Shown: piece by piece, positions 1 through 64,000 of the stretch | Layout: each line of letters begins with the position of its first letter | How positions within the stretch are numbered: the first letter of the stretch is position 1 | Assembly (NCBI GenBank): GCA_035368605.1 | Contig: DAOSLF010000004.1 | Span: 29,388 to 93,387, forward strand | Source of the DNA: Candidatus Omnitrophota bacterium | Lineage (GTDB): Bacteria > Omnitrophota > Omnitrophia > Omnitrophales > Aquincolibacteriaceae | Length of the DNA stretch: 64,000 nt | Reading direction: 5' to 3' | Translations under genes and position numbers: made by a program | Notes under the pieces: generated by a model | Told to the model about the DNA's origin: nothing | What the model saw: only the letters and a program-made list of their open reading frames with translations | The model's database searches: none

Positions 1-174
1 GGCATAATGAGGCGTGACAGCCCTTCCGTTCACAAGCACGCCTCCGTTCCGGATCAGCTTCTGAAGCTGCGCGCGGGAGTGGCGGTCCGAGAGTTTCGCG
101 GCGAGAAAAACGTCGAGTCGTTTCTGGGTCTCAAGCTCTTCAACGATAAATTCGTCAAAACGGCGGCGGCTCAT
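1..174 (-). CDS. rluD: 23S rRNA pseudouridine synthase (RluA/RluD family), N-terminal S4 domain only. The gene continues beyond the window start.
   Basis: Minus-strand translation from an ATG at about 172-174 gives MSRRRFDEFIVEELETQKRLDVFLAAKLSDRHSRAQLQKLIRNGGVLVNGRAVTPHY, a typical S4 RNA-binding N-terminus of RluD-type synthases. The start overlaps the lgt stop as ATGA. This ORF is not in the six-frame track because it is under 60 aa within the window. Confidence 0.55.
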   Translation of the reverse strand, partial: MSRRRFDEFIVEELETQKRLDVFLAAKLSDRHSRAQLQKLIRNGGVLVNGRAVTPHYA

Positions 175-917
175 GACCGCTTGTCCGCTCCGCGCCGGCG
201 GGCCTGGAACACCACAAAGGCCACAAGAATCATCGCCACGCTGATCCATTGATTGATCGTGAAACCGAACCAGTAAGCGGGTTGCTCGCGGACAAACTCG
301 ATCAGATAGCGCCCGAGCGCGTACAGCAGGAAGTAGAGCAGTCCGGTCTGGCCTTCGAAACGGGAGCGGCGGTCCCGGGCCCTCAGGAAAAAGAAAAGGC
401 ACAGACAATAAAAGGCTTCATAGAGTTGCGCGGGATGGACCGGGCCATTTGACTGCAAAAATTCGACCGCCCATGGCAGTTCACAACGGGTCCCGAAACA
501 GCATCCGTTCAGGAAACAGCCGACCCTTCCAAAGAACTGCGTCAACGCAATATATGGCGTGATAAAGTCCAGGAACCTCCAGAACGAGAGCTTTTTAGTC
601 CTCACGGTAACAAAAAAACCGAGGAGAGCCGAAACAGCTCCGCCGTAGAAGATGAGCCCGCCTTCCCAGACCGCGAAAATCCTGAGGGGGTCCGCGAGAT
701 AACCGGAAAGGTTCTGCGCCACATAAAACAGCCTCGCGCCGGCAAAACCCCACACGAAGAGCCAGAACATCATATCGGAACAATCGTCCGGGGCCGGAAA
801 CCCCTCGCGCGCGGCCCGGCGGCGCATCAGGTAGAGCGAAGCAAGCATCCCCAAGGCGAGGCAAACCCCGTAGGAATAGAGATGGAACGGGCCCACCGAG
901 AACAGAACGGGGATCAT
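171..917 (-). CDS. lgt: Prolipoprotein diacylglyceryl transferase.
   Basis: 248 aa, polytopic membrane protein. Lgt signature stretches GGLIFYGG and GRVGCFLNGCCFG are present. It sits immediately downstream of lspA. Confidence 0.9.
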   Translation of the reverse strand: MIPVLFSVGPFHLYSYGVCLALGMLASLYLMRRRAAREGFPAPDDCSDMMFWLFVWGFAGARLFYVAQNLSGYLADPLRIFAVWEGGLIFYGGAVSALLGFFVTVRTKKLSFWRFLDFITPYIALTQFFGRVGCFLNGCCFGTRCELPWAVEFLQSNGPVHPAQLYEAFYCLCLFFFLRARDRRSRFEGQTGLLYFLLYALGRYLIEFVREQPAYWFGFTINQWISVAMILVAFVVFQARRRGADKRS

Positions 918-1399
918 TCTTTTTTCTCGGCGCGGAGAATACTCAGGAGATAAATCCCCACCCCGACCGTGATGGCCGTATCCGCGAGATTAAAAACGGG
1001 CCAGATCCTGAAGTCGAGAAAATCGACGACCGCGCCGATCCGGAATCGATCGATCCAGTTGCCGATCGCACCGCCAAGGATGAGACTGAGCGCCCACTTT
1101 TCGGAAAGAGAAGCGCCGCGGGAACGCGCGACGAGAATGAACAGGAGGACAAGACTGACGGTGATGACCGAGAAAAGCAGGGAGCTATGGTCGCTCATAA
1201 AACCAAACGCCACGCCGGTATTTCTGACAAGTGTCAAATGAAGGACACCCGGGATGGCGACCGCTGAATTTTCCGAGAGGAACGCGACCGCGAGGGCCTT
1301 CGTCAGCTGGTCAAGAAGGACAACCAACCCCACCAACCCGTAAAAGAAGATCAACTGCGACGAGGCTCCTTCTCTTCCTCTTCCTGGGCCTGCAGGCAA
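914..1399 (-). CDS. lspA: Lipoprotein signal peptidase (signal peptidase II).
   Basis: 161 aa with 4 TM helices. LspA motifs NTGVAFG, GGAIGNWIDR and FNLADTAI are present. The start is uncertain: the first about 15 codons overlap the upstream dksA-like gene, so the true start may be near 1355. Confidence 0.85.
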   Translation of the reverse strand: MPAGPGRGREGASSQLIFFYGLVGLVVLLDQLTKALAVAFLSENSAVAIPGVLHLTLVRNTGVAFGFMSDHSSLLFSVITVSLVLLFILVARSRGASLSEKWALSLILGGAIGNWIDRFRIGAVVDFLDFRIWPVFNLADTAITVGVGIYLLSILRAEKKE

Positions 1400-1938
1400 A
1401 ACCGCACGTAAGGAGCGGCCATGAGACGCTTCTTGGGAATAGCGACACCGTACTTCTCGCAGATACCGAAGGTACCTTCCTCGATCTTCTTGAGGGCGAC
1501 TTCCACGTCGTTCAGAAGCTGCTGTTTGTTGGCGGCAAGGCCGATATTGATCTCCCGGTCAAAACTGTCAGTGGCAACATCGGCCATATGCACACCATAG
1601 CCGGAGAGGTCCCCCGAGAGGTCCTTCTGGCTGGTATTGAGGTTCTCATCCTCGATGGCCCGGATATTCCTGACAATCTTTTTTTTCATTTCGCTGAGGA
1701 TCTTTTTGAAGACATTGAGATCCGACTTGCCGAGAGGACTCTTCGTGAGTCTGGGCCCCTTCGGGGACTTTGAGACCCTGGAAACACGATATCCCATTAT
1801 CGGAACGACCTTGACGACCGACGCGGCCTTCCTGATCCGGGAAATTCGCGGACGGGCCTTGGGGCGAGCCTTCGCTTTAGGGCGGGATTTCGCCTTGGCT
1901 TTTACCTTCGCTTTGACCGTTTTTTTCTTTTTCACCAT
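1351..1938 (-). CDS. DksA/TraR-family regulator with a histone-H1-like lysine/alanine-rich N-terminal extension.
   Basis: C-terminal region LNDVEVALKKIEEGTFGICEKYGVAIPKKRLMAAPYVRFCLQ matches the DksA/TraR C-terminal zinc-finger region, with only 2 Cys retained. A coiled-coil lies upstream. N-terminus is MVKKKKTVKAKVKAKAKSRPKAKARPKARPR; an alternative internal start is at M48. Confidence 0.7.
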   Translation of the reverse strand: MVKKKKTVKAKVKAKAKSRPKAKARPKARPRISRIRKAASVVKVVPIMGYRVSRVSKSPKGPRLTKSPLGKSDLNVFKKILSEMKKKIVRNIRAIEDENLNTSQKDLSGDLSGYGVHMADVATDSFDREINIGLAANKQQLLNDVEVALKKIEEGTFGICEKYGVAIPKKRLMAAPYVRFCLQAQEEEEKEPRRS

Positions 1939-2083
1939 ATGATTTCCTCTCTTGCAAGAAGAATTAAGGGCCCTCCGTCTGGCGGAAGCCCCCTTTGAGG
2001 CTCCACGAAACGGGCCGCATTATACCGAGGGCTCTTCCCCCGCGCAAGGCAAATCCCAAGCCTCTTCCCTGAAAACGCAGATT

Positions 2084-3346
2084 TCAGGACTGCGCCGCGG
2101 GAACATCGATCTTCCCTTTGGCGATCTCTTTCCTGATAACGCGGATGAACGCCTCGACCACCACGGGGTCGAATTGGGTCCCCGAACAGTGTTCAAGCTC
2201 CCGAAAAGCGGCCTCAATAGGCCTCCCTTCCCGGTAACAGCGACCGGACACGATCGCGTGAAAACTGTCCACCACGCTGACGACACGCGCCTCGATAGGA
2301 ATCTCCGCGGCTTTTAGGCCCTTCGGATAACCGGTCCCGTCAAAGCGTTCATGATGGGCCATGATAATCTCTTTGACCTTTTTGAAATCGGAAAGCGGCT
2401 CCAGGATCTTCGCCCCTTTCTCGACATGGGTCCTCATGACCTTCCATTCCTCATCGGTCAACTGCCCGGGCTTGGTCAGAATCTGGTCGGGAATTCCGAT
2501 CTTGCCCACATCGTGCAGAAGGAGGGCGGCAGAAAGGATATCCTTGCCGGGGCCGGAAAGATCGAGCCCGAGCTCGCGAGCGGTCATCATGCCCAGCTTT
2601 TCCACCTCGGAGACGTGCCCGAAGACCGTCGGCGATTTCGCCTCGACCTCTTCGGCCAGGGAACGAATGATTTCGTAGTAGGTGCGCTGTTCCTTGTGAC
2701 GGAGCTTTTCAATCTCAGCAAGCCGTTTCTCGAGCTCGCGGTTCTTTTCCGTCAGGCGATTGTTGTATTCGGCCGTCTTGATCGCCATGGAACAATCGTT
2801 AGCGAGCGTCTGGAAGAAAAGGATTTCCTGGTCGGTGAAAAAACGGCCGCTGAACTTTCCGCCGAGCATCAGGATTCCCACAAGGTCATGCTTGAAGTAG
2901 CCCGGAACCACAAGTTCCACCTTCAACATTTCCATCGTTTTCTGAATCTGCGTCAGCTCCGAAGCCCGGGAATTGGCGGCCAGACGGAATTGGGCCTTGT
3001 TCTGCATTTTTTTGACATCGGAGAGAAGGAGAAAATCCTGTCCAAACGGCATCTTGCGCCGTCCCATCAAAAACCAGCGGATCAGGGGATGATCCGCATC
3101 GAATTTGACGAGCCCGACCGGGACGCGCCGGATCCCTTTTGAATTGACGAAAACATAGCGCTTGCGGGAAGGCTCATGGACGAGAATCGTCGTATGGTGA
3201 AGCCCGAACTGACGGTCGATGAAACGGGTGATCATTTTCAGGAGCCGGTCCGGCTTCCTGAGCCGCACCATACTGCGGGCGACATCGCGGAGAGCCTCCT
3301 GATAATCGAACTTTTTATTACGTGGGTCCTTCGAACTGGCCGTCAT
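2084..3346 (-). CDS. GAF-domain HD-GYP phosphodiesterase (putative c-di-GMP phosphodiesterase).
   Basis: C-terminal HD-GYP region HDVGKIGIPDQIL...MAHHERFDGTGYPKGL. A GAF-like domain lies N-terminal. The track ORF begins at a TTG at 3430. A better ATG is at codon 29 (MTASSKDPRNKKFD), giving an end of about 3346. Confidence 0.8.
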   Translation of the reverse strand: MTASSKDPRNKKFDYQEALRDVARSMVRLRKPDRLLKMITRFIDRQFGLHHTTILVHEPSRKRYVFVNSKGIRRVPVGLVKFDADHPLIRWFLMGRRKMPFGQDFLLLSDVKKMQNKAQFRLAANSRASELTQIQKTMEMLKVELVVPGYFKHDLVGILMLGGKFSGRFFTDQEILFFQTLANDCSMAIKTAEYNNRLTEKNRELEKRLAEIEKLRHKEQRTYYEIIRSLAEEVEAKSPTVFGHVSEVEKLGMMTARELGLDLSGPGKDILSAALLLHDVGKIGIPDQILTKPGQLTDEEWKVMRTHVEKGAKILEPLSDFKKVKEIIMAHHERFDGTGYPKGLKAAEIPIEARVVSVVDSFHAIVSGRCYREGRPIEAAFRELEHCSGTQFDPVVVEAFIRVIRKEIAKGKIDVPAAQS

Positions 3347-3383
3347 GAACGCTATCCGAACCGTCCTTTTTGGCGAGTGGAGA

Positions 3384-3758
3384 TCAAACCCCGGCCAGGC
3401 TGTCGATCTTCTCCTGGACATCCTTCTCAAGGTATTCGAGGCTCAGGGGCTTGGTGATATAGTTATCGGCACCGGCCCTCATGGCCTCTTCGATCTTGTC
3501 CTGGGTTTCGACCGCAGTCACCATGATGACCTTGGTTTTGGGATGTTTTTCCTTGATCTTCCGGAGAGCCGTCAGACCGTCCATTTCGGGCATTTGGATA
3601 TCCAGAAGCACCACATGCGGGTTAAAGCTTTCCACTTTCGCGAGCGCCTGGACCCCGGAATAGGCGGTCATCACCTGGAAATCACGATCCTCGAAAAAGG
3701 ACTTCAGGAACTCACAGATCTCGATCTCATCGTCCACAAGCAACAATCTCTTTTTCAT
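3384..3758 (-). CDS. Single-domain response regulator (CheY-like receiver).
   Basis: 124 aa. MKKRLLLVDDEIEI...LLDIQMPEMDGLTAL...KVIMVTA: a canonical receiver domain with the phospho-acceptor Asp, and no output domain. Confidence 0.85.
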   Translation of the reverse strand: MKKRLLLVDDEIEICEFLKSFFEDRDFQVMTAYSGVQALAKVESFNPHVVLLDIQMPEMDGLTALRKIKEKHPKTKVIMVTAVETQDKIEEAMRAGADNYITKPLSLEYLEKDVQEKIDSLAGV

Positions 3759-3789
3759 GGTCCATCCTCCCGGTTGAAAGATAACGGCA

Positions 3790-5340
3790 TTATGATTCGT
3801 TTTCGATCAGGACCTTCCCGAGCGGCGCGATCTTCGCGGAACCGGCGGTCTCTTCCTGACGGCACGGCAACTGGATAATAAAAAGACTTCCCTCTCCCGC
3901 CTGGCTTTCTACGCGGATCGCCCCGCCGTAGCGGCTCACAATCTGGCGCGCCACAAAAAGTCCGAGGCCGACCGCGGCATGTCGCGTCGTAAAAAAGGGA
4001 TTGAAGATCTTTTCAAGGTTCTCCGGCGCGATTCCCCGCCCCGAATCCGAAAAACGGATCTCGATAATCCCGGCCTCCGGGGCCTGTCGAAGCTCGACCC
4101 CGATCCTGCCTTCGCTTTCGATCGCCTCGACCGCGTTGAAAAAAAGGTTCAGGAATATCTCGCGGATCTCCTGAACATTCCCAAAGAATTCCGGAAGCTC
4201 GGGATCCACCGAACAGCTTATCTCGATACGGTCGAGCGACGCCTGATACCCCACAAGCGACACAGTCTCATCCAGAATCTTTCCCAGCGAAAACCATTCC
4301 CTCGGCGATTTGGACTCCTGGGAGTACATGAGAAGCTTTCTCGTTATATCGGCCGCCCGGCGGGTTTGCTTCACCATGACGTTGAGCGCCTCTTCGATGT
4401 GGGGCTCAAGGGGAGCGCGATTCTTCTGCATGAGGAGCACCTGGGCCTTGCCGGAAATGATCGCGAGCGGGTTATGGACCTCGTGGGCGATCCCTGCGGC
4501 AAGCTTTTCGATCGCGGACATTTTTGTTTTCTGGAACCACTCGGCCTGGGAATCCTGGAGCTGAAAATTGGTGTTCCGGAGCTGCCGTACGACCTGGGCA
4601 TTGCGAACGCAGGGGGCGACGGCTTCCGCGAACTCCCGGAAGAAATGGAAATCCGACTCGTCAAAGACCATGTCCGGGGAATGCGCGCCGAAGGCGATCA
4701 TGCCCACCAGGTCTTCCCTGACAAAAAGAGGGACGACCCAACCGGACCGGAGGACGTCAAAATCCCCTCCCATCTCGTTGGCTTCCTGCCAGGAAAGGCT
4801 TTTGAGCAGCGGGGATCGCACGACAACATGAGGACCCGATTCCTTTATGTGCTGGACCAGCGGCGCATCGCACGCGAGCAGAATCCGCTTCGACACGGCG
4901 ATCGGCCATCCGAACGACGACGCAATCTCAAATCCGCTTCGTGTGGCGTCCGGCACGAGAAGCGCGACGTTCCGAAGCCGAAGGACTTCACCGAACGTAT
5001 TGACGACCATGTTCGCGAGCTCCTGCAGGTCAAGGTTCGTCCGGAGATCTTCAGCCAGATCCATGAGGGTCATCTGAGCGTAACTTTTGCGGCGGAAAAG
5101 ATATTTCTCGAGAAACCACTTCACGAACCGTTCGATCGGTTTGTAGGCCACAAGCGAGATCAGGGTCATGACAAAGACCGGCATCAGCGGATGGGTCCCC
5201 CACGTCCCGGCAACAAACTGCGGGAGGATCAGGGAAACAAGGTAGGCCGAAACGGCACCCAGGAAGAAAAGAATCAACCCGGTCAGGGCCTTCCGGAGCA
5301 CGGTCCTCGGATTCCTTAAATGGAACAGCATGATCGCCAA
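3790..5340 (-). CDS. Membrane-anchored GAF-domain sensor histidine kinase.
   Basis: 516 aa with N-terminal TM helices and a GAF-like region. HisKA H-box IAHEVHNPLAIISG is present. HATPase_c N, G1 and G2 boxes (NLFFNAVEA, DSGRGI, GLGL) are present. Confidence 0.85.
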   Translation of the reverse strand: MAIMLFHLRNPRTVLRKALTGLILFFLGAVSAYLVSLILPQFVAGTWGTHPLMPVFVMTLISLVAYKPIERFVKWFLEKYLFRRKSYAQMTLMDLAEDLRTNLDLQELANMVVNTFGEVLRLRNVALLVPDATRSGFEIASSFGWPIAVSKRILLACDAPLVQHIKESGPHVVVRSPLLKSLSWQEANEMGGDFDVLRSGWVVPLFVREDLVGMIAFGAHSPDMVFDESDFHFFREFAEAVAPCVRNAQVVRQLRNTNFQLQDSQAEWFQKTKMSAIEKLAAGIAHEVHNPLAIISGKAQVLLMQKNRAPLEPHIEEALNVMVKQTRRAADITRKLLMYSQESKSPREWFSLGKILDETVSLVGYQASLDRIEISCSVDPELPEFFGNVQEIREIFLNLFFNAVEAIESEGRIGVELRQAPEAGIIEIRFSDSGRGIAPENLEKIFNPFFTTRHAAVGLGLFVARQIVSRYGGAIRVESQAGEGSLFIIQLPCRQEETAGSAKIAPLGKVLIENES

Positions 5341-5357
5341 CGGATTCCCTCTTTCAT

Positions 5358-8201
5358 TTAACGGGACTGAATCGCTTCAACACACTTCGGACAAAGCGCG
5401 ACGTGCCGGGGATCGCGACCGACGGCGGAAGAATAATTCCAGCAACGAACGCATTTGGCACCGTCGGCCCTGGTCACAAGCACTTTGAGCCGCAGCTTCT
5501 CCCGGAAGACCGAAGAAACAATTTCTGCGGCCTCCACGCCCGCCACGGCCGCCGCTTCCAGGGAAACCTGGGACACGACGAAAACGCGAGCGAGCTCTTT
5601 TTCATATCTGTGTAATATTTCGGCAGATCCCGGCAAGTCTACAGTAAAAGCGACCTTTGCCTCGAGCCCCGCACCGATCACTTTTGCCTCTCTCTGCTTT
5701 TCAAGGAACGGTATCACGGCGTCACGGATTTCGCGGATATGCTCCCACGCCGCGAATTCCGGGTTCTGGCGGGCCTGCGGCTCCGGCCACGCACTCGCGT
5801 GGACCGTCGGGACCCCCGGTTCAAGGACATAGGATTTCCAGACCTCGTCAGAGGTGAACGGCATGATGGGTGCGGTCAGCTTCACGAGCCGGGCGAGGAT
5901 GTAATAAAGCGACGTTTGGGCCGAACGCCGGAGCCACGAAGCGGGCGCGGCGGTGTAGAGGGTGTCCTTCAGCACATCGAGATAATACGCGCTCAGATCG
6001 ACCACACAGAAGTTGTAGACCTCGCGGTAGATCTGGTGGAATTCGAAACGCTCATACAGATCCGTCACCGTCCGAACCAGAAGGTCGGTCTTGTCAACTG
6101 CCCAGCGGTCGATCGGATGCTGTTTCCCGAACGGGACGGCATCTTTGGTCACGTCGAAATCGTAGAGGTTCGAGAGGAGGTACCGGTAGGTGTTGCGAAT
6201 CTTGCGGTAGGTCTCGACCAGCTGTTTCAGGATATCGTTGGAAAGACGCACATCGAACTGGTAATCGCAGGAAGCGACCCAGAGGCGCAGAACATCCGCG
6301 CCGAATTCTTTCATGACTTCCTGGGGCGTCACGACGTTCCCCGCGGATTTCGACATCTTCTTTCCCTGGCCATCGACAACGAATCCGTGCGTAAGAACGC
6401 TTTTGAAGGAACTCTTTCCTTCCAGCGCCGCCGCGGTCGTAAGCGAGCTCTGGAACCAGCCGCGATGCTGGTCCGACCCCTCAAGGTAAAGGTCTGCCGG
6501 AAACCCGAGCCCAGGATACTGACGGAGCACCGCCTGATGGCTCACGCCCGAATCGAACCAGACGTCGATGATATCGGTCTCTTTCTCAAACTCCGAGCCG
6601 CCGCATTTCGGACATCGGGTGCCTTGTGGTACGAATTCGGACGCGGGGTGGGTAAACCAGGCGTCCGCGCCTTCTTTTTTGAAAAGATCGAGGATTTTCG
6701 GCCTGGACTCCTTGACGAAATGAACACCGGTACACCTGGCGCACCGCACAACGGGGATCGGAACACCCCAGTAGCGCTGCCGCGAAAGGCACCACTCCGG
6801 ACGCGTCTCGACCATCGCGGCAATGCGATTCTTGCCCCACCCGGGAATAAAGCGGATATCCTTCTGAATCGCCCCGAGCATTTTCTGACGGAGGTCCTTG
6901 TGATCGATCTTCATGAACCACTGCGTTGTCGCACGGAAAAGAATCGGCTTCTTGCAACGCCAGCAATGCGGGTAGGAATGCGGGTGATCGGCCTCATGAA
7001 GCAAAAGTTTTTTCTCTTTCAGAATCTCGATGATCTTCGGGTTGGCCTTGAAAACATGCTCCCCGCGGCAAAGATCGAACTCCTCCGTGAACCTCCCCTT
7101 CGCGTCCACCGGTGAAAGGATCGCGAGGCCGTTATCAAGGTGGCCAAACTTGTAGTCCTCTTCACCGTGGCCCGGGGCAATATGGACGATGCCGGTGCCA
7201 TCCTCGCTCGAAACGTAATCGGCAAGAATCGCGCGCCCTTTTCGGGAAAGGAACGGGTGCTCGTATTCCGCCTTGTCCAGCACGACTCCCTTAACATTGA
7301 CGATGGACTCCATGAGCGGGGCCTTCAGGGCAAGCGAACGGAGGAACGGGACCCTCGCGTCCGCGAGGAACCAGACCTCGTCACCCATATCGAGGAAAGA
7401 ATAGGAGAGCTCGGGATGGAGCGCGATCCCGACGTTCGCGGGAAGCGTCCAGGGCGTTGTCGTCCAGACGAGCGCGTAGACCGGCCGCTCGCCGAATTTG
7501 CGGAGTTCGACCGGATTCACCTTCCCGTTCAGCGAGTCCTTTACGAGCCGGAATTTCACATAGACGGATTTCGAGACCTTGTCCTCGTATTCAAGCTCGG
7601 CGTCGGCGAGGGCGGTTTCGCAGTCAAAGCACCACGGCACCGGTTTCAGCCGCTGTTCGATGTAGCCGTCCTCGTAAAGGCGGAGGAAGGAATCCGCGAT
7701 CGCGGCCTGATACTCGAAATTCATCGTAAGATAAGGCTTTTCCCATTCCGCGAAGATTCCGAGCCGTTTGAACTCTTCGCGCTGGGTCCCGATGAACCGT
7801 TCGGCGTATTTTCGGGCCTGCTTCCGGAACTCGACCCGGTCCACATCCTCCTTGCGCTTGCCCATCTCTTTCAGGCAGGCATGCTCGATCGGGAGACCAT
7901 GGCAATCCCAGCCCGGCACATAAAGGGCATCGTGGCCGCGCATTGTCCGGAACTTCACGATCAGGTCTTTCAGGACCTTGTTCAGGGCATGTCCGATGTG
8001 GATTTTCCCGTTCGCGTACGGAGGGCCGTCGTGAAGGATATATTTCGGTTTTCCCGCGGATTTTTCGCGAACCTTCCTGTAGATGCCATCACTCTCCCAC
8101 CCCTTCAACATCTCAGGCTCCCTCTGAACGAGGTTCGCCTTCATCGGGAACAGCGTCTGCGGTAGATTTAACGTGTCCTTGTAGTTCTTCTCTTTACTCA
8201 T
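5358..8201 (-). CDS. ileS: Isoleucine--tRNA ligase.
   Basis: 947 aa. Class I HIGH ([12 protein letters not shown]) and KMSKS motifs are present. A CP1 editing domain is present. C-terminal Zn-binding cysteines occur (CVRCWNY...CPKC). Confidence 0.95.
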
Positions 8202-8231
8202 GGCAACTCCGTACGCCGCACTTCGTACCTG

Positions 8232-9041
8232 TTAAAACTTTTCGATTGTTTTCGTAATCAGTTTATCCAGCTTCGGGCCGGCTTCGTTTGCGGTCTTGAT
8301 GATCTCCTTGATGTCGCAAGGCTCAAGGTGGTCGGGATCGCACCTATCCGTCACCACGCTCACGCCGAGCACTTCCATGCCCATATGAACGGCCACGATC
8401 ACCTCCGGCACCGTCGACATCCCGACAAGGTCCGCGCCAAAGTTTCGCATCATACGGTACTCCGCGCGCGTTTCAAGGCACGGCCCCGTGACCCCGATAT
8501 AGACGCCCCGGCGAACCGGCACCTTCACTTCAGCCGCCGCCATCGATGCCAGATCGATCAGCCGTTTGGAGTAAGGCTCATTCATGTCCGGGAAACGCGG
8601 CCCGAGTTTGTCTTCGTTCGGCCCGATAAGCGGATTCACGCCCATGAAGTTGATATGGTCCGTGATCAGAACAATCTCGCCTTTGCCGAATTCGAGATTC
8701 AGCCCGCCGGCGGCGTTGGAGACCACGAGCGCCTTCGCGCCGAGCTCCCGGAGAACGCGCACCGCGAACGTCACCTCTTCGAGCGAGTAGCCTTCGTAAA
8801 AATGGAATCTCCCTTCCATCGCCGCGACTCTTTTGCCGCCGATCTCCCCGAGCACAAGCTGTCCCTTGTGAGACTGCACGGTCGAACGCGGGAAATGAGG
8901 CAATTTCTCGTACGGGAACACCCGCACGGTCCTGATCCTGTCAGCAAGCTGTCCGAGCCCGGTGCCAAGGATCAATGCGATCTCGGGCCTGAAGTCGGTC
9001 TGCCTGCGAATGAATTTCACACAGTCACCGATATGTTTCAT
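8232..9041 (-). CDS. Purine nucleoside phosphorylase I (PNP/PupG family, inosine/guanosine type).
   Basis: It aligns along its full length with Bacillus PupG-type PNP: ILGTGLG, FHFYEGY, VSNAAGGLN, ITDHINFMG, GVTGPCLETRAEYRMMR, VGMSTVPEVIVA. The track start at 9131 lies upstream of the conserved N-terminus. The likely start is MKHIGD (codon 31). Confidence 0.85.
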   Translation of the reverse strand: MKHIGDCVKFIRRQTDFRPEIALILGTGLGQLADRIRTVRVFPYEKLPHFPRSTVQSHKGQLVLGEIGGKRVAAMEGRFHFYEGYSLEEVTFAVRVLRELGAKALVVSNAAGGLNLEFGKGEIVLITDHINFMGVNPLIGPNEDKLGPRFPDMNEPYSKRLIDLASMAAAEVKVPVRRGVYIGVTGPCLETRAEYRMMRNFGADLVGMSTVPEVIVAVHMGMEVLGVSVVTDRCDPDHLEPCDIKEIIKTANEAGPKLDKLITKTIEKF

Positions 9042-9081
9042 CAGACCGCCCTTTGGCTGACAGAACCGCTTCATCGCCATC

Positions 9082-9387
9082 TCACATTCCTCCCTGGATT
9101 TTATAAGCCACCGACAAAAGCAGTGTGACAAGCACCCGATTCACAAAAACAAGCAAAATGAAAGCCAGGATCGGCGAGAAATCCATCGGGCCGATCCTGA
9201 TCGGAATCTTCCGGAGCGGTTCAAGGATCGGATCGGTCACCTGCATAAGGAACTGGACCACGCTGGAATAAGGGTCCACGGGAAACCAGGAAATGATGAT
9301 CCGCGCGAACAGCATCCAGTAGAGGATCGTCGTGATCCCGTTGACGAGCATCGCAAGCGCCTTGAATATTTCCGCAAAAATGAACAT
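9082..9387 (-). CDS. YggT-family membrane protein (Ycf19-like).
   Basis: 101 aa with 2-3 TM helices. Located in the conserved yggS-proC-yggT arrangement. Confidence 0.7.
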   Translation of the reverse strand: MFIFAEIFKALAMLVNGITTILYWMLFARIIISWFPVDPYSSVVQFLMQVTDPILEPLRKIPIRIGPMDFSPILAFILLVFVNRVLVTLLLSVAYKIQGGM

Positions 9388-9432
9388 CTCTTTTCCTTTT
9401 CCTCGTCTTCAAAATCGGGGAGTGACCCCGCT

Positions 9433-10242
9433 CTATTTTGCCCGAAGCTGGCGGCTGCGTCGCGCCGCGGCCGCAAGAGCGGATTGGAAGATTTTTCCGA
9501 ATCTCTTTTTCATGAGCATCTTCAGCGCCGCTTCGGTCGTCCCCTTTTTGGAAGTGACCTTCTGCCGGAGCTCCGCGCAGGAGTCCGCCGAGTTCTTTGC
9601 GAGAAGCGCCGCGCCCAGCCCCGTCTGGATCGCGAGCCGTGCCGCGACTTTTGCCGGTATCCCGCGTTTCACGCCGAAATCGGTCAGGAGTTCCATCAGA
9701 TAAAAAAAGTACGCCGGACCGCTACCGCTCATCGCCGTCACGTCGTCGAAGGCATTTTCGGGAAGCGTCACGACCTCGCCGCATCCTTCAAAGATCTCCG
9801 CGGCCGCGCCAAGCAACATCTTGTCCTGACCCGTGATGGCGGTCATGGCTCCGCCGACTTTGGCGCCGAGATTCGGCATCGCGCGAACCACGGAAACGGG
9901 GCCGAGTCCTTGCCGGATCTTTTCGACCGTAAACCCCGCGAGGATCGAGATCACGCCTTGTTTCTTTTCGAGGAACTTCTTCGCTTCAACCGCGAAATCC
10001 GGAAAATCCTGGGGTTTGATCGCGAGCAGAAGGATATCGCTTCCGCGGATCAACGCTTCGAGACTATGCGCCGCTTTCCCGCGGATCGCTTTCGCGAAGG
10101 AGCGCGCTTTTGCCGGGAACTTGTCATAAATCGCGATGGCCGTGCCTTTTAAGATGCCTTTGCGGCAGGCCCCCTCGATGATGGAGGTGCCCATATTGCC
10201 GGCACCGACCAATCCGATCTTGTTAAAACCGCGCTTCTTCAT
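9433..10242 (-). CDS. proC: Pyrroline-5-carboxylate reductase.
   Basis: 269 aa. N-terminal Rossmann motif GLVGAGNMG. P5CR signatures MSGSGPAYFFYLME and VTSKKGTTEAAL. Confidence 0.9.
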   Translation of the reverse strand: MKKRGFNKIGLVGAGNMGTSIIEGACRKGILKGTAIAIYDKFPAKARSFAKAIRGKAAHSLEALIRGSDILLLAIKPQDFPDFAVEAKKFLEKKQGVISILAGFTVEKIRQGLGPVSVVRAMPNLGAKVGGAMTAITGQDKMLLGAAAEIFEGCGEVVTLPENAFDDVTAMSGSGPAYFFYLMELLTDFGVKRGIPAKVAARLAIQTGLGAALLAKNSADSCAELRQKVTSKKGTTEAALKMLMKKRFGKIFQSALAAAARRSRQLRAK

Positions 10243-10370
10243 TTAGCCAATGGCTTTCCTTGAATAAATTTTGGTGCCTTGTCCACGATGCTTGTGCTTG
10301 GCGAACCGCACAGATTCCTCAGCGGTGTACCATGCGCTGAAATCTCCGGACCTTCGCAGGGGAACGCATT

Positions 10371-11060
10371 TTACTGCTTTCTCTCTCCGAATACCAGCGT
10401 CCCGATCCTCAGGAGGGTGCTTCCTTCCGCGACCGCGATCCGAAAATCGCCTGACATCCCCATGGACAGGATGTCCCAGGAATGCGCCGCGTGTTCCGCG
10501 CGGAGCATTGCGAGAAGCTCCCCGGTTCGCTTAAAACATTCCCGGATCCTCGCCTCATCGTCCGTCAGGGGGCCGATCGTCATAATGCCTTTCACCTTGA
10601 TCCGCGGCAACTTCGTGATCTCCGAAGCGAGCCAGGACGCTTTTTCCGGTTCGATCCCCGACTTTGTTTCCTCGCCGGACATGTTGACCTGGATCAGGCA
10701 CGGGACTGCCGCGACACTTCGTTTTTCCGCCTGTCGTTCGATCTCGCCGGCGAGTTCCACGCGATCCAGGGAATGGATCAGATGGACCTGCCCCACCACA
10801 TGCCTGACCTTGTTCGTCTGGAGAGGGCCGATCAAATGCCACCGGATATCCGCGGGGAGGGCATCCTTTTTTTTCCGCCATTCCTGGACACGGTTCTCGC
10901 CAAAGTCACGCTCGCCGGAATCGTAGGCTTCGCGGATCCCTTCCGGGCTCACCGTCTTCGTGACGATCACGAGCCGGATATCCCCGGGGTGGCGATTCGC
11001 GCTAACCGCGGCATCGCGGATGTCTTTTTTCAGCTTTTGGATATTCTCACCAAAGCTCAT
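10371..11060 (-). CDS. YggS/PLPBP-family pyridoxal-phosphate homeostasis protein.
   Basis: 229 aa. Fold-type III PLP barrel with the N-terminal V(I)VTKTVS lysine region. Length is typical, and it sits adjacent to proC and yggT. Confidence 0.85.
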   Translation of the reverse strand: MSFGENIQKLKKDIRDAAVSANRHPGDIRLVIVTKTVSPEGIREAYDSGERDFGENRVQEWRKKKDALPADIRWHLIGPLQTNKVRHVVGQVHLIHSLDRVELAGEIERQAEKRSVAAVPCLIQVNMSGEETKSGIEPEKASWLASEITKLPRIKVKGIMTIGPLTDDEARIRECFKRTGELLAMLRAEHAAHSWDILSMGMSGDFRIAVAEGSTLLRIGTLVFGERKQ

Positions 11061-11107
11061 GACTCAGGCTCTCCGGGACATCGTCTTCGATGTCAAACGA
11101 TCCGGAC

Positions 11108-12103
11108 TCATTTTTGCTCCCGGCTTTTTTCGCGCCGGGCGGCCTCGTCTTTTTCCAAAGCCTTCATCAGGTCCAGGAATTTTATCACACGCACGCGATC
11201 GATCAGAATCACATCCCCCGTACTTTCCATCTTTCCGTAGTAGGCGTTCTCGAGCGGCACCTCATTCCCGAAATTAAAGACCTCCCCGCCTCCCGCGGCA
11301 TCCGGATCGCCTTCGACCCGAATCCGGTCATGAATGACATAGAACCCGAACTCGGCATCGGAACGGTCCCCGCGGTCGAGAAATTTTTTAACGTTCAACC
11401 CGTCCAATCCCCGGAACACGAGCTCCATCCGGTCCGGAGGCATTTCCCTTCCGAAATTCGAGACCGGCTCGATCCAGTACCACTTTCCCTGGTCCTTTTT
11501 CCATTCGTAGGCATTGGGCCCCATCTCGACAAAGACCTTCCGGGCTTCCGCCATGGGGGTCCGGAACACGGACTTGTCACGGAGGGTGTAAAGGCTCACG
11601 TCAAAAGCGGACTTCAGTTCGGGGGTCACGAGGATATAGCCGCGCTCCTTGGCCCAGCGCGCGTAGACCGCCTTCCCGATGGGGGACGCGGCCCCGAAGT
11701 TCAGCGTGCTCTCATGCGTCTTGTCGGTCACGACGCGGACTTCCATGCCGGGCTTCTCGAGCCCGTATTCGGCCCAGTCCTTCTCGGCGCGAAGCCGGGT
11801 CTGTTGCGAGGCGAAACGCAAAGCTACCGCAAGTCCCGATACTGCCTGCTGCTCGGCAAGACTGTTCACCGGCGAAACGATGCGCCATGTCTCCCGGACC
11901 TTTTCCAGGGTGAGCGCGGTTCCCGCCGCCGGGTTCCGGATCTCGATCCGTATCACCTGCTCGCCCGGTTCCATCGAGAACCCCCGGCTCACCTCGTCGG
12001 GACTGATCGCAAGAATGTCCCTGTCAATCCTTGCCCGGTAAAGGTAGACCGCGATCGCAAGGGCGAACAACAGACAGATGACGATCGTCCGGCCGAGTTT
12101 CAT
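11108..12103 (-). CDS. DUF4340-like membrane-anchored protein accessory to the GldG-like ABC system.
   Basis: N-terminal TM anchor (MKLGRTIVICLLFALAIAVYLY) followed by a beta-rich region. The track ORF starts further upstream. The likely start ATG overlaps the gldG-like stop as ATGA at about 12100-12103. Confidence 0.55.
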   Translation of the reverse strand: MKLGRTIVICLLFALAIAVYLYRARIDRDILAISPDEVSRGFSMEPGEQVIRIEIRNPAAGTALTLEKVRETWRIVSPVNSLAEQQAVSGLAVALRFASQQTRLRAEKDWAEYGLEKPGMEVRVVTDKTHESTLNFGAASPIGKAVYARWAKERGYILVTPELKSAFDVSLYTLRDKSVFRTPMAEARKVFVEMGPNAYEWKKDQGKWYWIEPVSNFGREMPPDRMELVFRGLDGLNVKKFLDRGDRSDAEFGFYVIHDRIRVEGDPDAAGGGEVFNFGNEVPLENAYYGKMESTGDVILIDRVRVIKFLDLMKALEKDEAARREKSREQK

Positions 12104-13515
12104 GACGTGCGCAGCCGGATCACAAGATAGAGGCCGCCGATCACGATAAAAAGCAGCGGATAGACCGCCAGGACCGAGAACACCAGCAGGCTTTGTTTCG
12201 GGATATCGAGGAGAAGCGGCTTGAACTTGAACTGCGGTTTCTGGACCTCGATAAAGCGGTCGTCCTTGGCCAGCCACTGGAAGATTCTGAGACCGAACTC
12301 CTTGTTCCCGGAAAGACTGAGATAACCGTTGGTGAGAAAATCGCTATCACCAACGATGATCATCCTGCCGCCAGTTTCCGGTCCATTGTCTGCGGCCGGC
12401 GCCTCTTCCGACGTGATGGCCGCATGCTTCTGCTTTCCGTCCGTGATTTGTTCGACCGCGATCGCCGCGGGCAGCGGCCCGGCGATATCCGACTTCGGAT
12501 CAAAGGTCACGGTCCCGTCTTCAAGCGCGGACAGGTTCGATTCCGCCCAGCTCCCAGGCCCCGTCATGGCGAGCGGGACCACCTCAAATCCCGGCACCGT
12601 ATCGGTCGAGGGCTGGACGCTTCGAAGCAACGGAAAAAAAGTCGCCTGTTTCATGGTCTTCGACACCGGATGACGGACAAAATACTGGCTGACGAGCGGC
12701 ATCAGAAAATCGCCGCCGACGATCCGGCTGGCCTTATCGACCACCACATTGTCGCCGAGCGCGACCCCCATCGACTTCGCAAAAGCCGGGAAGGCCTTTC
12801 CAGTCCCCGGATCCATCGGATCAAGGAGCAAAAGAAGCCCCTTTCCTTGCCGGAACGCTTTTTTCAGATCATCAAATTCCTCCGGGGTGGGCTCCCATCG
12901 CGGACCCGCGAGTGCAACCACCTGACAGGCATCGGGGACATGATCGCGGGAAAGAACGATTTCGTTCACGCGCGTATTGAAACCTTCAAGGGTCGTCCGA
13001 AACATGTCGTAGGTAACGGGTTCGTCGCCCCGCAATTCGACCTCGCCATGTCCCTTCACAAAACAGACATCCACCGTCCGCGGGTGCAGGATCCGCAGAA
13101 ACGCGTTTGTGAACGCCTCTTCGTTCGGCGTCACGATCCGTTCCTCGTGATCCCCCGAACGGATGATGATTGTCGCGGGTGTCGTCACCTGGAATTTCTT
13201 GGCGAGGGTGGGACGGCGCACGGGATCGTAAAAATCGAAATGAAAATCCGGATGCTGGCGTTGGCATTCCCTCAAAAAGATCTCCAGACCGCGCCGCGCG
13301 GGGTCATCCTGAAGGTAGAAGGCCGAGACCTGAAGCGGTTTGGATCGGAGATCCCGGAGGATACTCGCCGTGCTTTTCGGCAACGAGTAGACCTTCTCCG
13401 CCGTAAGGTCCCAGCGATAGTCGTAACGATCCAGGATCGCGCCCACCAGCACGAGCGTCGCAAAAAGCAGCACCGCCTCAAGCACCAGCTGGAATTTGAG
13501 GAAGAAATGTTTCAT
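12100..13515 (-). CDS. GldG-like auxiliary component of an ABC-type uncharacterised transport system.
   Basis: 471 aa. N-terminal and C-terminal TM helices flank a large periplasmic domain. Located directly downstream of the ABC-2 permease and ATPase. Confidence 0.7.
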   Translation of the reverse strand: MKHFFLKFQLVLEAVLLFATLVLVGAILDRYDYRWDLTAEKVYSLPKSTASILRDLRSKPLQVSAFYLQDDPARRGLEIFLRECQRQHPDFHFDFYDPVRRPTLAKKFQVTTPATIIIRSGDHEERIVTPNEEAFTNAFLRILHPRTVDVCFVKGHGEVELRGDEPVTYDMFRTTLEGFNTRVNEIVLSRDHVPDACQVVALAGPRWEPTPEEFDDLKKAFRQGKGLLLLLDPMDPGTGKAFPAFAKSMGVALGDNVVVDKASRIVGGDFLMPLVSQYFVRHPVSKTMKQATFFPLLRSVQPSTDTVPGFEVVPLAMTGPGSWAESNLSALEDGTVTFDPKSDIAGPLPAAIAVEQITDGKQKHAAITSEEAPAADNGPETGGRMIIVGDSDFLTNGYLSLSGNKEFGLRIFQWLAKDDRFIEVQKPQFKFKPLLLDIPKQSLLVFSVLAVYPLLFIVIGGLYLVIRLRTS

Positions 13516-14297
13516 TCGAAATGCTTCCAGTTGCGGGTTTCGATCGAGCGGAGGGAAAGGAACAGGAAATAAAAGAAAAAGAAACCGAAATAGATGATGT
13601 CACGGAGGTCCAGGATCCCGTACGTGAGGTTACGGAAGTGCTGAAGGGGCGACATGGCGCTGAGGATCACGGGCACCCCGCCCTCTCCCGTCATCGGAGC
13701 AAGGTCCATCATCCAGAAAACGATGAGAAGCGCGAATGTCCCCACCGCGCTGATCATGGGGTTCCTGGTGAGCGTCGACACGAATACACCCGCCGCAAGA
13801 TAAGCGGTGCCCAAGGCCCAGAAACCGAGAAACCCCGAGATGACTGGCCCCCAATCCAGCTCGCCTCCGATCAGGTGGAAGATCAGGAAATATCCCGCGA
13901 GCGGCACGAGGAGGATCTCAAAGAACCAGATCAGCCCTATCAGCTTGCCGGCAACGATCTCGAGATCGGAGAGCGGATAAGTGAAGAGAAGTTCGAGCGT
14001 TTCATGCTTGCGCTCTTCCGAGAACGAGCGCATCGTCAGGATCGGAACGAGAAAAAGAAGGATCACGTTCGCGTTCAGGAAAAAAGAACCGAAGATGTAA
14101 TGGGTCTGGCTGACGTTCGGGAAACTCGTCTGGCTCCCCGCAAGACGCGGGTCCATCGACAGTTTCGCGTAGCTCAGCACCAGCACGGTGAAAAAGATTC
14201 CGGTCACGAGGAAAAAGAACGCCCCCGTGAAAACGCCCGTCCAGGAATGAAAAAGGGACGAACACTCCTTTTTGGCGACCGTGAACGCTTTTCTCAT
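13512..14297 (-). CDS. ABC-2 type transporter permease (GldF-like).
   Basis: 261 aa with 6 predicted TM helices. Sits between the ABC ATPase and the GldG-like gene. Its stop overlaps the gldG-like start by 4 nt. Confidence 0.7.
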   Translation of the reverse strand: MRKAFTVAKKECSSLFHSWTGVFTGAFFFLVTGIFFTVLVLSYAKLSMDPRLAGSQTSFPNVSQTHYIFGSFFLNANVILLFLVPILTMRSFSEERKHETLELLFTYPLSDLEIVAGKLIGLIWFFEILLVPLAGYFLIFHLIGGELDWGPVISGFLGFWALGTAYLAAGVFVSTLTRNPMISAVGTFALLIVFWMMDLAPMTGEGGVPVILSAMSPLQHFRNLTYGILDLRDIIYFGFFFFYFLFLSLRSIETRNWKHFE

Positions 14298-14402
14298 TCC
14301 GTTAGAAACGCGTTATAGCGTCTCCCCTCCCATACTTATCGGCAGACATTAAAATACCGCCAGACATCCCGCGGTCCCTGCGCTTCCCGTCTCTAACGGG
14401 GC

Positions 14403-15401
14403 TCATGCCGCCCTCCGCATTTGGAACCATCCGTCCTTCAGAAGCTTCAGAAAAATCTCCTCGAGCGTCAGCTGGTCCCGGCGAACCTCCAGAAGAGGCA
14501 GCCGGTTTTTCACGAAAAGTTCCGTGATCTCGGGACGAAGGTCCAGCGGGTGCGAGGTCTCGAGGCAGAACCGGATCTCGCCTTCATGGCGTTCGACCAC
14601 CCGGATATTTTCGGCACCGGGAATCTGGACCAGAAGGTCCGTCACGACCCTCTCATGTTCGGGACCGCGAACGGTCACGAAGATGGCATCCCGGTCCTTC
14701 AGACAGGCCTCAAGCTCCCGCACCGTGCCGCTCGCGAGTACCTGCCCCTGATGGATCATGAGGACGCGGTTGCAGACCATGGAAACCTCGGAGAGGATGT
14801 GGGTCGACAGAATCACGGCCCGTTCCCTGCCAAGTGTCCGGATGAGCTCCCGGATTTCGGTGATCTGTTTGGGATCGAGCCCCGTCGTCGGCTCGTCCAG
14901 GATGAGAACCGAAGGATCCCCGATCAGGGCCTGTGCGAGCCCGACCCGCTGACGGTAACCTTTCGACAGGCGCCCGATGAGGCGGTGCGAAACCTCGGAG
15001 AGCCCGCATTGCGTGATCTTTTCCTCCACCTCGTCGGTGCGGCGTTTCTCGGGCACTCCCTTGAGACCGGTGACAAACCGCAGGTATTCCCGCACTCGCA
15101 TATCGGGATAAAAGCGGACTGTTTCCGGAAGATAGCCGACCCGCTGTTTCGCGCGGCGGGGATCCTTGAACAGGTCGATGCCCTCGATCTCCACATGCCC
15201 GGAGGACGGAGCGAAATAACCGGAAAGGATACGCATCGCGGTCGTTTTGCCCGCGCCGTTGGGACCGAGGAACCCCACCACTTCGCCGCGCGCGATCTCA
15301 AAAGATAAATTGTCGACGACCGCGCGCTTGCCGTAATTCTTCGTCACGCTTTCAAAGCGGACGACCCCTTCAGCGGAACGCGGCTTGCGAACAGTAACCA
15401 T
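14403..15401 (-). CDS. ABC transporter ATP-binding protein (GldA-like).
   Basis: 332 aa. Walker A GPNGAGKTT. ABC signature LSKGYRQRV. Walker B ILILDEPTTGLD. H-loop present. Confidence 0.85.
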   Translation of the reverse strand: MVTVRKPRSAEGVVRFESVTKNYGKRAVVDNLSFEIARGEVVGFLGPNGAGKTTAMRILSGYFAPSSGHVEIEGIDLFKDPRRAKQRVGYLPETVRFYPDMRVREYLRFVTGLKGVPEKRRTDEVEEKITQCGLSEVSHRLIGRLSKGYRQRVGLAQALIGDPSVLILDEPTTGLDPKQITEIRELIRTLGRERAVILSTHILSEVSMVCNRVLMIHQGQVLASGTVRELEACLKDRDAIFVTVRGPEHERVVTDLLVQIPGAENIRVVERHEGEIRFCLETSHPLDLRPEITELFVKNRLPLLEVRRDQLTLEEIFLKLLKDGWFQMRRAA

Positions 15402-15404
15402 GGC

Positions 15405-16616
15405 TCAGGCGGGTTCGATGCGGGCAAACTTGCGCTTCCCGCACTGCAGGACGATCGTTTTTTCGATTTTGAGGACGGTTTTCGGATCAGAAACTTTTTC
15501 CTGGTCGACCTTCACGCCGCCCTGCTCGACAAGGCGGCGCCCTTCCGACTTGCTCGCGACCAGTCCGGCTTCGCCAAGGAGTGAAACGATATCGATCTCT
15601 CTTTTTTCGATCTTTACGGTCGGGATCTCATCGGGAAGACCTTTTTTCCTGAAGATTTCGTCGAATTCCTGCGAAGCCTGGCGGCCCGCCTCGATACTGT
15701 GAAAAAGCGTCACGATCCGTTCCGCGAGTTTCGCCTTCATTTCGCGGGGATGCAGTTCACCCTTTTTCAACCCCAGGACGATCGCACCCGTTTCTTCGGA
15801 CGGCAGCGCGCTCACATAGCGATAAAAACGTTCCATCAGCGGGTCCGGGATCGACATCACCTTGCCGAACATTTCGCGGGGCGTGTCCTTGAGGGCGATG
15901 TGATTGCCGAGACTTTTCGACATTTTCTGGACACCGTCCGTTCCCTCAATCAACGGAAGGGTCATCACAACTTGCGGTTCCTGCCCGTCAAGCTTCTGAA
16001 GCTCCCGTCCCACGAGCAGGTTGAATTTCTGATCCGTCCCGCCGAGTTCGACATCGGACCGGATCACGACGGAGTCATGCCCCTGCATCAGCGGATACAG
16101 AAATTCGACGATCGCGATGGGTTCGTTCGCTTTGTAGCGTTTTGAAAAATCATCCCGTTCGAGGATCCGGGCCACGGTGTACTGCGCGGTGAGTTTCAAA
16201 AACGCCTGCGGTGTAAGCTTGTCGAGCCATTCGGAGTTATAGCGGACTTCGGTTTTCGAACGGTCCAGAATCTGGAAGACCTGCTCCTGATAGGTCAGGG
16301 CGTTCTTTTTCACCTGTTCTTCGGAAAGCATGGGCCGCGTCCCGGATTTTCCGGAAGGGTCCCCTATGCGCGCCGTAAAATCGCCGATGATAAAGACAAC
16401 GAGGTGTCCCAAGTCCTGAAGCTGGCGGAGTTTACGAAGCGGCACGGTGTGGCCGAGGTGAAGGTCCGGCGCCGAAGGATCGGCCCCGTATTTGATGCGA
16501 AGCGGGCGGTTCTTTTTCAGGGAATCCGTGAGTTTGGCCTCAAGCTCCTTTTCAGAGATGAATTCAACGAGGTTTTCCCTGAAGATCGCCAGCTGTTCCG
16601 GAACGGGTTTAAACAC
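15405..16616 (-). CDS. tyrS: Tyrosine--tRNA ligase.
   Basis: HIGH motif ([10 protein letters not shown]) and KMSKS motif. C-terminal S4 domain. The track ORF begins at a GTG at 16709. A GTG 31 codons downstream (VFKPVPEQ) is preceded by a strong SD (AAGAGGTGG) and is the more likely start. Confidence 0.9.
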
Positions 16617-16703
16617 TGCTATCCACCTCTTTTGCAACAGGTTACGGATGAGGTGATATTTTAACAACGAGGAGAACGAATGGAAAGGAATTAGTAAGGG
16701 CAG

Positions 16704-16738
16704 GGACACTCATTCTTCAACAAGAATGAGTGTCCCCG
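16704..16738 (-). other. Perfect 15-bp inverted repeat (stem-loop) in the intergenic region between giant gene 1 and tyrS.
   Basis: GGGACACTCATTCTT-caaca-AAGAATGAGTGTCCC. A perfect 15-bp stem with a 5-nt loop. No canonical U-tract follows on either strand. Confidence 0.5.
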
Positions 16739-16801
16739 AAGTTATAACGATAAACAGCAAGCGGTCGGGCATACCACCTGCCGCATCCTGTCCGTGTTTT
16801 T

Positions 16802-19800
16802 TTACGCGGATCTCGCAATAAGCGCCCGTTCGACAAACCGTTCGGCGATCGAGGCGATCGTGAGAGCGCCGATCGTGAATCCCGACGTTCCCTTCTTGCC
16901 GTAATTCGGAACAATATCCTCAAGGACTTTCAGGAGCGTGTCCCCGCTCAGCTCAGCAACCGAGGAAAGCTCGACAATGAGCCGGCCGATCAGCTTGAGA
17001 TCACCGCGCCCGACGTTGGCTGTAACAGCGAAGTTATTGCCGCCTTCAAGCAATTCGAGGACAGCCTCGTCATCAAAGAGCGTGGCGATCTTCCCGTCAA
17101 GACTGGCGGTCAGCGTTTTAACAACGCCGACTTCGGTCTGCCCCGCCGCGAGAACATGGATGCCGAGAATCTCTCCGGACTTCAGGGCGGCAACAATCTC
17201 ATCACGCTCCCTGAAATCCTTCGGGGCCACCGCATTCTTGCGGTAAAGCGCCTTTATCATCTCTTCGAACATTCCGGCATCCCCCGAAGTCTTGAGCAGG
17301 GTCTTCACGCCGGCAGCCCTGGCCTTATCGCGGTAGATCTTCAGAACATCGAACAGCGTCCCGGCGTCCTCGCGGATGAACCGGTTCATAAAGCTCCCGC
17401 TCACATAGAACGTGCCGTTGGATTCCAGGTCCTCCGGCGACATGACAAGTTCCGTTCTCTGGCCCGCGGTAAAATACTTGTCCAGTAGCGCCGTTTCGGG
17501 AGCGCGGGTCGCGGCGCTTGCCTTCGAGATACCGACCTTTGCCATCAGCATCCCCAGGACTTCCGTGCCGTGGCGGAACTGTTCCATGACCGCCTGACGG
17601 ACCGTTTCGGGGAAGATCCCGAAGCGCAGGTGCCGCACGAAAGCGAGAAACGAAGGCATCGTGATCCGGCGAAGATCAGGCTCGAGGTCTTTAACACCGA
17701 ACCCGTCTTGCGTGTTTGCGGGAACCGCATTCACCGCGACCGACGTCGTCGGGAGCGTCGGGGAGATCCGGGCTTCAGCACGAAGGGCCCCTGCGGTTCC
17801 GTCATACCCCTGAAGTCCGTTTTTCCGGAGTTCCTGAATATCGACACGCCGTCCTTCCATCACCCGCTTGATAATGATCGGATACAATTTAAGATTAGCC
17901 ACCCAGCTTTCCACAGGTCCTTCCCACTGCTTGGTAGCCAGAAACCGGAACACAACCCGGTCCATAAAAGCAGCCTTGTCATAATCCGAAAGCGCGTTAA
18001 AACGATCCATATCGAATTCCCGAAGGCTGGCTGTGCCGACCGCCCTCACTCGCACATTGTCAGAAACCTCACCCGTAACTTCATGCATGTTTCCCTCCGC
18101 CTTGCCAAGGCCGATGACGCTCAGGTCTTTCGAGGGTTTCGGGTCGAAAAGCAGCGGCAATTTCGCACGTCCACGCTCCGCGAGTTTCTCCAAAGTCCCT
18201 TTGGATCTGGCATCGCGCATCTCGTTGACGAAATCATCAAAAGACTGCGTCGCATCCCTCCGGTAAATGTCCGCAATGTATTTTGGCGTATAAATAGCAA
18301 CTGCGTTATTCATCCCCACAACATCCGCGGAATTCACTTTCCGGATGAGCCGGTAGTCCCCTTCGGCATTCCTGAACACGGCGATCCGCGACTCTTCTTT
18401 TTCTTTATCAGCATTCGCCAACTGCCGAAGCCCCTTGACGGTCATGATCGTCTCTGTTTCATAGGAGAGGTCCGTCGGCTCGATTTCGATGCTCTGGCCG
18501 GCCATAATCTTCGCCTCCAGATCGGACAAAACCCCTGCAGGAAGTTTTTCGGGTGTTTTTCCCTTGCCGGTAGCGGGATCGATTTGCAACTGTCTCCGCC
18601 AACCATCTTTCTCATAATCCGCGACAATCCGTTTCCAGGTCGCTTCAATGGAAGGGTCTTCCGCGATCCGGTGATTGCCTCTTTGCCCAATCATCCAAGC
18701 CCCGCCTTTCATCCCGGGCCCGCGACGCGACACCTCAAAGATCGCGTCATAACCCTTGCGATCCATCCACCCCAGTAATGTTAAAAAATTAGCGTCATAG
18801 GTTGCCGCGGCGTTGTCTATATTCCGGAACGGAATATATTTGATCCCCGCATCGATCAAGTCGAGAAGGATTCCCTTAGAGACCATTTGGTGGAAGAATT
18901 CGGCATGTCCCGCCGGATCCCGCTCCGTGGGATGGATCACCGCTTCAGGGTGACCGTTCGCGATCGCCGCTTCAACTTCTCTAGCCTTCTGAATGCTCGC
19001 GTCACGCCTTGCGTTGTGTTCTTCAATAGGGACTTCCGGAGAAGCTTTCACGGCGGTCGCATAAGCCTTGGGAATATCCCGTTCGCTCAAATAGAATTTT
19101 GGCGCGAGATCCTGCTGAAAACCGATTCTGCCCTGATTGCGAACAAACTGTTCCCCAGGAATCCCATAAAAACCGTTCCGCTTCAGCTCTTCGTTGAGTT
19201 CCTCCTGATAATTAGCGTTGGTCATGATGAGAACCCGGTTCTTCGACGTGGACGCACCCGACACGGCCGAGGAAACCTCTCTGAGAAGCATGCCGATATC
19301 CGTGAGCATCAGCCCCATGTAGGAATAAACCCGGTCACCGTACTCTCCAATAGGCGTCGCTCCCTTACTCATGAGCTTGTGCCCCTTCCCATGAAGTTTG
19401 TCGATCATGGAGAGAGCTCCCGCGGGCACCTTATCGGTCGACTGACGCGACGATGCACCCGCAGCAGCCGTGGCAAACGCGACCACGCCGCGCGCCACCA
19501 ATCCAGCGCCTCGCGAGGCGTCTTCTTTCCGTCCCGTTTCTGGCCATTGGGACATCTGGATTTCACGGAAATCGGCATCCTGACTTGGACGAACGGTTCC
19601 GCGGATTCCCGTCGGCCTCAGAGTCCCGGCAAACAATCCTACCCCGCGCGCAATCTCCGCTGCGGTCGCACCGACGCGCATTTCTGCCCGAATTCCCGCC
19701 GCTCCTGCGCGGATCGCGCGGGCATCGACAAAATCAAAGACGGTCTGCGCAATATCGTCCGCGGTGGATTGAACGGAAATCCGGTTCCACAAATAGCCGT

Positions 19801-22800
19801 CCGGCAGCTTATAGACCTCTTCCAGTTTCAGTTCGAGATCGCTCACATAAACAGAGTCCAGAACCGTCCCGACCTGATCACCGTCCTGATAAGGGACCAC
19901 CGATTCTTCGGAGATCAGCCTGATCACTTCAACCTTGATCTCGTCCCGCGTCAACGCCACAGTTGTCTCCCCATGACGGATACCCTCTCCCGCCCTCAGT
20001 TCCTGACGTGACACAAGACTTCTCTGGCCGGGCATTTCGACACGAGGCTTCGCGCCCACGGGACGAACTCTGAGTTTTCCCTTCACGATCCGAATCTCAG
20101 CCTTGGTCGCGCGGTCTTTGATCATCCGGGTCATCCTGCTCACCAGGGCAAGCTGCACACCCCGTTCGCTGTAATGACGGAACTCCCCGGTCCTGACCTC
20201 GATCGGGAGATCCGACTGTTTGAACCTCACGATCATTTCAATCGCATTCACAAGGCTGTTGACCGGAACCTGCCAGGTGTCAACCCCGACCGTCCGGATA
20301 TAAGATGGCAGCGCCGGCGTCTCGACAGCTTTGACCGCTCCCGCCCGAAGTTCCGCGCGTTGAGATTCCGGAGCGGGCTTCGGGGTGACTAATTGACGAC
20401 GAACTTCCCGGGTCAAAAAACCCGTCAGGTAAGCGCAGAGGATTTCTTTACTAACATCAGATCCTTTACCTTTAAGCTGATCCAGGAAAAGACGCATGGC
20501 CTCAGGACCTTCCGTCGCGAACCTCAGGGCCAGCGCGCGAAAAAGGGCATACTCCGAAACTCCCTCCATCAATTTCCCGATCCTGTTTTCCATCATCCAA
20601 TTGCCTCCGGCCATCAGCATCATGTGGAAATCATTCAAAATATCGCTAAGGGCCTCGAGAATGTCTGTGTGATGTTTCCCGCGCGAGGCATCTTCCCAAA
20701 GCGACTGAAGCCGCCGAAGGAACGGGACGTCGGGACGCCCCTGGGCGTCCTTGAACGCCACGCGACCAAGCCGGGCTCCTTCGAGTTGCGCATTCCCGCG
20801 GATCGCCGAATGCCGCGCGAGCATCCGCTTCCCCTCCTTCGAGATCCAAAAATCTTCAGGTACCGCCCTCCATTCGACAGTGACGGGCAGTCCTTTGACC
20901 TGACCCACGCTAAAGCGGACCGTTTTGAATTGCTGAAGAATGCTCGCAACGCTTTCCTCCGCGGCAAAAAGCACAAAACGTTTGGAGCCTGCGCGGCTCA
21001 AACCAAGAACTGAAATATCCCTGTTGTATGGAATACCGCGAGCGTCCTTGCCTCCCGCGGTAAAGCTGAGGTGCATGCCCAAACCGGACGCGGGTTCTTG
21101 CTTCACGGAAAACGTATCGTCCTTATTCTTCAGAATGAAATGGTACGGGGAAATGGGCCCCCAATCGGTGTAATAATGGCTGCGCATCATGCGCAAAAAA
21201 ACAAGCTCCTGTCCCCCATCAAGCTTCAGAACAGCCTGCTCGGGACGATATGTTTCATGATTATCAAAACCACCGAGATACCGAAAATTGGGATCTTGTT
21301 TCAGTTCCTCCATAAACCGATCCGGCGCCTTCATGAAGCGCAGTTCGTCGTCGGTCGCCCGCGGCAGATCACCCCGCATTTCGGCGCGGCCGGGCGTAAT
21401 CACGCCTTCTTTTTCAGGAACATTCCTCAACCCGGAACGCATGCGGACTTCCCGGCGAACAGCTTCGGCATCTTCAGATTCGTCGATCCCGGAACCCTCG
21501 ATCACGCCATTCCAGGTCGCGGAGGTCACTTCAACCCCGAGTTTACCGAGGATGTAGGAGCGGACATCACCCGCCGCAAACGGATCCCGGGCGAACTCTT
21601 CAGCGAACTCCCGGTATTGGGATTCTGTGATCCCATAAATCTTCGCCCACTCGATGTTTTCACTTTCGGAACGCACTTCATCCTCAAATTCCAATGTCCC
21701 CATGAGTCCGATGCCCCCGATGAAAAATCCAACCGCTGCGATCGCTTTAAGCAAATCGAGAACCGCCGAGCCCCTCGTCCTTTCAGCCTTGGTCCCCTTG
21801 CTGGGTAAGACGGCTCTCTTATCAACAGGCATTAACCGGAAAGCGGGATGGATCGCGAAAACAGCTGCGCCTGATCTTTCAGGCGGGGCCAGCATCGGAT
21901 TCACGGGGAGCTCAACGCGGTCACCGCGTGTTCGGGAGCGCGTCGCCTCGAGAGCCCTCAGAATCGCGTCGTGATTCTTTGTGTAAAAACTCTCCGCCTG
22001 CTTGTCATTCAAACCTGCTTCGCGAAGCGCGTAGGCGATCACATCAGCGATATCGCTATGCTCGTCCTTGAGGATCGTTAGGTTCGTCCGACTCCCTACG
22101 GCATCGAGAAAAAAATCGACATCTCCTTTGATATAATCGCGAAGATCCGCAGCGACTCCAGCGACCATAGCTTCCGCGTTTTCCCGCATTTCGGAACGCC
22201 GCGGCATCGCGTTGATTCTCGCAAGAAGCTTGCGCGAAAAATCCCTTACCCAAGGGTCTTGGTGATTCAGCAATTCCGGGAGGTTTGAAGCGAGGAAGTT
22301 CCGGAGAATCGGCTCATTCGCCACGCGTCCGAACCAGGCTTCCCTCTCACGTTGCCTTCCATGGTTCCCGTTTTTGAGATCCCAAAGAAGCATTTCGTCA
22401 TAAATGGGGCTGGGCGATTCTTCACCAGTGCGCCATTCCGAGCGCGCGGGCACAGTTTCCCGTTCTTGCACATCCGCCTCGAGTTGTTTGATCAGGGCCT
22501 TCCGGGCGGCGATCTGATTATCGAGAGACGCCAGTTGTTTGAATTCCCTATACTTGGGATGATAGGCTTTCGGGTTCGCGGCCAGAAGTTTCCTGTTGTT
22601 TTCCATGACGGAAAGGTTCCCCTTCTCCCGGCGAAGAAGATTACGCGCGGCCTCGAGATCCTTGTCATAAACGGGATCGGACATACGCGCCTCAGCCCGT
22701 TTACGGGGGGAAGTCTCTTCAGGAACATTATCCTGCTTTTTATACCCACCGTAACGATAGAGTGAGTAAAACGCGAACACAAAGAGCCCGGCACCGGCAG

Positions 22801-25630
22801 CGATCGCGGCATAAGACAAAAATCCCAAAGCGTTAACGATCATATTGGAATTAATAAAAACCAATGGGAGGAACCCACCGAATTCGGTCGAACGCCTGGG
22901 GCGCAGCTCCGTTCCCGACCCGCTCCGTTCCTCGGAGATCACTTTATCGAGATGAACGGTTCCGTTCGTGGACCTGACGATAAAATGAAGCCCGTCCGGT
23001 CTTTTCCGGAAATTCCAGATGGTCTGCTTCGGATCGAGCAGAACAGATGCCATAGCCGTGTCCTCGAACGGAATCTCCCCGACCACCGTCAGGACCTTGT
23101 TCCCTTTTTTGGAGATAACCGTGGAAGATTTGCCGGTCCGGGTGACGATCGGAAGCCGGCGGGGCGCGTCGGAGAGGATATAGATCCCGAATTTGCCATC
23201 GATGAAAGTCACGGCGATATCGCCAAAGAGCTTCGCGCGCATGGGCAGATTCCACAAGCGGTTGTTTAAATATTCATACCGCATGTCGCCGATGTCCTTC
23301 ACCCATTTCACTCCAGCCCCGGCCAGCTGCATCTTGTAGATCTTCCCGTCGGTCGTCTCATGGAAGAAGAAAACCTTGAGGATCGTCTGGACATCCCGAA
23401 GAAACGCCTGAAAGTCACCGCTACGCTTGAACGCTTTCAGAAGAGCTGCCAGAAGATCGTTCGCCCTCGTTTGGGGTTTTGCGGTACTTCTCTCCCTCGC
23501 CTCGGCGCGGGCAAGAGCGGAAATGATCGCGCGGTGATGATTCTCAAAAAAGACCTCAGCCTCCTCATTATTAAAACCTTCGCCGCCGAGCGTCTCATAG
23601 ATTTCCTGCGACACATCGGGGAATTCCTCACCGACCTGGGCCAGGGTTGTTTTGTTCCCCAGCGCCGTCAAAATCAGGTATCTGTCACTGGAAACGGCCT
23701 TAAGCAGATTATCCACAATGAGGTTTATCAGGGCGTCGGTCCCGGCAACCTCCCGCACCGGATCTTCCCGGGTTTCCGCGCGGAGTTGCAACGCAAGTGC
23801 CCGCGCGGCCCCGGGATTCCCGGCAAGGACGGGCAGCGCGGCGCGATATTCGGCACGGGCAAGAGCTTCGGCATCAACACCCATTGCCCTCAATTCGGCA
23901 GGCGAAGCGGACACAAACGGGGATTCGCGGGTGGAGCGGGTCACCGGGGACTGGCCGCTGGTCACTGGTTTAATACCGGCAACAGGAGACGGGCGACCAG
24001 CGACTGTCTGCAACGTGTGATTAATGTAGGCCTCATATCCGGCTTTATCCGCATCGGTGATCCTGGGCGACACAAGCGCATAGGTGTAGCCCCTGGAAGA
24101 GAAATAGTCACGGAAGGGTTCGGAGTGAAAACCGCCGGTCACGACAGCCACTTTGTCGGCCCCTGTTTCAAGGAGACGTTTTTCGATCATGCCGATCATC
24201 GCGAGGTCACGGGCCTTGACACCCTCATAGAATTTCAGGGCGCTCGCGTAAAGGGCGTCCAGTTCGCCGGTATGCCTAAAACGGACATCCTTCACCCGCT
24301 TTGACGAGCCGGCCACAGCCTTCTCAAAACGCTTTGCGATCACAGAGGGCGTCAGTTCCGTGGTCCGCTTTAAAAGAGCTTCATAGTCCGCGGGCGTCAG
24401 CTCAAGCGCGAACAGCTTCTGAAGAAGCCGGTAGTCCTTGAGAAGCGAGATCACGGTTTTTTCGGTCGCCGTGCGGGCGAGCTTGTCCGTGACGGCATCC
24501 GTCAATTTCCCGGTCTCGTTCATGAGCGCGGCCGCCTTGAGCTCGCTCGTAAGGATCAGCGTGCCGATGAAGGCGCGGACATTCGGGAAAAGGGCGTAAT
24601 TGAAATCCTGGGGAAGCTGGCGGGTCATTTCTTCAAAAAGAAGGCTGGTCTCGGGATCGGGCAACGGCTGGCTCACCGGATCATTTTTCAGAATCTTTTC
24701 GACGGCGGCGCAGACGCCCGCCCCGGGAATGAAACGCCTGATCGCCTTCAGGAACGAGTCCCGTTCCTTCGGGAGCTTCTTCGCGTCGAGTTCCCGCTGA
24801 AGCTTCCTGATCATGAAAAGCCGCGTTATCATGGGCCATTCAAGCTGTTCGGCGGGATCCCCGAGCTCAAGCTTGAGCGTCCGGGACGATTCTTCCTTCA
24901 GATAGGTAAACCACGCGTCCGGGGGCATGATCTTCTTTTCAAAGGACTCTTGCGTCCGGACGAATTTGCGGAGGTTGTCGTTGAGGTACGGCGCGGAAAG
25001 ACGCTCGATCCCCTCATTCATCTGCGCGAGGAAACCGGAGGTCTTTTCTTTTTGGGTCAACACTTCGACAAAGGCCTCGCCGTTCGCGCGGTATGCGGAG
25101 GCCTCTTCGATGCCATATCCTTCGGCCGACCCGGGATGCCGGACTTTATCGAGAAGGTAAAGTTCGGGACCTTTCACGATCGCGCTCTTCGTGAGCCGGT
25201 CCGCCACCTTCGCCGTAAGCTTGGGGTCCCTGGGGAAGAAGTTCAAGAGTTCGGGACGGAGCCTGAAAGCGCTTCCCTCGACAAGGAGCGTCCGGATGCC
25301 GTAATGCTTGTCGAGATGATGCAAGATCTGGCGGATCTTCTGCTGGGCGTCGTAGTGACCGTGAGCGGTCTGGATATGCACGACGCCCGGTCCCCGCCCC
25401 AGTTTCAGGTCCTCGATCTTCCCTATGTCCCGCGGCAGCGCGAACCGCAGGTTCGTATCGAGAACAGCCTGATACGGGAGATTCACTTCCGACATTGTTG
25501 CCGCGGCAAAAGACACTCCGGGTGTCCAAAGGGTCGTCGCGATGAACGTAACAAGCGTGACAAAAGCAATGGCGGGTTTGAATCTGCCGAAAGAAGAACT
25601 TGAGGCACTTGTGCTGTTTTTGCTGTCCAT
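16802..25630 (-). CDS. Giant (2942 aa) multidomain membrane protein of unknown function.
   Basis: A single uninterrupted 8829-nt ORF. Signal-peptide-like N-terminus FVTLVTFIATTLWTPGVSFAAA. N-terminal region with paired GxxH motifs (HIQTAHGH, VVTGGFHSEP), TraB/GumN/Tiki-superfamily-like. Hydrophobic TM segment about residues 920-960 (LPLVFINSNMIVNALGFLSYAAIAAGAGLFVFAFYSLY). A second possible TM helix lies near residue 1300. A UDPGP-family (UGPase-like) nucleotidyltransferase-like domain lies near the C-terminal third. No homologous full-length protein is recognised. Confidence 0.85.
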   Translation of the reverse strand: MDSKNSTSASSSSFGRFKPAIAFVTLVTFIATTLWTPGVSFAAATMSEVNLPYQAVLDTNLRFALPRDIGKIEDLKLGRGPGVVHIQTAHGHYDAQQKIRQILHHLDKHYGIRTLLVEGSAFRLRPELLNFFPRDPKLTAKVADRLTKSAIVKGPELYLLDKVRHPGSAEGYGIEEASAYRANGEAFVEVLTQKEKTSGFLAQMNEGIERLSAPYLNDNLRKFVRTQESFEKKIMPPDAWFTYLKEESSRTLKLELGDPAEQLEWPMITRLFMIRKLQRELDAKKLPKERDSFLKAIRRFIPGAGVCAAVEKILKNDPVSQPLPDPETSLLFEEMTRQLPQDFNYALFPNVRAFIGTLILTSELKAAALMNETGKLTDAVTDKLARTATEKTVISLLKDYRLLQKLFALELTPADYEALLKRTTELTPSVIAKRFEKAVAGSSKRVKDVRFRHTGELDALYASALKFYEGVKARDLAMIGMIEKRLLETGADKVAVVTGGFHSEPFRDYFSSRGYTYALVSPRITDADKAGYEAYINHTLQTVAGRPSPVAGIKPVTSGQSPVTRSTRESPFVSASPAELRAMGVDAEALARAEYRAALPVLAGNPGAARALALQLRAETREDPVREVAGTDALINLIVDNLLKAVSSDRYLILTALGNKTTLAQVGEEFPDVSQEIYETLGGEGFNNEEAEVFFENHHRAIISALARAEARERSTAKPQTRANDLLAALLKAFKRSGDFQAFLRDVQTILKVFFFHETTDGKIYKMQLAGAGVKWVKDIGDMRYEYLNNRLWNLPMRAKLFGDIAVTFIDGKFGIYILSDAPRRLPIVTRTGKSSTVISKKGNKVLTVVGEIPFEDTAMASVLLDPKQTIWNFRKRPDGLHFIVRSTNGTVHLDKVISEERSGSGTELRPRRSTEFGGFLPLVFINSNMIVNALGFLSYAAIAAGAGLFVFAFYSLYRYGGYKKQDNVPEETSPRKRAEARMSDPVYDKDLEAARNLLRREKGNLSVMENNRKLLAANPKAYHPKYREFKQLASLDNQIAARKALIKQLEADVQERETVPARSEWRTGEESPSPIYDEMLLWDLKNGNHGRQREREAWFGRVANEPILRNFLASNLPELLNHQDPWVRDFSRKLLARINAMPRRSEMRENAEAMVAGVAADLRDYIKGDVDFFLDAVGSRTNLTILKDEHSDIADVIAYALREAGLNDKQAESFYTKNHDAILRALEATRSRTRGDRVELPVNPMLAPPERSGAAVFAIHPAFRLMPVDKRAVLPSKGTKAERTRGSAVLDLLKAIAAVGFFIGGIGLMGTLEFEDEVRSESENIEWAKIYGITESQYREFAEEFARDPFAAGDVRSYILGKLGVEVTSATWNGVIEGSGIDESEDAEAVRREVRMRSGLRNVPEKEGVITPGRAEMRGDLPRATDDELRFMKAPDRFMEELKQDPNFRYLGGFDNHETYRPEQAVLKLDGGQELVFLRMMRSHYYTDWGPISPYHFILKNKDDTFSVKQEPASGLGMHLSFTAGGKDARGIPYNRDISVLGLSRAGSKRFVLFAAEESVASILQQFKTVRFSVGQVKGLPVTVEWRAVPEDFWISKEGKRMLARHSAIRGNAQLEGARLGRVAFKDAQGRPDVPFLRRLQSLWEDASRGKHHTDILEALSDILNDFHMMLMAGGNWMMENRIGKLMEGVSEYALFRALALRFATEGPEAMRLFLDQLKGKGSDVSKEILCAYLTGFLTREVRRQLVTPKPAPESQRAELRAGAVKAVETPALPSYIRTVGVDTWQVPVNSLVNAIEMIVRFKQSDLPIEVRTGEFRHYSERGVQLALVSRMTRMIKDRATKAEIRIVKGKLRVRPVGAKPRVEMPGQRSLVSRQELRAGEGIRHGETTVALTRDEIKVEVIRLISEESVVPYQDGDQVGTVLDSVYVSDLELKLEEVYKLPDGYLWNRISVQSTADDIAQTVFDFVDARAIRAGAAGIRAEMRVGATAAEIARGVGLFAGTLRPTGIRGTVRPSQDADFREIQMSQWPETGRKEDASRGAGLVARGVVAFATAAAGASSRQSTDKVPAGALSMIDKLHGKGHKLMSKGATPIGEYGDRVYSYMGLMLTDIGMLLREVSSAVSGASTSKNRVLIMTNANYQEELNEELKRNGFYGIPGEQFVRNQGRIGFQQDLAPKFYLSERDIPKAYATAVKASPEVPIEEHNARRDASIQKAREVEAAIANGHPEAVIHPTERDPAGHAEFFHQMVSKGILLDLIDAGIKYIPFRNIDNAAATYDANFLTLLGWMDRKGYDAIFEVSRRGPGMKGGAWMIGQRGNHRIAEDPSIEATWKRIVADYEKDGWRRQLQIDPATGKGKTPEKLPAGVLSDLEAKIMAGQSIEIEPTDLSYETETIMTVKGLRQLANADKEKEESRIAVFRNAEGDYRLIRKVNSADVVGMNNAVAIYTPKYIADIYRRDATQSFDDFVNEMRDARSKGTLEKLAERGRAKLPLLFDPKPSKDLSVIGLGKAEGNMHEVTGEVSDNVRVRAVGTASLREFDMDRFNALSDYDKAAFMDRVVFRFLATKQWEGPVESWVANLKLYPIIIKRVMEGRRVDIQELRKNGLQGYDGTAGALRAEARISPTLPTTSVAVNAVPANTQDGFGVKDLEPDLRRITMPSFLAFVRHLRFGIFPETVRQAVMEQFRHGTEVLGMLMAKVGISKASAATRAPETALLDKYFTAGQRTELVMSPEDLESNGTFYVSGSFMNRFIREDAGTLFDVLKIYRDKARAAGVKTLLKTSGDAGMFEEMIKALYRKNAVAPKDFRERDEIVAALKSGEILGIHVLAAGQTEVGVVKTLTASLDGKIATLFDDEAVLELLEGGNNFAVTANVGRGDLKLIGRLIVELSSVAELSGDTLLKVLEDIVPNYGKKGTSGFTIGALTIASIAERFVERALIARSA

Positions 25631-26015
25631 CGTTTAAGGTTTAACCCTTTCTTGCCGGTGTCAGGCGGATTTTGAAACGTGTTTTTTAAGAAATGAAACC
25701 CATTTTATCGATTTATTTTGAACCTTTAGAAAGGTTTCAGAAATATAACCGACAGTTATTTTATTTACAAGGGGCAGGGCCTGATTTTTTTAATATTTTC
25801 TCCTGGAGGTCGGCTGGCAAACATGCAAAAAACATCGCAAGGTTTTAGCAGCCTTCTATCATTGCCAGGATATAGCATAACCTAGCATTCACACACTTTT
25901 CTCGATAGAACGTTCCGGATCGATCTACACGACGGGGGCGAAGGCTGGGCTGGCGCGAGGTAAAGCGGGTAATAAAATGCCGGAGAAGAAAAGAGGATCA
26001 GCAAACGCCGAAAAA
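25631..26015 (-). promoter_or_regulatory. AT-rich (about 40% GC) intergenic island upstream of giant gene 1; probable promoter/regulatory region.
   Basis: Composition is sharply lower than the flanking 60% GC. It contains A/T tracts and several TAAAAT/TATTTT -10-like hexamers on the transcribed strand. It lies between the lpxA 3' end and the giant gene start. Confidence 0.5.
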
Positions 26016-26885
26016 TCAGAGGACTTCCGCGGTTTCCGAGTCATCGGCGGATTCCGCTTGAGAAGATCCGCGATGTTTGCGGTGGGAGATCGTATCCGAA
26101 CCGGACATGGAACCATCGATGATCCCCCGCCTGGATGCTTCGATGAATGCCACGAAGTGCGCCACTTCGGGACTCCGGAACCGTTTTTTGATCTCCTCGA
26201 GGGCCTGGGTGGTATTAAGACCCGACCGGTACAAAAGGCGGTAGGCTTCCTTGATCTCGGTTCTCGTCACGGCCCCGATCCCCGCCCGGCGCATGCCAAC
26301 CACGTTGATCCCCTGGGCAACGCCCGGACGTCCTCCGCAGATGACAAACGGCGGGATATCCTTGTTGAAAGCCGAAAGGGCGCTCACCATCGCGAGCGTC
26401 CCGATGCGCGAAAACTGGTGGAATCCCGTCATGCCGGAAAGAAACGCGCGGTCCTCGACGACGCAGTGCCCTGTCAACGAAGCCTGGTTGACCATGATGA
26501 TGTTATTCCCGAGGTGGCAATTGTGCGCGATATGGCAGTACGCCATGATGAAATTTCCGTCTCCGATCACAGTCGACGTCCCCGCCTTGGTCCCCCGGTG
26601 GATCGTCACGAACTCCCGAATGACGTTCCCGGAGCCGATCTTCGTGAACGTCTCCTCGCCCTTGTACGCGAGGTCCTGCGGCACGTGTCCGACCACGGCG
26701 TTCATGTGAATCTCATTCTGATCGCCGACCTCCGTCCCCTTCCCGAGGAAGGCCCCCTGGAGGATCCGGTTCCCGGAACCGATGCGGACGCCATCCTCGA
26801 TCACGACATTCGGTCCTATCGTGTTGTCCGCGCCGAGCACAACATCCCTGCCGATCACGGACGCTGGATGGATGGCGTTGGTCAT
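26016..26885 (-). CDS. lpxA: Acyl-[ACP]--UDP-N-acetylglucosamine O-acyltransferase.
   Basis: 289 aa. Left-handed beta-helix hexapeptide repeats throughout. A conserved catalytic His region is present. It carries a C-terminal tail of about 25 aa that is Ser/acidic-rich beyond typical LpxA length. Confidence 0.9.
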   Translation of the reverse strand: MTNAIHPASVIGRDVVLGADNTIGPNVVIEDGVRIGSGNRILQGAFLGKGTEVGDQNEIHMNAVVGHVPQDLAYKGEETFTKIGSGNVIREFVTIHRGTKAGTSTVIGDGNFIMAYCHIAHNCHLGNNIIMVNQASLTGHCVVEDRAFLSGMTGFHQFSRIGTLAMVSALSAFNKDIPPFVICGGRPGVAQGINVVGMRRAGIGAVTRTEIKEAYRLLYRSGLNTTQALEEIKKRFRSPEVAHFVAFIEASRRGIIDGSMSGSDTISHRKHRGSSQAESADDSETAEVL

Positions 26886-26952
26886 TGTTCCGGTCCCCGG
26901 GGCCAGCCCCTTTCAAGAAAGTTTATCGCCAAAACAGATGCGTTCATCACAA

Positions 26953-28215
26953 TCAGACTTTTCTGAGAATCAGGATCGAATTCTTCCCCCCGAAACCGAA
27001 GGAATTCTTCATCGCGGTCCGGATCTTCGCGGGACGCGCTTCGTTGGGGACATAATCCAGGTCGCACTCTGTGTCTTTCAGATGATAGTTGATCGTCGGA
27101 GGGATCACCTGATTCTCCATCGCGAGCAACGTCGCGATCATTTCCACACTTCCCGCAGCACCGATCAGGTGGCCGATCATGGATTTTGTCGAGCTGACGG
27201 GAATCTTGTAGGCGTGGTCCCCAAAAACCTTTTTAATGACGAGCGTTTCGGTCTTGTCATTCAGCGGCGTCGACGTTCCGTGGGCATTGATGTAATCGAC
27301 ATCCTCGGGCTGTATTCCGGCATTGCGAAGAGCCAAACGCATCGCGCGGCTCGCCTCCTTTCCTTCCGGGTCGGGAGCGGTCATGTGATACGCATCGCAG
27401 GTCATTCCATGGCTCAGAATCTCGGCATAGATATGAGCGCCGCGCTTCCGGGCATGTTCATACTCTTCGACCACAAACATTCCGGCGCCTTCACCGAGAA
27501 CGAACCCGTCACGGTCGGCACAAAAAGGCCGGGAGGCCTTTTCGGGCTGGTCGTTGCGGGTCGAAAGGGCGCGTGCCACGCAAAAAGAAGCCATGATGCC
27601 CGGGAAGATTGTCGCCTCGGCGCCACCCATGATCAGGAAATCCAATTGGCCGCTCCGGATCGCGTCAAACGCGTAACCGCAGGCGTCGGAAGCCGAGGAA
27701 CAGGCCGTCGCAAGCGAAAAACTGGGACCCGTCACGCCGAGCTCGATCGAGACATTGCCCGCACAGGCATCCGGGAACGACGCGAGGGCCGTGAACGGAT
27801 TAATGCGCATCGGACCCCGGTCCCGGAGAATATCATGCTGTTCGAGAATGTAACCGACACCGGCAAGGGCCGTCCCGATGATCACGCCGGTCCGCTCCCG
27901 GTGGCCATCCGCCTGGAGATCGAGACCCGCGTCCTGGACCGCCATCCTGGAAGCGACGACCGCAAGCTGGGTCGTACGGTCCATGCGTTTGAGTTTTTTG
28001 GGAAGGATATGCGCGGCCGGATCGAAATCCTTGATCTCGCCGGCGAACTTTGTGGTGAAAGCGGAGGTGTCGAACGATGAAATGAGCGACACGCCGCTCT
28101 TGCCTTGCGAAAGGGACTCCCAAAACGCCTTCTTACCGGCACCGATGGATGAAACCACACCGATGCCGGTAATAACTACTCGGCGATGACTCCCGGCAGA
28201 AGGCTGCACGATCAC
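26953..28215 (-). CDS. fabF: 3-oxoacyl-[ACP] synthase II.
   Basis: 420 aa. Active-site Cys motif ATACSSAS. His-His motifs (AHGTSTPLND, IGHLIGAAG). Typical KAS II length. Confidence 0.9.
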   Translation of the reverse strand: MIVQPSAGSHRRVVITGIGVVSSIGAGKKAFWESLSQGKSGVSLISSFDTSAFTTKFAGEIKDFDPAAHILPKKLKRMDRTTQLAVVASRMAVQDAGLDLQADGHRERTGVIIGTALAGVGYILEQHDILRDRGPMRINPFTALASFPDACAGNVSIELGVTGPSFSLATACSSASDACGYAFDAIRSGQLDFLIMGGAEATIFPGIMASFCVARALSTRNDQPEKASRPFCADRDGFVLGEGAGMFVVEEYEHARKRGAHIYAEILSHGMTCDAYHMTAPDPEGKEASRAMRLALRNAGIQPEDVDYINAHGTSTPLNDKTETLVIKKVFGDHAYKIPVSSTKSMIGHLIGAAGSVEMIATLLAMENQVIPPTINYHLKDTECDLDYVPNEARPAKIRTAMKNSFGFGGKNSILILRKV

Positions 28216-28220
28216 CCGTC

Positions 28221-29781
28221 TTACGAGGAGACGTGCTCGTTCTTGCAGGTCAGAGCGATCTTGCGGCCGTCGTGGTCCACATGCAGGATACCGCAGTGGA
28301 TCGCGTCGCCGACCTTGTAGATCTTCGCGAGGTCCTGACCGTTGCGGTCCGGAAGCTCGGAAACGTGGATCAGTCCCTCAAGCCCGTTGTCAAGCTCGAC
28401 GAAGATGCCGAAGTTCACGACGCGGGTGATCTTTCCCTGCATCTCGAGGCCCGTCATGAGTCCCTTCGTGAGCTCATTCCACGGATCGTCCTTCAGCTGT
28501 TTCATGCCAAGCGAGATTTTCTTCGCGTCGGTGTCGACGTTCAGGATCATGACCTCGACCGTATCGCCCTTCTTCAGCATATCCGAAGGCTTCGCGACCT
28601 TGTGGGTCCACGAAAGATCGGAAACATGAAGGAGGCCTTCGATGCCGGGCTCAAGCTCCACGAACGCGCCGTAATCGGTAAGATTGCGGACCGTGCCCTG
28701 GATGCGGCTGCCGACCTGATACTTGTCGCTGACCTTGTCCCACGGATTTTCCTGCGCCTGGCGCGCGCCGAGGGAGATCTTTTTCGCCGTCGTGTCGAGA
28801 CTCAGGATCACGACATCCAGTTCCTGACCGACCGAGAGCACTTCGCTCGGGTGCGTCACGCGTCTGGTCCAGGAAAGCTCGCTGATATGGACAAGTCCCT
28901 CAATGCCCGGCTCAAGCTCCACGAACGCGCCGTACGGGAGGATGTTGACGACCTTGCCGCGGACCTGGTTGCCGATCGCGTAACGGCGCTCGACCGTCAC
29001 CCACGGGTCCTCGGATTTCTGTTTGAGACCGAGAGATATCTTCTGCTTCTCCTTGTCGATCGAGATCACGGCCACGTCGATCTCATCGCCGATCTTCACG
29101 AGATCGGAAGGATGCGAAATACGGCCCCAGCTCATATCGGTGATATGAAGAAGACCGTCGAGGCTGCCGATGTCGATGAACACGCCGAAATCGGTGATGT
29201 TCTTCACCTTGCCGTGGACAATCTGGCCGACCTTGAGCTCGTTGAGCTTCTCGGTCCGCGCCTCCTGGCGACTCTTCTCAAGCAGGTCCTTGCGCGACAC
29301 GACCACATTCTTGCGCTTGTGGTTGATCTTCACGACCAGGAACTTGCTCTGGAGACCGACAAACGCATCCTGGTTACGGACGGGACGGATATCCACGAGC
29401 GAGGCCGGGAGGAACGCTTCCATGCCGATATCGACCATGAAACCGCCGCGAACCTTGCGGGCGATGCGGCCTTCCACAATCGCGCCTTCTTCGGCGTTCG
29501 AAAGAATCTCGTTCCAGGTCTTCTGGCGGTCCGCCTTCCGTTTGGAAAGAAGGGCCGTCCCTTCACGATCGTCAAAACCTTCGAAAAGCACTTCTATCTC
29601 CTGCCCGACGGCAAGGGCCGCGGGGTCCAGGAACTCATCCAGGGGAAGGATGCCTTCTGATTTGTATCCGATATCAACGACAACATCTTTTTGCCGGATC
29701 TGAATGACCGTTCCGGTCACGACATCGCCCGGCGTAATGGACTGAAAAGACTTCTCGTAAAGCTCTGCGAACTGGGATTGC
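28221..29781 (-). CDS. rpsA: 30S ribosomal protein S1.
   Basis: Six consecutive S1 RNA-binding repeats. The true start is MQSQFAELYEK, preceded by GGAGG at about 29779-29781. The track ORF extends 96 codons further upstream. Confidence 0.9.
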
Positions 29782-29983
29782 ATGGTGGAAATTCCTCCTT
29801 GGGGATCCCTCTTCCGCCTGGGGCGGAATGAGGCTGCCCGCGCCTTGAATTTTCCACGGCTGGCGCCACGGAGAGGACGCGAACAAGCGGAAGTATAACA
29901 CAGATATTTCGTTTGGGAAGGATGATTTTTAATTTCGCCGCGAGCCCCACGGCACAGGGCTAAAGCCCCTTCGCGGCGTACAG

Positions 29984-30820
29984 CTACAGGCTCTTGCGGA
30001 TCTTTTGAGCCTGATCGAGGTATCGTCTGAGGCGGTTGGTATCGGACGTACGCAGGATACGCCGGAACCATTCTAATTCCCGTTCCAGTTTTTTAACACC
30101 CCGCAGAACCTGCCGCCTGTTGGCCTCGAAGATGGGAAGCCAGATCGAAGTGTCGGAAGCCGCAATGCGGGTCGTATCGCGGAATCCCCCGGCCGCAAGC
30201 GGTAGCGCCTTCGCGGAGACCGCATGGACAAGGCAGACCGCCATCGCATGAGGGAGATGGCTGATCTCGGAAACAAGCGCGTCATGGGTCAGCGGATCGA
30301 GCACGACTGTCTTTTTCACAAGTTTTTCCCAGAATCGAAGCGCCTTCCGGAAACTTCCGGGACAGGTCTTCCGGTCTTTCGTGAGGATTACGGTCCCCTC
30401 TCGATAGAGGGCGGGGCACCCAGCTTCGATCCCCCGCTTGTGAGAACCCACCATCGGATGGGCGCCGACGAAGGAAATCCGCCGCCATTTTTTCGCGTTC
30501 ACAAGGGCGTGAACAGAACCTTTGACGCTCCCGACATCCATCACAAGCGCGCCCGGCCCGCAGACGCGGTCGATCTCTTTCAGAATGGGCAGATAAACAT
30601 CCACAGGAGTGCAAAGGACGATGAGATCGGCCTCCGAGGCCCCGAACGCCACGTTCCCGGTCCCCTCATCGATCCATCGCTCCCTCAGCGCGCGGGCAAG
30701 CGCCCGGCGATTGCGGGTCACACCCGAGATCAAGGTCTTGGGGAACGCCTTCCGGCAAGCAGCCGCAAGCGAACCGCCCATCAAACCCAGCCCGACAATC
30801 ACGATTTTTTTGAATTTCAT
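29984..30820 (-). CDS. tyrA: Prephenate/arogenate dehydrogenase.
   Basis: 278 aa. N-terminal Rossmann motif IVGLGLMGGSLA. TyrA family core with the conserved HPMVG motif. Confidence 0.85.
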   Translation of the reverse strand: MKFKKIVIVGLGLMGGSLAAACRKAFPKTLISGVTRNRRALARALRERWIDEGTGNVAFGASEADLIVLCTPVDVYLPILKEIDRVCGPGALVMDVGSVKGSVHALVNAKKWRRISFVGAHPMVGSHKRGIEAGCPALYREGTVILTKDRKTCPGSFRKALRFWEKLVKKTVVLDPLTHDALVSEISHLPHAMAVCLVHAVSAKALPLAAGGFRDTTRIAASDTSIWLPIFEANRRQVLRGVKKLERELEWFRRILRTSDTNRLRRYLDQAQKIRKSL

Positions 30821-30902
30821 CGATTTGCCTCGCTACCGACTTGCAGGACTCGGGACTAGCACCCGGGAACTCATCATCAAATCATCTTGACGAGTCCCCG
30901 TA

Positions 30903-31919
30903 TCAGATATCCCTTCCCACCGCATGAGCAACAGCGCGGGCCTTTTTCATCAATTCCTCGAACTGCCCGGGCAAGAGCGACTGCTCGCCGTCGCTTTTTG
31001 CCTCTTCTGGGCACTGGTGAACCTCGATCATCAGACCGTCGCATCCCGCCGCGACACCCGCCATGGCCATCGGTGTCACGAAATCACGGTAACCGGTCCC
31101 GTGCGAAGGATCCACGAGGACGGGAAGGTGCGTCTCTTTTTTGATCACCGGAATCGCGTTCAGGTCGAGCGTGTTGCGGGTCGATGTCTCGAACGTCCGG
31201 ATTCCCCGCTCCCCGAGGACGACCTTGAAATTTCCCCTGGAAAGGAGGTACTCCGCCGACATGAGAAGATCCTTCACGGTGGCGCTCAACCCGCGCTTCA
31301 GAAGGACCGGTTTTTTGGAAGCACCACATTCCTTCAGGAGATCGAAGTTCTGCATGTTGCGCGCGCCGATCTGAAGCATGTCGGCGTATTTCGCGACGAG
31401 TTCCACCTGGCGCGTGTCCATCACTTCCGTGCACACCAAAAGCCCCGTTTCATCCGCGGCCTGCCGGAGATATTTGAGCCCCTCTTCTCCGAGCCCCTGG
31501 AACGAGTACGGAGAGGTCCGCGGCTTGAAAGCGCCGCCTCTCAGGAAGGTCGCGCCGGCCTTTTTGACGATCTTCGCGAGGTCGAACAGCATGTCATAAT
31601 TCTCAACCGAGCACGGTCCCGCCATGACAACGATCTTTTTTCCGCCGACCTTGACGCCGTGGGCCATCTCAAATTCGGTATTTTCGGCCCGGTAATCCCG
31701 GCTTGCGAGCTTGTACGGTTTCAGAATCGCGAGGACCTGCTCCACACCCGGGAACACTTCGAGAGGCTGGACCTGCAGCTTTTCCTCGTCCCCGATGACA
31801 CCGATCACGGTCCTTTCGACGCCGCGGGATACCTGGGGCGTCAGGCCAAGCTCACGCACCTTCTGGCAGATATGATCCAGCTCCTGCGGCGTTACTGTCT
31901 TCTTGAGAACGATGATCAT
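30903..31919 (-). CDS. 3-deoxy-7-phosphoheptulonate (DAHP) synthase, type I-beta, with an N-terminal ferredoxin-like regulatory domain.
   Basis: 338 aa. Catalytic barrel motifs [20 protein letters not shown] and LVDPSHGTG. About 75 aa of extra N-terminal domain, as in Thermotoga-type DAHPS. Confidence 0.85.
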
Positions 31920-31962
31920 TTTCTTAACCCCCTCGGGGGACCCGGTCCTGAGTCCCTGATTT

Positions 31963-33072
31963 TCAGGTTTTTTCCGTCAGGCACGCTTTCAACAATCTGA
32001 TGAATTGCGCGTTCTCGCTGCGACGGCCCACGGTCACGCGGATCCAGTCCGGGAGCTTGTAGGCCCCCATCGCCCGCACGATCATGCCGCTGCGGAGCAG
32101 TTCCTGGAATATCTCACTGCCGCTTCTTTTCACGTTGACGAGGACGAAATTCGCCTGGCTCGGCAGGTATTCAAGTCCGAGCTGTTTGAATTTCTTGTAA
32201 AAATATTTCCGTCCGGTCTTGACGAGCCGTTTGGTCTTCCAGAGGTAGAACTTGTCCTCGATTGCCGCCACCGCGGCAGCCTGCGCGACGAGATTCACAT
32301 TGAAGGGCTGGCGAACCTTATGGAGGTATTCCGTCATCTCCCTTGATGTCACGGCGTAACCCACGCGGAGCCCCGCAAGGCCGTAGGCCTTCGAGAAGGT
32401 CCTGAGGACGATCACGTTCGGCCGGCCCTCCCTGATGTAGGAAAGCGACCTCGGAAAATCAGCGGCCTCGACAAAATCCACATAGGCCTCGTCAAAACAG
32501 ACGATGACACGCGGAGGGACCTTCGCGAGAAAAGCGTCCATCTCCCGGGCGGTCAGATAGGTTCCCGTCGGGTTGTTCGGGTTCACGATAAAGACAAGCT
32601 TCGTCCGTTCCGTGATCTGGGCCAGGATGCCGTCCAGGTCGTAACGGTAGTCTTTCGTCATCGGAACGGCCTTGAACCGGCCGCCGCAAACCTGCGTCAG
32701 GATCGGATAGACCAGGAACGACATCTCGGAGGAAATGACCTCATCCCCTTCCGACAGAAAACCGCGGGCCACCAGTTCGATGATCTCGTTGGAGCCGTTG
32801 CCGAAAATGATCTGGTCCTTCGGGATATCGATTTCCCCGGCAAGCCGTTCGAGCAGGTAATAGCAGCTTCCGTCCGGATAAAGATGAACCTCGCGGATCG
32901 CCTTGCGCATGGCGCGCAGGACGTCGGTTGAGGGACGCCCGAGCGGGTTCTCGTTCGAGGCCAGCTTCGTGACGTTGCGAATCCCGTACTCACGTTGAAG
33001 CTCCTTGATGGGCTTCCCCGGTTCGTAGGGACGGATACTCTGGATATTCGGCTTAAAGGGTATCATTTTCAT
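31963..33072 (-). CDS. hisC: Histidinol-phosphate/aromatic aminotransferase (class II PLP aminotransferase).
   Basis: N-terminus [19 protein letters not shown]...[10 protein letters not shown] is a HisC-family signature. A PLP-lysine region is present. Its position in the aromatic cluster suggests an aromatic aminotransferase role. The start is taken at MKMIPF. Confidence 0.8.
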
Positions 33073-33133
33073 ATCACACATCACACGCCACAAGGCCACA
33101 TGCATCGCGCGGCGGACGGCGTGCGCCTTATTT

Positions 33134-34234
33134 TTAGTCTTTCGGTTCTCCCGTCGCGGGATAGGAGCCGAGCACTTTCACGAACTTGACTTTCCGCTCC
33201 ATCTCCGAAAGCATCTTCCGGACCCGCGGGTTCTCAACGTGGCCTTCAAAATCGATAAAAAAGTAATAATCCCACGCCTTTTTCTTCGAAGGGCGGGACT
33301 CGATCTTTGTCATGTTGATCTTGTGTTTCTTGATCGGGAGCAGCATCTCGTAAAGCGCCCCCACCTTGTCGCGGATCGACACGACAACCGAAGTCTTGTC
33401 GTGCTTCGTCATCGCCGGAAGCTGCTTCGAGATCACGAGGAACCGCGTCACATTGTTCGCGATATCCTGGATCGCCTCGGCAAGGACGGGCAGGTTGTTG
33501 ATCGTCGCCGCGAGTTTTGACCCGATGGCGGCCGCCCCATCTTCCTGTACCGCGCGCTGCGCCGCCGCGGCCGTGCTCGGAGCTTCCACGAGCCCCGCGT
33601 GATGCAGGTTCGTCTCCAGCCACATCCGGCACTGGCCGAACACCTCGGCCTTGGAGTAGACGCGCCGGACGCGTTTGAGATCCGGGGCATTCGTCATGAG
33701 GCTGTGCGAAATCTCGTAGAAGATCTCGGAGCAGATCTTCAGATCGGAATCGATGAACATATCGAGCGTGTGGTTCACCGCGCCTTCGATTGAATTCTCG
33801 ATCGGGACAACCCCGTAATCCGCGCGGCCCATCTCGACCTCGCGGAAGACTTCCGTGAAGCTGATACAGGGCCGATACTCAACGCTCGAACCGAACTTGG
33901 AAAGGGCAGCCAGATGCGTGAAGGTCGCCTCGGGTCCGAGGTAGGCGATCGTGAGCGGCTTTTCCATCGCGAGCGCCGCCGACATGATCTCCCGGTAGAT
34001 GGCCTTCAGGGCATCCTTGGGGAGCCCCTTTGTTTCTGCCAGCTGGTCAATCTTGCGATAGATCTCGGACTCGCGTTCAGGCGCGTAAACCGCCTTCCCT
34101 GCCGCGATCTTTTTCGCGCCGACTTCCCGGACAAATTTCGTGCGGTCGTTCAGAAGACCGATGATCTTCTGGTCGATCTCGTCAATTCTCTTGCGCAGGT
34201 GCGTCAGATCCATGATCTTTCGTTGCCTCGTCAT
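33134..34234 (-). CDS. pheA: Bifunctional chorismate mutase / prephenate dehydratase.
   Basis: N-terminal AroQ chorismate mutase helix (LRKRIDEIDQKIIGLLNDR). A PDT domain follows, then a C-terminal ACT domain. The start is taken at MTRQRKIMDL; the track ORF extends further upstream. Confidence 0.85.
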   Translation of the reverse strand: MTRQRKIMDLTHLRKRIDEIDQKIIGLLNDRTKFVREVGAKKIAAGKAVYAPERESEIYRKIDQLAETKGLPKDALKAIYREIMSAALAMEKPLTIAYLGPEATFTHLAALSKFGSSVEYRPCISFTEVFREVEMGRADYGVVPIENSIEGAVNHTLDMFIDSDLKICSEIFYEISHSLMTNAPDLKRVRRVYSKAEVFGQCRMWLETNLHHAGLVEAPSTAAAAQRAVQEDGAAAIGSKLAATINNLPVLAEAIQDIANNVTRFLVISKQLPAMTKHDKTSVVVSIRDKVGALYEMLLPIKKHKINMTKIESRPSKKKAWDYYFFIDFEGHVENPRVRKMLSEMERKVKFVKVLGSYPATGEPKD

Positions 34235-35108
34235 TGTTATCGACCGGTGCCGCGTTCTCGACCCCGGGATCAGATTCCGATGCTTCCTCAGGGGATATTT
34301 CTCCATGAGCCGGCGCGCTTTCGGAAGCATCCCGGGAAGCTCCCTCCCGAGACACACCTTCCTGGGGAACGTCCACAATCCTGGTCGTGCCGATCAGCTG
34401 TTCTTTTTTCACCGAACTTTCCACCATCTGCTGGATCTCGCTCAGGCTCGGAAGCTCCTGTAGTGATTTGAGCCCGAAGTGTTCGAGAAACTTTTCGGTC
34501 GTGCCGTAAAGGAATGGCCGGCCCGGGACTTCCTTCTTGCCGACGATCCGGATGAATCCCTTTTCCATCAGCGTGCTGACCACGCCGCTCACATCCACGC
34601 CGCGAAGCGCTTCGATCTCGGCCCGGGTCAACGGCTGGCGGTACGCGAGGATCGCGAGCGTCTCGAGCGCCGACTGGGTCGCCTGTCTGGCCTTGCGCTG
34701 GAGCTCAATGCGGAGAATCCACGGCGCGAATTCTTTCTTCGTGGAAAGCTCGTAACCTCCCGCGATTTCAACGATCTCGAACGGGCGACCCTGCTGTTTG
34801 TATTCTTCCTTCAACTCAGTCACGATCTGGTCGATCTGCGCGGCGGTCAGCACCTTCGTCACCTTGCGGATTTCGGCGGGCGTCAGGGGTTTTGGCGAAG
34901 CGAAGATCAAGGCCTCCACCACCTTTTTCGCGGATGCGGGATCTTTCAGGTCCTCCTCGCGAAGCGACTCGACCCGATACCTGGATGGATCCACGAGGGT
35001 CTCAAGGACCCCGCTTTCCTCAAGCTGATCCTGGATCTCCCTGTCGAGCTCCTTGCGGAGCGCTTTCATTTTCGCCTGCTTTTCGCGTTCTTTGGCCGCA
35101 GTGCTCAT
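34182..35108 (-). CDS. scpB: Segregation and condensation protein B with an acidic C-terminal tail.
   Basis: Tandem winged-helix ScpB core (VVEALIFASPKPLT...LRGVDVSGVV...). C-terminal Ser/Glu/Asp-rich extension of about 50 aa. Confidence 0.8.
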   Translation of the reverse strand: MSTAAKEREKQAKMKALRKELDREIQDQLEESGVLETLVDPSRYRVESLREEDLKDPASAKKVVEALIFASPKPLTPAEIRKVTKVLTAAQIDQIVTELKEEYKQQGRPFEIVEIAGGYELSTKKEFAPWILRIELQRKARQATQSALETLAILAYRQPLTRAEIEALRGVDVSGVVSTLMEKGFIRIVGKKEVPGRPFLYGTTEKFLEHFGLKSLQELPSLSEIQQMVESSVKKEQLIGTTRIVDVPQEGVSREGASRDASESAPAHGEISPEEASESDPGVENAAPVDNNDEATKDHGSDAPAQEN

Positions 35109-36433
35109 GACCCGATCGTATGATTCCCCGTGTCTGTCGGCTGCGGTTCATCCGTCCCCGCAACGGGAGGCTCGGCGTTCTCCGCGGCCGGTTTATTTTG
35201 TGAAGTGCTTTTATACCCGGACTCGTCGCGCTTTTCAATCACGATCTCACCAAAGGTCTTGTCCTGGAACACTCTGGCGAACCGTGTCCTGACAATTTCG
35301 AGGATGGCAAGAAACGTCGCAACCAGTTCATTCCGGCTCCATCTGCCGGAAAAAAGTTCCGTGAACCGCATCTTGTTCTTTTCGATCAGAACAGCCTGGA
35401 TCTCGACCATTTTCTCCTCGATCGAGATGACCTCCTCGAAAACTTCATGCGGCTTTTCGCGCTCCTTTTTGGCGAGCACGTTCTGGAACGCCACGACCAG
35501 GTCAAAAAAGTTCGCGCTGAACGTATCGATGCCGGCGTCCTCGGGTTTCATCTCGCTGAGATAATAATCCGAAATCTGACGCGTGAACATCTTGCCGCGC
35601 TCCGTCTGGAGGAGGCCGAGCTCCCTGGCCGCTTCCTTGAAAGCCTGATACTCGAGAAGCTTCTTCACAAGTTCGGCGCGCGGGTCCTCGCCCTCGTTCT
35701 CCTCCACTTCCTTGTCGGTCGGCAGGAGCGTCCTCGATTTGATGTAAATGAGCGTTGCCGCCATCACGACAAACTCCCCCGCGACTTCGAGGTCGAGTTG
35801 CTTCATCCGGTGGAGATAATCGAGATACTGTTTCGTGATTTCCGCGATCGGGATATCGTAAATATTCATCTCGTTCTTCTTGATCAGATCAAGAAGAAGG
35901 TCAAGCGGTCCGTCATAGACCGGAAGTCTGACCCGGAGCGGATCGAACGCGCTGTCTGTGGTCCCGGCCACCGGCGCAGGTTCCGGCGTTCCTTCTTCCC
36001 GGGTTACGGAAGGGCCGGGAGAGCTTTCCATCTCCGGCGAGACATCCCCGGCAGTCGAACCGTCAGGAGCCACCTCATCCCCATGATCCTGTTCATTGGC
36101 AGAAGACTGATCGCCAGAATCGACGACCGGATGTAGCGGATCACGAGATTCCTCTTCTTTCGGCAAGGAAGGATCGGAAAGGTTCTCACCCGAAGGCTCC
36201 GCTCCCCCCGTTTCGCAAGGGAGAGGGTCAGGATCGGAAACGTTCGGCAACGATCCGGCCGCGTTTACGGCAGGAGTCCCATCGCCCGGGAGGCTTCCTT
36301 CAAGGTCTGGCTCGCGACCGATCTCGCCCTCACCGCTCCCTTGTCCAGGATCTCCCGGATTTCCTTGGTTTTCTTCAGCCATGATGCTCGTTTTTCCCTT
36401 ATCGGGTCCAGGTATTGGTTCAGTTTTTCGCAC
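35105..36433 (-). CDS. scpA: Segregation and condensation protein A (kleisin) with a long acidic/Pro-rich N-terminal extension.
   Basis: Conserved ScpA core (LPVYDGPLDLLLDLIKKNEMNIYDIPIAEIT...). It is preceded by up to 190 aa of low-complexity sequence rich in D, E, P, G and S. The track start overlaps the trpS 3' end, so the real start is probably internal (for example MESSPG, about 36031). Confidence 0.8.
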   Translation of the reverse strand: MRKTEPIPGPDKGKTSIMAEENQGNPGDPGQGSGEGEIGREPDLEGSLPGDGTPAVNAAGSLPNVSDPDPLPCETGGAEPSGENLSDPSLPKEEESRDPLHPVVDSGDQSSANEQDHGDEVAPDGSTAGDVSPEMESSPGPSVTREEGTPEPAPVAGTTDSAFDPLRVRLPVYDGPLDLLLDLIKKNEMNIYDIPIAEITKQYLDYLHRMKQLDLEVAGEFVVMAATLIYIKSRTLLPTDKEVEENEGEDPRAELVKKLLEYQAFKEAARELGLLQTERGKMFTRQISDYYLSEMKPEDAGIDTFSANFFDLVVAFQNVLAKKEREKPHEVFEEVISIEEKMVEIQAVLIEKNKMRFTELFSGRWSRNELVATFLAILEIVRTRFARVFQDKTFGEIVIEKRDESGYKSTSQNKPAAENAEPPVAGTDEPQPTDTGNHTIGS

Positions 36434-37248
36434 ATTTCTTTCTTGCAGTCCACGCAGCCCCGCGTGGCATTACGGCAGGCGCAGGCAACGGCGTCCGTAT
36501 TGTCCGGATTGAAAAGCTTGTGATAAAAAAAGACAGGACACTTTTCCGGATCCCCTTTGTCCTCACGCCGCTTCCGCGCCGGATCCGTCACCATCTGCGT
36601 CAGCACCTTCTTCGTCACTTCCTCACGGGTGTCTGAGAGGTAGATGCAATTGCCGTAGCTTTTGCTCATCTTCCGGCCATCAAGCCCCGGGACCCGGGGG
36701 GCCTGTGTCAGAACGCCATCCGGCTCGGGGAAAACCTCTTTCTCGTAAAGGTGGTGGAACCGGCGGATGATTTCGCGCGTCAGCTCGATATGGGGTAGTT
36801 GGTCCTCCCCGACAGGCACTTTGTCGGCCTTATAGATCGCGATATCCGCGGCTTGCAGCACCGGATATCCGAGAAAGCCGTGCGTGTGGAGGTCCTTTCC
36901 TTTCAGTTCCCTGATCTGATCCTTGTACGTGGGATTCCGTTCCAGCCAGCCGAGAGGCGTTATCATCGAAAAAAGCAGCCCGAGCATCGCGTGCTCCTGG
37001 ACCTCGCTCTGGATGAAGATAGTGCATTTTTCCGGATCGAGACCGCTCGCGAGATAGTCGACCATGACCTCCGTCGTCTTTTCCGCGATCGTGGTCTTGT
37101 GCTCATATTCGGTCGTCAGGGCATGCAGGTCCGCGATCATGAAAAAAGAATCATGCCCCTGCATCTTTCTGTAATTTTCAAGCGTTCCGAGCAAGTGCCC
37201 GAGATGAAGTTTTCCGGTGGGACGCGTACCGCTTAGGATTCGTGACAT
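36265..37248 (-). CDS. trpS: Tryptophan--tRNA ligase.
   Basis: 327 aa. HIGH-class motif TGKLHLGHLLG. KMSKS motif present. Length is typical. Confidence 0.9.
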   Translation of the reverse strand: MSRILSGTRPTGKLHLGHLLGTLENYRKMQGHDSFFMIADLHALTTEYEHKTTIAEKTTEVMVDYLASGLDPEKCTIFIQSEVQEHAMLGLLFSMITPLGWLERNPTYKDQIRELKGKDLHTHGFLGYPVLQAADIAIYKADKVPVGEDQLPHIELTREIIRRFHHLYEKEVFPEPDGVLTQAPRVPGLDGRKMSKSYGNCIYLSDTREEVTKKVLTQMVTDPARKRREDKGDPEKCPVFFYHKLFNPDNTDAVACACRNATRGCVDCKKEMCEKLNQYLDPIREKRASWLKKTKEIREILDKGAVRARSVASQTLKEASRAMGLLP

Positions 37249-37419
37249 TGGGTTTCCTGGGGTTTTTCAACGGGTGAATTTTACGTATATTAAAGGATGC
37301 TCAAAAGGGTGTCAAACAACCTGAAAGACGGGAACCCGGGACTCGCTCCTCGTCGTCCGTCATCGCCTTTCTCTAAAAACAGGTCCCTGGTCCCGGGCGA
37401 CGGGCCCCGCTCTTGAGCT

Positions 37420-37602
37420 TCAGCCCAGGAGGTAGCCCATCCGTTTTACCGCCTTCGCCATACGGGCAAGAGCCTCGGATACGGTCTTCCCTTCCGTGAG
37501 ATTTCCGGCATAGATCGCGGCATATCCCCTGCGGTTGCGAATCTTGAACGTGGTAATCTTCCCGCGAGACAGTTTTTTAAGGACTTTTTGGGCCATAATC
37601 AT
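37420..37602 (-). CDS. Small basic hypothetical protein (60 aa), possibly with a HicB/UPF0150-like fold.
   Basis: MIMAQKVLKKLSRGKITTFKIRNRRGYAAIYAGNLTEGKTVSEALARMAKAVKRMGYLLG. It has weak pattern similarity to HicB-like antitoxins (GY...G.T.EEAL....EA). No partner toxin gene is present. Confidence 0.3.
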   Translation of the reverse strand: MIMAQKVLKKLSRGKITTFKIRNRRGYAAIYAGNLTEGKTVSEALARMAKAVKRMGYLLG

Positions 37603-37730
37603 CCTCCTGGTAACGAACTGTTCTGGTTAGTATCGGCGGATTTAAAACAGAACCTGATACGGAGTACAGGGCTTAATACTCCGGAGCCGGTTTTTACACC
37701 ATGCGTTCTACTCCGCACGTCATACTGATC

Positions 37731-38288
37731 TCAGACCCTTACGACTTCCTTCACTTCGGGGATACATTCTTTCAGATAGGCTTCGATACCGTTCTTGAGA
37801 GTGATCTGGGCGCTGGGACAGCCGGAACAAGCGCCTTTGAGACGCAGTTTCACGATCCCGTTCTCGAACCCGCAGAAAACGGCGTCTCCCCCGTCCCGCG
37901 CGAGCGCGGGACGGATCTGCTCTTCGAGAATCTCGATGATCTTGCGCTCGATCTCGTTCCCGGGGTTTTCAACATCGGCACACTGTTCGCAAACTTTCGG
38001 GCTGGTCTGTCCGCAGGTCAGATGGGCTTTGATCGCCGCGGTCACAAGCGGGATAACGGGGCCCCAGGTCTGTGCCTTTTCATTCCGGATGACGGTGACA
38101 TGATCCGGGCCGATCATGACCTCTTTGACATATTTGATCCTGAAGAGCTCGACCGCGAGCGGCGATTTCTCCGCCTCGGCCGCGGACGCGAAATGAACGG
38201 CCCCGCGGGTGCAGACCGGAACGCTGACGTTGAATTTGAGTGAATCCGGATTGGGCGTAAATTCGGTGGTGATCTGAATATCTTTCAT
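37731..38288 (-). CDS. Nfu/NifU-type Fe-S cluster assembly protein (Nfu_N plus NifU C-terminal domain).
   Basis: 185 aa. C-terminal CXXC region LKGACSGCPSAQITLKNGIE. N-terminal Nfu_N-like domain. Confidence 0.8.
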   Translation of the reverse strand: MKDIQITTEFTPNPDSLKFNVSVPVCTRGAVHFASAAEAEKSPLAVELFRIKYVKEVMIGPDHVTVIRNEKAQTWGPVIPLVTAAIKAHLTCGQTSPKVCEQCADVENPGNEIERKIIEILEEQIRPALARDGGDAVFCGFENGIVKLRLKGACSGCPSAQITLKNGIEAYLKECIPEVKEVVRV

Positions 38289-38370
38289 AGGCGGGAGTAT
38301 ATTCTAAAACCTTCTTGCCCGCAAAAGATTCTGACCTTATCCAACCTCGTAGGTTGGATCGGGTGCCCGG

Positions 38371-38898
38371 TCAGACAACCTTCGTGAGGGCATCCGGGAC
38401 TGTCTTTCCGACGCTCACAAACCCGTGATCCTTCAGGATCGCAAGGTCATGGTTTTTCAGGACCTCTACGGCGGAACGGGCGAATTCCGGCGTTCCGTAA
38501 GGATAGATCTTTCGGGTCGCGATCGCGCCTTTCAGGTCGAGCGTGTGCGCGTGCAGGATCACCGAAATATCTTTCCGGGCGGCGTAGATTAAAAAATGCA
38601 TCATCGCTTCCGAACTCGGGTCCCCGTCCCCGGCCGCGAAGACCTTCTTCCCGGCGATATCGACGTCCGTAACGAGAACAAAATCTTCCCGCGTGAGGCT
38701 TCCAAGCCGGGAACCCGCGCGAGTAATCACAAAGCCGCCGACATACCGAAAGCTCATGTTTCCACTGTTTTCCGGGCAGAAGCCTCGCGCGGAAAGATCT
38801 CTACCGGCACGGATCAGTTCTCCGATCCGCGGATCATCGATCGGCTCCTCGGGAAGCCTCACGATCTCGAATTTTACGCCGACATAATTTTCAGCCAT
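38371..38898 (-). CDS. Class II aldolase/adducin-family protein.
   Basis: 175 aa. Signature segments NSGNMS, ITRAGS, PSSEAMMHFLIY and ILHAHT, including the metal-binding His pair. Confidence 0.7.
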   Translation of the reverse strand: MAENYVGVKFEIVRLPEEPIDDPRIGELIRAGRDLSARGFCPENSGNMSFRYVGGFVITRAGSRLGSLTREDFVLVTDVDIAGKKVFAAGDGDPSSEAMMHFLIYAARKDISVILHAHTLDLKGAIATRKIYPYGTPEFARSAVEVLKNHDLAILKDHGFVSVGKTVPDALTKVV

Positions 38899-38979
38899 AT
38901 CGCCTACGTTATCCGCCGGATGCCGGCTTTGGCAAACGCTTTTTTCAAGAGCCCGGGCCTTGTTCTGAAATCAGGCCTC

Positions 38980-39004
38980 ACGAAATATTTTATGAAATAT
39001 TTTT
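38980..39004. repeat. Tandem direct repeat of a 12-nt A/T-rich unit in the aldolase-uppP intergenic region.
   Basis: ACGAAATATTTT followed by ATGAAATATTTT, in an otherwise GC-rich 286-nt intergenic gap upstream of the class II aldolase gene. Confidence 0.45.
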
Positions 39005-39184
39005 CTGCCGCCCGACCTCCGGGATCACGGCCCGTACGCCGGAATGCCTGCGGAGCGGCCGCAGACGTGAAACGGGACCTGCGCCCTGGTCTTGCAGAAC
39101 GCCGACGGGTCAGAGATGACGGTTCCGGACAGCTTCGCCCTTCGCCTTCTCCAGGGCAACGATCTTCAGGGACAGGGAACGCGT

Positions 39185-40042
39185 TCAGGTCAGTTCAAGA
39201 ACGATGAACAGCACGAGACTCAGCAGGAGACAATAATAGCCAAAAAGGAAGAATCGGGCCTGCTTGATGATGGCCATCAGCCAGGCGATCACGAGATATC
39301 CCGTCACCGCGGCGACCACGAAACCCACGAGGATTTCCCAAACCACGCGGCTCACCTCGCGGAGCCCTTCTTCGATATCCAGGACGATCGCACCGAGGAT
39401 CGCGGGAATGTAGATGAGAAAAGAGAATTTGGCGGCATCGTCGCGTTTAATGCCCAAGATCATGGCGGCGAGGATCGTGCTTCCCGAACGCGAGATGCCC
39501 GGGAACAGGGCCACCGCCTGCGCAACGCCGATCATCAGGGCCCGTTGCCACCCCATCTCGAACATCGTCTTCTTCCCGTCGTGGAACTTGAGGCTCGCGA
39601 GCAGCGCAATCCCCATGATCATCCACGCGGCCGCCACGAAACGGATATCCCCGAACGCGGCCTCGACGAAACTTCTCCCGCCGATAGCCATGACCCCCGT
39701 CGGGATCAGCGTGATCAGGATATAGATCCAAAGCCGCGGGAAGGCCACCGGAGCGCGGAAAGCAGGGTTCTCCTCATGGACCACGACGTCCCGTTTGCCG
39801 CCGATGAACTCATAAAGACCGGCAAGAACTCCCCATATCTCCGCGCGGAGATAGACGAACACCGCTATCAGGGTTCCCGCGTGAAGGGCGATATCAAAAG
39901 AGATCATCGGCTCTTTCATCCCGAAAATATTCTGAAAGAGCACGAGATGCCCGCTGCTCGAAACGGGAAGGAATTCCGTCAATCCCTGGACGAGACCAAG
40001 CGCAGCCGCCTTGAGGAGTGAAAAACCGAAAACAGGATCCAC
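39185..40042 (-). CDS. uppP: Undecaprenyl-diphosphate phosphatase.
   Basis: UppP/BacA motifs LGLVQGLTEFLPVSSSGHL and later PGISRSGSTI. 8 TM helices. A GTG start at about 40040-40042 is preceded by AAGGGAG. The track ORF extends 54 codons upstream. Confidence 0.85.
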   Translation of the reverse strand: MDPVFGFSLLKAAALGLVQGLTEFLPVSSSGHLVLFQNIFGMKEPMISFDIALHAGTLIAVFVYLRAEIWGVLAGLYEFIGGKRDVVVHEENPAFRAPVAFPRLWIYILITLIPTGVMAIGGRSFVEAAFGDIRFVAAAWMIMGIALLASLKFHDGKKTMFEMGWQRALMIGVAQAVALFPGISRSGSTILAAMILGIKRDDAAKFSFLIYIPAILGAIVLDIEEGLREVSRVVWEILVGFVVAAVTGYLVIAWLMAIIKQARFFLFGYYCLLLSLVLFIVLELT

Positions 40043-40053
40043 AGGGGCTCCCT

Positions 40054-40344
40054 TTATCTCGCCTGGGTGGTCGTTCGGATATTCTGTTCGATCGTCTTCG
40101 CGGGCGTCGTTTCCCGGAGTGACGGCGCGGGCGCGGCCGGCGCGACATAGAACTCTTCGCCGGTCACCTCGGGAGCGGCCACGGCGGAAGTCGTTCCGCT
40201 GCAATCATGGAAAGGGATGCCAAACGGAGTGAAATATTTCCGCGTGCATTCCTGCCCTTTATCGTTCTTGTATTGGGTGACGACACATCCCGGGAAAAAC
40301 ACCGTGATAAGAACCGCCAAAGAAACCGCCCGGGTTCTATTCAT
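40054..40344 (-). CDS. Small Pro/Ala-rich lipoprotein (hypothetical).
   Basis: 96 aa. Signal peptide with lipobox VFFPGC. Pro/Ala-rich low-complexity middle (YVAPAAPAPSL). Confidence 0.55.
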   Translation of the reverse strand: MNRTRAVSLAVLITVFFPGCVVTQYKNDKGQECTRKYFTPFGIPFHDCSGTTSAVAAPEVTGEEFYVAPAAPAPSLRETTPAKTIEQNIRTTTQAR

Positions 40345-40401
40345 ATTGGTCTCCGTTCTTGAACTCCCATATCCAACGCTTTGGTTCGTTTGAACAAGAA
40401 C

Positions 40402-40644
40402 TTATTTTTTCACGTAGCGCATGGCCCGTTCCGTCGAAGTCTTCGCAACCGTGGTGGGTTCTTCCGGAGCCTGGACAACCGGTGCCGGTGCTGAGACCAC
40501 GGGCGCGGGTTTCGCGACTACCGTCACAGGAGCTACATAGGTGCCGCAGTTCGAGCAGCCTTTATCCTTACTTTTGCACGCCGATGCGCATCCCGCAGCA
40601 ACCAGCGCAATCAACACAAAAACCAACGGCCTCAAGAACGTCAT
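40402..40644 (-). CDS. Small Pro/Ala-rich lipoprotein (hypothetical), paralogue of the adjacent gene.
   Basis: 80 aa. Lipobox LVAAGC. Cys-rich KGCSNCGTYVAP. Repeated APxxVV units. Confidence 0.55.
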   Translation of the reverse strand: MTFLRPLVFVLIALVAAGCASACKSKDKGCSNCGTYVAPVTVVAKPAPVVSAPAPVVQAPEEPTTVAKTSTERAMRYVKK

Positions 40645-40659
40645 GGTGATTCTCCTTTG

Positions 40660-41715
40660 TTAAAGAAACTGCTTCATTTTGTTTTTTTGAAGTTCAGCAA
40701 CGATTTTCCGGATCTCTTCGGTCTCGTCCATCGGACAGACCAGAATGGCATCCTCCGTCTCGATCACAACGTGATCTTTCAGCCCCACGGCCGCGATCAG
40801 TTTTCCCCGTGATTTTACGAAATTTCCGGAGGATTCCACAAGTAAAGTCTTGCCGGCCGTGACATTCCCGCTTCGGCCTTGCGCAAGAAGTTTCGCGAGC
40901 GAGGCCCATCCCCCGACGTCGTTCCAGCCCATCGACACGGGCATGGTCAGAATCCGCCCCGGAATCTTCTCCATTAATCCGTAATCGATCGAGATCGAAG
41001 GGACCCCGGAGAAAAGAGATTTGATCCTTGCGGCGCTCATTCCACCGGATGCGATCGAGGTCACTGTCCTAAAAACCTCCGGAAGAAATACCCGGGCGGT
41101 CTCCAGCAGGCAGTCGGCGCGCCAGACAAAAATCCCCGCGTTCCAGAGGAATTTCCCGGACGCGACATACTTCCGGGCCCTGGCCGCATCCGGTTTCTCA
41201 TGGAATTTTTTCAGATAAAAGATGTTTCCGGAGCGCTTCTCACCCATTTCCAAATAGCCGTAGCCGGTATGAGGCGCATCCGGACGAATCCCGAGCGTGA
41301 CCGGCATTCCCGTCGATCCCGCGGCGCGGAAGGCGGCACGGACAGTACGCGTGAAGGTCTTTTCATCGCGGATGTAATGATCCGCCGGAAAGATACCGAT
41401 CACCGCGGAGGGATCGCGGCGCATCAGGAACGAGGCGGCCCATACGGCGCACGGAGCCGTATTCCTGCCGACCGGTTCCCCGATCACCTGATTCGCTGGA
41501 AGCTTCAAAAGTTTTCGGGTCAGAGCGACCTTGTCGCGAGCGACAAAAACCACAACGCGGTCGCGGGGCACGGTCTTGAGCAGCCGATCGAATGTCTGTT
41601 CGAGGAGTGTTTTTTTGCCGAATAACGCGAGAAACTGTTTGGGGAGGTTTTGACGGCTCTCGGGCCAGAATCGGGTCCCACTCCCGCCCGCCATGATGAC
41701 CGCCCAGGCGCTCAT
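40660..41715 (-). CDS. manC: Mannose-1-phosphate guanylyltransferase.
   Basis: N-terminus MSAWAVIMAGGSGTRFWPESR...LPKQF is a sugar nucleotidyltransferase G-loop, followed by a beta-helix C-terminus. The start is taken at MSAWAV; the track ORF extends 29 codons further. Confidence 0.85.
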   Translation of the reverse strand: MSAWAVIMAGGSGTRFWPESRQNLPKQFLALFGKKTLLEQTFDRLLKTVPRDRVVVFVARDKVALTRKLLKLPANQVIGEPVGRNTAPCAVWAASFLMRRDPSAVIGIFPADHYIRDEKTFTRTVRAAFRAAGSTGMPVTLGIRPDAPHTGYGYLEMGEKRSGNIFYLKKFHEKPDAARARKYVASGKFLWNAGIFVWRADCLLETARVFLPEVFRTVTSIASGGMSAARIKSLFSGVPSISIDYGLMEKIPGRILTMPVSMGWNDVGGWASLAKLLAQGRSGNVTAGKTLLVESSGNFVKSRGKLIAAVGLKDHVVIETEDAILVCPMDETEEIRKIVAELQKNKMKQFL

Positions 41716-41881
41716 TCTTTCTCCCCAAAGGTTGCCCGGGCAGCCCCAATCTCCGCCCAAGCCTCTGCGTTGTTTTTTTTCTGACGGTGACCCGAAAGGC
41801 ACTGATAACCTTTCATTTGGACCACACGGGGATCAGGCGCCGCTTCGCTTCGATTGACCGGAACGGGGACCGTACAGTTCA

Positions 41882-43249
41882 TCAGCTCATCTCTTGAGTG
41901 AGCTTCCTGACTTCGTTCTCGACAATCGCACGGATCTCGTTCAGGCGTTTTTCGGTCTGGGCCTCGAAACGCATCACAAGCACCGGCTGGGTATTAGAGG
42001 CGCGAACAAGCCCCCATCCGTCAGGGAATTCCACCCGGGCGCCGTCAATGTCTACCACGTTGTAAAGTTTTTTGAAGTTCTCGACGGCCTTCGCGACCAC
42101 CTTGAACTTGATCGCTTCGGCGCAGTCGAAACGGATTTCGGGCGTCGAATAGAGGTTCGGAACATCCGCCAGAAGCGAGGAAAAAGGCGCGTTCACCTTG
42201 TCGGCGATCTCGAGGATGCGGCAGGCGGCGTAGATCGCGTCATCGAAACCAAGCCAGCGATCCTTGAAGAACATATGGCCGCTCATCTCGCCGGCCATCT
42301 CCGCGTGAACCTCTTTCATCTTGGCCTTTATCAGGGAGTGCCCCGTTTTCCACATCAGCGGCTTCCCGCCGGCCTTCGCGATGCCGTCATAGACCTGCTT
42401 GGAGCTTTTCACGTCCCCGATGATAATCGCCCCCGGCTTGCGACTGAGCAGCTCACGCGCGTAGATCAGCAGGAGTTTATCGCCATAGATGATCTCCCCT
42501 TTTTCATTCACGATCCCGATCCGGTCCGCATCGCCGTCAAAGGCGATACCGATATCGGCCTTCAGCTCAACGACTTTCTTCTGGAGATCGCGCATGTTTT
42601 CGGGAACCGAAGGATCGGCCTGGTGGTCCGGCATCTTCGGATCGAGGTTTCCGTAAAGGACGGTCAGGTCATGGCCAAAGCGGCGGATCAGGTCCGGGGC
42701 GACGGTAGCCCCCATCCCATGGCCCGTATCGATGACAACCTTGAGCTTCTTTGTGAATTTGAAAATGTCCGCGATATAGTCCTCATAGGCTTTCAAAAGC
42801 GCCGCGTTGTCGGGTGTCTCGACCTTGCCGGTCCCCGTCACGAAATCATTCTTTTCGATCAGGCCGCGCAACTTCTGGATATCCGCGCCGTAAAAGGAGC
42901 GTGTGGCATGCTGGAACTTGAAACCGTTCTCATCCGGAGGGTTGTGGGATCCGGTCAGGGAAATCCCGGCATCCATATCCCGGGTAGCGACATAAAAATA
43001 AACGACAGGGGTCGGGACAAGTCCGATCTGGACGACGGTAAGGCCGGTACTCGCGAGGCCTTGCGAAAGCCCCCGATAAAGGAATTCGGCGCTCCAGCGA
43101 TGATCATGACCGATCGCGACTTTGGTCTTGCCTTCCCGGACCAGTGTGGTGCCGAAGGCCTTGCCGATGGCGAGAGCCACCTCTTCGGTCAGTTCCTTGC
43201 CGGCTTTGCCGCGGATATCGTATTCACGAAAAATATGGGGAGGGATCAT
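41882..43249 (-). CDS. Phosphomannomutase/phosphoglucomutase (alpha-D-phosphohexomutase family).
   Basis: 455 aa. Active-site serine loop TGSHNPPDENGFK. Mg-binding FDGDADR. Sugar-binding loop. Confidence 0.9.
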   Translation of the reverse strand: MIPPHIFREYDIRGKAGKELTEEVALAIGKAFGTTLVREGKTKVAIGHDHRWSAEFLYRGLSQGLASTGLTVVQIGLVPTPVVYFYVATRDMDAGISLTGSHNPPDENGFKFQHATRSFYGADIQKLRGLIEKNDFVTGTGKVETPDNAALLKAYEDYIADIFKFTKKLKVVIDTGHGMGATVAPDLIRRFGHDLTVLYGNLDPKMPDHQADPSVPENMRDLQKKVVELKADIGIAFDGDADRIGIVNEKGEIIYGDKLLLIYARELLSRKPGAIIIGDVKSSKQVYDGIAKAGGKPLMWKTGHSLIKAKMKEVHAEMAGEMSGHMFFKDRWLGFDDAIYAACRILEIADKVNAPFSSLLADVPNLYSTPEIRFDCAEAIKFKVVAKAVENFKKLYNVVDIDGARVEFPDGWGLVRASNTQPVLVMRFEAQTEKRLNEIRAIVENEVRKLTQEMS

Positions 43250-43433
43250 GATTAACCTGTTGTCCGTTGAGAGTTACGCGAAGCTGGTGCGAGCCCCGGC
43301 TTCTATTCCATTTTGTCCAGAATGCCGGAATAGCTGTTCCAGGAACGTTGCAAGTTCTTTTCTCAAAGATCGCATTCACCGCGGGTGGTCTGCTTCACAC
43401 CGTCACGGTGACGCGGTTGTTTAACAAAAACAA

Positions 43434-43515
43434 TGCGAGCGAGAGGATTTGAACCTCCATGCCTTGCGGCGCCAGCCCCTCAAGCTGGTGTGTCTGCCAG
43501 TTTCACCACGCTCGC
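43434..43515 (-). tRNA. tRNA-Leu (anticodon GAG).
   Basis: On the minus strand: GCGAGCG-TG-GTGAAACTGGCAGACAC-A-CCAGC-TTGAGGG-GCTGG-CGCCGCAAGGCATG-GAGGT-TCAAATC-CTCTC-GCTCGCA. 7-bp acceptor stem, 3-bp D stem, long variable arm (type II), GGTTCAAATCC T-loop. CCA is not encoded. Confidence 0.8.
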
Positions 43516-43557
43516 ACGCTAATCAAGGATCAGACCGGATTCGCGCCTGCGCGCAAA

Positions 43558-43932
43558 TTAAACATCAGGTTTTTGTTTTTTCGCAGCCTTGGGCTTTGAG
43601 GACTTCAGCTTGTTGCGCTCGGTCTCAAGGACCTTTTCGATATCGTCATACTGGTCCTCAAGCTTCCTGATCTCACCGACGATCGCCTTGAGATCGGGGT
43701 CTTCGAGATTCACCGTTTCGCCCTTGCGAATCGCCCTGTCGTAGACCTTGCTTCCGAGCCGGGAGCAGGTCTTGGCGATCTGATGCTCCATCGTCGCCTT
43801 CTGGATCAGGAGTTTCGTCACACTGGCCGCCTCACCCGTTTTCTTCGCGACGATCTTCGCGTACTTTTTGACCATTTGGAAGGTCTCGTTGATGATTTTT
43901 TCGGACTTCGCGTAAAACTCTTTTTTATCCAT
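43558..43932 (-). CDS. Hypothetical coiled-coil protein (about 124 aa), lysine-rich C-terminus.
   Basis: MDKKEFYAKSEKIINETFQMVKKYAKIV...KLEDQYDDIEKVLETERNKLKSSKPKAAKKQKPDV. No recognisable catalytic motifs. Located immediately downstream of giant gene 2. The track ORF begins at a TTG 10 codons upstream. Confidence 0.45.
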   Translation of the reverse strand: MDKKEFYAKSEKIINETFQMVKKYAKIVAKKTGEAASVTKLLIQKATMEHQIAKTCSRLGSKVYDRAIRKGETVNLEDPDLKAIVGEIRKLEDQYDDIEKVLETERNKLKSSKPKAAKKQKPDV

Positions 43933-44121
43933 AGAGACCCTCACTGTGTCTTCCGGTTCCAAAGGAATTCTTTCAGGCGGAATTCAGACCCAAAAGGCAG
44001 TATGTTTTATCATATTTCATGAAGATATCAAGAGCAGAATTCCGAACCGGCACGGGATATGTCTTAGGGGGAAGGCTGAAATAACAGCAAACAACGTCCT
44101 TGCACATGCCACGACTACCCG

Positions 44122-47100
44122 CTATACAGACTTCTTCGGTTTTACTTCCACCTCAAACACCGTACCGCGAACACCGGTCAGCGCGGTAGGCGTACGCACT
44201 TCGAATTTCGATACACCTCTAAGGGGCTCAACCTTGGCGATCAGTTTACCGATCGCAAGGTCCAGCAATGTCGTATTACTATTACTGACGGGATCCTGTT
44301 CCATCTTCCGGATGCGGAACAAACTCCCGCCCTTCAGCTCGATCTTCCCGACCTTGCCACCGTCGAGTGCCAGCACCACGGAATCACGGCCGGCCGTCTT
44401 GACCTCATCTCCCGGCAAAAGGACCATGCCATCCTCCGCCGCGATCCAGTCCCCTCCGCGATTCTTCACAAATACATCCCGCCCGGGATTCTTGAGAGTC
44501 CCATAGAGGATCCCTTCGGGGATCGGATCCGGGGCCGCAGGCGTGGCGGCCTGAGGAGCTTCCTGCCGGCGGATAAACTCTTTTTCAATGCGCTTCGCCT
44601 CCTGTACGGCTATCTCCTCAGCGGAAGTGATCATTGGTTCGGGCTCAGCTTTTGCGGAAGCTGTCTTTTGTTCCGCCCGGTCCTGCTTGGATGTCAATTG
44701 CGAGGACATCCCTTTCTGGGCTTCAGCCAGCGAAAGAGCCTCCATCGCCCTCTTTTTAGCCTGGGCAAGTTTCCGTTTCTTATACATCACGCGATAAGTG
44801 TGCCCCCAATCCAGAAACTGAAGATGATCCCCGTTATCCAGAACGTACACTTTCCCTTCCCTGACATAAACATCCGTAATCAACTCCTCGCCGAGATCAT
44901 CCTGGTTCAGGATATTGTCCCAGGAAAAATGGCCGTTCAGAATATCATCGTCGACATTATCTCCCCGGATGTCATTGCGGGAATCATTACCGTCAGAAGG
45001 ATCGTCAGGGAGGTCCGGGTAGTTGCCCTGATCATCGCCACCAAGATTGATCCCGTCGCCTTCAATGGTCACAACGGCGGGATCCCCATCATCAACCCCC
45101 GGAGGATTCGTCCCGTTCCCGTTGGTTTCATCATCGATCGTATTGTCGATCGTGTTGTCGGTGCTATTCGTAGGGTCGCCAACGCCGGGTCCCGGGGGCG
45201 GGGGGGCCGCGGAGGTAATACTAACGCTAAGCCCTGTCGGCTGGGACACGGTATAGTTGTCTTTATCAAAACCGGACAGAGTGAAACCTGTCACGAGCAC
45301 CGACCATGTCCCCACATTCGCCTCCGCAGATGTCCCGGAAGCCAAACTCGAGTCCAACAAGACTTCATCGCCACCAATCCCCCCGACTAAAGCCGCCGTG
45401 GTGGTGTCCAACGTTACAGCGGTTGAACCATCGTAGATTTTATTGGCAACGCTGACCCCCGTGATCGTCAGCTCCTTCGCCGTGATATCCGCGGTCAATC
45501 CCGCCAAAGGAGCCACGGTGTAATTGGAAGCATCGGTCCCCGACAAAACAAGATCCGTCACGGTAACAGTTTTTCCATTCCCAACGCTCTTGTTTGCAAA
45601 GACGCCGGAGCCCAAACTCCCATCCAGTGAAACATCATCACCCCCGATCACTCCTGTGATCGAAGCACCGCCCGTGACAAGTTCCGCATTTACCGTCCCG
45701 TCATACACCTTGTTGCCGGCCGCGATCCCGGCAAGCGTTACAGCCTTCGCCGTAATGTCCGCGGTCACGCCCAATGATCCTACGCTATAATTAGAAGCAT
45801 CCGCCCCCGAAAGGCTGAGGCCGCTGATTAAAACGGCTTTTTCGATGCCAACGTTCTTGTTTACAAAGGTCCCCGTGATCCCCGAATCGTCCCAACTCAC
45901 AACATCCCCAGCCACAATACCCGTCAAGGAAGCGGTCCCTGCCACCGTAGCATCTGTCGTCGCGTCATACACCTTGTTGCTGGCAGTAACCCCCGTGATC
46001 GTCAGCTCCTTCGCCGTAATATCCGCAGTCGTCGTGTCCTGGTCCGTCACCGTGTAATTACCGAGATCCGCACCTCCCAAAACATTCGTCAACGTCACCG
46101 TCTTTCCCTCACCGACGTTCTTATTGTCAAACACGCCGTTAGACGAAACCGTCAACTCATCCCCCGCGATCATCCCCCCGAATGATGCCCCCGTCACAGA
46201 CACCTCCGCGCTCACGCCCCCGTCATACACCTTGTTGCCGGCAGTGATCCCGGAGAGCGTTACAGCCTTCGCCGTAATGTCCGCGGTCGTCGTGTCCGTC
46301 GAAGAACCGAGTGAATAATAAATGGCGTCATCCCCGGTGAGTGAAATTCCGCTCACGTTGACGGCTTTTCCCGTCCCGACATCCTTGCCATCCGCAAAAA
46401 CAGCATTGTAGCTGTAACCGATTTCATCATAACCGGAGAGTTTATCGTCCAGAAAACTCACGGTCGCCGAGGTCAGGCCGTCATACACCTTGTTCGTTCC
46501 CACAGCATCCGCGGTTAACAGGATCTTGGCCGCCCCGCGATCGATCGCCAGATTTCCAAACGTAAAATTGGCTCCACGGGTGTAGATCGTCGTCCCGGCG
46601 CCCGACGACCGGCCCAAATGAAGATCGTGATAGGTCTCATGATTGGGAAGGATCTGGTCGGTGTCAGACTGAAGGTTCAGCGTTCCTCCCGTCCAATCGG
46701 TCCTGGCCGCATTGACATCCGCTTCTTGATAGGTTGCGTTCGCACCCCTGACAGTCACGGTGTTCGCTCCGGAGACAAAGGAACCGTCCGTCACCTTGAA
46801 CTTTCCGCTTACATTCATTGCGCCCTGCAAGGTCCACTCCCCGCCCGAACCGGTGAAACTGATATTATAAAAAGCATTCTCCAATCCCCCAGTCGTGATC
46901 TGCTTCCCTGAGGCGCTCCCATCAAAAGTGACCGTCCCGGTCCCGGCGTTAAAGGTTCCGCTATTCATCCAATCCCCGGTCACATAAATATTGGCAGGGG
47001 CATTCAAAGTACCGCTGTTGACAAGACTCCCGGCAAGATCCACATCCCCACCCGGACTGAATGTCACCGCCGAGGGGATCCAAAGATCGACGCCATTCAC

Positions 47101-50100
47101 CGTCAGCGCCCCGCCGGCCACGGAGTAATAAACATTCGGGTTGCTGTAGTACGCGGAGCCCAGGATCGAGTTCGTAAAACTTGTTCCCGCCACCCCGTCC
47201 GCATCTCCGATCGAAAGACGGCCGTCATACATCAGCAGTCCCGAAACATCACCCGCGGACTGCACGACCCCGACAAGGTTCGCCTTGCAGGATGCATCGT
47301 TGGCATAGATCAGCACATATTCGCCGCCGCTCAAACTGAGAGAACCAAAACTGAACGCTCCACCGCCAGTCGTGGTCGTCGTAACAGGCGCGGCGCCATT
47401 AAATGAAAGAGCCATCGAAATCCCGGCCCCGAGACCGCTGACAAGTCCCGCGATCGTGTAAGTCGCGGGAGGAGGAGGTGTTGCGTTTTCCCAATGAAGT
47501 CTCGGGAGCGCGCCCGCAAAACTGTCCCATACGGGAACTGTCGTAAAATCCCACGGCGTAGCACCGGTATACACCGCGCCACCCGTCCCGCTTCCTGTCC
47601 CATGGAAATCACTTGCCGCGGCGGCTTTCTCGGCCATTCCATCGACGCCATAGCCAGAAACAGCGGGATTATTTCCTATCGCATAGGTGTTCGTTTCGTT
47701 ATACCACCAATTATTCGTTAGCAAGAAAGAAACATATTGAGCGCCCACCAGAGCTCCCGGCGTGGCATTCGACGCTGATGCGACACCGGTGCTGAAGGAA
47801 TTGCTGATCTCGGAATCAATATTACCTCCCACCAGGCCACCGACGTTTGAATACCCATCTACGTTGCCCGTCGCATAGGAGTTCTTAACCGACGAAACAC
47901 CGTCATCGTCTCTCACCAGATACCCCACCAAACCACCGGTGGCAGAGGCTCCGGTCACATTAGCCATGGAATAGGAGTTGGTCACGGTCGAATTATTGCT
48001 ATACCCGATTAACCCTCCGGTATGACCACCACCGCTAACAGTGCCGGTCGAACAGGATCTCACGACAGCTGTATTATTACGAGCATACCCCGCCAAACCA
48101 CCCACAAAAGCATTGCCACTAACACTGCCATTCACGAGGCCGACATCAGATATCCTCGCTCCATCCGCGCTTCCCAAAAGTCCAACGTAATTCTCTCCCG
48201 GGCGGTTAATGGTAAGACCCGTGATCGTCTTTGAATTTCCTTCCAGGGCTCCCGTAAACGGATCCCCCGGAGATCCACTCCCCACCGGGTCAAACCCGGC
48301 GCCGGAATTCCAATTCGCAGTCGATGTCGCATCAATATTACTATTCAAACGGAAGTTGCTTGAAAGATAACCTTTCATCGCCTGGAGGTCGTAAACATCG
48401 CGGATCAGATACGGGTCCTCCGGAGAACCCGCGCCCGTGTAACGATTGAACGTCTCGCTCCCGGAATCCGGCACGCTGAAACTTCCGCCGACCGTGAAGG
48501 TATGAAGCGTGGGAGCCGCATCCGAATACGCGCCTCCGGTCTGCGTGTAATCGCCTGTGATCGCGACATCCCCGCCCTGTGTGAAAGACCCGCTACTCAA
48601 AGTGAAATCACCGCCGACGTTCAGCGTCGCTGTGCTCGAATAAGTTCCGGCAATCGTCAGGTCCGCGTTCGAGACGGTCACGTTGCCGCCCGGAGCAAAC
48701 GCGATGCCCGTGGGCACCCAGAGATCGATCCCGCTTAACGTTAAATCCCAGCCGTTCAAGGCATAATGAACATTCGGGTTGCTATAGTAAGCCCCGCTGA
48801 GAGTCGAGTTGGTAAAATTCGTTCCGACCACCCCGTCCGCATCCCCGATCGCAAATCGGCCATCGTGCATCGCAAGACCGGCAATATCACTGGCCGATCT
48901 GACAATTCCGACAAGACCGGATTGATAAGAACCATCGTTGACATAGATCAGCAGATATTCGCCGCCGTTCAGCGTGACCGAATCGAAACTGAACGCTCCG
49001 CCGGCGGTCGTGGTCGTCGTCACGGGCGCCGCCCCGTCCAATGAAAGCGCCATCGAGATCCCGGCGTCAAACCCGCTTAAAAAGCCCGCGACCGCGTGAG
49101 TGGATGAGGCGGGTCTCAAACGGGGAGTGTCGCCGACCCTCGAGGACCAATCGGCCGCGAAATCCCAGGGGCTACCTCCGGTGTAAACGCCCCCTCCCGT
49201 ACCGCTCCCCGTCCCATAAAAATCGCTCAGCGCGGCAGCCTTGGTGACCCCGGGAGAAGAACCACTCCCCACACCCACCGTGTTCGTTTCGTTGTACCAC
49301 CAATTATTTGTGAGAGACCCCGTATATCTGGGCTGATACCCGACCAGGCCGCCCGGAGTATCGGAACTCGAGGTTGCCACACCCGTACTGTACGAATTCG
49401 TAATCGAGGATGTGTCGTAATCATTTCCTAGTCTTCCCACCAAACCTCCTGTGTTATTTTTCCCGGTCACATTTCCAGTCGCATAAGAACGATCGATCGA
49501 GGATGCCCCTGTCAAAAATCCGACTAACCCTCCAAGATCTCTATAACCATTCACACTACCCGTCGCATAAGAATTTGTAATGGTAATATTTTCAAAAGTA
49601 CCCCCTACTAATCCGCCGAGATAATAGCTCACACTTCCTGCGGTCACCGAGCCCGTTGCATAAGAATTACTAATCGCAACCTTTTGCGCAGCCCATCCGA
49701 TCAAACCTCCCGCACGCGAACCATATCGATCTGTGAGAGTTACATTGCCCGTCGCATGGGAGTTGGTAACGGCAGCGTTCCACCAAGCCCTTCCCACCAA
49801 ACCACCGGTACCAACGTCACTGGCATCGCTTCTGACGGCTGCTTCGGAATAGGAATTAACAATGTTAAAATCACTACCGGCACCCAAAAGACCGCCGACG
49901 CCGTCTGAACCTCCGACAGTTCCCGTGCTATAAGAATTACTGATAGACGTCCCGCCCCCAGCATGCCCGACAAGCCCACCGACACCATTACTTCCGGTCA
50001 CGGCGCCCTGATTGTAGGATCCGCTGATAATAGTGGGCCCATTACTATTCCCCACCAGGCCGCCCGTGACTGCCCCGCCTCGTACACGACTGCTTAAAAG

Positions 50101-52194
50101 ACCAATATTCCGGATCACCGCGCCAGAGACATAGCCAAACAACCCAACATTCTCTTCACCTGGACGATTGATGGTGAGCCCGGTCACCGTTTTTGTACTG
50201 CCGTTCAATGAACCGGTGAACGCATATTCCGGATGTTCTCCGTCATAATTCCCCACCGGATCGAACCCCGCACCGGAGTTCCAGTTAGTCGTACCGGAAG
50301 CATCGATATTGTCATTCAGTTGGAAGGCCGAGGAAAGAAAACCCTTCATGGCCTGAAGTCCGTAAACGTCGTAGATCATGTAAGGATCTCCGCCCGTTCC
50401 GGCACCGGTAAACCGATTCAGCTTCGCGTCACTGTTGATCCTGAAATCCGTGATCCCCGTCCAGGTCGTGGCCGTCGGAGAAGCGGTGAATGTCGCACCT
50501 CCTCCGAGGGTGAAGATTCCGACATTTGAGATACTGCCCAGGCTTGAAGCACTCGCAGCGGTGATCGTTAAATTATAGCCCCCCCCGGCAAGGGATCGAT
50601 CCGATGCCATCGTAAAAGCTCCGGAAGCATTCCAGACAACATTCCCGAGGAGTGTCAGGTCGCTTGTCACATTGAAATTCACGTCATTATAAGTTCCGGC
50701 CCCGATATTGCCGCCAATATCCGCCGCAAGATCCGTATTATCGAAGTAACCATTCCCGGCTCCAAGGATTCCCGTGGTCCGGAAGGTATAGCCATGCTCG
50801 TAAAAACGATCCGCTAAAAGCGTCCCGCGATTCTCAATGATTCCTTCGGTTCGGATTTCAATACTTCCCTGCTCGGCTTCCAACACCCCGGCATTCGTGA
50901 CATCTCCCGTTTCGGAATCGAGAAAGATTTCGCCATTCGATGCCTTGATGATCGCTTCATTCAGAATATCCTCGCTCGCGGCGATCTCAATCTTCCCCTT
51001 CTCCGCTTCCAGAAGGCCGGTATTCCGGAAACCGCCGGTTTGTGAATCAAAAAGAGCCAGACCGTTCGAAGCCGTGATGATCGCTTCGTTCACGATATCA
51101 TCAAAGGCATCCAGGGAAAGTTTCCCGCCCTTCACATCCAGCGTCCCGGCATTCAAAAATCCGCCTTTCGCGGTCCCGACAGAAAAGCTCCCGTCACGGG
51201 CACGGACGATCGCGTTGACGTAAACATCATCCAGGGTCAGGAACTCGATGCTTCCGTTGTCAGCGCGGATCGCCTCGACAGCCTTGTCGCTACGCTCAAT
51301 ATTGATCGCTTTTTCGAAGAGCCCGTCGATGGCTTTGGCGGTAAGCGATATTTTGCCTCCGTCCGCTGTAATGGAGCCGGAGTTTCTGATCTGATCTTTC
51401 AATCCGAGCTCATTCGCCGTCGCTTCATCCACACCGATCGACACCATGCCGTCTCCCGAAATACCGATCGTCACCACGTCTCCCGCGGCGAGCGCCACAT
51501 GCCCCATCGGCACATCAATCGCGCCTTTGTTATCAATCGCATTCGCTACCAGCGCCACGCGCGCCGCGTCGTGGCCCTGGATGCGTCCGTCATTCGTGAT
51601 CAAGCCCTGTTCGCCTTCGAAGAGGTACTGATGGGTGAGGAAATTCGAGGCGTTGAGGTTGAGGGGCAGGGTTGTCGCGATGAAGGACGCATCCCGGACG
51701 TTGACGAGGCCGGTAGCGCCGATATTGATGCCATAGATATTCTGCAGGATGAAATCCAGGTTACTCAGGTTCATCGTGCCGAATATGTTAGTCGCACTTC
51801 CCCCTCCCACGAGAAGTGCAAGGCTTGAGTTGTCTGAGATGCCTGTGATGTTATACGTGCTCCCCGCCGCGACGTTGAATTCCGGCACGTTCCACACCGG
51901 ATTCCCACTGACGTTCCAGTTCGTCACAGTGCCGTCCGCGGAGATGTCGATCGTGCCGCCATCTACGGTGACGATTTCCGCAGAGACGGGGGCAATGGTC
52001 ATGGAGAAGGCAAAGATAAAGGCGGTGAGAGATGAAATCAACTTCCGGGAGTTGGGGATGTGAAACCCGGGGATCGGGGCCAAGGGCCGGAGACCCGTTG
52101 TTAAAAACAGGCCCCGAGGGACGAAGCCCGAGTCCCGGAACATTTGATCTTCAAATCCGTATAGAGTTTCGCAGGTTCCCTGTTTCATAACCAC
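44122..52194 (-). CDS. Giant (2690 aa) secreted filamentous-haemagglutinin-like exoprotein with TPS domain, GLUG repeats, MBG repeats and FecR-like C-terminus.
   Basis: A single uninterrupted 8073-nt ORF. Extended signal peptide (SSLTAFIFAFSMTIAPVSA). TPS/haemagglutination-activity-type N-terminal domain (NWNVSGNPVWNVPEFNVAAGSTYNI...LALLVGGGSATNIFGTMNLSNLDFILQNIYGINIGATG). Two blocks of GLUG-like repeats (GGLVG...NSYATG). Four to five MBG repeats (ADITAKxxTITG...NKVYDG...NYTV). D/N-rich acidic tract. C-terminal FecR-like beta domain (GTVFEVEV). Confidence 0.85.
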   Translation of the reverse strand: MVMKQGTCETLYGFEDQMFRDSGFVPRGLFLTTGLRPLAPIPGFHIPNSRKLISSLTAFIFAFSMTIAPVSAEIVTVDGGTIDISADGTVTNWNVSGNPVWNVPEFNVAAGSTYNITGISDNSSLALLVGGGSATNIFGTMNLSNLDFILQNIYGINIGATGLVNVRDASFIATTLPLNLNASNFLTHQYLFEGEQGLITNDGRIQGHDAARVALVANAIDNKGAIDVPMGHVALAAGDVVTIGISGDGMVSIGVDEATANELGLKDQIRNSGSITADGGKISLTAKAIDGLFEKAINIERSDKAVEAIRADNGSIEFLTLDDVYVNAIVRARDGSFSVGTAKGGFLNAGTLDVKGGKLSLDAFDDIVNEAIITASNGLALFDSQTGGFRNTGLLEAEKGKIEIAASEDILNEAIIKASNGEIFLDSETGDVTNAGVLEAEQGSIEIRTEGIIENRGTLLADRFYEHGYTFRTTGILGAGNGYFDNTDLAADIGGNIGAGTYNDVNFNVTSDLTLLGNVVWNASGAFTMASDRSLAGGGYNLTITAASASSLGSISNVGIFTLGGGATFTASPTATTWTGITDFRINSDAKLNRFTGAGTGGDPYMIYDVYGLQAMKGFLSSAFQLNDNIDASGTTNWNSGAGFDPVGNYDGEHPEYAFTGSLNGSTKTVTGLTINRPGEENVGLFGYVSGAVIRNIGLLSSRVRGGAVTGGLVGNSNGPTIISGSYNQGAVTGSNGVGGLVGHAGGGTSISNSYSTGTVGGSDGVGGLLGAGSDFNIVNSYSEAAVRSDASDVGTGGLVGRAWWNAAVTNSHATGNVTLTDRYGSRAGGLIGWAAQKVAISNSYATGSVTAGSVSYYLGGLVGGTFENITITNSYATGSVNGYRDLGGLVGFLTGASSIDRSYATGNVTGKNNTGGLVGRLGNDYDTSSITNSYSTGVATSSSDTPGGLVGYQPRYTGSLTNNWWYNETNTVGVGSGSSPGVTKAAALSDFYGTGSGTGGGVYTGGSPWDFAADWSSRVGDTPRLRPASSTHAVAGFLSGFDAGISMALSLDGAAPVTTTTTAGGAFSFDSVTLNGGEYLLIYVNDGSYQSGLVGIVRSASDIAGLAMHDGRFAIGDADGVVGTNFTNSTLSGAYYSNPNVHYALNGWDLTLSGIDLWVPTGIAFAPGGNVTVSNADLTIAGTYSSTATLNVGGDFTLSSGSFTQGGDVAITGDYTQTGGAYSDAAPTLHTFTVGGSFSVPDSGSETFNRYTGAGSPEDPYLIRDVYDLQAMKGYLSSNFRLNSNIDATSTANWNSGAGFDPVGSGSPGDPFTGALEGNSKTITGLTINRPGENYVGLLGSADGARISDVGLVNGSVSGNAFVGGLAGYARNNTAVVRSCSTGTVSGGGHTGGLIGYSNNSTVTNSYSMANVTGASATGGLVGYLVRDDDGVSSVKNSYATGNVDGYSNVGGLVGGNIDSEISNSFSTGVASASNATPGALVGAQYVSFLLTNNWWYNETNTYAIGNNPAVSGYGVDGMAEKAAAASDFHGTGSGTGGAVYTGATPWDFTTVPVWDSFAGALPRLHWENATPPPPATYTIAGLVSGLGAGISMALSFNGAAPVTTTTTGGGAFSFGSLSLSGGEYVLIYANDASCKANLVGVVQSAGDVSGLLMYDGRLSIGDADGVAGTSFTNSILGSAYYSNPNVYYSVAGGALTVNGVDLWIPSAVTFSPGGDVDLAGSLVNSGTLNAPANIYVTGDWMNSGTFNAGTGTVTFDGSASGKQITTGGLENAFYNISFTGSGGEWTLQGAMNVSGKFKVTDGSFVSGANTVTVRGANATYQEADVNAARTDWTGGTLNLQSDTDQILPNHETYHDLHLGRSSGAGTTIYTRGANFTFGNLAIDRGAAKILLTADAVGTNKVYDGLTSATVSFLDDKLSGYDEIGYSYNAVFADGKDVGTGKAVNVSGISLTGDDAIYYSLGSSTDTTTADITAKAVTLSGITAGNKVYDGGVSAEVSVTGASFGGMIAGDELTVSSNGVFDNKNVGEGKTVTLTNVLGGADLGNYTVTDQDTTTADITAKELTITGVTASNKVYDATTDATVAGTASLTGIVAGDVVSWDDSGITGTFVNKNVGIEKAVLISGLSLSGADASNYSVGSLGVTADITAKAVTLAGIAAGNKVYDGTVNAELVTGGASITGVIGGDDVSLDGSLGSGVFANKSVGNGKTVTVTDLVLSGTDASNYTVAPLAGLTADITAKELTITGVSVANKIYDGSTAVTLDTTTAALVGGIGGDEVLLDSSLASGTSAEANVGTWSVLVTGFTLSGFDKDNYTVSQPTGLSVSITSAAPPPPGPGVGDPTNSTDNTIDNTIDDETNGNGTNPPGVDDGDPAVVTIEGDGINLGGDDQGNYPDLPDDPSDGNDSRNDIRGDNVDDDILNGHFSWDNILNQDDLGEELITDVYVREGKVYVLDNGDHLQFLDWGHTYRVMYKKRKLAQAKKRAMEALSLAEAQKGMSSQLTSKQDRAEQKTASAKAEPEPMITSAEEIAVQEAKRIEKEFIRRQEAPQAATPAAPDPIPEGILYGTLKNPGRDVFVKNRGGDWIAAEDGMVLLPGDEVKTAGRDSVVLALDGGKVGKIELKGGSLFRIRKMEQDPVSNSNTTLLDLAIGKLIAKVEPLRGVSKFEVRTPTALTGVRGTVFEVEVKPKKSV
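45240..46510 (-). repeat. MBG-type repeats within giant gene 2: four clear units of about 88 aa plus one degenerate leading unit.
   Basis: Repeated ADITAK(A/E)(V/L)T(L/I)(S/T)G(I/V)...NK(V/I)YDG...(V/A)G(D/G)(D/E)...NK(N/S)VG.(G/E)K.V.....L.G.D..NY(T/S)V. Periodicity is about 265 nt at the DNA level. Confidence 0.7.
46860..50430 (-). repeat. Internal tandem duplication inside giant gene 2: two copies (about 1.98 kb and 1.59 kb) of a module.
   Basis: The module is: [L/F]NR[F/Y]TGAG..DPY[M/L]I.DVY.LQAMKG.LSS.F.LN.NIDA, then a GLUG block, then LTNNWWYNETNT, then GTGSGTGG.VYTG.PWDF, then PRL, then A..AGL.SG..AGISMALS..GAAPVTTTTT.GGAFSF, then GGEY.LIY.ND. The protein segments match closely. The DNA shows a near-identical 29-nt stretch (gtgttcgtttcgtt[g/a]taccaccaattatt) at about 49279 and about 47688. 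Confidence 0.7.
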
Positions 52195-52427
52195 TTCCCC
52201 TCACCACAAATGTGCCACATAGATAATATAAATACAATAGCCTTTTAATAACTATTTAGTTAAATTAATTAATGACCTGTATTTTATAATTATTTTTATA
52301 ATAATTTATAGCGATTAATATCATTCTGATAATGTTCAAATAGGCATTGGTGTTGATTATGATTAAAATTCCTAAAGAGCCAAGGTGTGATATCTGGTGT
52401 AATGAAATGCCCGAAACAAATGGCTGA
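52195..52427 (-). promoter_or_regulatory. Strongly AT-rich (about 27-30% GC) intergenic island immediately upstream of giant gene 2.
   Basis: The AT-rich stretch is about 200 nt (for example ataaatacaatagccttttaataactatttagttaaattaattaatgacctgtattttataattatttttataataatttatagcgattaat). It lies between the hydE 3' end and the giant gene start. It contains many TATAAT/TTGACA-like hexamers and A/T tracts. Confidence 0.55.
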
Positions 52428-53489
52428 TTAAACCGGGCGGGCAGGGACCTTACTGCGAGAAGCAAAGTGGCGGGAATCACCCCATTCGCGATAGCCGATT
52501 TCGGCGCCGGTCGATCGGATGCGGCGATCAAGACAGCCGGAACATTTTAGCGCATCTTCATCAAGACACGGTTTGCCCCGGTAAAGCTGGTACTGCTCGC
52601 GATATTTAACGGGCGTGATGTTCGGCATAATGATGTTGGCGCCCGCGCAAATCCCCTGTTCGTAGCCTGCCGGATCAAGCGCTTGAAGCGCCGTGGCCGC
52701 AGTAATATTGACATCCTTCAGGCGAAGCCGCGTCAAGGCGATCATTACAAGCCCCAGCCGTAAATTGTCAGTCAGGTCGTTCCCTTTTTGACCCGATGCC
52801 GCAAGAGGTGTTTCTTCATGGGGGATGTAGGGACCCATCCCGATCATATCGATGTCCTCCCGTTCAAAGAACAGGATGTCGTTCACAAGATCCTCATTCG
52901 TCTGGCCGGGAAGACCGATCATGACGCCGGTACCGGTCTGATAGCCGGCCTTTTTCAGGGACCGCAAACAATTGCGCCGGGCCTCAAAAAAGTGGTCCTC
53001 CGGATGAAGACTGCGGTAGAGGCCGGGGTTGCTCGTCTCGATCCGGAGAAGATACCGGTGGGCTCCCGCGCGGAACCATCGCTCGTACGTTGCGAACGAC
53101 TGCTCGCCAAGGGAAAGCGTGATACCAAGCTTGCCGCCGCTCAATGCCTTGATGCCGGGAATGATATCCTCAATGAGCCGACAATAGTCTTCCCCCTGCC
53201 GTTCTCCCGCCTGGAGGACAACGGAGCCGTATCCCATCTCAAACGCTTCGCGGGCGCAATCGAGGATTTCTCCGGCCGGCATCGAATACCGAAGGACCCT
53301 TGCGTTCCCGCTCCGGATTCCGCAATAGCAGCAATTCTTCGCGCAGACATTGCTGAATTCGATCAGGCCCCGGAAATAGACCTTCGGTCCGACATGCGCG
53401 ACCGCGCAAGCGCGGGCGGCTTTAAAAAGACCCTGTAATTTCTTCGGATCTTTTTCGCCCAGCCACTCCAGCATTTCGTCCGGATTCAT
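52428..53489 (-). CDS. hydE: [FeFe]-hydrogenase maturase HydE (radical SAM).
   Basis: 353 aa. Radical SAM CX3CX2C motif CAKNCCYCGIR near the N-terminus. Biotin-synthase-like fold and length. Clustered with hydF and hydG. Confidence 0.8.
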   Translation of the reverse strand: MNPDEMLEWLGEKDPKKLQGLFKAARACAVAHVGPKVYFRGLIEFSNVCAKNCCYCGIRSGNARVLRYSMPAGEILDCAREAFEMGYGSVVLQAGERQGEDYCRLIEDIIPGIKALSGGKLGITLSLGEQSFATYERWFRAGAHRYLLRIETSNPGLYRSLHPEDHFFEARRNCLRSLKKAGYQTGTGVMIGLPGQTNEDLVNDILFFEREDIDMIGMGPYIPHEETPLAASGQKGNDLTDNLRLGLVMIALTRLRLKDVNITAATALQALDPAGYEQGICAGANIIMPNITPVKYREQYQLYRGKPCLDEDALKCSGCLDRRIRSTGAEIGYREWGDSRHFASRSKVPARPV

Positions 53490-53570
53490 CTTCAGCCCTC
53501 GAAGGAGACTCGTTCCCCGGGCCAGGAACCCGGAAGCTGTTTAAAAATAAAAGTCCCGGTTCCCGGTTTT

Positions 53571-55067
53571 TTAAAGAAACAGATCCCGCTCCCCTTTCCT
53601 CACGCGCTCGAGAAATCCGTAAAAAACCTGAAACCCCCGGGGATTCCGATCCCGGATCTCCCCGATCTCTCTTTCCATCACTTTCATCCCCAGCTCGCGC
53701 GTTTCGGGAGTGGCGAAATCGTCAAGCCATTCCTGGAACGTGAGGACGGCGTTCAGTTTGCAGAATTTTCCTTCCTTCCCGCTCCGGAGCAGTTCCATGA
53801 TGCACTTGCCCGTGCGCCCGCAACGGTAGCCGGCCGTACAAAACGACGTGATAAACCCGTCTTTCGCGAAATCGCGAACGAGCTCATCGAGACTCCGCGT
53901 GTCCCCCAGGATAAATTGCTGCCGCTCGACCTCTTGTCGTCCGCCATCCTCACTGTAGCTTCCGATCCCAAGCCGGGTCGAGGCGTCCATCTGGGTGGTG
54001 CCGTGATAAATCGCTTTTCTCCGGATCTCCGCGGTCTCGCGGGCCGTCACGATCATTCCCGTATACGGGATCGCGAGGCGGATCAGCATGATGATCTTCA
54101 GGAAATCCTCGTCCGACACGCGATAAGGCGACTCAGTCACATAGGAAGCATTAAGGGCCGGTTCAAGACGCGGGAAGGACACCGTGTGAGGGCCGATCCC
54201 CATCTTCGCCTCGAGATCAATCGCGTGATGGAGGAGCGACATCACCTCAAACCGCCAGTCATAGAGCCCGAACAGAACGCCGATCCCGACATCGTCAATC
54301 CCCGTCTCCGGTTCGAGCGCGCGGTGCATCGCGTAGGCCCGCCACTGATAATCCGATTTCAGCGTTCCCTTTGGATGCAGCTTCGCGTAGGTCTCGTGAT
54401 GATAGGTCTCCTGAAACACCTGGAACGTCCCGAGGCCGACCTCGTGCAGGTGCTTCAGCTCCTCGGTCGACATCGGCGCGGCGTTCACGTTGATCCTGCG
54501 GATATTCCCGTAGCCGTGTTTCGTCGGCACCTTGACGTCATAGATCGTCCGCATGCTTTCAGTGATGTAGTCAATCCCCGTCAGAGGATGTTCTCCGTAG
54601 ACCGCGATGATCCGTTTGTGCCCGATTCTTCCTGCGAGCGATTCCGTCTCGCGACGGATTTCATCCATCGAAAGCACACGCCGCTTCTGCGTCAGGTTCT
54701 CGCGCTTGAACCCGCAATACACGCAGTTGTTGACACAGTAATTGCCCATATAAAGCGGGGCGAACGTCACGATCCGGTCGTCATAGACCTTCAGCTTGAT
54801 CCTGAGAGCCGTCTCCCTCATTTCCTCAAGCATCGCCGGATCTTTGACGCGGATCAGCTCGGCCAGTTCTCCCGGCGCAAGCGTTTTGACTTCGAGGGAC
54901 TTTGCGAGGATCTCCCGGACACGATCCGCGGAAGGCTCCGGCGCACGTTTGATCTCATCCCAGACCCTGTCGTCCTGGATGTAGTCCCGGCCGCGCTCGA
55001 GATACTTGTCGATCTGGTCCCGTTTGATGCGTGTGGCGACCCACGCCGTTTCTGTACTCATTAGCAA
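53571..55067 (-). CDS. hydG: [FeFe]-hydrogenase maturase HydG (radical SAM tyrosine lyase, ThiH-like).
   Basis: 498 aa. Radical SAM motif CVNNCVYCGF. ThiH-like core. C-terminal extension with extra Cys residues (FCTAGYRCGRTGKC) characteristic of HydG. Confidence 0.85.
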   Translation of the reverse strand: MLMSTETAWVATRIKRDQIDKYLERGRDYIQDDRVWDEIKRAPEPSADRVREILAKSLEVKTLAPGELAELIRVKDPAMLEEMRETALRIKLKVYDDRIVTFAPLYMGNYCVNNCVYCGFKRENLTQKRRVLSMDEIRRETESLAGRIGHKRIIAVYGEHPLTGIDYITESMRTIYDVKVPTKHGYGNIRRINVNAAPMSTEELKHLHEVGLGTFQVFQETYHHETYAKLHPKGTLKSDYQWRAYAMHRALEPETGIDDVGIGVLFGLYDWRFEVMSLLHHAIDLEAKMGIGPHTVSFPRLEPALNASYVTESPYRVSDEDFLKIIMLIRLAIPYTGMIVTARETAEIRRKAIYHGTTQMDASTRLGIGSYSEDGGRQEVERQQFILGDTRSLDELVRDFAKDGFITSFCTAGYRCGRTGKCIMELLRSGKEGKFCKLNAVLTFQEWLDDFATPETRELGMKVMEREIGEIRDRNPRGFQVFYGFLERVRKGERDLFL

Positions 55068-56326
55068 ATCTCCTCTCCGCGGCCTTTCCCTTTATTTTTG
55101 AACACTGCCTTCGCATCCGCAAAAGGCTCGATCACCCGCTCGAGTACCCCCTGCAGACAAGAGATGCAAAGCCCGTAGTTTGTGATGGGCACGCCGGCCT
55201 GTTTCGCGCGCTGGATTCGGGCGAGCGTCTCCCGGCGCGTCAGCATACAGGACCCGCACTGGATGATGAGCTTGTAATCCCCGACATCCGGAGGAAAATC
55301 GCGACCCGCCGCGACGCGAACCGTCACGTCATGCCCGAGGTATTTCCGGAGCCAGGCCGGAATCTTGATCCGCCCGATATCCCCGTCAATCGCGTGATGA
55401 CTGCAGGATTCGGAGATCAGGACCTTGTCCCCCGGCCTCAGATTCTTGATCGCCAGCGCGCCACGGGTCATTTCCACGATATCCCCTTTGAGGCGGGAGA
55501 AGAGGATCGAGAATGTCGTGCATTTGACTTCCGCCGGCGTTTCGGCGACCATCCGGTCCACTACCTGGGAATCGCAGACAACAAGGTCCGGCACTGATTT
55601 CAGACGCGCAAGCGCCGCCTTGTATTCACTTTCCCGCACCACGAGGGTCATGGAACCGTGGTCCAGCGCGTCCCGGATCGCCTGCACCTGCGGCAGGATG
55701 ATGCGTCCCTTGGGCGCCTCAAAATCGATCGGGATAATCAGTACCGCGAGCCCCCCGCGTGGCATGATGTCCCCAAGGAGCGCGGGCGTCGCCAGATAAT
55801 CCTCCGGACAGACCTCAAGGAGATACTGCTTCAGAAGATTCACCGGAGCTTCACGGACGGCCCGGTCCGTGCTCGCGCAAATCATCACGCGCGGCGTCTT
55901 CGCGCGCAGCTTATCAAGGAACGCCGGAGACGGCCGCCGGACGTCGCATTTATTCACCACGAGGATCAGCGGACTTTTCCGGACCTCCGCCTCCCGGACC
56001 ACTTCGTCTTCATAAGGCGTCCACTCATCCGCTGCCAGGATGAGGATCGAAACATCCGAGCGATCGAACACCCTCCGCGTCCGATCGATACGCCTCGCCC
56101 CCAGCTCCGACCCGTCATCGATCCCGCCGGTATCAAGGAACACCACGGGACCGACCGGGGGAAGTTCCATGGCCTTTTCGACCACATCGGTCGTCGTGCC
56201 CGGCACGGGTGACGTGATCGCAACCTCCTGTCCCGCAACCATATTGAGGAAGCTCGATTTCCCAACATTGGTGCGGCCGAAAATCCCGATCTGAAGCCTC
56301 AGACTTTTAGGCGCGGTATGCATCAA
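55061..56326 (-). CDS. hydF: [FeFe]-hydrogenase maturation GTPase HydF.
   Basis: 421 aa. N-terminal GTPase G1 GIFGRTNVGKSS, and G3/G4 motifs. C-terminal Cys-containing cluster-binding domain (CGSC...). Confidence 0.85.
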   Translation of the reverse strand: MMHTAPKSLRLQIGIFGRTNVGKSSFLNMVAGQEVAITSPVPGTTTDVVEKAMELPPVGPVVFLDTGGIDDGSELGARRIDRTRRVFDRSDVSILILAADEWTPYEDEVVREAEVRKSPLILVVNKCDVRRPSPAFLDKLRAKTPRVMICASTDRAVREAPVNLLKQYLLEVCPEDYLATPALLGDIMPRGGLAVLIIPIDFEAPKGRIILPQVQAIRDALDHGSMTLVVRESEYKAALARLKSVPDLVVCDSQVVDRMVAETPAEVKCTTFSILFSRLKGDIVEMTRGALAIKNLRPGDKVLISESCSHHAIDGDIGRIKIPAWLRKYLGHDVTVRVAAGRDFPPDVGDYKLIIQCGSCMLTRRETLARIQRAKQAGVPITNYGLCISCLQGVLERVIEPFADAKAVFKNKGKGRGEEIC

Positions 56327-56411
56327 TCCCTCGCATGTTCGGATCCCGGAGTTCCGTGTTCAGAGAAACGTCTTGGGGTTTTTCTCCAGGCTCCGGACTC
56401 ATAACTCCAGA

Positions 56412-56660
56412 CTATTGTTTTGTTAACGCCGATTTTACCGAAATACCTTCGACCGCGCCGAGCTTCCCGGTCAGCGCGCCAAGCTCATCCGTCGTCATAT
56501 CCACCACAAGCGTGATGACCGAAACGTTCTTTTCATGATATGGGATGCCAACCCGCGCTACGATATGTTCTCCGTATTCCGCAAGAACACGATTCACCTT
56601 GTCCGCCGATTTTCTGCGATCCTCCACGACGATCCCGACAAATCCGACGCGTTTCTGCAT
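56412..56660 (-). CDS. TM1266-family putative iron-only hydrogenase system regulator (small ACT/NikR-like).
   Basis: About 82 aa, MQKRVGFVGIVVEDRRKSADKVNRVLAEYGEHIVARVGIPYHEKNVSVITLVVDMTTDELGALTGKLGAVEGISVKSA. The start ATG is preceded by GGGAGG. It sits between hydA and hydF, as TM1266-family genes typically do. Confidence 0.65.
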   Translation of the reverse strand: MQKRVGFVGIVVEDRRKSADKVNRVLAEYGEHIVARVGIPYHEKNVSVITLVVDMTTDELGALTGKLGAVEGISVKSALTKQ

Positions 56661-56689
56661 GACCAGCCTCCCTGTGGTTGAAAAACAAA

Positions 56690-56745
56690 AACCCCGTAAC
56701 CATCTCACCTGAGACCGTTACGGGGTTTTAAAAAATCTCTTCCCC
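56690..56745 (-). terminator. Rho-independent terminator downstream of hydA.
   Basis: Perfect 13-bp inverted repeat AAAACCCCGTAAC...GTTACGGGGTTTT with a 16-nt loop. On the minus strand it is followed by UUUUGUUUUUC. It lies about 60 nt after the hydA stop, and the regulator's RBS lies just beyond. Confidence 0.7.
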
Positions 56746-56804
56746 CTCGGTGTCCGCCCCATTTCGGGGCTTCGCCTCAGGAAACTTGCGCTTGTGTTTT
56801 GCTG

Positions 56805-58556
56805 CTAACGCCGGTAAACCGGCAACGGCTGATATTTCGTATGGAGCAGACGATGCGATTTCTCGCCGAGCGGCTTGCCGAGGAACTCCTTGTAGAGCTG
56901 CTGGACATAGGGGTTTTCGTGCGAGCAACGGATCGTCAACGCTTCATCTTCCGAATACAACCCTTTCGAACGGGCGACGCGGAGTTCATCCGTCACGCCG
57001 TAGGGCTGGCCTCCGCCGCCAACGCAACCGCCCGGACACGCCATCACCTCCACAAAATGGTACGGGGGCGGCTTCCCTTCCTTCCGGGCAGTCCGGATCT
57101 GGTTCAGAACATACTCGACGTTCGCGAGGCCGTGCGCCACGGCAATCCTCACTTCCGTCCCTTCGATATTGATCGAGGTCTCCTTGACCTCCTTGAGACC
57201 GCGGACATTCTCGAACTCGACCTTCGGGAGCTTCTTGCCGGTCACAAACGAATAGGCCGTACGCAGCGCCGCTTCCATCACGCCACCCGTCGCGCCGAAA
57301 ATCGTCCCGGCACCGGAATAATCTCCGAGTATATGGTCGCATTCCTCTTCCGGCAAATTCACGAAATCGATCCCTGCCTGCTTGACCATGCGGGCCATCT
57401 CGCGGGTCGTCAGCACCACGTCGACGTCCTGATAACCCGACGCCGACATTTCGCGGCTCCGTGAAATCTCGAATTTCTTCGCCGTGCATGGCATGATAGA
57501 GATCACCTTGATCTTCGCCGGGTCCAGCTTTTTCTTTTCCGCGTAATAGGTCTTCACGAGAGCCCCCACCATTTCATGCGGCGACTTGGCAGAAGAAAAG
57601 TACGGGATCATGTCCGAGTGGAACTTTTCCATGAAATCCACCCAGGACGGGCAGCAGGTTGTGATTAGGGGAAGCGGACCTTTTTTATGGGCAAAACGTT
57701 CGACAAACTCGCTCGCCTCTTCCATGATTGTGACATCGGCGCCGAAATTTGTGTCAAAGATGGCCTTAAAACCCATACGCCGGAGCGCAGCGTACATCTT
57801 CTTTGTCACGTTGGAACCGAGCGGATATCCGAAGGCTTCGCCGAGCGCGACACGGGTCGCGGGAGCGATCTGGACCACACAATACTGTTCGGGGTCCCGT
57901 AGCGCTTTCCACGCGAGCTTTGTATCATCCTGTTCGACGATGGCACCCGTGGGACAATGGGCCGAACATTGGCCGCAGCGCACACACGGCGATTCCGCGA
58001 GGCTGATATCTCCCGCCGGCGCCATCCGTGTGTTGAAACCGCGATGCAAAAAGGTCAGGGCCCAGACGTCCTGGGTGTTCTGACAGACATCGACGCAACG
58101 GGCGCATTTGATACATTTGCGGGGATCAAGCACAATATTGCCGGTTGATTTATCCTGCGGAATATCCGGCACGATCTTCTCGAAAAATTCCTCACGGATC
58201 GCGAAATCCGCAACCACAGATTGAAGCTCGCAATTATTGTTCCGGCCGCAAGTCAGGCATTCGTTCGGATGGTTGGAGAGGATCAACTCGATCACGGTTC
58301 GGCGAATCTCAAATATCTCGGGATCATGCGTGATGATATCCATCTTGTCTTCCAGGGGCGTGCAACAGGCCCGAAGCATCTTCTTGGAGCCTTTGACCCG
58401 GACCATGCAGATACCGCAAGCGCCGGAGGCGTGAAGGTAGGCGTCCGGATGTTTACAGAGGGTCGGAATCTTGATCTGGACCTTCCGCGCCGCGTCGAGG
58501 ATGCTCGTCCCCGCCGGCACTTCCACACTAATTCCATCAATGACCGCTTTGACCAT
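56805..58556 (-). CDS. hydA: [FeFe]-hydrogenase catalytic subunit (NuoG-like N-terminus plus H-cluster domain).
   Basis: N-terminal 2Fe-2S ferredoxin domain and 4Fe-4S clusters (CIKCARCVDVC, CVRCGQCSAHCP). H-cluster motifs L1 TTCCPSW, L2 MPCTAKKFE and L3 EVMACPGGCVGGGGQP. The start MVKAVIDG is preceded by AAGGAGAG. The track ORF extends 26 codons upstream. Confidence 0.9.
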   Translation of the reverse strand: MVKAVIDGISVEVPAGTSILDAARKVQIKIPTLCKHPDAYLHASGACGICMVRVKGSKKMLRACCTPLEDKMDIITHDPEIFEIRRTVIELILSNHPNECLTCGRNNNCELQSVVADFAIREEFFEKIVPDIPQDKSTGNIVLDPRKCIKCARCVDVCQNTQDVWALTFLHRGFNTRMAPAGDISLAESPCVRCGQCSAHCPTGAIVEQDDTKLAWKALRDPEQYCVVQIAPATRVALGEAFGYPLGSNVTKKMYAALRRMGFKAIFDTNFGADVTIMEEASEFVERFAHKKGPLPLITTCCPSWVDFMEKFHSDMIPYFSSAKSPHEMVGALVKTYYAEKKKLDPAKIKVISIMPCTAKKFEISRSREMSASGYQDVDVVLTTREMARMVKQAGIDFVNLPEEECDHILGDYSGAGTIFGATGGVMEAALRTAYSFVTGKKLPKVEFENVRGLKEVKETSINIEGTEVRIAVAHGLANVEYVLNQIRTARKEGKPPPYHFVEVMACPGGCVGGGGQPYGVTDELRVARSKGLYSEDEALTIRCSHENPYVQQLYKEFLGKPLGEKSHRLLHTKYQPLPVYRR

Positions 58557-58573
58557 AACTCTCTCCTTAAGCA

Positions 58574-60310
58574 TTATTGACGAAGGACTGCCGCAGGCTT
58601 GCAAACCTCGAAACACTGGCCGCAGCGAATACATTTCTCTTGATCGATCACATATCCCTTTTCACGGTTGCCCGAGATCGCGCCCACGGGACACGCCTTG
58701 AAGCACATCCCGCATTTCACGCATTTATCCTGACGGATCAGGAAACTGAGAAGCTTGCTGCATTTGCAGGCGGGACATTTCTTGTCGTTCACGTGCGCGT
58801 CATATTCGGCGCGGTAATAATTCAGGGTCGAAAGCACGGGATTCGGCGCCGTCTGTCCCAAACCGCAGAGCGAGGCCTTCTGCATCGCGCGGGAAATCAT
58901 CGCGAGCTGTTCAAGGTCCTTCGGAACCCCCCGCCCTTCCGATATCTTTTCGAGAAGACGGAGCATTTGCGTTCCTCCGATCCGGCAGGGCGCACATTTG
59001 CCGCAGGATTCGTCCACGCAAAATCCGAGATAAAATTTGGCGATATCGATCATGCAGTCGTCTTCATCCATAACGATCATGCCGCCCGACCCCATGATGG
59101 ACCCCATCTTCTGGAGGCTCTCATAATCAACCCTGGTCTGGAAATAGTCTTTGGGGATCACACCGCCCGACGGACCGCCGGTCTGGATCGCCTTGACGCT
59201 TTTTCCGCTCATGGCACCCCCCGAAATCCCGTAGACGATATCCTCGATCGTGGTTCCCATCGGGACTTCCACGAGACCTGACCTTTTCACCTTTCCGGTC
59301 ACGGCAAACACTTTGGTCCCTTTGGAGGTCTCGGTGCCGATCTTTGAGAACCACTCCCCGCCTTTAAAAAGGATCACGGGGATATTCGCGAGTGTTTCGA
59401 CGTTATTGATGCAGGTCGGTTTTCCCCAAAGCCCTTTCACGGACGGGAACGGGGGTCTCGGACTGGGATAACCCCGTTTTCCCTCGATGGAGGCGAGCAA
59501 AGCGGTTTCTTCACCGCAAACAAACGCACCCGCACCGAGACGGATCTCGACATCAAAGCTGAATTGGGAACCCAGGATATTCGAGCCGAGCAACCCGTTG
59601 TCATGACACTGTTTGATGGCTTTCTCGATCCTCTCGATCGCAAGCGGGTACTCCGCGCGGATATAAAAGAACCCCTTCGACGCTCCTATCGCATAACCGC
59701 CGATGGCCATTCCCTCGATCACGGAGTGCGGATCGCCTTCGAGGACGCTGCGATCCATATAAGCTCCCGGATCGCCTTCGTCACCGTTACAAATGATATA
59801 TCGCTGATCCCCCGCACTCTTGCGGGTAAACTCCCACTTCATGCCGGTCGGGAAGCCCGCGCCGCCGCGGCCCCGCAGACCACTCGTTTTCATTTCCTGA
59901 ATGACCTGTTCGGGCGTCAGTTCAGTCAGACAACGCGCCAGGGCATGATAGCCATCGTGAGCGATGTAATCCTCGATCTTCTCCGGATCGATCACACCAC
60001 AGTTACGGAGCACGATACGCATCTGGGTGGAAGCTTGTTTGGTAAGCCTGGGCTGATAAGGCTGCCCGGTCTTGATGCTCTCCACAATGCCCGCAATATC
60101 CGATTCCCCGACTTGCGTGTAGAGATGATTGTCCGGAAGGACGCGCACCGCGATCCCCGCGGAATAAATACCCATGTCCGCCAAACGGACAAGCTGGATC
60201 GTCGTGTCCAGCCCTTTTTCCCTCAGAACGCCCAAGAACAACCCGTAAAAATCGCGCGTCCTGTCCTTGCCGGTGATCGCTGTATCCTTGATAAAAACTG
60301 TCTTAGCCAT
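58574..60310 (-). CDS. hydB: NuoF-like NADH-binding flavoprotein subunit of the bifurcating hydrogenase.
   Basis: 578 aa. NADH/FMN-binding core (GRGGAGFPTG). NuoF 4Fe-4S motif CGKCAPCRIGG. Two C-terminal ferredoxin-type CxxCxxCxxxCP motifs. Confidence 0.9.
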   Translation of the reverse strand: MAKTVFIKDTAITGKDRTRDFYGLFLGVLREKGLDTTIQLVRLADMGIYSAGIAVRVLPDNHLYTQVGESDIAGIVESIKTGQPYQPRLTKQASTQMRIVLRNCGVIDPEKIEDYIAHDGYHALARCLTELTPEQVIQEMKTSGLRGRGGAGFPTGMKWEFTRKSAGDQRYIICNGDEGDPGAYMDRSVLEGDPHSVIEGMAIGGYAIGASKGFFYIRAEYPLAIERIEKAIKQCHDNGLLGSNILGSQFSFDVEIRLGAGAFVCGEETALLASIEGKRGYPSPRPPFPSVKGLWGKPTCINNVETLANIPVILFKGGEWFSKIGTETSKGTKVFAVTGKVKRSGLVEVPMGTTIEDIVYGISGGAMSGKSVKAIQTGGPSGGVIPKDYFQTRVDYESLQKMGSIMGSGGMIVMDEDDCMIDIAKFYLGFCVDESCGKCAPCRIGGTQMLRLLEKISEGRGVPKDLEQLAMISRAMQKASLCGLGQTAPNPVLSTLNYYRAEYDAHVNDKKCPACKCSKLLSFLIRQDKCVKCGMCFKACPVGAISGNREKGYVIDQEKCIRCGQCFEVCKPAAVLRQ

Positions 60311-60324
60311 ATCCGCTCCGCTTC

Positions 60325-60675
60325 CTAATTGACTTTCACATCATAAATACGGTCATTGACAAGAAGATTCCCGCACACATGTTTTTCCATAATCTCGATC
60401 GCCGTCTCACGGTCGACCTTTCCGTAGAAGACCCGCGGCAAACCCTTAACATTCACTTCCACAAGAGGCTCCGCGGAGCACATTCCGACACAGCCACACT
60501 TTTTGATCTCGATCTCCGCATTATTCTTCCTGGCTTCATCACAGAGGACATCGTAGACTTTTTGCGCCCCGGCCGCGATCCCGCAGGTGCTGAACCCGAC
60601 CTTGATCCAGTTCTTCTCGGACGCGGCGTACTTTGCTTTCAGGCTATGAAGATCGTTCTTGGTCAATTTCGCCAT
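60325..60675 (-). CDS. Thioredoxin-like [2Fe-2S] ferredoxin.
   Basis: 116 aa. Cys pattern STCG...C...CGCVGMCSAEP is typical of the NuoE/thioredoxin-like 2Fe-2S domain. It sits between hydC and hydB. Confidence 0.7.
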   Translation of the reverse strand: MAKLTKNDLHSLKAKYAASEKNWIKVGFSTCGIAAGAQKVYDVLCDEARKNNAEIEIKKCGCVGMCSAEPLVEVNVKGLPRVFYGKVDRETAIEIMEKHVCGNLLVNDRIYDVKVN

Positions 60676-60693
60676 ATTCGTTTTCTCCCCCGC

Positions 60694-61185
60694 TCAAGCC
60701 GCGGCTTTCGCTTCGGCTTCTTTGGAATAATGCGCGATGATTCCGCTGATGTCTTTTTTCTTCACGCCGCCGTACACCTTGTCGCCGATCTTCACAACCG
60801 GCGCCAGGCCGCAACAGCCAAGACAACGGACCACCTCGAGATAAAACTGCCCGTCCTTCGTCGATTCGCCGGGTTTCACGCACAAAAGATGTTCAAGCTC
60901 CCCTAAAAGTTCCGGACCGCCTTTGAGATAGCAAGCCGTTCCCATGCAGACCGAAACGGTATGTTTGCCGGGAGGCGTCAGGCGGAAGAAATGATAGAAC
61001 GTAATGACCTCATAGATACGGGCGAGCGGGACATTGAGAATCTCGGAAAGCACGAGCGAAACATTCCTCGGCACGTAACCGTAACGGTTCTGAATCTGGT
61101 GGAGCACCATGATCAGATTGCCGTCCTTGCCCTTCCAGGAATCCGCGATCTGCCTGACCTCTTGTTCAAGAGCTGCTTTTTCCAT
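60694..61185 (-). CDS. hydC: NuoE-like [2Fe-2S] subunit of the bifurcating hydrogenase.
   Basis: 163 aa. NuoE signature CMGTACYLKG...CLGCCGLAPV. Confidence 0.85.
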   Translation of the reverse strand: MEKAALEQEVRQIADSWKGKDGNLIMVLHQIQNRYGYVPRNVSLVLSEILNVPLARIYEVITFYHFFRLTPPGKHTVSVCMGTACYLKGGPELLGELEHLLCVKPGESTKDGQFYLEVVRCLGCCGLAPVVKIGDKVYGGVKKKDISGIIAHYSKEAEAKAAA

Positions 61186-61202
61186 ATTAAAATTCCCCCG
61201 AA

Positions 61203-61820
61203 TTATTTCTGCGTGTTACAAAAAAGCGACAAGAACTCGATCGTAAAATCGATGTTCTTCACCTGCACCTTGACCGGCACACTGACCGGGCAGGGCGCGA
61301 AGTTAACAATCTTCTGCAGCCCCGAAAGCACCATATAATCCGCGGCTTCCTGGGCGCGCTCTTTGGGGACCGCGATGATACCGATATCCCCATGCAACCG
61401 TTTGATGATCTCGGGCGCGCGGTCTACCGGATAGACCTTCACGCCGCAAATCCGCTTCCCTGTCTTTTCGCGCGACACATCGAAAGCCGCAACAAGCTTG
61501 ATCTTGTTCTGATGAAAACCCGGATACTGCAAGATCGCGGAACCGAGGTTCCCGACCCCGAAAAGCACGAGACGGACCGTGATATCCTGAAGGAGATAAT
61601 TCTGAAGCGTCTTCTTCAGTTCGGCAGTCCGGTACCCGATCCGGGGTTTCCCGACGCTTTTAAAATTCGAAATGTCCTTGCGGATCTGCACGTCCGAAAG
61701 CCCCGTGATCTCCGCAAGCTGTTTGGAGGAAACAAGAAAACGCTTCTCCTTCGCCAGGGTCTCGAGGGTCCGTATGTACAAGAGCACTCTCGTGATCGTC
61801 TTCCGGGGAATTTTTTTCAT
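61203..61820 (-). CDS. rex: Redox-sensing transcriptional repressor Rex.
   Basis: N-terminus MKKIPRKTITRVLLYIRTLE is the Rex winged-helix region. Rossmann NADH-binding region LVLFGVGNLGSAIL. The track ORF begins at a TTG 31 codons upstream. It lies only 17 nt upstream of hydC. Confidence 0.85.
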   Translation of the reverse strand: MKKIPRKTITRVLLYIRTLETLAKEKRFLVSSKQLAEITGLSDVQIRKDISNFKSVGKPRIGYRTAELKKTLQNYLLQDITVRLVLFGVGNLGSAILQYPGFHQNKIKLVAAFDVSREKTGKRICGVKVYPVDRAPEIIKRLHGDIGIIAVPKERAQEAADYMVLSGLQKIVNFAPCPVSVPVKVQVKNIDFTIEFLSLFCNTQK

Positions 61821-61829
61821 TTCGAATAT

Positions 61830-61847
61830 TGTGAAAATTGGAACAAT
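61830..61847. promoter_or_regulatory. Candidate Rex operator immediately upstream of rex.
   Basis: TTGTGAAAATTGGAACAA, against the Rex consensus TTGTGAA-N4-TTCACAA. The left half matches 7/7 and the right half 4/7, in palindromic geometry. It lies about 10 nt upstream of the rex ATG. Confidence 0.35.
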
Positions 61848-61945
61848 TGGGATTATACGAATTCGAACCGGAAAGGCAAGGGCGATTTGATCCCGGATTC
61901 TTCTTTCGGCCAACCTCGATTAACGGCAGGAGCGACAAGGCCTTA

Positions 61946-62398
61946 TTACTCGCCGATATCCTCGTCCCAAAGACGCGGCGTTTCCGCGATAAAATCCCGC
62001 ATGATCTTTTTGCATTCGGGGAGATCAAGGTTGATAAGTTTGACGCCGCGTTTCCTTGCACAGGTTTCGGGGCCGCGGAAGGTTTCATTTTCACCGATCA
62101 CAACGACCGGAATCTTATAGAGAAGAATGGCGCCGGTGCACATGTCGCAGGGGGAAAGCGTGGAATAGATCACGCATTTTTTGTAATCCTTCGCGCTGAG
62201 CCGGCCCGCATTTTCCAGACAATCCGTTTCAGCATGGAGAATGGCCGAATCCTTCTGGACCCTCCGGTTGTGTCCCCTGCCGATGATCTTTCCCTCTTGC
62301 ACGAGCACGGCACCGATCGGGATACCCCCTTCGGCGTAGCCCTTGAGAGCCTCCTTGACCGCCTCTTTCATGAACTTCAGATGCTCGCTTTGCGTCAT
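61946..62398 (-). CDS. CMP/dCMP-type zinc deaminase (TadA/guanine-deaminase-like nucleoside deaminase).
   Basis: About 150 aa from MTQSEHLKFMKEAV. Zinc-binding HAE...PCDMC motifs. The track ORF extends 51 codons upstream. Confidence 0.75.
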   Translation of the reverse strand: MTQSEHLKFMKEAVKEALKGYAEGGIPIGAVLVQEGKIIGRGHNRRVQKDSAILHAETDCLENAGRLSAKDYKKCVIYSTLSPCDMCTGAILLYKIPVVVIGENETFRGPETCARKRGVKLINLDLPECKKIMRDFIAETPRLWDEDIGE

Positions 62399-62424
62399 GA
62401 GTCTTTCCTTCCGGTCCGGGGCTT

Positions 62425-63849
62425 TTAAAACTTCAGGAATTCCATCCGGTAATTCGCCTGGGGCTCGCGCGCCGAAGGACCCGCCACAAGAATGGCGTTT
62501 CCTCCGTCCGGAATTTCTTTCTTCAACCACGCCGTGGCGCATGAAGCCCAACTTTCGGGTTCTTCCGGAATCTCGACGGGATACACCCCGTAGGAGAAAA
62601 GGAGCCCGCTCCCGACGGCCCCACCCGAACCCGCCGCCACGATCCAGGCCGGCGGTTTGAACCGCGAGATCATCCGTACCGTAGCTCCCGAGCGGAACGG
62701 AACGAAAACAGCTTTCACCGAAATGGTTTGAAGGGCATGTTCCACCACGAGTGATTCGGCTTCCCCCGGCGAATCGATGACATCCTGTTCGCAGAGCTCA
62801 TGGATCGCCTTCAGCGTGACCCTCGGGCGGTTCGCCTCCGTGAATGCCGCGATCCTCGCAAGCATCCGAACAGCCTCTTCGGGGAAGAGTCCCATCGCCG
62901 ATTCCGCGGAAAGCATCACGGCGTCGGTTCCGTCGATGATCGCGTTGGCGACATCGGTGGCCTCGGCACGCGTCGGGAGCCTGCTTGAGGTCATCGATTC
63001 GAGCATCTGCGTCGCGACGATCACGGGTTTCCCCGCGAGGTTCGCACGCGCGATCATTTTTTTCTGCGTGATCGCAATCTCTTCGATCGGCACTTCGACG
63101 CCGAGGTCCCCGCGCGCGACCATGATCCCGTCCGCGGCCCTCAGGATTCCGTCGAGATGAGCAAGGGCGCCCGCTCGCTCGATCTTCGCAACAATGAAAG
63201 GTCTTTGTCCCATCCCGGCTGCGGCCTCCCGCACCCTTTCAATATCCTCCGCCGTCTCGACAAAGGACTGGCTCACGGCATCCACGCCGTTCTTGAGCGC
63301 GAATTCAAGGCATTCCCTGTCGCGTTCCGTGAACGCGCTGATTCCGAGATCAATCCCCGGAAGGTTCAGTCCTTTTTTCGACCGGAGTTCCCCTCCCACC
63401 AGGACCCTGCAACTAACGTCCTTTCCCGAAATACTTTCAACGGCCAGCTGGACAAGGCCGTCATTGAGAAAAAGTTTATCACCTGTTTTCACGACTTTGG
63501 GGAGAGGCTCAAAGCTCATGGACACGCGCTGTCCGTTGCCCGTCACCGCCTCGGACGTCAGCGTGAACAGGTCACCGGCTTTCAGAACGATGGGTTCGGG
63601 GCTGATCTTTCCGAGGCGCATTTTGGGGCCAGAAAGATCCGCCATGATCGCGACCTTCCGGCCGGTTGTCTTTTCGGCGGCGCGAATGCGCTGGATGACC
63701 GCGGCATGCGCGGCGAATTCCCCGTGAGAAAAGTTAAGGCGAGCGACATTCATGCCGGCGAGGATCAGCCGTTCGATCATCTCCTGTGACTCGGACGCGG
63801 GACCAATCGTCACGACAATCTTGGTTTTGTGGTCGGGCAATACCGTCAT
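62425..63849 (-). CDS. pyk: Pyruvate kinase.
   Basis: N-terminus MTVLPDHKTKIVVTIGPAS...RLNFSHG. Catalytic barrel with conserved K/E/MVARGDLG. C-terminal regulatory domain. The start is taken at codon 23 of the track ORF. Confidence 0.9.
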   Translation of the reverse strand: MTVLPDHKTKIVVTIGPASESQEMIERLILAGMNVARLNFSHGEFAAHAAVIQRIRAAEKTTGRKVAIMADLSGPKMRLGKISPEPIVLKAGDLFTLTSEAVTGNGQRVSMSFEPLPKVVKTGDKLFLNDGLVQLAVESISGKDVSCRVLVGGELRSKKGLNLPGIDLGISAFTERDRECLEFALKNGVDAVSQSFVETAEDIERVREAAAGMGQRPFIVAKIERAGALAHLDGILRAADGIMVARGDLGVEVPIEEIAITQKKMIARANLAGKPVIVATQMLESMTSSRLPTRAEATDVANAIIDGTDAVMLSAESAMGLFPEEAVRMLARIAAFTEANRPRVTLKAIHELCEQDVIDSPGEAESLVVEHALQTISVKAVFVPFRSGATVRMISRFKPPAWIVAAGSGGAVGSGLLFSYGVYPVEIPEEPESWASCATAWLKKEIPDGGNAILVAGPSAREPQANYRMEFLKF

Positions 63850-63931
63850 GTCTTCACCTTTTGGGTTAAAAGCGCAAGGCCCGGGAAGTCCCTTGAGCCG
63901 GCTCACACAGGGCAAGCCATTATGTATCCTT

Positions 63932-64000
63932 ACTTCCTGACTTCTTCCGCCTGCCAGCCGCCACCGAGGGCCCGATAGAGATTGGAGAGCGACACAAACT
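63932..64000 (-). CDS. C-terminal end of an outer membrane efflux protein (TolC/NodT family); the gene body lies beyond the window.
   Basis: The minus-strand translation ends ...SLSNLYRALGGGWQAEEVRK*. The LY(K/R)ALGGGW C-terminus is characteristic of OMF/NodT outer membrane factors. Only about 22 codons are in the window. Confidence 0.4.

Follow-up and report, generated by a model that had tools for sequence, protein, structure and literature searches.

A giant Omnitrophota gene encodes a member of a large family of modular proteins with a conserved head, a conserved tail and a recurrent R-[S/A]-E-x-R junction motif

The 8.8-kb gene described here, located in a 64,000-nt stretch of a Candidatus Omnitrophota genome (hereafter, the window), belongs to a very large, undescribed and Omnitrophota-restricted 'chassis plus cargo' protein family. 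Omnitrophota are characterised by giant ORFs, whose roles have been called poorly understood (PMC10066038). The encoded protein consists, in order, of a Sec signal, a head of ~500 aa, the cargo modules and an alpha/beta tail of ~300 aa. The recurrent pentapeptide R-[S/A]-E-x-R, whose copies divide the chain into modules, and the conserved tail are the key features that the initial annotation of this gene had overlooked. The family was defined by a head carrying QxAH...EG...R[D/N]xxM...GG[F/Y]H, by two or more copies of R-[S/A]-E-x-R (or of a motif that replaces it in a given clade), and by a C-terminal alpha/beta domain ending in Ala; head, motif and tail are all present in the studied protein, and all three were found again in a separate, independent group of 107 representatives. 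One giant gene leads in this way to a family-wide testable model, comprising a head with candidate catalytic residues, a junction motif and a conserved tail.

The ORF had initially been described as a single unbroken reading frame of 8829 nt from a host-associated candidate phylum, and this description holds, as the minus strand carries 2942 uninterrupted codons and the organism is an omnitrophote. Because exactly the same 2942-aa product is called on seven contigs from independent assemblies, including JGI 3300025682 and JAKPKJ010000084.1 (184 kb; NCBI GCA_029553765.1), an assembly chimera or frameshift artefact was ruled out; a 2672-aa allele, 99% identical to the 2942-aa protein, is present on five further contigs. 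This allele contradicts the earlier statement that the protein has no recognisable full-length homologue, as do the relatives P0003 and P0004, which have the head, the UDP-sugar pyrophosphorylase-like (UDPGP) module and the tail in common with it, and the family at large, whose head defines at least 10,013 clusters at 50% identity. All named family matches belong to Candidatus Omnitrophota, with several paralogues per genome; the members seen are ~1,000-7,800 aa long, and the minimal ones are composed of a head, one cargo module and a tail. The features of the studied protein are listed in Table 1.

Table 1. Features of the 2942-aa protein and their positions in the window.
Feature	Residues	Window positions	Strand	Basis
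Whole ORF	2942 aa + stop	16802..25630	(-)	uninterrupted ATG-to-stop reading; identical product on 7 independent contigs
Sec-type signal peptide or signal anchor	1-44	25499..25630	(-)	hydropathy, sequence, AF2 model
Conserved head domain	62-550	23981..25447	(-)	alpha/beta core of EreA/ChaN/TraB/TIKI type
Q-T-A-H, first invariant His motif (H90), end of strand 82-88	87-90	25361..25372	(-)	30-sequence comparison
E118, invariant Glu 28 residues past H90	118	25277..25279	(-)	30-sequence comparison
G-G-F-H, second invariant His motif (H502)	499-502	24125..24136	(-)	motif in all homologues inspected
Motif 1, RAEYR	592-596	23843..23857	(-)	
Motif 2, RAETR	617-621	23768..23782	(-)	
Motif 3, RAEAR	708-712	23495..23509	(-)	
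Hydrophobic segment, one long or two TM helices, C-terminal end of module M3	920-958	22757..22873	(-)	hydropathy
Motif 4, RAEAR	978-982	22685..22699	(-)	
Motif 5, RSEWR	1063-1067	22430..22444	(-)	
Motif 6, RSEMR; upstream border of module missing from 2672-aa allele	1145-1149	22184..22198	(-)	
Module M6 + closing motif, 810 nt; present/absent between alleles	1150-1419	21374..22183	(-)	
Hydrophobic segment, one TM helix, inside M6	1287-1315	21686..21772	(-)	hydropathy
Motif 7, RAEMR	1415-1419	21374..21388	(-)	
Motif 8, RAELR	1758-1762	20345..20359	(-)	
Motif variant RQELR	1875-1879	19994..20008	(-)	
Motif 9, RAEMR, directly ahead of UDPGP-like module	1981-1985	19676..19690	(-)	
Module M10, UDP-sugar pyrophosphorylase-like cargo, 631 aa	1986-2616	17783..19675	(-)	Pfam match
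Motif 10, RAEAR, ahead of tail domain	2617-2621	17768..17782	(-)	
Conserved C-terminal module	2622-2942	16805..17767	(-)	alpha/beta core ~2741-2942

The motif R[SAT]ExR occurs ten times in the protein, compared with 0.28 expected copies and a maximum of two across 200 shuffles, and a comparable enrichment was found in most of 76 homologues and in most of the 107 further representatives. Together with the variant RQELR, the ten strict motifs make up the 11 query sites. The logo of 522 sites reads [A/S]-R-[S 73%, A 16%]-E-[L/V/A/M]-R. Within the window the motif is confined to the studied ORF, and in two other genomes it is confined to the genes of the family. The codons used at the query sites vary (CGT/CGC/CGG/AGG; GCC/GCG/GCT/GCA/TCG/TCC) while the amino acids are conserved, and therefore selection acts on the peptide. 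The motifs sit within disordered, Ala/Ser/Pro-rich linkers, and their flanks are disordered in both AF2 models (head 551-580 and tail 1-33, pLDDT < 50). An internal start site, a recoding signal or a reassigned codon was rejected as an explanation on the grounds of the heterogeneous codons and of an x position often occupied by Ala, Trp, Thr or Tyr; a Ser phosphorylation site was rejected as well, with Ala in place of Ser in 16% of sites and Ser replaced in nine of the 11 query sites. The motif type follows the head clades, which shared ancestry suffices to explain; protease-substrate co-evolution is not needed for it, and this tracking was not counted as evidence.

Module borders were compared with motif positions across the family. 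Among 299 projected module-versus-protein matches, 42% of module starts and 50% of module ends lay no more than 10 aa from a motif (random, 4.7% and 5.5%). Inter-motif lengths are domain-sized, with a median of 191 aa and an interquartile range of 116-383. Complete enzymes have their ends near motifs: the TIM module of P0018, covering Pfam positions 2-244 of 245, begins 7 aa past one RSEAR and stops 4 aa before the next, and in P0027 glutamate dehydrogenase (GDH) ends 7 aa and CsrA 4 aa ahead of a motif. In the family-wide model, a five-residue motif predicts exact module borders across thousands of proteins. Gain, loss and exchange proceed by whole motif-bounded modules. Exactly one module, M6, is missing from the 2672-aa allele, and the indel junction lies inside a shared motif-coding 12-mer, CCGAAATGCGGG; the first 86 aa of M6 are a repeat of module M2; P0010 differs by the duplication of one module of P0009; and a syntenic orthologue with the same head and tail carries GDH in the place of UDPGP. 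Relatives with the same head carry HEAT, GT5/starch synthase, PGM, PGI, TIM, FBPase, SecA_DEAD, response regulators and methyltransferases as cargo. The motif also marks the break-points for cargo exchange between strains.

The cargo of the studied protein comprises eight orphan modules, two of them membrane-anchored, and one UDPGP-like enzyme. The orphan modules M2-M9 (~1,400 aa) gave no Pfam match. The proposed diverged UDP-sugar pyrophosphorylase was recovered as a Pfam UDPGP (PF01704) match at residues 2238-2326 (window 18653-18919; E = 4.7e-8), scoring 32.6 bits in the whole protein and 35.1 bits in the module alone against a gathering cut-off of 22, and covering only about profile positions 162-250 of 413 (~90 positions). 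PDB matches of this module, M10, were weak and to eukaryote-type UGPases, and its PAGH, NIDN and MKGG align with the P-x-G-H, N-x-D-N and K-G-G motifs of Leishmania UGP. Compared with UTP-glucose-1-phosphate uridylyltransferases (PF01704), M10 has a diverged Gly-rich nucleotide loop (AAAGASSRQ) and GHAE instead of GHGD, carries large insertions and is embedded in a polyprotein-like chain. P0003, P0004 and P0012 also contain M10, and in them the match begins at most 2 aa from the upstream motif. Both membrane regions that had been claimed correspond to hydrophobic segments (Table 1). Across the family, single-TM modules are the commonest TM-bearing kind (104 versus 38 two-TM modules), and in the examples inspected the TM helix lies at or near the module end, as in free-standing anchored proteins. 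The chain ends in ...LIARSA, and the terminal Ala is invariant in the family.

At the N-terminus, inspection of sequence and hydropathy agreed with the signal peptide initially assigned, with a basic n-region (R16/K18) and hydrophobic residues 17-39 followed by SFA|AA; the AF2 model places a helix at 17-35 and then a disordered stretch. The head core is formed by the strands 70-76, 82-88, 114-117, 170-173, 493-499 and 516-522 and is interrupted by a helical insert of ~300 aa (177-489). Among 30 diverse sequences down to 20% identity, H90, E118, R474 and H502 are invariant, as are Q87 and A89; R474, within RDxxM, precedes the H502 motif, H90, E118 and H502 each come after a predicted core strand in the AF2 model, and E156 and E175 are further invariant glutamates of the head. 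In the published 'TIKI fold', a central parallel beta-sheet flanked by helices, the same His-to-Glu spacing of 28 is found in the catalytic pairs of Bcr135 (H85/E113) and RRSP (H3902/E3930), the second His of RRSP being H4030 (PMC6254334). The head resembles the TIKI/EreA/ChaN/TraB-GumN proteins in its helix-flanked parallel beta-sheet, in a His after the first core strand with a Glu 28 residues on, and in a second His, in GxxH, that follows a late strand and has an R-[D/N]-x-x-[M/W] helix ahead of it; H90/E118 and H502 would thus correspond to the His-Glu pair and the second His of active superfamily members. Unlike those proteins, it contains the helical insert, it forms the N-terminal head of modular proteins of 1-8 kaa, and its hydrolase activity is putative; the full 2His/2Glu signature is incomplete, the Glu of ExH being replaced by Gln/Thr (Q87-T88-A89 before H90). 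The TraB/GumN/Tiki-like assignment made earlier is accordingly sustained at the level of fold and residues. At the level of sequence, no link from the head to solved structures or Pfam was found: hmmscan gave no match of the protein to Pfam TraB/GumN (PF01963) at E <= 1, hhalign against a shallow YbaP/TraB alignment returned probabilities of 0.4-0.7% for both the whole head and the insert-removed head, a weak negative, and Foldseek with the whole head model against the PDB gave spurious coiled-coil matches only. The helical insert is probably the cause of this Foldseek result.

The earlier statement on the lack of a homologue also overlooks the multi-enzyme giant proteins of Omnitrophota, which have been reported in two preprints, as Archaeovorins (West-Roberts et al. 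2023, 10.1101/2023.11.21.568195) and as class-1 'multi-enzyme metabolic clusters' (Nielsen & Lui 2026, 10.64898/2026.06.07.730766). The family shares with them the phylum, the signal peptide with TM helices and overlapping cargo, but those classes are defined by lengths of >=10,000 or >=30,000 aa, and the studied protein, at 2942 aa and with a single Pfam family, falls outside them. The reported giants begin with C39 or S8 peptidase domains or with no identifiable domain (10.1101/2023.11.21.568195), in contrast to the unannotated TIKI-fold head found here. The junction motif, the conserved tail and the head family are not mentioned in either preprint (10.1101/2023.11.21.568195; 10.64898/2026.06.07.730766), and West-Roberts et al. 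state that cleavage points of giant proteins are unknown and that it is an open question whether they act whole or cleaved (10.1101/2023.11.21.568195).

One pentapeptide is kept at every junction whatever the flanking domains, and therefore we infer one common factor that reads it. Most economically, this factor would be a site-specific endopeptidase separating the modules after translation. The head would be the leading candidate protease, since its superfamily includes proven site-specific endopeptidases (TIKI1/2 and RRSP), its catalytic residues are kept and it is present in every member; it might cut its ~45-residue tether in cis and the later sites in cis or in trans. That the modules are separated by cutting at the motifs, possibly by the protein's own head, which would make it a bacterial polyprotein, is a tentative reading of the sequences that we rate a little short of an even chance. 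Weaker support comes from the TM helices, whose internal number follows no parity constraint in the family, and from the single-TM modules, whose helix lies at or near the module end in the examples inspected. Counting against this reading, the head follows a signal peptide and is predicted to lie outside the cytoplasmic membrane, and the cargo enzymes UDPGP, TIM, GDH, PGM and PFK need cytoplasmic substrates; a crude topology moreover places motifs on both membrane sides, and therefore a single-compartment protease acting after insertion cannot account for the cutting. If the motifs are scissile, they would reveal a polyprotein mode of gene expression in bacteria, and each 'orphan' stretch could be annotated, and its structure predicted, as a protein in its own right. 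The wider proposal, that a sizeable part of the proteome is made as Sec-targeted polyproteins cut at R-[S/A]-E-x-R or clade equivalents (x-S-L-G) by a TIKI-fold head, is doubtful. If true, it would extend to regulators, membrane proteins and whole enzymes of glycolysis, glycogen metabolism and amino-acid metabolism. Cells would then have an equivalent of viral polyprotein expression and MARTX autoprocessing, the enigmatic giant proteins of Omnitrophota would gain their first cleavage map, and motif-coding repeats would also drive cargo shuffling.

The same junctions could instead belong to an uncleaved scaffold, a one-piece membrane-tethered multi-domain or multi-enzyme assembly in which the motif acts as a hinge or is docked by a common partner, such as the head, the tail or an export factor. 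Published work describes the giant proteins of Omnitrophota as membrane-associated single chains and reports that peptides from the one in V. archaeovorus were detected (PMC10066038; 10.1101/2023.11.21.568195). Disordered linkers suit docking as well as cleavage, and the repeated motif might be bound by the head and tail, which never vary. We nevertheless regard an uncleaved scaffold as unlikely: ordinary linkers do not retain the same five residues in thousands of paralogues and at junctions that are unrelated, and enzymes that are complete and have native-like termini 4-7 aa away from motifs resemble concatenated proteins more than fusions that evolved as such. In an uncleaved chain, moreover, the loss of a single-TM module between alleles that are 99% identical would move all downstream parts to the other side of the membrane, and TM parity is unconstrained. 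Were the motif not scissile, it would still be a new short linear signal with a common partner.

In MARTX toxins of Vibrio and, more loosely, in viral polyproteins and Porphyromonas gingipain/HagA, conserved ends frame variable effectors or cargo separated by short inter-module sites, recombination varies the cargo between close relatives, and a protease domain is built into the chain; in MARTX the junction site is X-Leu|Ala/Ser/Gly and the protease is the InsP6-activated C80. By analogy, head and tail might export and translocate the chain into a prey or host cell, where processing at the motifs would release a set of effectors rewiring sugar and glycogen metabolism. The outline fits, with a signal peptide, conserved termini, a variable centre swapped at orthologous loci, short sites between modules and a candidate head protease, and sugar-phosphate and glycogen enzymes, which require cytoplasm, dominate the family cargo behind the signal peptide. 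The head fold is, in addition, common to the MARTX effector RRSP (PMC6254334), and Omnitrophota are reported to be predatory or epibiotic (PMC10066038). The likeness is one of layout only, however: the junction is R-[S/A]-E-x-R, the cargo is made up not of toxins but of enzymes of central metabolism and orphan modules with membrane anchors, and processing is presumed. N- or C-terminal RTX-type repeats, a C80 cysteine protease domain and a T1SS signal were absent from the Pfam search at E <= 1, no T1SS or other secretion genes lie adjacent, many modules bear TM anchors, several paralogues per genome stand in housekeeping synteny, and translocation would be a hypothetical step, so that delivery of this kind is improbable. 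We consider it more improbable still that the repeats are a DNA-level device, providing microhomology for cassette shuffling and encoding a functionless peptide. The 810-nt indel junction does lie inside a 12-nt identity encoding the motif, and modules are gained, lost and duplicated at motifs, but codons are heterogeneous at the 11 query sites where amino acids are conserved, only the five-residue peptide is kept, the DNA is too short and degenerate for an efficient recombination site, and shuffling is better taken as a by-product.

A giant adhesin for attachment, or an envelope glycoconjugate function, had been suggested initially, and such a role has its footing in the signal peptide and membrane segments, the host-associated phylum, the upstream lpxA and the UDPGP-like cargo. 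A Pfam scan found no adhesin, Ig, cadherin, beta-helix or lectin repeats; the neighbours are mixed housekeeping genes (ileS, proC, tyrS, an ABC transporter, lpxA, fabF, rpsA and aromatic amino-acid genes), and the GDH at the orthologous locus likewise speaks against the envelope role. The adhesin-like giant gene of the window is a different, motif-free one at 44122-52194, and the suggestion is hardly credible for the gene studied here. In the three loci inspected, no conserved neighbouring protease or secretion gene was seen, and the tyrS-ABC-DUF4340 block conserved downstream seems to reflect no more than synteny.

The 8.8-kb ORF proposed in the initial annotation proved to be real. Its GC content (about 0.55) resembles that of the remainder of the window, the exact 2942-aa product (the query) was called without interruption on seven contigs from independent assemblies (including JGI 3300025682 and NCBI GCA_029553765.1), and a 2672-aa allele, 99% identical, was found on five further contigs. 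A frameshift-joined artefact was therefore ruled out. The allele also answers the earlier statement that no full-length homologue is recognisable. Hydropathy analysis indicated three hydrophobic segments in the query, at residues 17-39, 920-958 and 1287-1315. In the Pfam scan the sole match, a partial one, was to UDPGP at residues 2238-2326 (E = 4.7e-8; 32.6 bits, cut-off 22 bits), which upholds that part of the proposed domain content, and there was no match to TraB; the NCBIfam scan of the query gave no match. On the opposite strand, the gene overlaps several long ORFs of 200-400 aa.

Coordinates of the giant gene and associated features
Feature	Position	Strand	Remarks
Giant ORF	16802-25630	minus	2942 codons, ATG to stop, no interruption
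Motif ends dividing the query	residues 596, 621, 712, 982, 1067, 1149, 1419, 1762, 1879, 1985, 2621		1879 is an RQELR variant
M2/M6 internal repeat copies	23510-23767 and 21926-22183	minus	
Module absent from the allele	21374-22183	minus	270 codons; compared with L084:3001-11019
Terminal Ala codon of the query	16805-16807	minus	
Antisense ORFs (examples)	17570-18778 and 18887-20011		
Block syntenic with the P0005 locus	8232-16709	minus	L001:15378-23191
Second giant ORF	44122-52194	minus	2690 aa

A search of 5.8 billion proteins yielded 76 matches to the query, every one long (1.6-5.1 kaa), and those named by organism were from Candidatus Omnitrophota, except two from Endomicrobia. These homologues share only 14-26% of the query, by BLAST the N-terminal ~600 aa, and the remainder of the chain varies from protein to protein. 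An exhaustive search with a profile of this N-terminal conserved domain (the head) retrieved 10,013 cluster representatives (50% identity) at E <= 1e-3 and 6,918 at the stricter E <= 1e-30; among the matches listed, the head starts close to the N-terminus wherever that end exists, and many head-bearing proteins are long, the longest reaching 7,823 aa. In a scan of GTDB species genomes, the named records with the head were from Omnitrophota only, with several family copies per genome and at least four in HK-STAS-OMNI-5. The query gene itself is unexceptional within a huge family, and it is the family architecture, not the single gene, that appears undescribed. In the genome encoding the family protein P0045, a second member (L002:17349-20935, minus strand, 3906 aa) lies ~4 kb from the first, so family paralogues can sit near each other; it carries a faint AAA_5 match, RSETR and RSELR ahead of a ~270-aa tail, and the C-terminus ...KAKVSA.

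The query is divided by a recurrent pentapeptide, R-[S/A/T]-E-x-R, found 10 times against 0.28 expected by composition and a maximum of 2 among 200 shuffles, and the excess recurs in most of the 76 homologues and most of 107 independent representatives. The logo of 522 sites reads [A/S]-R-[S 73%, A 16%]-E-[L/V/A/M]-R, with Pro, Ala and Ser mildly enriched upstream and Glu downstream. The motif is specific to the family: the giant ORF holds 10 of the 12 matches among window ORFs of at least 150 aa, R-[S/A]-E-x-R is absent from the window's other giant ORF, and in two other genomes the motif is likewise concentrated in family genes. Codons vary among the eleven sites of the query, so it is the peptide, rather than the DNA sequence, that is constrained. 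Deep head-family clades lack RSExR; in its place recur the short motifs [A/G/S]-S-L-G, in up to 12 copies, or [A/S]-R-L-A, with 7 copies in P0065. The deep-branching members without RSExR (P0058, P0060, P0069, P0070, P0072, P0123, P0155, P0170, P0171, P0174, P0179 and P0181; P0065) mostly group together by head sequence.

Stretches between motifs are the size of domains, with a median length of 191 aa (interquartile range 116-383), the first (head) module 630 aa and the last (tail) module 302 aa. A single clean indel of 810 nt, reaching from motif 6 (RSEMR) to motif 7 (RAEMR), distinguishes the allele from the query, and its junction falls inside a shared 12-mer, CCGAAATGCGGG, encoding the motif; outside the indel there are 44 substitutions in about 8,000 nt, and both alleles, representing two 99%-identical strains, were each found in multiple independent assemblies. 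P0010 corresponds to P0009 with a motif-flanked 92-aa module duplicated. Across 299 module-versus-protein matches (identity at most 80%, module coverage at least 80%), the projected module start lay no more than 10 aa from a strict motif in 42% (random 4.7%), as did the projected end in 50% (random 5.5%). The query's UDPGP-like module also occurs in P0003, P0004 and P0012, in all three starting within 2 residues of the upstream motif. Collectively, these results show that motif-bounded modules, gained, lost and exchanged at the motifs, are the unit of evolution. The locus of the relative P0005, from a distant Omnitrophota genome, is syntenic with the window 3′ of the giant gene, sharing the order tyrS, ABC ATPase, ABC-2 permease, GldG-like (ABC_transp_aux), DUF4340, YggS-like, ProC and PNP; its giant gene has a head 55% identical to that of the query and a tail ending ...SRSA. 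Glutamate dehydrogenase replaces UDPGP there. The adhesion or envelope role proposed earlier does not hold.

The cargo of the homologues, identified by Pfam, comprises sugar and glycolytic enzymes (phosphoglucomutase, UDPGP, triose-phosphate isomerase, phosphofructokinase, glucose-6-phosphate isomerase, FBPase and hexokinase), glycogen enzymes (phosphorylase, synthase and branching enzyme), glutamate dehydrogenase, citrate synthase and acetate kinase, as well as HEAT repeats, response regulators, CsrA and SecA-DEAD. In P0018, a complete triose-phosphate isomerase (Pfam positions 2-244/245) starts 7 aa past one RSEAR, and 4 aa separate its end from the next; in P0027 the motif follows the ends of GDH and CsrA by 7 and 4 aa, respectively. 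The smallest members, of 1,000-1,400 aa, consist only of head, one cargo and tail. In the query, M10 (1986-2616) is UDPGP-like, with PAGH, NIDN and MKGG aligning to Leishmania UGP and AAAGASSRQ as the Gly-rich loop; M2-M9 had no Pfam match and no relatives found within the family. M2 (622-707) is repeated in the first 86 aa of M6 (29% identity, E = 1e-9); it closes with ARAEAR, and the matching point in M6 is EATRSRTR, whose RSRTR is apparently a decayed motif. M3 and M6 each contain one hydrophobic anchor.

The motif also precedes the tail (residues 2622-2942) in nearly all members. Tail identity is low (about 20%), with the recurring features F-x-x-G-I-x-P, NPRALF-x-LL and LPG, and the sole invariant alignment column is the last residue, Ala. 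A C-terminal Ala was found in 58 of the 76 homologues and in 71 of the 107 representatives, several of the non-Ala members being labelled partial at source; Ala, Ser or Met mostly occupies the penultimate position. The terminal Ala might serve to tag the chain for a factor that binds C-termini.

In an alignment of 30 head sequences (residues about 62-550; identity down to 20%), Q87, A89, H90, E118, G119, E156, G173, E175, Y180, F467, R474, G499, G500, H502, P522 and Y535 were invariant. The AlphaFold2 model was confident (pLDDT 83.8, pTM 0.76) and predicted a six-stranded alpha/beta core split by a ~300-aa helical insert. Known proteins listed beside it were erythromycin esterase EreC (9.5), HopBA1 (9.3), a TraB-family protein (9.3) and ChaN (8.9); Foldseek with the whole head model found nothing. 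A 2His/2Glu site defines the active members of the TIKI superfamily, and its His-Glu pair is H85/E113 in Bcr135 and H3902/E3930 in RRSP (PMC6254334). The same 28-residue spacing separates H90 and E118 of the query, and H502 (GGFH) corresponds to the second His, but the ExH glutamate is missing. RDxxM-(~20)-GGFH of the query parallels RNxxW-(~20)-GALH of E. coli YbaP; hhalign of the head against the YbaP alignment, which is shallow, was negative. With these caveats weighed, the predicted fold and the conserved His/Glu/His place the head in the TIKI superfamily, its hydrolase site apparently intact, and not in Pfam TraB/GumN. The anatomy given in the initial annotation was correct.

Because the pentapeptide is retained at all junctions whatever the flanking domains, it is presumably read by a common factor. 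Complete proteins whose ends each lie near a short site, preceded in the chain by a built-in hydrolase, would be the signature of a polyprotein, and proteolytic processing at the motifs is our tentative reading, at slightly less than even odds. As the fold of the head includes site-specific endopeptidases, the head is a candidate protease and, were processing to occur, would probably perform it, although the superfamily is also home to non-proteases. The main rival, that the chain is an uncleaved scaffold with the motif as a hinge or docking site, is rather unlikely, and a MARTX-like delivered multi-effector, a variant differing in where processing would take place, is considerably less probable still.

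Topology bears on these alternatives. For the query, the positive-inside rule predicts that head and M1-M3 lie outside, M4-M6a inside, and everything past TM2, including UDPGP and tail, outside; in the allele without M6, the part downstream of the missing module is predicted inside. By crude hydropathy, 81% of family modules are TM-free, those with one TM (104) are commoner than those with two (38), and total TM parity is unconstrained. This speaks against the fixed topology of an intact-chain scaffold, and the same counts equally disfavour a single protease that is confined to one compartment and cuts once the chain is inserted.

Giant ORFs have been amply documented in Omnitrophota (PMC10066038), and preprints have described 'Archaeovorins' (10.1101/2023.11.21.568195) and 'multi-enzyme metabolic clusters' (10.64898/2026.06.07.730766), whose cargo overlaps that of the family, so the earlier view that no described family has this combination does not hold. 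The query lies outside both by their size and domain criteria. The preprints on Omnitrophota giants speculated that C39 or S8 domains carry out cleavage, and stated the cleavage points to be unknown; no mention of the head family, junction motif or conserved tail was found in the open-access text searched. The interest lies in a chassis-plus-cargo design set by motifs, with a testable polyprotein hypothesis. The second giant ORF of the window, with five YDG domains and eight GLUG motifs, a FecR domain at the C-terminus and, N-terminally, a weak match of the filamentous-haemagglutinin type, is adhesin-like and of a distinct class.

Follow-up and report, generated by a model that had tools for sequence, protein, structure and literature searches.

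The window analyzed here, a 64,000-nucleotide stretch of Omnitrophota DNA, carries a giant open reading frame encoding a 2,942-aa protein (Table 1). An exact match was found on GCA_029553765.1 as well as on JGI and Logan contigs, and the closest loci belong to Omnitrophota MAGs, in agreement with the NCBI organism name. The automatic annotation at NCBI names HOE68458.1 a "UTP--glucose-1-phosphate uridylyltransferase." A single Pfam family scored above threshold in this protein, and a search of NCBIfam gave zero matches. Pfam and PDB sequence searches with aa 622-712, 713-935, 983-1290, 1320-1419, 1420-1757, 1763-1874, and 2622-2942 returned nothing significant, and no recognizable partner enzyme was found by these searches within the protein. 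The end (…IAKSA) of the C-terminal 321-aa module is resembled in the homologue P0008. An acyl-carrier-like segment suspected at aa ~1915-1975 (…VLDSVYVSDLELKLEEVY…) was dropped, as it was supported neither by Pfam (E <= 1) nor by phmmer against the PDB. The neighboring genes in the window are housekeeping only (TyrRS, ABC-2 transporter, LpxA, FabF, S1, and aromatic amino-acid genes) and are uninformative on the function of the module described below.

Table 1. Features of the giant ORF, in positions of the window
Feature	Residues (aa)	Position	Strand	Remark
Giant ORF	2,942 aa	16802..25630	-	NCBI HOE68458.1, Candidatus Omnitrophota bacterium; ORF list and translation
Signal-peptide-like hydrophobic segment	18-45	25496..25579	-	...VSFAAAT; hydropathy heuristic, K/R residues ahead
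Candidate EreA/ChaN/TraB/Tiki-type fold domain	~65-540 (~480 aa)	24011..25438	-	HIQTAHG..., VEGS, TGGFH motifs
Predicted transmembrane helix	937-959	22754..22822	-	Kyte-Doolittle peak 1.79; C-flank positively charged
Predicted transmembrane helix	~1290-1313	21692..21763	-	Kyte-Doolittle peak 1.97
RAEMR delimiter	1981-1985	19676..19690	-	Directly upstream of UDPGP-like module
UDPGP-like nucleotidyltransferase module	1986-2616 (~630 residues)	17783..19675	-	
Nucleotide-binding loop TAAAGASSRQS	2054-2064	19439..19471	-	Opposite xLAAGASSRMN consensus, canonical LNGGLGTSMG
Family-specific insert containing KLHGKGHKLM	23 aa	19370..19438	-	hhalign gap versus canonical UDPGPs
S2088-K2089	2088-2089	19364..19369	-	Counterpart of canonical (P)K after loop; SKAxVP opposite canonical PKS.v.V
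FQQDLAPKF		19094..19120	-	Counterpart of canonical F-x-Q-x-x-x-P-R; hhalign, HMMER
PAGHAE	2239-2244	18899..18916	-	H2242 opposite Leishmania UGP His191; HMMER alignment to 4m2b
NIDN	2270-2273	18812..18823	-	Opposite SNGDN/SNxDN of UGP
EVS..KGG motif	2299-2310	18701..18736	-	Opposite EV..K....KGG of UGP
Inserted alpha/beta subdomain	~100 aa	18335..18643	-	Between AEDP and NNAVA; part of subfamily only
RFLATKQW	2562-2569	17924..17947	-	Counterpart of canonical RF-x-P-V-K lysine motif
RAEAR delimiter	2617-2621	17768..17782	-	Directly downstream of UDPGP-like module
C-terminal module	321 aa	16805..17767	-	Without Pfam or PDB sequence match

A preliminary description had proposed that a giant membrane-associated protein contains a nucleotidyltransferase domain of the UDPGP fold, and the similarity indeed proved to be far beyond chance by Pfam, PDB, and hhalign comparisons. 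The PF01704 (UDPGP) profile scored 32.6 bits, above its threshold of 22 (E 4.7e-8); the match was confined to aa 2238-2326, corresponding to profile positions 163-248, and PF01704 was also present in all homologues. This coverage of only 86 of the 413 profile positions has to be counted on the negative side. The module itself matched Leishmania UGP in a phmmer search of the PDB (E 3e-4), and the profile of its subfamily matched the UGPases of the PDB with an E of 4e-14 (HMMER), UAP1/AGX1 scoring weaker. Furthermore, hhalign aligned canonical UDPGPs to the subfamily loop to loop and lysine to lysine (probability 99.9%, E 8e-34). An AF2 model of the module reached a pLDDT of 83.9, the best 50 Foldseek matches to this model were all UAP/UGP, and the UAP/UGP-type Rossmann-like nucleotidyltransferase fold extends across the entire catalytic core. 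We conclude that the module is a complete UDP-sugar pyrophosphorylase (UDPGP, UAP/UGP) fold and a real though unusual relative of UDP-glucose pyrophosphorylase. The domain had been placed at 18300-19410, limits that enclose only its central part; the full conserved module is wider, and both the actual glycine loop and the last third of the module (NNAVA, ERGR..K, EGNMH, and RFLATKQW) fall beyond them. Its inserted subdomain corresponds to alignment gaps in the short members, BLAST coverage falling there from ~119 to 28 sequences, and is modeled with a lower pLDDT (50-84).

The six peptide strings originally quoted all occur in the ORF at the given place. Their pairings with UGPase motifs held for LIMTN, PAGH, NIDN, and EVS..KGG but not for KLHGKGHKLMS and FVRNQGRI. 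KLHGKGHKLMS had been set opposite KLNGGLGTSMG, which is a misalignment: the subfamily alignment and hhalign place TAAAGASSRQS there, with G2058 invariant in 69 sequences and R2062 at least 90% conserved, and KLHGKGHKLM falls inside the following insert, which is variable across the subfamily alignment. Because it rests on this misalignment, the proposed degeneration of the G-loop is not supported; AAGASSRQ, though unlike NGGLGTSMG, is a strictly conserved subfamily signature. Similarly, the counterpart of F-x-Q-x-x-x-P is GFQQDLAPKF (aa 2170-2179) instead of FVRNQGRI. Its Q2173, invariant in alignments A1 and A2, is by analogy with UGP/UAP presumably the base-contacting Gln.

K2089 and D2272 are likewise invariant in the subfamily, and K2567 is at least 90% conserved. 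G2241, N2273, G2309, and G2310 are also invariant, and H2242, N2270, R2562, and W2569 reach at least 90%. The equivalence of RFLATKQW and RFxPVK is drawn from collinearity, not from hhalign, the canonical consensus RFxPVK being seen in alignment A4. The phosphate- and sugar-contacting residues (H2242, N2270/D2272/N2273, K2308-G2309-G2310, and R2562...K2567) are thus kept in the module and conserved in the subfamily. Across 69 proteins of the subfamily, 10 columns show no variation and 23 reach at least 90% conservation. The module retains 54 of the 63 columns with at least 85% conservation, including every core position (G2058, R2062, K2089, H2242, N2270, D2272, N2273, G2309, G2310, E2512, and K2567), and these core residues are invariant or near-invariant over ~60 distant modules. 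It deviates from the subfamily by M2063Q, A2090G, V2092T, G2243A, T2513G, W2516H, Y1999L, I2483L, and V2533T.

Compared to eukaryotic-type UGPases (UGP2, PF01704; PDB 3r2w, 2oef, 1z90, and 3gue), to which sequence identity is ~15-18%, the module has AAGASSR(Q/M) in place of the NGGLGTSMG loop, a 23-aa insert ahead of the Lys, and NNAVA instead of NTNN. ERGR..FP..DPKP and ETNMW are specific to the subfamily, some members have the ~100-aa subdomain inserted, a C-terminal beta-helix or oligomerization domain was not found, and the module sits within a giant, apparently exported protein. It does not conform to the UGPase/UAP signatures KLNGGLGTxMG and L-x2-G-x-G-T-x-M-x4-P-K, since TAAAGASSRQS, 23 aa, and SK stand in their place; just three residues of these signatures persist, namely the central Gly (G2058), the Arg (as in UAP), and the Lys (K2089). 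In UAP1/AGX1, G-N-G is the GlcNAc-binding motif. The module harbors G-H-A-E, not the G-N-G of these enzymes (PDB 1jv1, 4bqh, and 8yp3).

A word-indexed homology search retrieved just 7-8 relatives of the module, and it was an exhaustive search of 1.84 billion representatives that revealed the subfamily, with a size of ~86 clusters (86 representatives at E <= 1e-30 with a full-length match). Canonical UDPGPs are set apart from it, scoring at ~1e-15 with a match over the central 90 residues only. A comparison of 61 modules shows ten conserved motifs: AAGASSR(M/Q), SK, P(L/A)GH(G/A)E, N(I/V)DN, EVS.R..G.KGG, AEDP, N(N/D)AVA, ERGR..FP..DPKP, E(T/G)NM(W/H), and RFLATKQW. The module carries all ten and matches the subfamily profile over its full length (i-E 6e-177, profile positions 8-485; hmmsearch). 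As judged from sequence, it belongs to a distinct, uncharacterized UDPGP subfamily with its own conserved motifs. Members from Planctomycetota are standalone proteins with the same motifs and without signal peptide, and those from Omnitrophota and Elusimicrobiota lie within signal-peptide-bearing proteins of 1-6 kAA. The genes next to the standalone Pirellulaceae members encode a DUF7133-HEAT-cytochrome c protein, a Zn-dependent dehydrogenase, an HpcH aldolase, and a 2-hydroxyacid dehydrogenase; they have no clear pathway link, and their conservation may just reflect synteny between close relatives.

Since all core catalytic positions are kept, the module is probably an active sugar-1-phosphate nucleotidylyltransferase. 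It would most likely catalyze the reaction NTP + sugar-1-phosphate -> NDP-sugar + PPi, UTP and a hexose-1-phosphate, e.g., glucose-1-P, being the likeliest substrates. Either altered specificity or a non-catalytic module had been suggested initially, and the second option has become the less likely one in view of the 54/63 conserved columns and the intact core. Indeed, we consider it very improbable that the module is a pseudo-enzyme that binds a nucleotide or nucleotide sugar and provides the giant protein with a sensor or scaffold. Such a role would fit the non-canonical loop (GASS rather than GxGT), the alteration of four near-invariant positions near the predicted active site, and a predicted extracytoplasmic site, where NTPs are scarce. 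However, it does not account for core positions that are (near-)invariant over ~60 distant modules and kept here, for the same motifs in standalone cytoplasmic Planctomycetota members, or for fusion partners that are enzymes of the same pathway. A glycine loop of the G-A-S-S type, not the canonical G-x-G-T, followed by a 23-aa insert, is nevertheless a point against activity.

The deviations M2063Q, G2243A, T2513G, and W2516H make a differing specificity or activity of the module possible. An active nucleotidyltransferase with substrates other than UTP and glucose-1-P, yielding ADP-glucose (in line with GT5 partners) or UDP-GlcNAc or using another phosphorylated acceptor, nevertheless seems unlikely to us. 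An invariant base-contacting Gln in the F-x-Q motif is a trait of uridine-specific enzymes, and this Gln is invariant in the subfamily. Additionally, the recurrent partners are UDP-glucose/GDP-mannose dehydrogenase and PGM.

These partners are seen in the homologues, from which the whole fusion argument is drawn, and not in the 2,942-aa protein. Homologues of 1.4-4.8 kAA contain 2-4 enzyme families each. The module is adjoined by a UDP-glucose/GDP-mannose dehydrogenase in P0024 and P0039, by PGM/PMM in P0014, P0028, and P0033, by a GT5+GT1 starch-synthase-like transferase in P0018, and by NDK, NUDIX, and PGK in P0020, P0054, and P0036, respectively. Taken together, the partner enzymes add up to a consistent pathway (Glc-6-P -> Glc-1-P -> NDP-Glc -> NDP-GlcA or glucan) in which NTPs are regenerated.

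The topology of the 2,942-aa protein was derived from hydropathy and the positive-inside heuristic, not from a dedicated predictor. The helix at aa ~1290-1313 has an N-flank of +6 and an acidic C-flank, and the C-terminal 1,630 aa are therefore predicted to lie outside the cytoplasm. This analysis suggests an extracytoplasmic location of the UDPGP-like module. An NTP-dependent enzyme is hard to rationalize at such a site, which counts against this picture. By the same hydropathy heuristic, a signal-peptide-like N-terminus was detected in 33 of the 44 multi-module subfamily members and in none of the 14 standalone ones, and 29 of these 33 proteins have no TM segment ahead of the module.

It is possible, at somewhat below even chance in our estimate, that the module and its enzyme neighbors are instead cytoplasmic, owing to an uncleaved anchor or a mispredicted topology, and constitute a metabolon that is tethered to the membrane and makes envelope material or exopolysaccharide. 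Every partner enzyme requires cytoplasmic cofactors, e.g., NTP and NAD+, and aa 917-959 may form a helical hairpin that turns the C-terminus inside. West-Roberts et al. (bioRxiv 10.1101/2023.11.21.568195) caution that topology calls in Omnitrophota giants may mislead and voice this concern for the glycolytic domains found there; an Omnitrophota giant preprint classes 46% of the long proteins as TM-only, most of the polypeptide lying in the cytoplasm. On the other hand, the N-termini resemble typical Sec signal peptides, including sites of the AxA type, and the 29 proteins mentioned above lack any further hydrophobic segment ahead of the module. With a single helix, the positive-inside rule holds for each of the three hydrophobic segments of the 2,942-aa protein; with a hairpin, it is broken at aa 1290-1313. 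Overall, we hold it reasonably probable that the complete UDPGP-type module is a putatively active cassette, flanked by RAEMR and RAEAR, within a multi-module protein that bears a signal peptide and is anchored in the membrane.

These two pentapeptides belong to an R[SA]ExR motif that was observed 10 times versus 0.2 expected and that brackets the UDPGP-like module both in the 2,942-aa protein and in homologues. In 8 of the 9 homologues with at least three motifs, one is located 3-8 aa ahead of the module start. A nucleotide-level cause of the R-x-E-x-R repeats (recoding signal or RNA motif) was rejected, as the codons vary between sites. A literature search for the pentapeptides gave only noise. 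The candidate EreA/ChaN/Tiki-fold-type domain is likewise recurrent at the N-terminus of related proteins, and this recurrence together with the R[SA]ExR bracketing appears to be new.

Judging from their position, the R[SA]ExR motifs may be processing sites between cassettes. Going further, they could be lineage-specific cleavage sites in exported giants that would be polyproteins, with a self-contained nucleotide-sugar pathway outside the producer cytoplasm; we regard this as rather doubtful. Omnitrophota and Elusimicrobiota giants would then be cut into autonomous UDPGP-like, PGM, UGDH, GT5, NDK, and PGK enzymes, and the pathway would operate in the periplasm or at the surface of the producer, or else within the cell of a host or prey. 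In other lineages, the analogous processing sites would be D-x-A-M or A-[AS]-S-L-G motifs, and a candidate for the hydrolase that does the processing would be the putative Ere/ChaN/Tiki-fold domain that recurs at the N-terminus. Many carriers of this domain lack R[SA]ExR, and since there is no strict co-occurrence, its role as the processing protease remains a weak proposal. MARTX-type multi-effector toxins and viral polyproteins offer a functional analogy only, the giant modules being housekeeping-type metabolic enzymes and not known toxins; Pfam searches found no cysteine protease domain (CPD), C39, RTX repeats, or T1SS signal in the 2,942-aa protein.

Multi-enzyme, sugar-metabolism-rich SP+TM giants of Omnitrophota ("metabolic cluster" giants) have been described in two preprints (West-Roberts et al. 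2023, bioRxiv 10.1101/2023.11.21.568195; Nielsen & Lui 2026, bioRxiv 10.64898/2026.06.07.730766). The 2,942-aa protein has in common with them the phylum, the SP+TM architecture, and few Pfam hits; cytosolic-type GT5, GT1, PGM, and NUDIX domains along a single polypeptide are found in the giants and in the module homologues alike. It shares the Omnitrophota origin and SP/TM architecture of class 1 of Nielsen & Lui 2026, but not the size of at least 10 kAA and the many enzyme Pfams. With 2.9 kAA versus catalogues starting at 10 or 30 kAA, it is a small relative of the multi-enzyme giants of that class. The fusion had been called undescribed. Given the multi-enzyme giants in the two preprints, it is not categorically new, and the NCBI entry already bears a UGPase name; neither preprint mentions UDPGP or PF01704 in its main text, and a literature search on bacterial PF01704 yielded nothing relevant.

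The subfamily represents a compact, well-conserved branch of UDP-sugar pyrophosphorylases with a different nucleotide-binding loop, and it is ready for enzymology in standalone (Planctomycetota) and modular (Omnitrophota, Elusimicrobiota) form. In published work on giant genes, the cleavage points are unknown, which blocks structural and functional dissection. The R[SA]ExR bracketing provides concrete candidates for module boundaries or cleavage points. If these were true processing sites, giant ORFs could be divided in silico into foldable units, and whether they yield one giant protein or many products would become a testable question. For the cassettes of Omnitrophota giant proteins (PGM, GT5/GT1), the conversion of sugar-1-P to NDP-sugar would be the missing activation step, and its addition strengthens the idea that these giants carry whole pathway segments.

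The similarity of the module to UDP-sugar pyrophosphorylases, noted in the preliminary description, was genuine by every measure used (Pfam, phmmer, family profile, hhalign, AlphaFold2 and Foldseek), and all six peptides quoted there were found in the giant protein. PF01704 scored 32.6 bits against a threshold of 22 (E 4.7e-8), covering aa 2238-2326 only. Leishmania UGP was matched by phmmer at E 3e-4, and a profile built from the giant protein's own relatives matched UGPases at E 4e-14. When this family profile was aligned with 22 canonical UDPGPs by hhalign, the probability was 99.9% (E 8e-34). AlphaFold2 modelled aa 2021-2610 with a pLDDT of 83.9 and a pTM of 0.83, and the best 50 Foldseek matches of this model were without exception UAP or UGP. 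The domain is real and complete and probably catalytic. The interval originally assigned to it (18300-19410) lies inside the conserved unit, which extends beyond it at both ends.

Two motif assignments had to be revised. KLHGKGHKLMS had been taken for a degenerate counterpart of the glycine-rich loop. In the family alignment and in hhalign, it is TAAAGASSRQS (aa 2054-2064) that stands opposite the canonical LNGGLGTSMG, and S2088-K2089 corresponds to the canonical PK. The string KLHGKGHKLMS lies in a family-specific stretch of 23 residues inserted between the two; only the string's last Ser, followed by K2089, falls in a conserved motif. Similarly, the counterpart of F-x-Q-x-x-x-P is GFQQDLAPKF (aa 2170-2179) and not FVRNQGRI. 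The apparent degeneracy was a product of alignment error: the loop is different and selected, being conserved across the subfamily described below.

An exhaustive HMMER search over 1.84 billion cluster representatives, with a subfamily cut-off of E ≤ 1e-30, returned 86 proteins matching across the whole profile; canonical UDPGPs formed a separate tail at about 1e-15 and matched over the central 90 residues only. Ten motifs are common to 61 full modules: xLAAGASSRMN, SKAxVP, P(L/A)GHGEF(F/L)HQ, (R/K)N(I/V)DNxAA, EVSPRxPGQKGG, AEDP, WFN(N/D)AVA, AERGRxKFPxLxDPKPA, KxETNMWQSTG and RFLATKQW. In 69 proteins, G2058, K2089, G2241, D2272, N2273, G2309, G2310, N2441, G2487 and E2512 are invariant; conservation of 90% or more is seen at R2062, H2242, N2270, E2299, R2303, K2498, R2562, K2567 and W2569. 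The copy studied here agrees with the family in 54 of the 63 columns whose conservation reaches 85% or more, and its deviations (M2063Q, A2090G, V2092T, G2243A, T2513G, W2516H and three others) are common to its closest relatives. Because motifs and columns are conserved over the subfamily and the deviations are shared in this way, the loop is not degenerate, and the pattern is typical of active enzyme families, not of a decayed domain. Since the canonical loop signature is absent, the module is not a UGPase or UAP sensu stricto, and it belongs to a branch of the UDPGP superfamily that has so far gone undescribed.

Positions of the features in the window
Feature	Residues (aa)	Window	Strand	Remark
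Giant ORF, 2,942 codons		16802-25630	minus	single ORF holding the whole finding
Conserved module	1986-2616	17783-19675	minus	family profile match
Signal peptide	18-45		minus	hydropathy
TM segment	937-959		minus	hydropathy
TM segment	~1290-1313		minus	hydropathy
R-x-E-x-R sites 1-6		23843-23857, 23768-23782, 23495-23509, 22685-22699, 22430-22444, 22184-22198	minus
R-x-E-x-R sites 7-12		21443-21457, 21374-21388, 20345-20359, 19994-20008, 19676-19690, 17768-17782	minus
Helical repeat, copy 1	622-712	23495-23767	minus
Helical repeat, copy 2	~1137-1235	~21925-22220	minus
C-terminal peptide		16805-16830	minus	…ALIARSA*
Second giant ORF, 2,690 aa		44122-52194	minus	different kind

Related loci occur in Omnitrophota, which supplied the closest match (51% identity), and in Elusimicrobiota, Planctomycetota and one Binatota MAG. 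Members from Pirellulaceae and other Planctomycetota are standalone proteins of 450-570 aa; in Omnitrophota and Elusimicrobiota, the module lies inside proteins of 0.7 to >6 kAA. Standalone genes of several Pirellulaceae loci (L018, L020, L025, L026, L030 and L032) have recurrent neighbours, namely a DUF7133-HEAT-cytochrome c protein (~1,200 aa), a Zn-dependent dehydrogenase, an HpcH/HpaI aldolase and a 2-hydroxyacid dehydrogenase, which may be mere synteny of related genomes. In several Omnitrophota/Elusimicrobiota MAGs, the module gene belongs to a tandem giant-gene locus, a run of two to three adjacent ORFs (1.7-3 kAA) on one strand (loci L008, at 3-5681, 6149-11920 and 12175-21288; L036, at 518-7246, 8444-13690 and 13807-19149; L009; and L005). 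Some giant proteins (P0009, P0011 and P0035) carry two or more tandem copies or fragments of the module; P0009 has two full copies (aa 829-1365 and 1369-1905) with the repeated linker 'PVSSAIEISQAAQQIEAQ' between them.

The strongest indirect pointer to the activity of the module is its fusion with recognizable enzymes in other homologues. A complete UDP-glucose/GDP-mannose dehydrogenase directly follows it in P0024 (aa 1169-1614), and P0039 likewise has such an enzyme. A GT5 starch-synthase domain and a GT1 accompany it in P0018, a four-domain phosphoglucomutase/phosphomannomutase in P0014, P0033 and P0028, a nucleoside-diphosphate kinase in P0020, a NUDIX domain in P0054 and a phosphoglycerate kinase in P0036. 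These partners would supply sugar-1-phosphate and NTP and consume NDP-glucose. In UGP and UAP the Gln of the F-x-Q motif makes contact with the uracil, and in the subfamily this residue is invariant. Taken together, the partner enzymes and this Gln make UTP + hexose-1-P -> UDP-hexose + PPi the most probable reaction; an ADP-glucose product, or a different sugar, is less likely but conceivable.

A typical Sec-type signal peptide was found at the N terminus of 33 of the 44 embedded-module proteins, with no further hydrophobic segment ahead of the module in 29 of these 33, and a signal-peptide-like N terminus in none of the 14 standalone members. Hydropathy and the positive-inside rule, as a heuristic, predict that aa ~1317-2942 of the giant protein, module included, are outside the cytoplasm. 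The topology would be inverted if aa 917-959 formed a helical hairpin, an alternative that conflicts with the charge rule at the final helix. With the module predicted outside, the giant protein poses the same puzzle as the Omnitrophota giants whose cytosolic-type sugar enzymes are predicted to be extracellular (West-Roberts et al., bioRxiv 10.1101/2023.11.21.568195). It is also a small relative of the 'multi-enzyme metabolic clusters', a class rich in GT5, GT1 and PGM with SP and/or TM in 94% (Nielsen & Lui, bioRxiv 10.64898/2026.06.07.730766). The fusion, first thought undescribed, is one case of a phenomenon known in Omnitrophota; UDPGP is mentioned in the main text of neither study. In the alignment with canonical UDPGPs (A4), some bacterial family members of a more canonical type (P0109 and P0147; loop LAGGMATRFG) likewise have signal-peptide-like N termini; apparently exported UDPGP-fold proteins therefore occur beyond the AAGASSRM-type subfamily.

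The giant protein, labelled 'UTP--glucose-1-phosphate uridylyltransferase [Candidatus Omnitrophota bacterium]' at NCBI (HOE68458.1), is also found in identical form on JAKPKJ010000084 (GCA_029553765.1), two JGI metagenome contigs and Logan assemblies. Its gene neighbours are of the usual chromosomal kind and say nothing about its function: TyrRS, an ABC-2 transporter and its auxiliary proteins, LpxA, FabF, ribosomal protein S1 and aromatic amino-acid biosynthesis. Pfam and PDB sequence searches recognized no second enzyme module in it. A near-identical variant of 2,672 aa (P0010) lacks ~270 residues somewhere within aa 815-2762, which points to strain-level module gain or loss, or to assembly collapse. 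A helical module of ~95 aa occurs twice (…LINLIVDNLL…FFENHHRAIISALARAEAR and …LRDYIKGDVDFF…FYTKNHDAILRALEATRSR; ~32% identical), each copy adjoining an R-x-E-x-R motif. The C-terminal peptide is nearly the same in a 48%-identical relative, P0008 (…ASIAKSA*), and may be a conserved C-terminal signal. The second giant ORF combines a filamentous-haemagglutinin-like N-terminal region, GLUG-type Gly-rich repeats, YDG/'ADITAK' repeat units and a FecR-like C-terminal segment.

The giant protein contains 12 R-x-E-x-R motifs versus ~1.5 expected (RAEMR and RAEAR three times each, RAELR, RSEMR, RSEWR, RQELR, RREVR, RAETR and RAEYR), 10 of them of the R[SA]ExR type versus 0.2 expected from composition. 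They fall between presumptive modules. No other ORF of the window is enriched in R-x-E-x-R, and R[SA]ExR is absent from the second giant ORF. As their codons vary from site to site, the constraint is on the peptide and not on the nucleotides. The last residue of RAEMR (aa 1985) directly precedes the module envelope and stands 8 residues ahead of the first conserved position; RAEAR begins at aa 2617, at a distance of 20 residues from the last one. Distant homologues show this bracketing too: among the nine proteins with at least three motifs, a motif lies 3-8 residues ahead of the module in eight and 6-20 residues past it in five, and none lies inside it. Homologous giants reuse RSELR, RSEMR or RSEAR up to 18 times: P0028 has 18 R[SA]ExR, 14 of them exactly RSELR (0.3 expected), and P0050 has 11 (0.4 expected). 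Other lineages use D-x-A-M (nine in P0014 versus 0.3 expected) or A-[AS]-S-L-G in the corresponding positions. Furthermore, standalone proteins start exactly at the post-motif sequence, e.g., P0027 (MKNSEIEKGVAYF…), and P0008 begins at what looks like the Met of an …EMR motif. Since they flank modules and standalone proteins begin where they end, the motifs appear to mark the borders of protein-sized units, lineage-specific and near-identical within a protein. This pattern is in keeping with recognition sites for a co-evolving factor, for instance a protease, and R-x-E-x-R is a candidate module delimiter or processing site. The giant-gene literature is explicitly without cleavage-point information. 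Overall, the motif-bracketed cassette architecture suggests polyprotein-like processing; it is the more interesting lead and is worth experimental follow-up.
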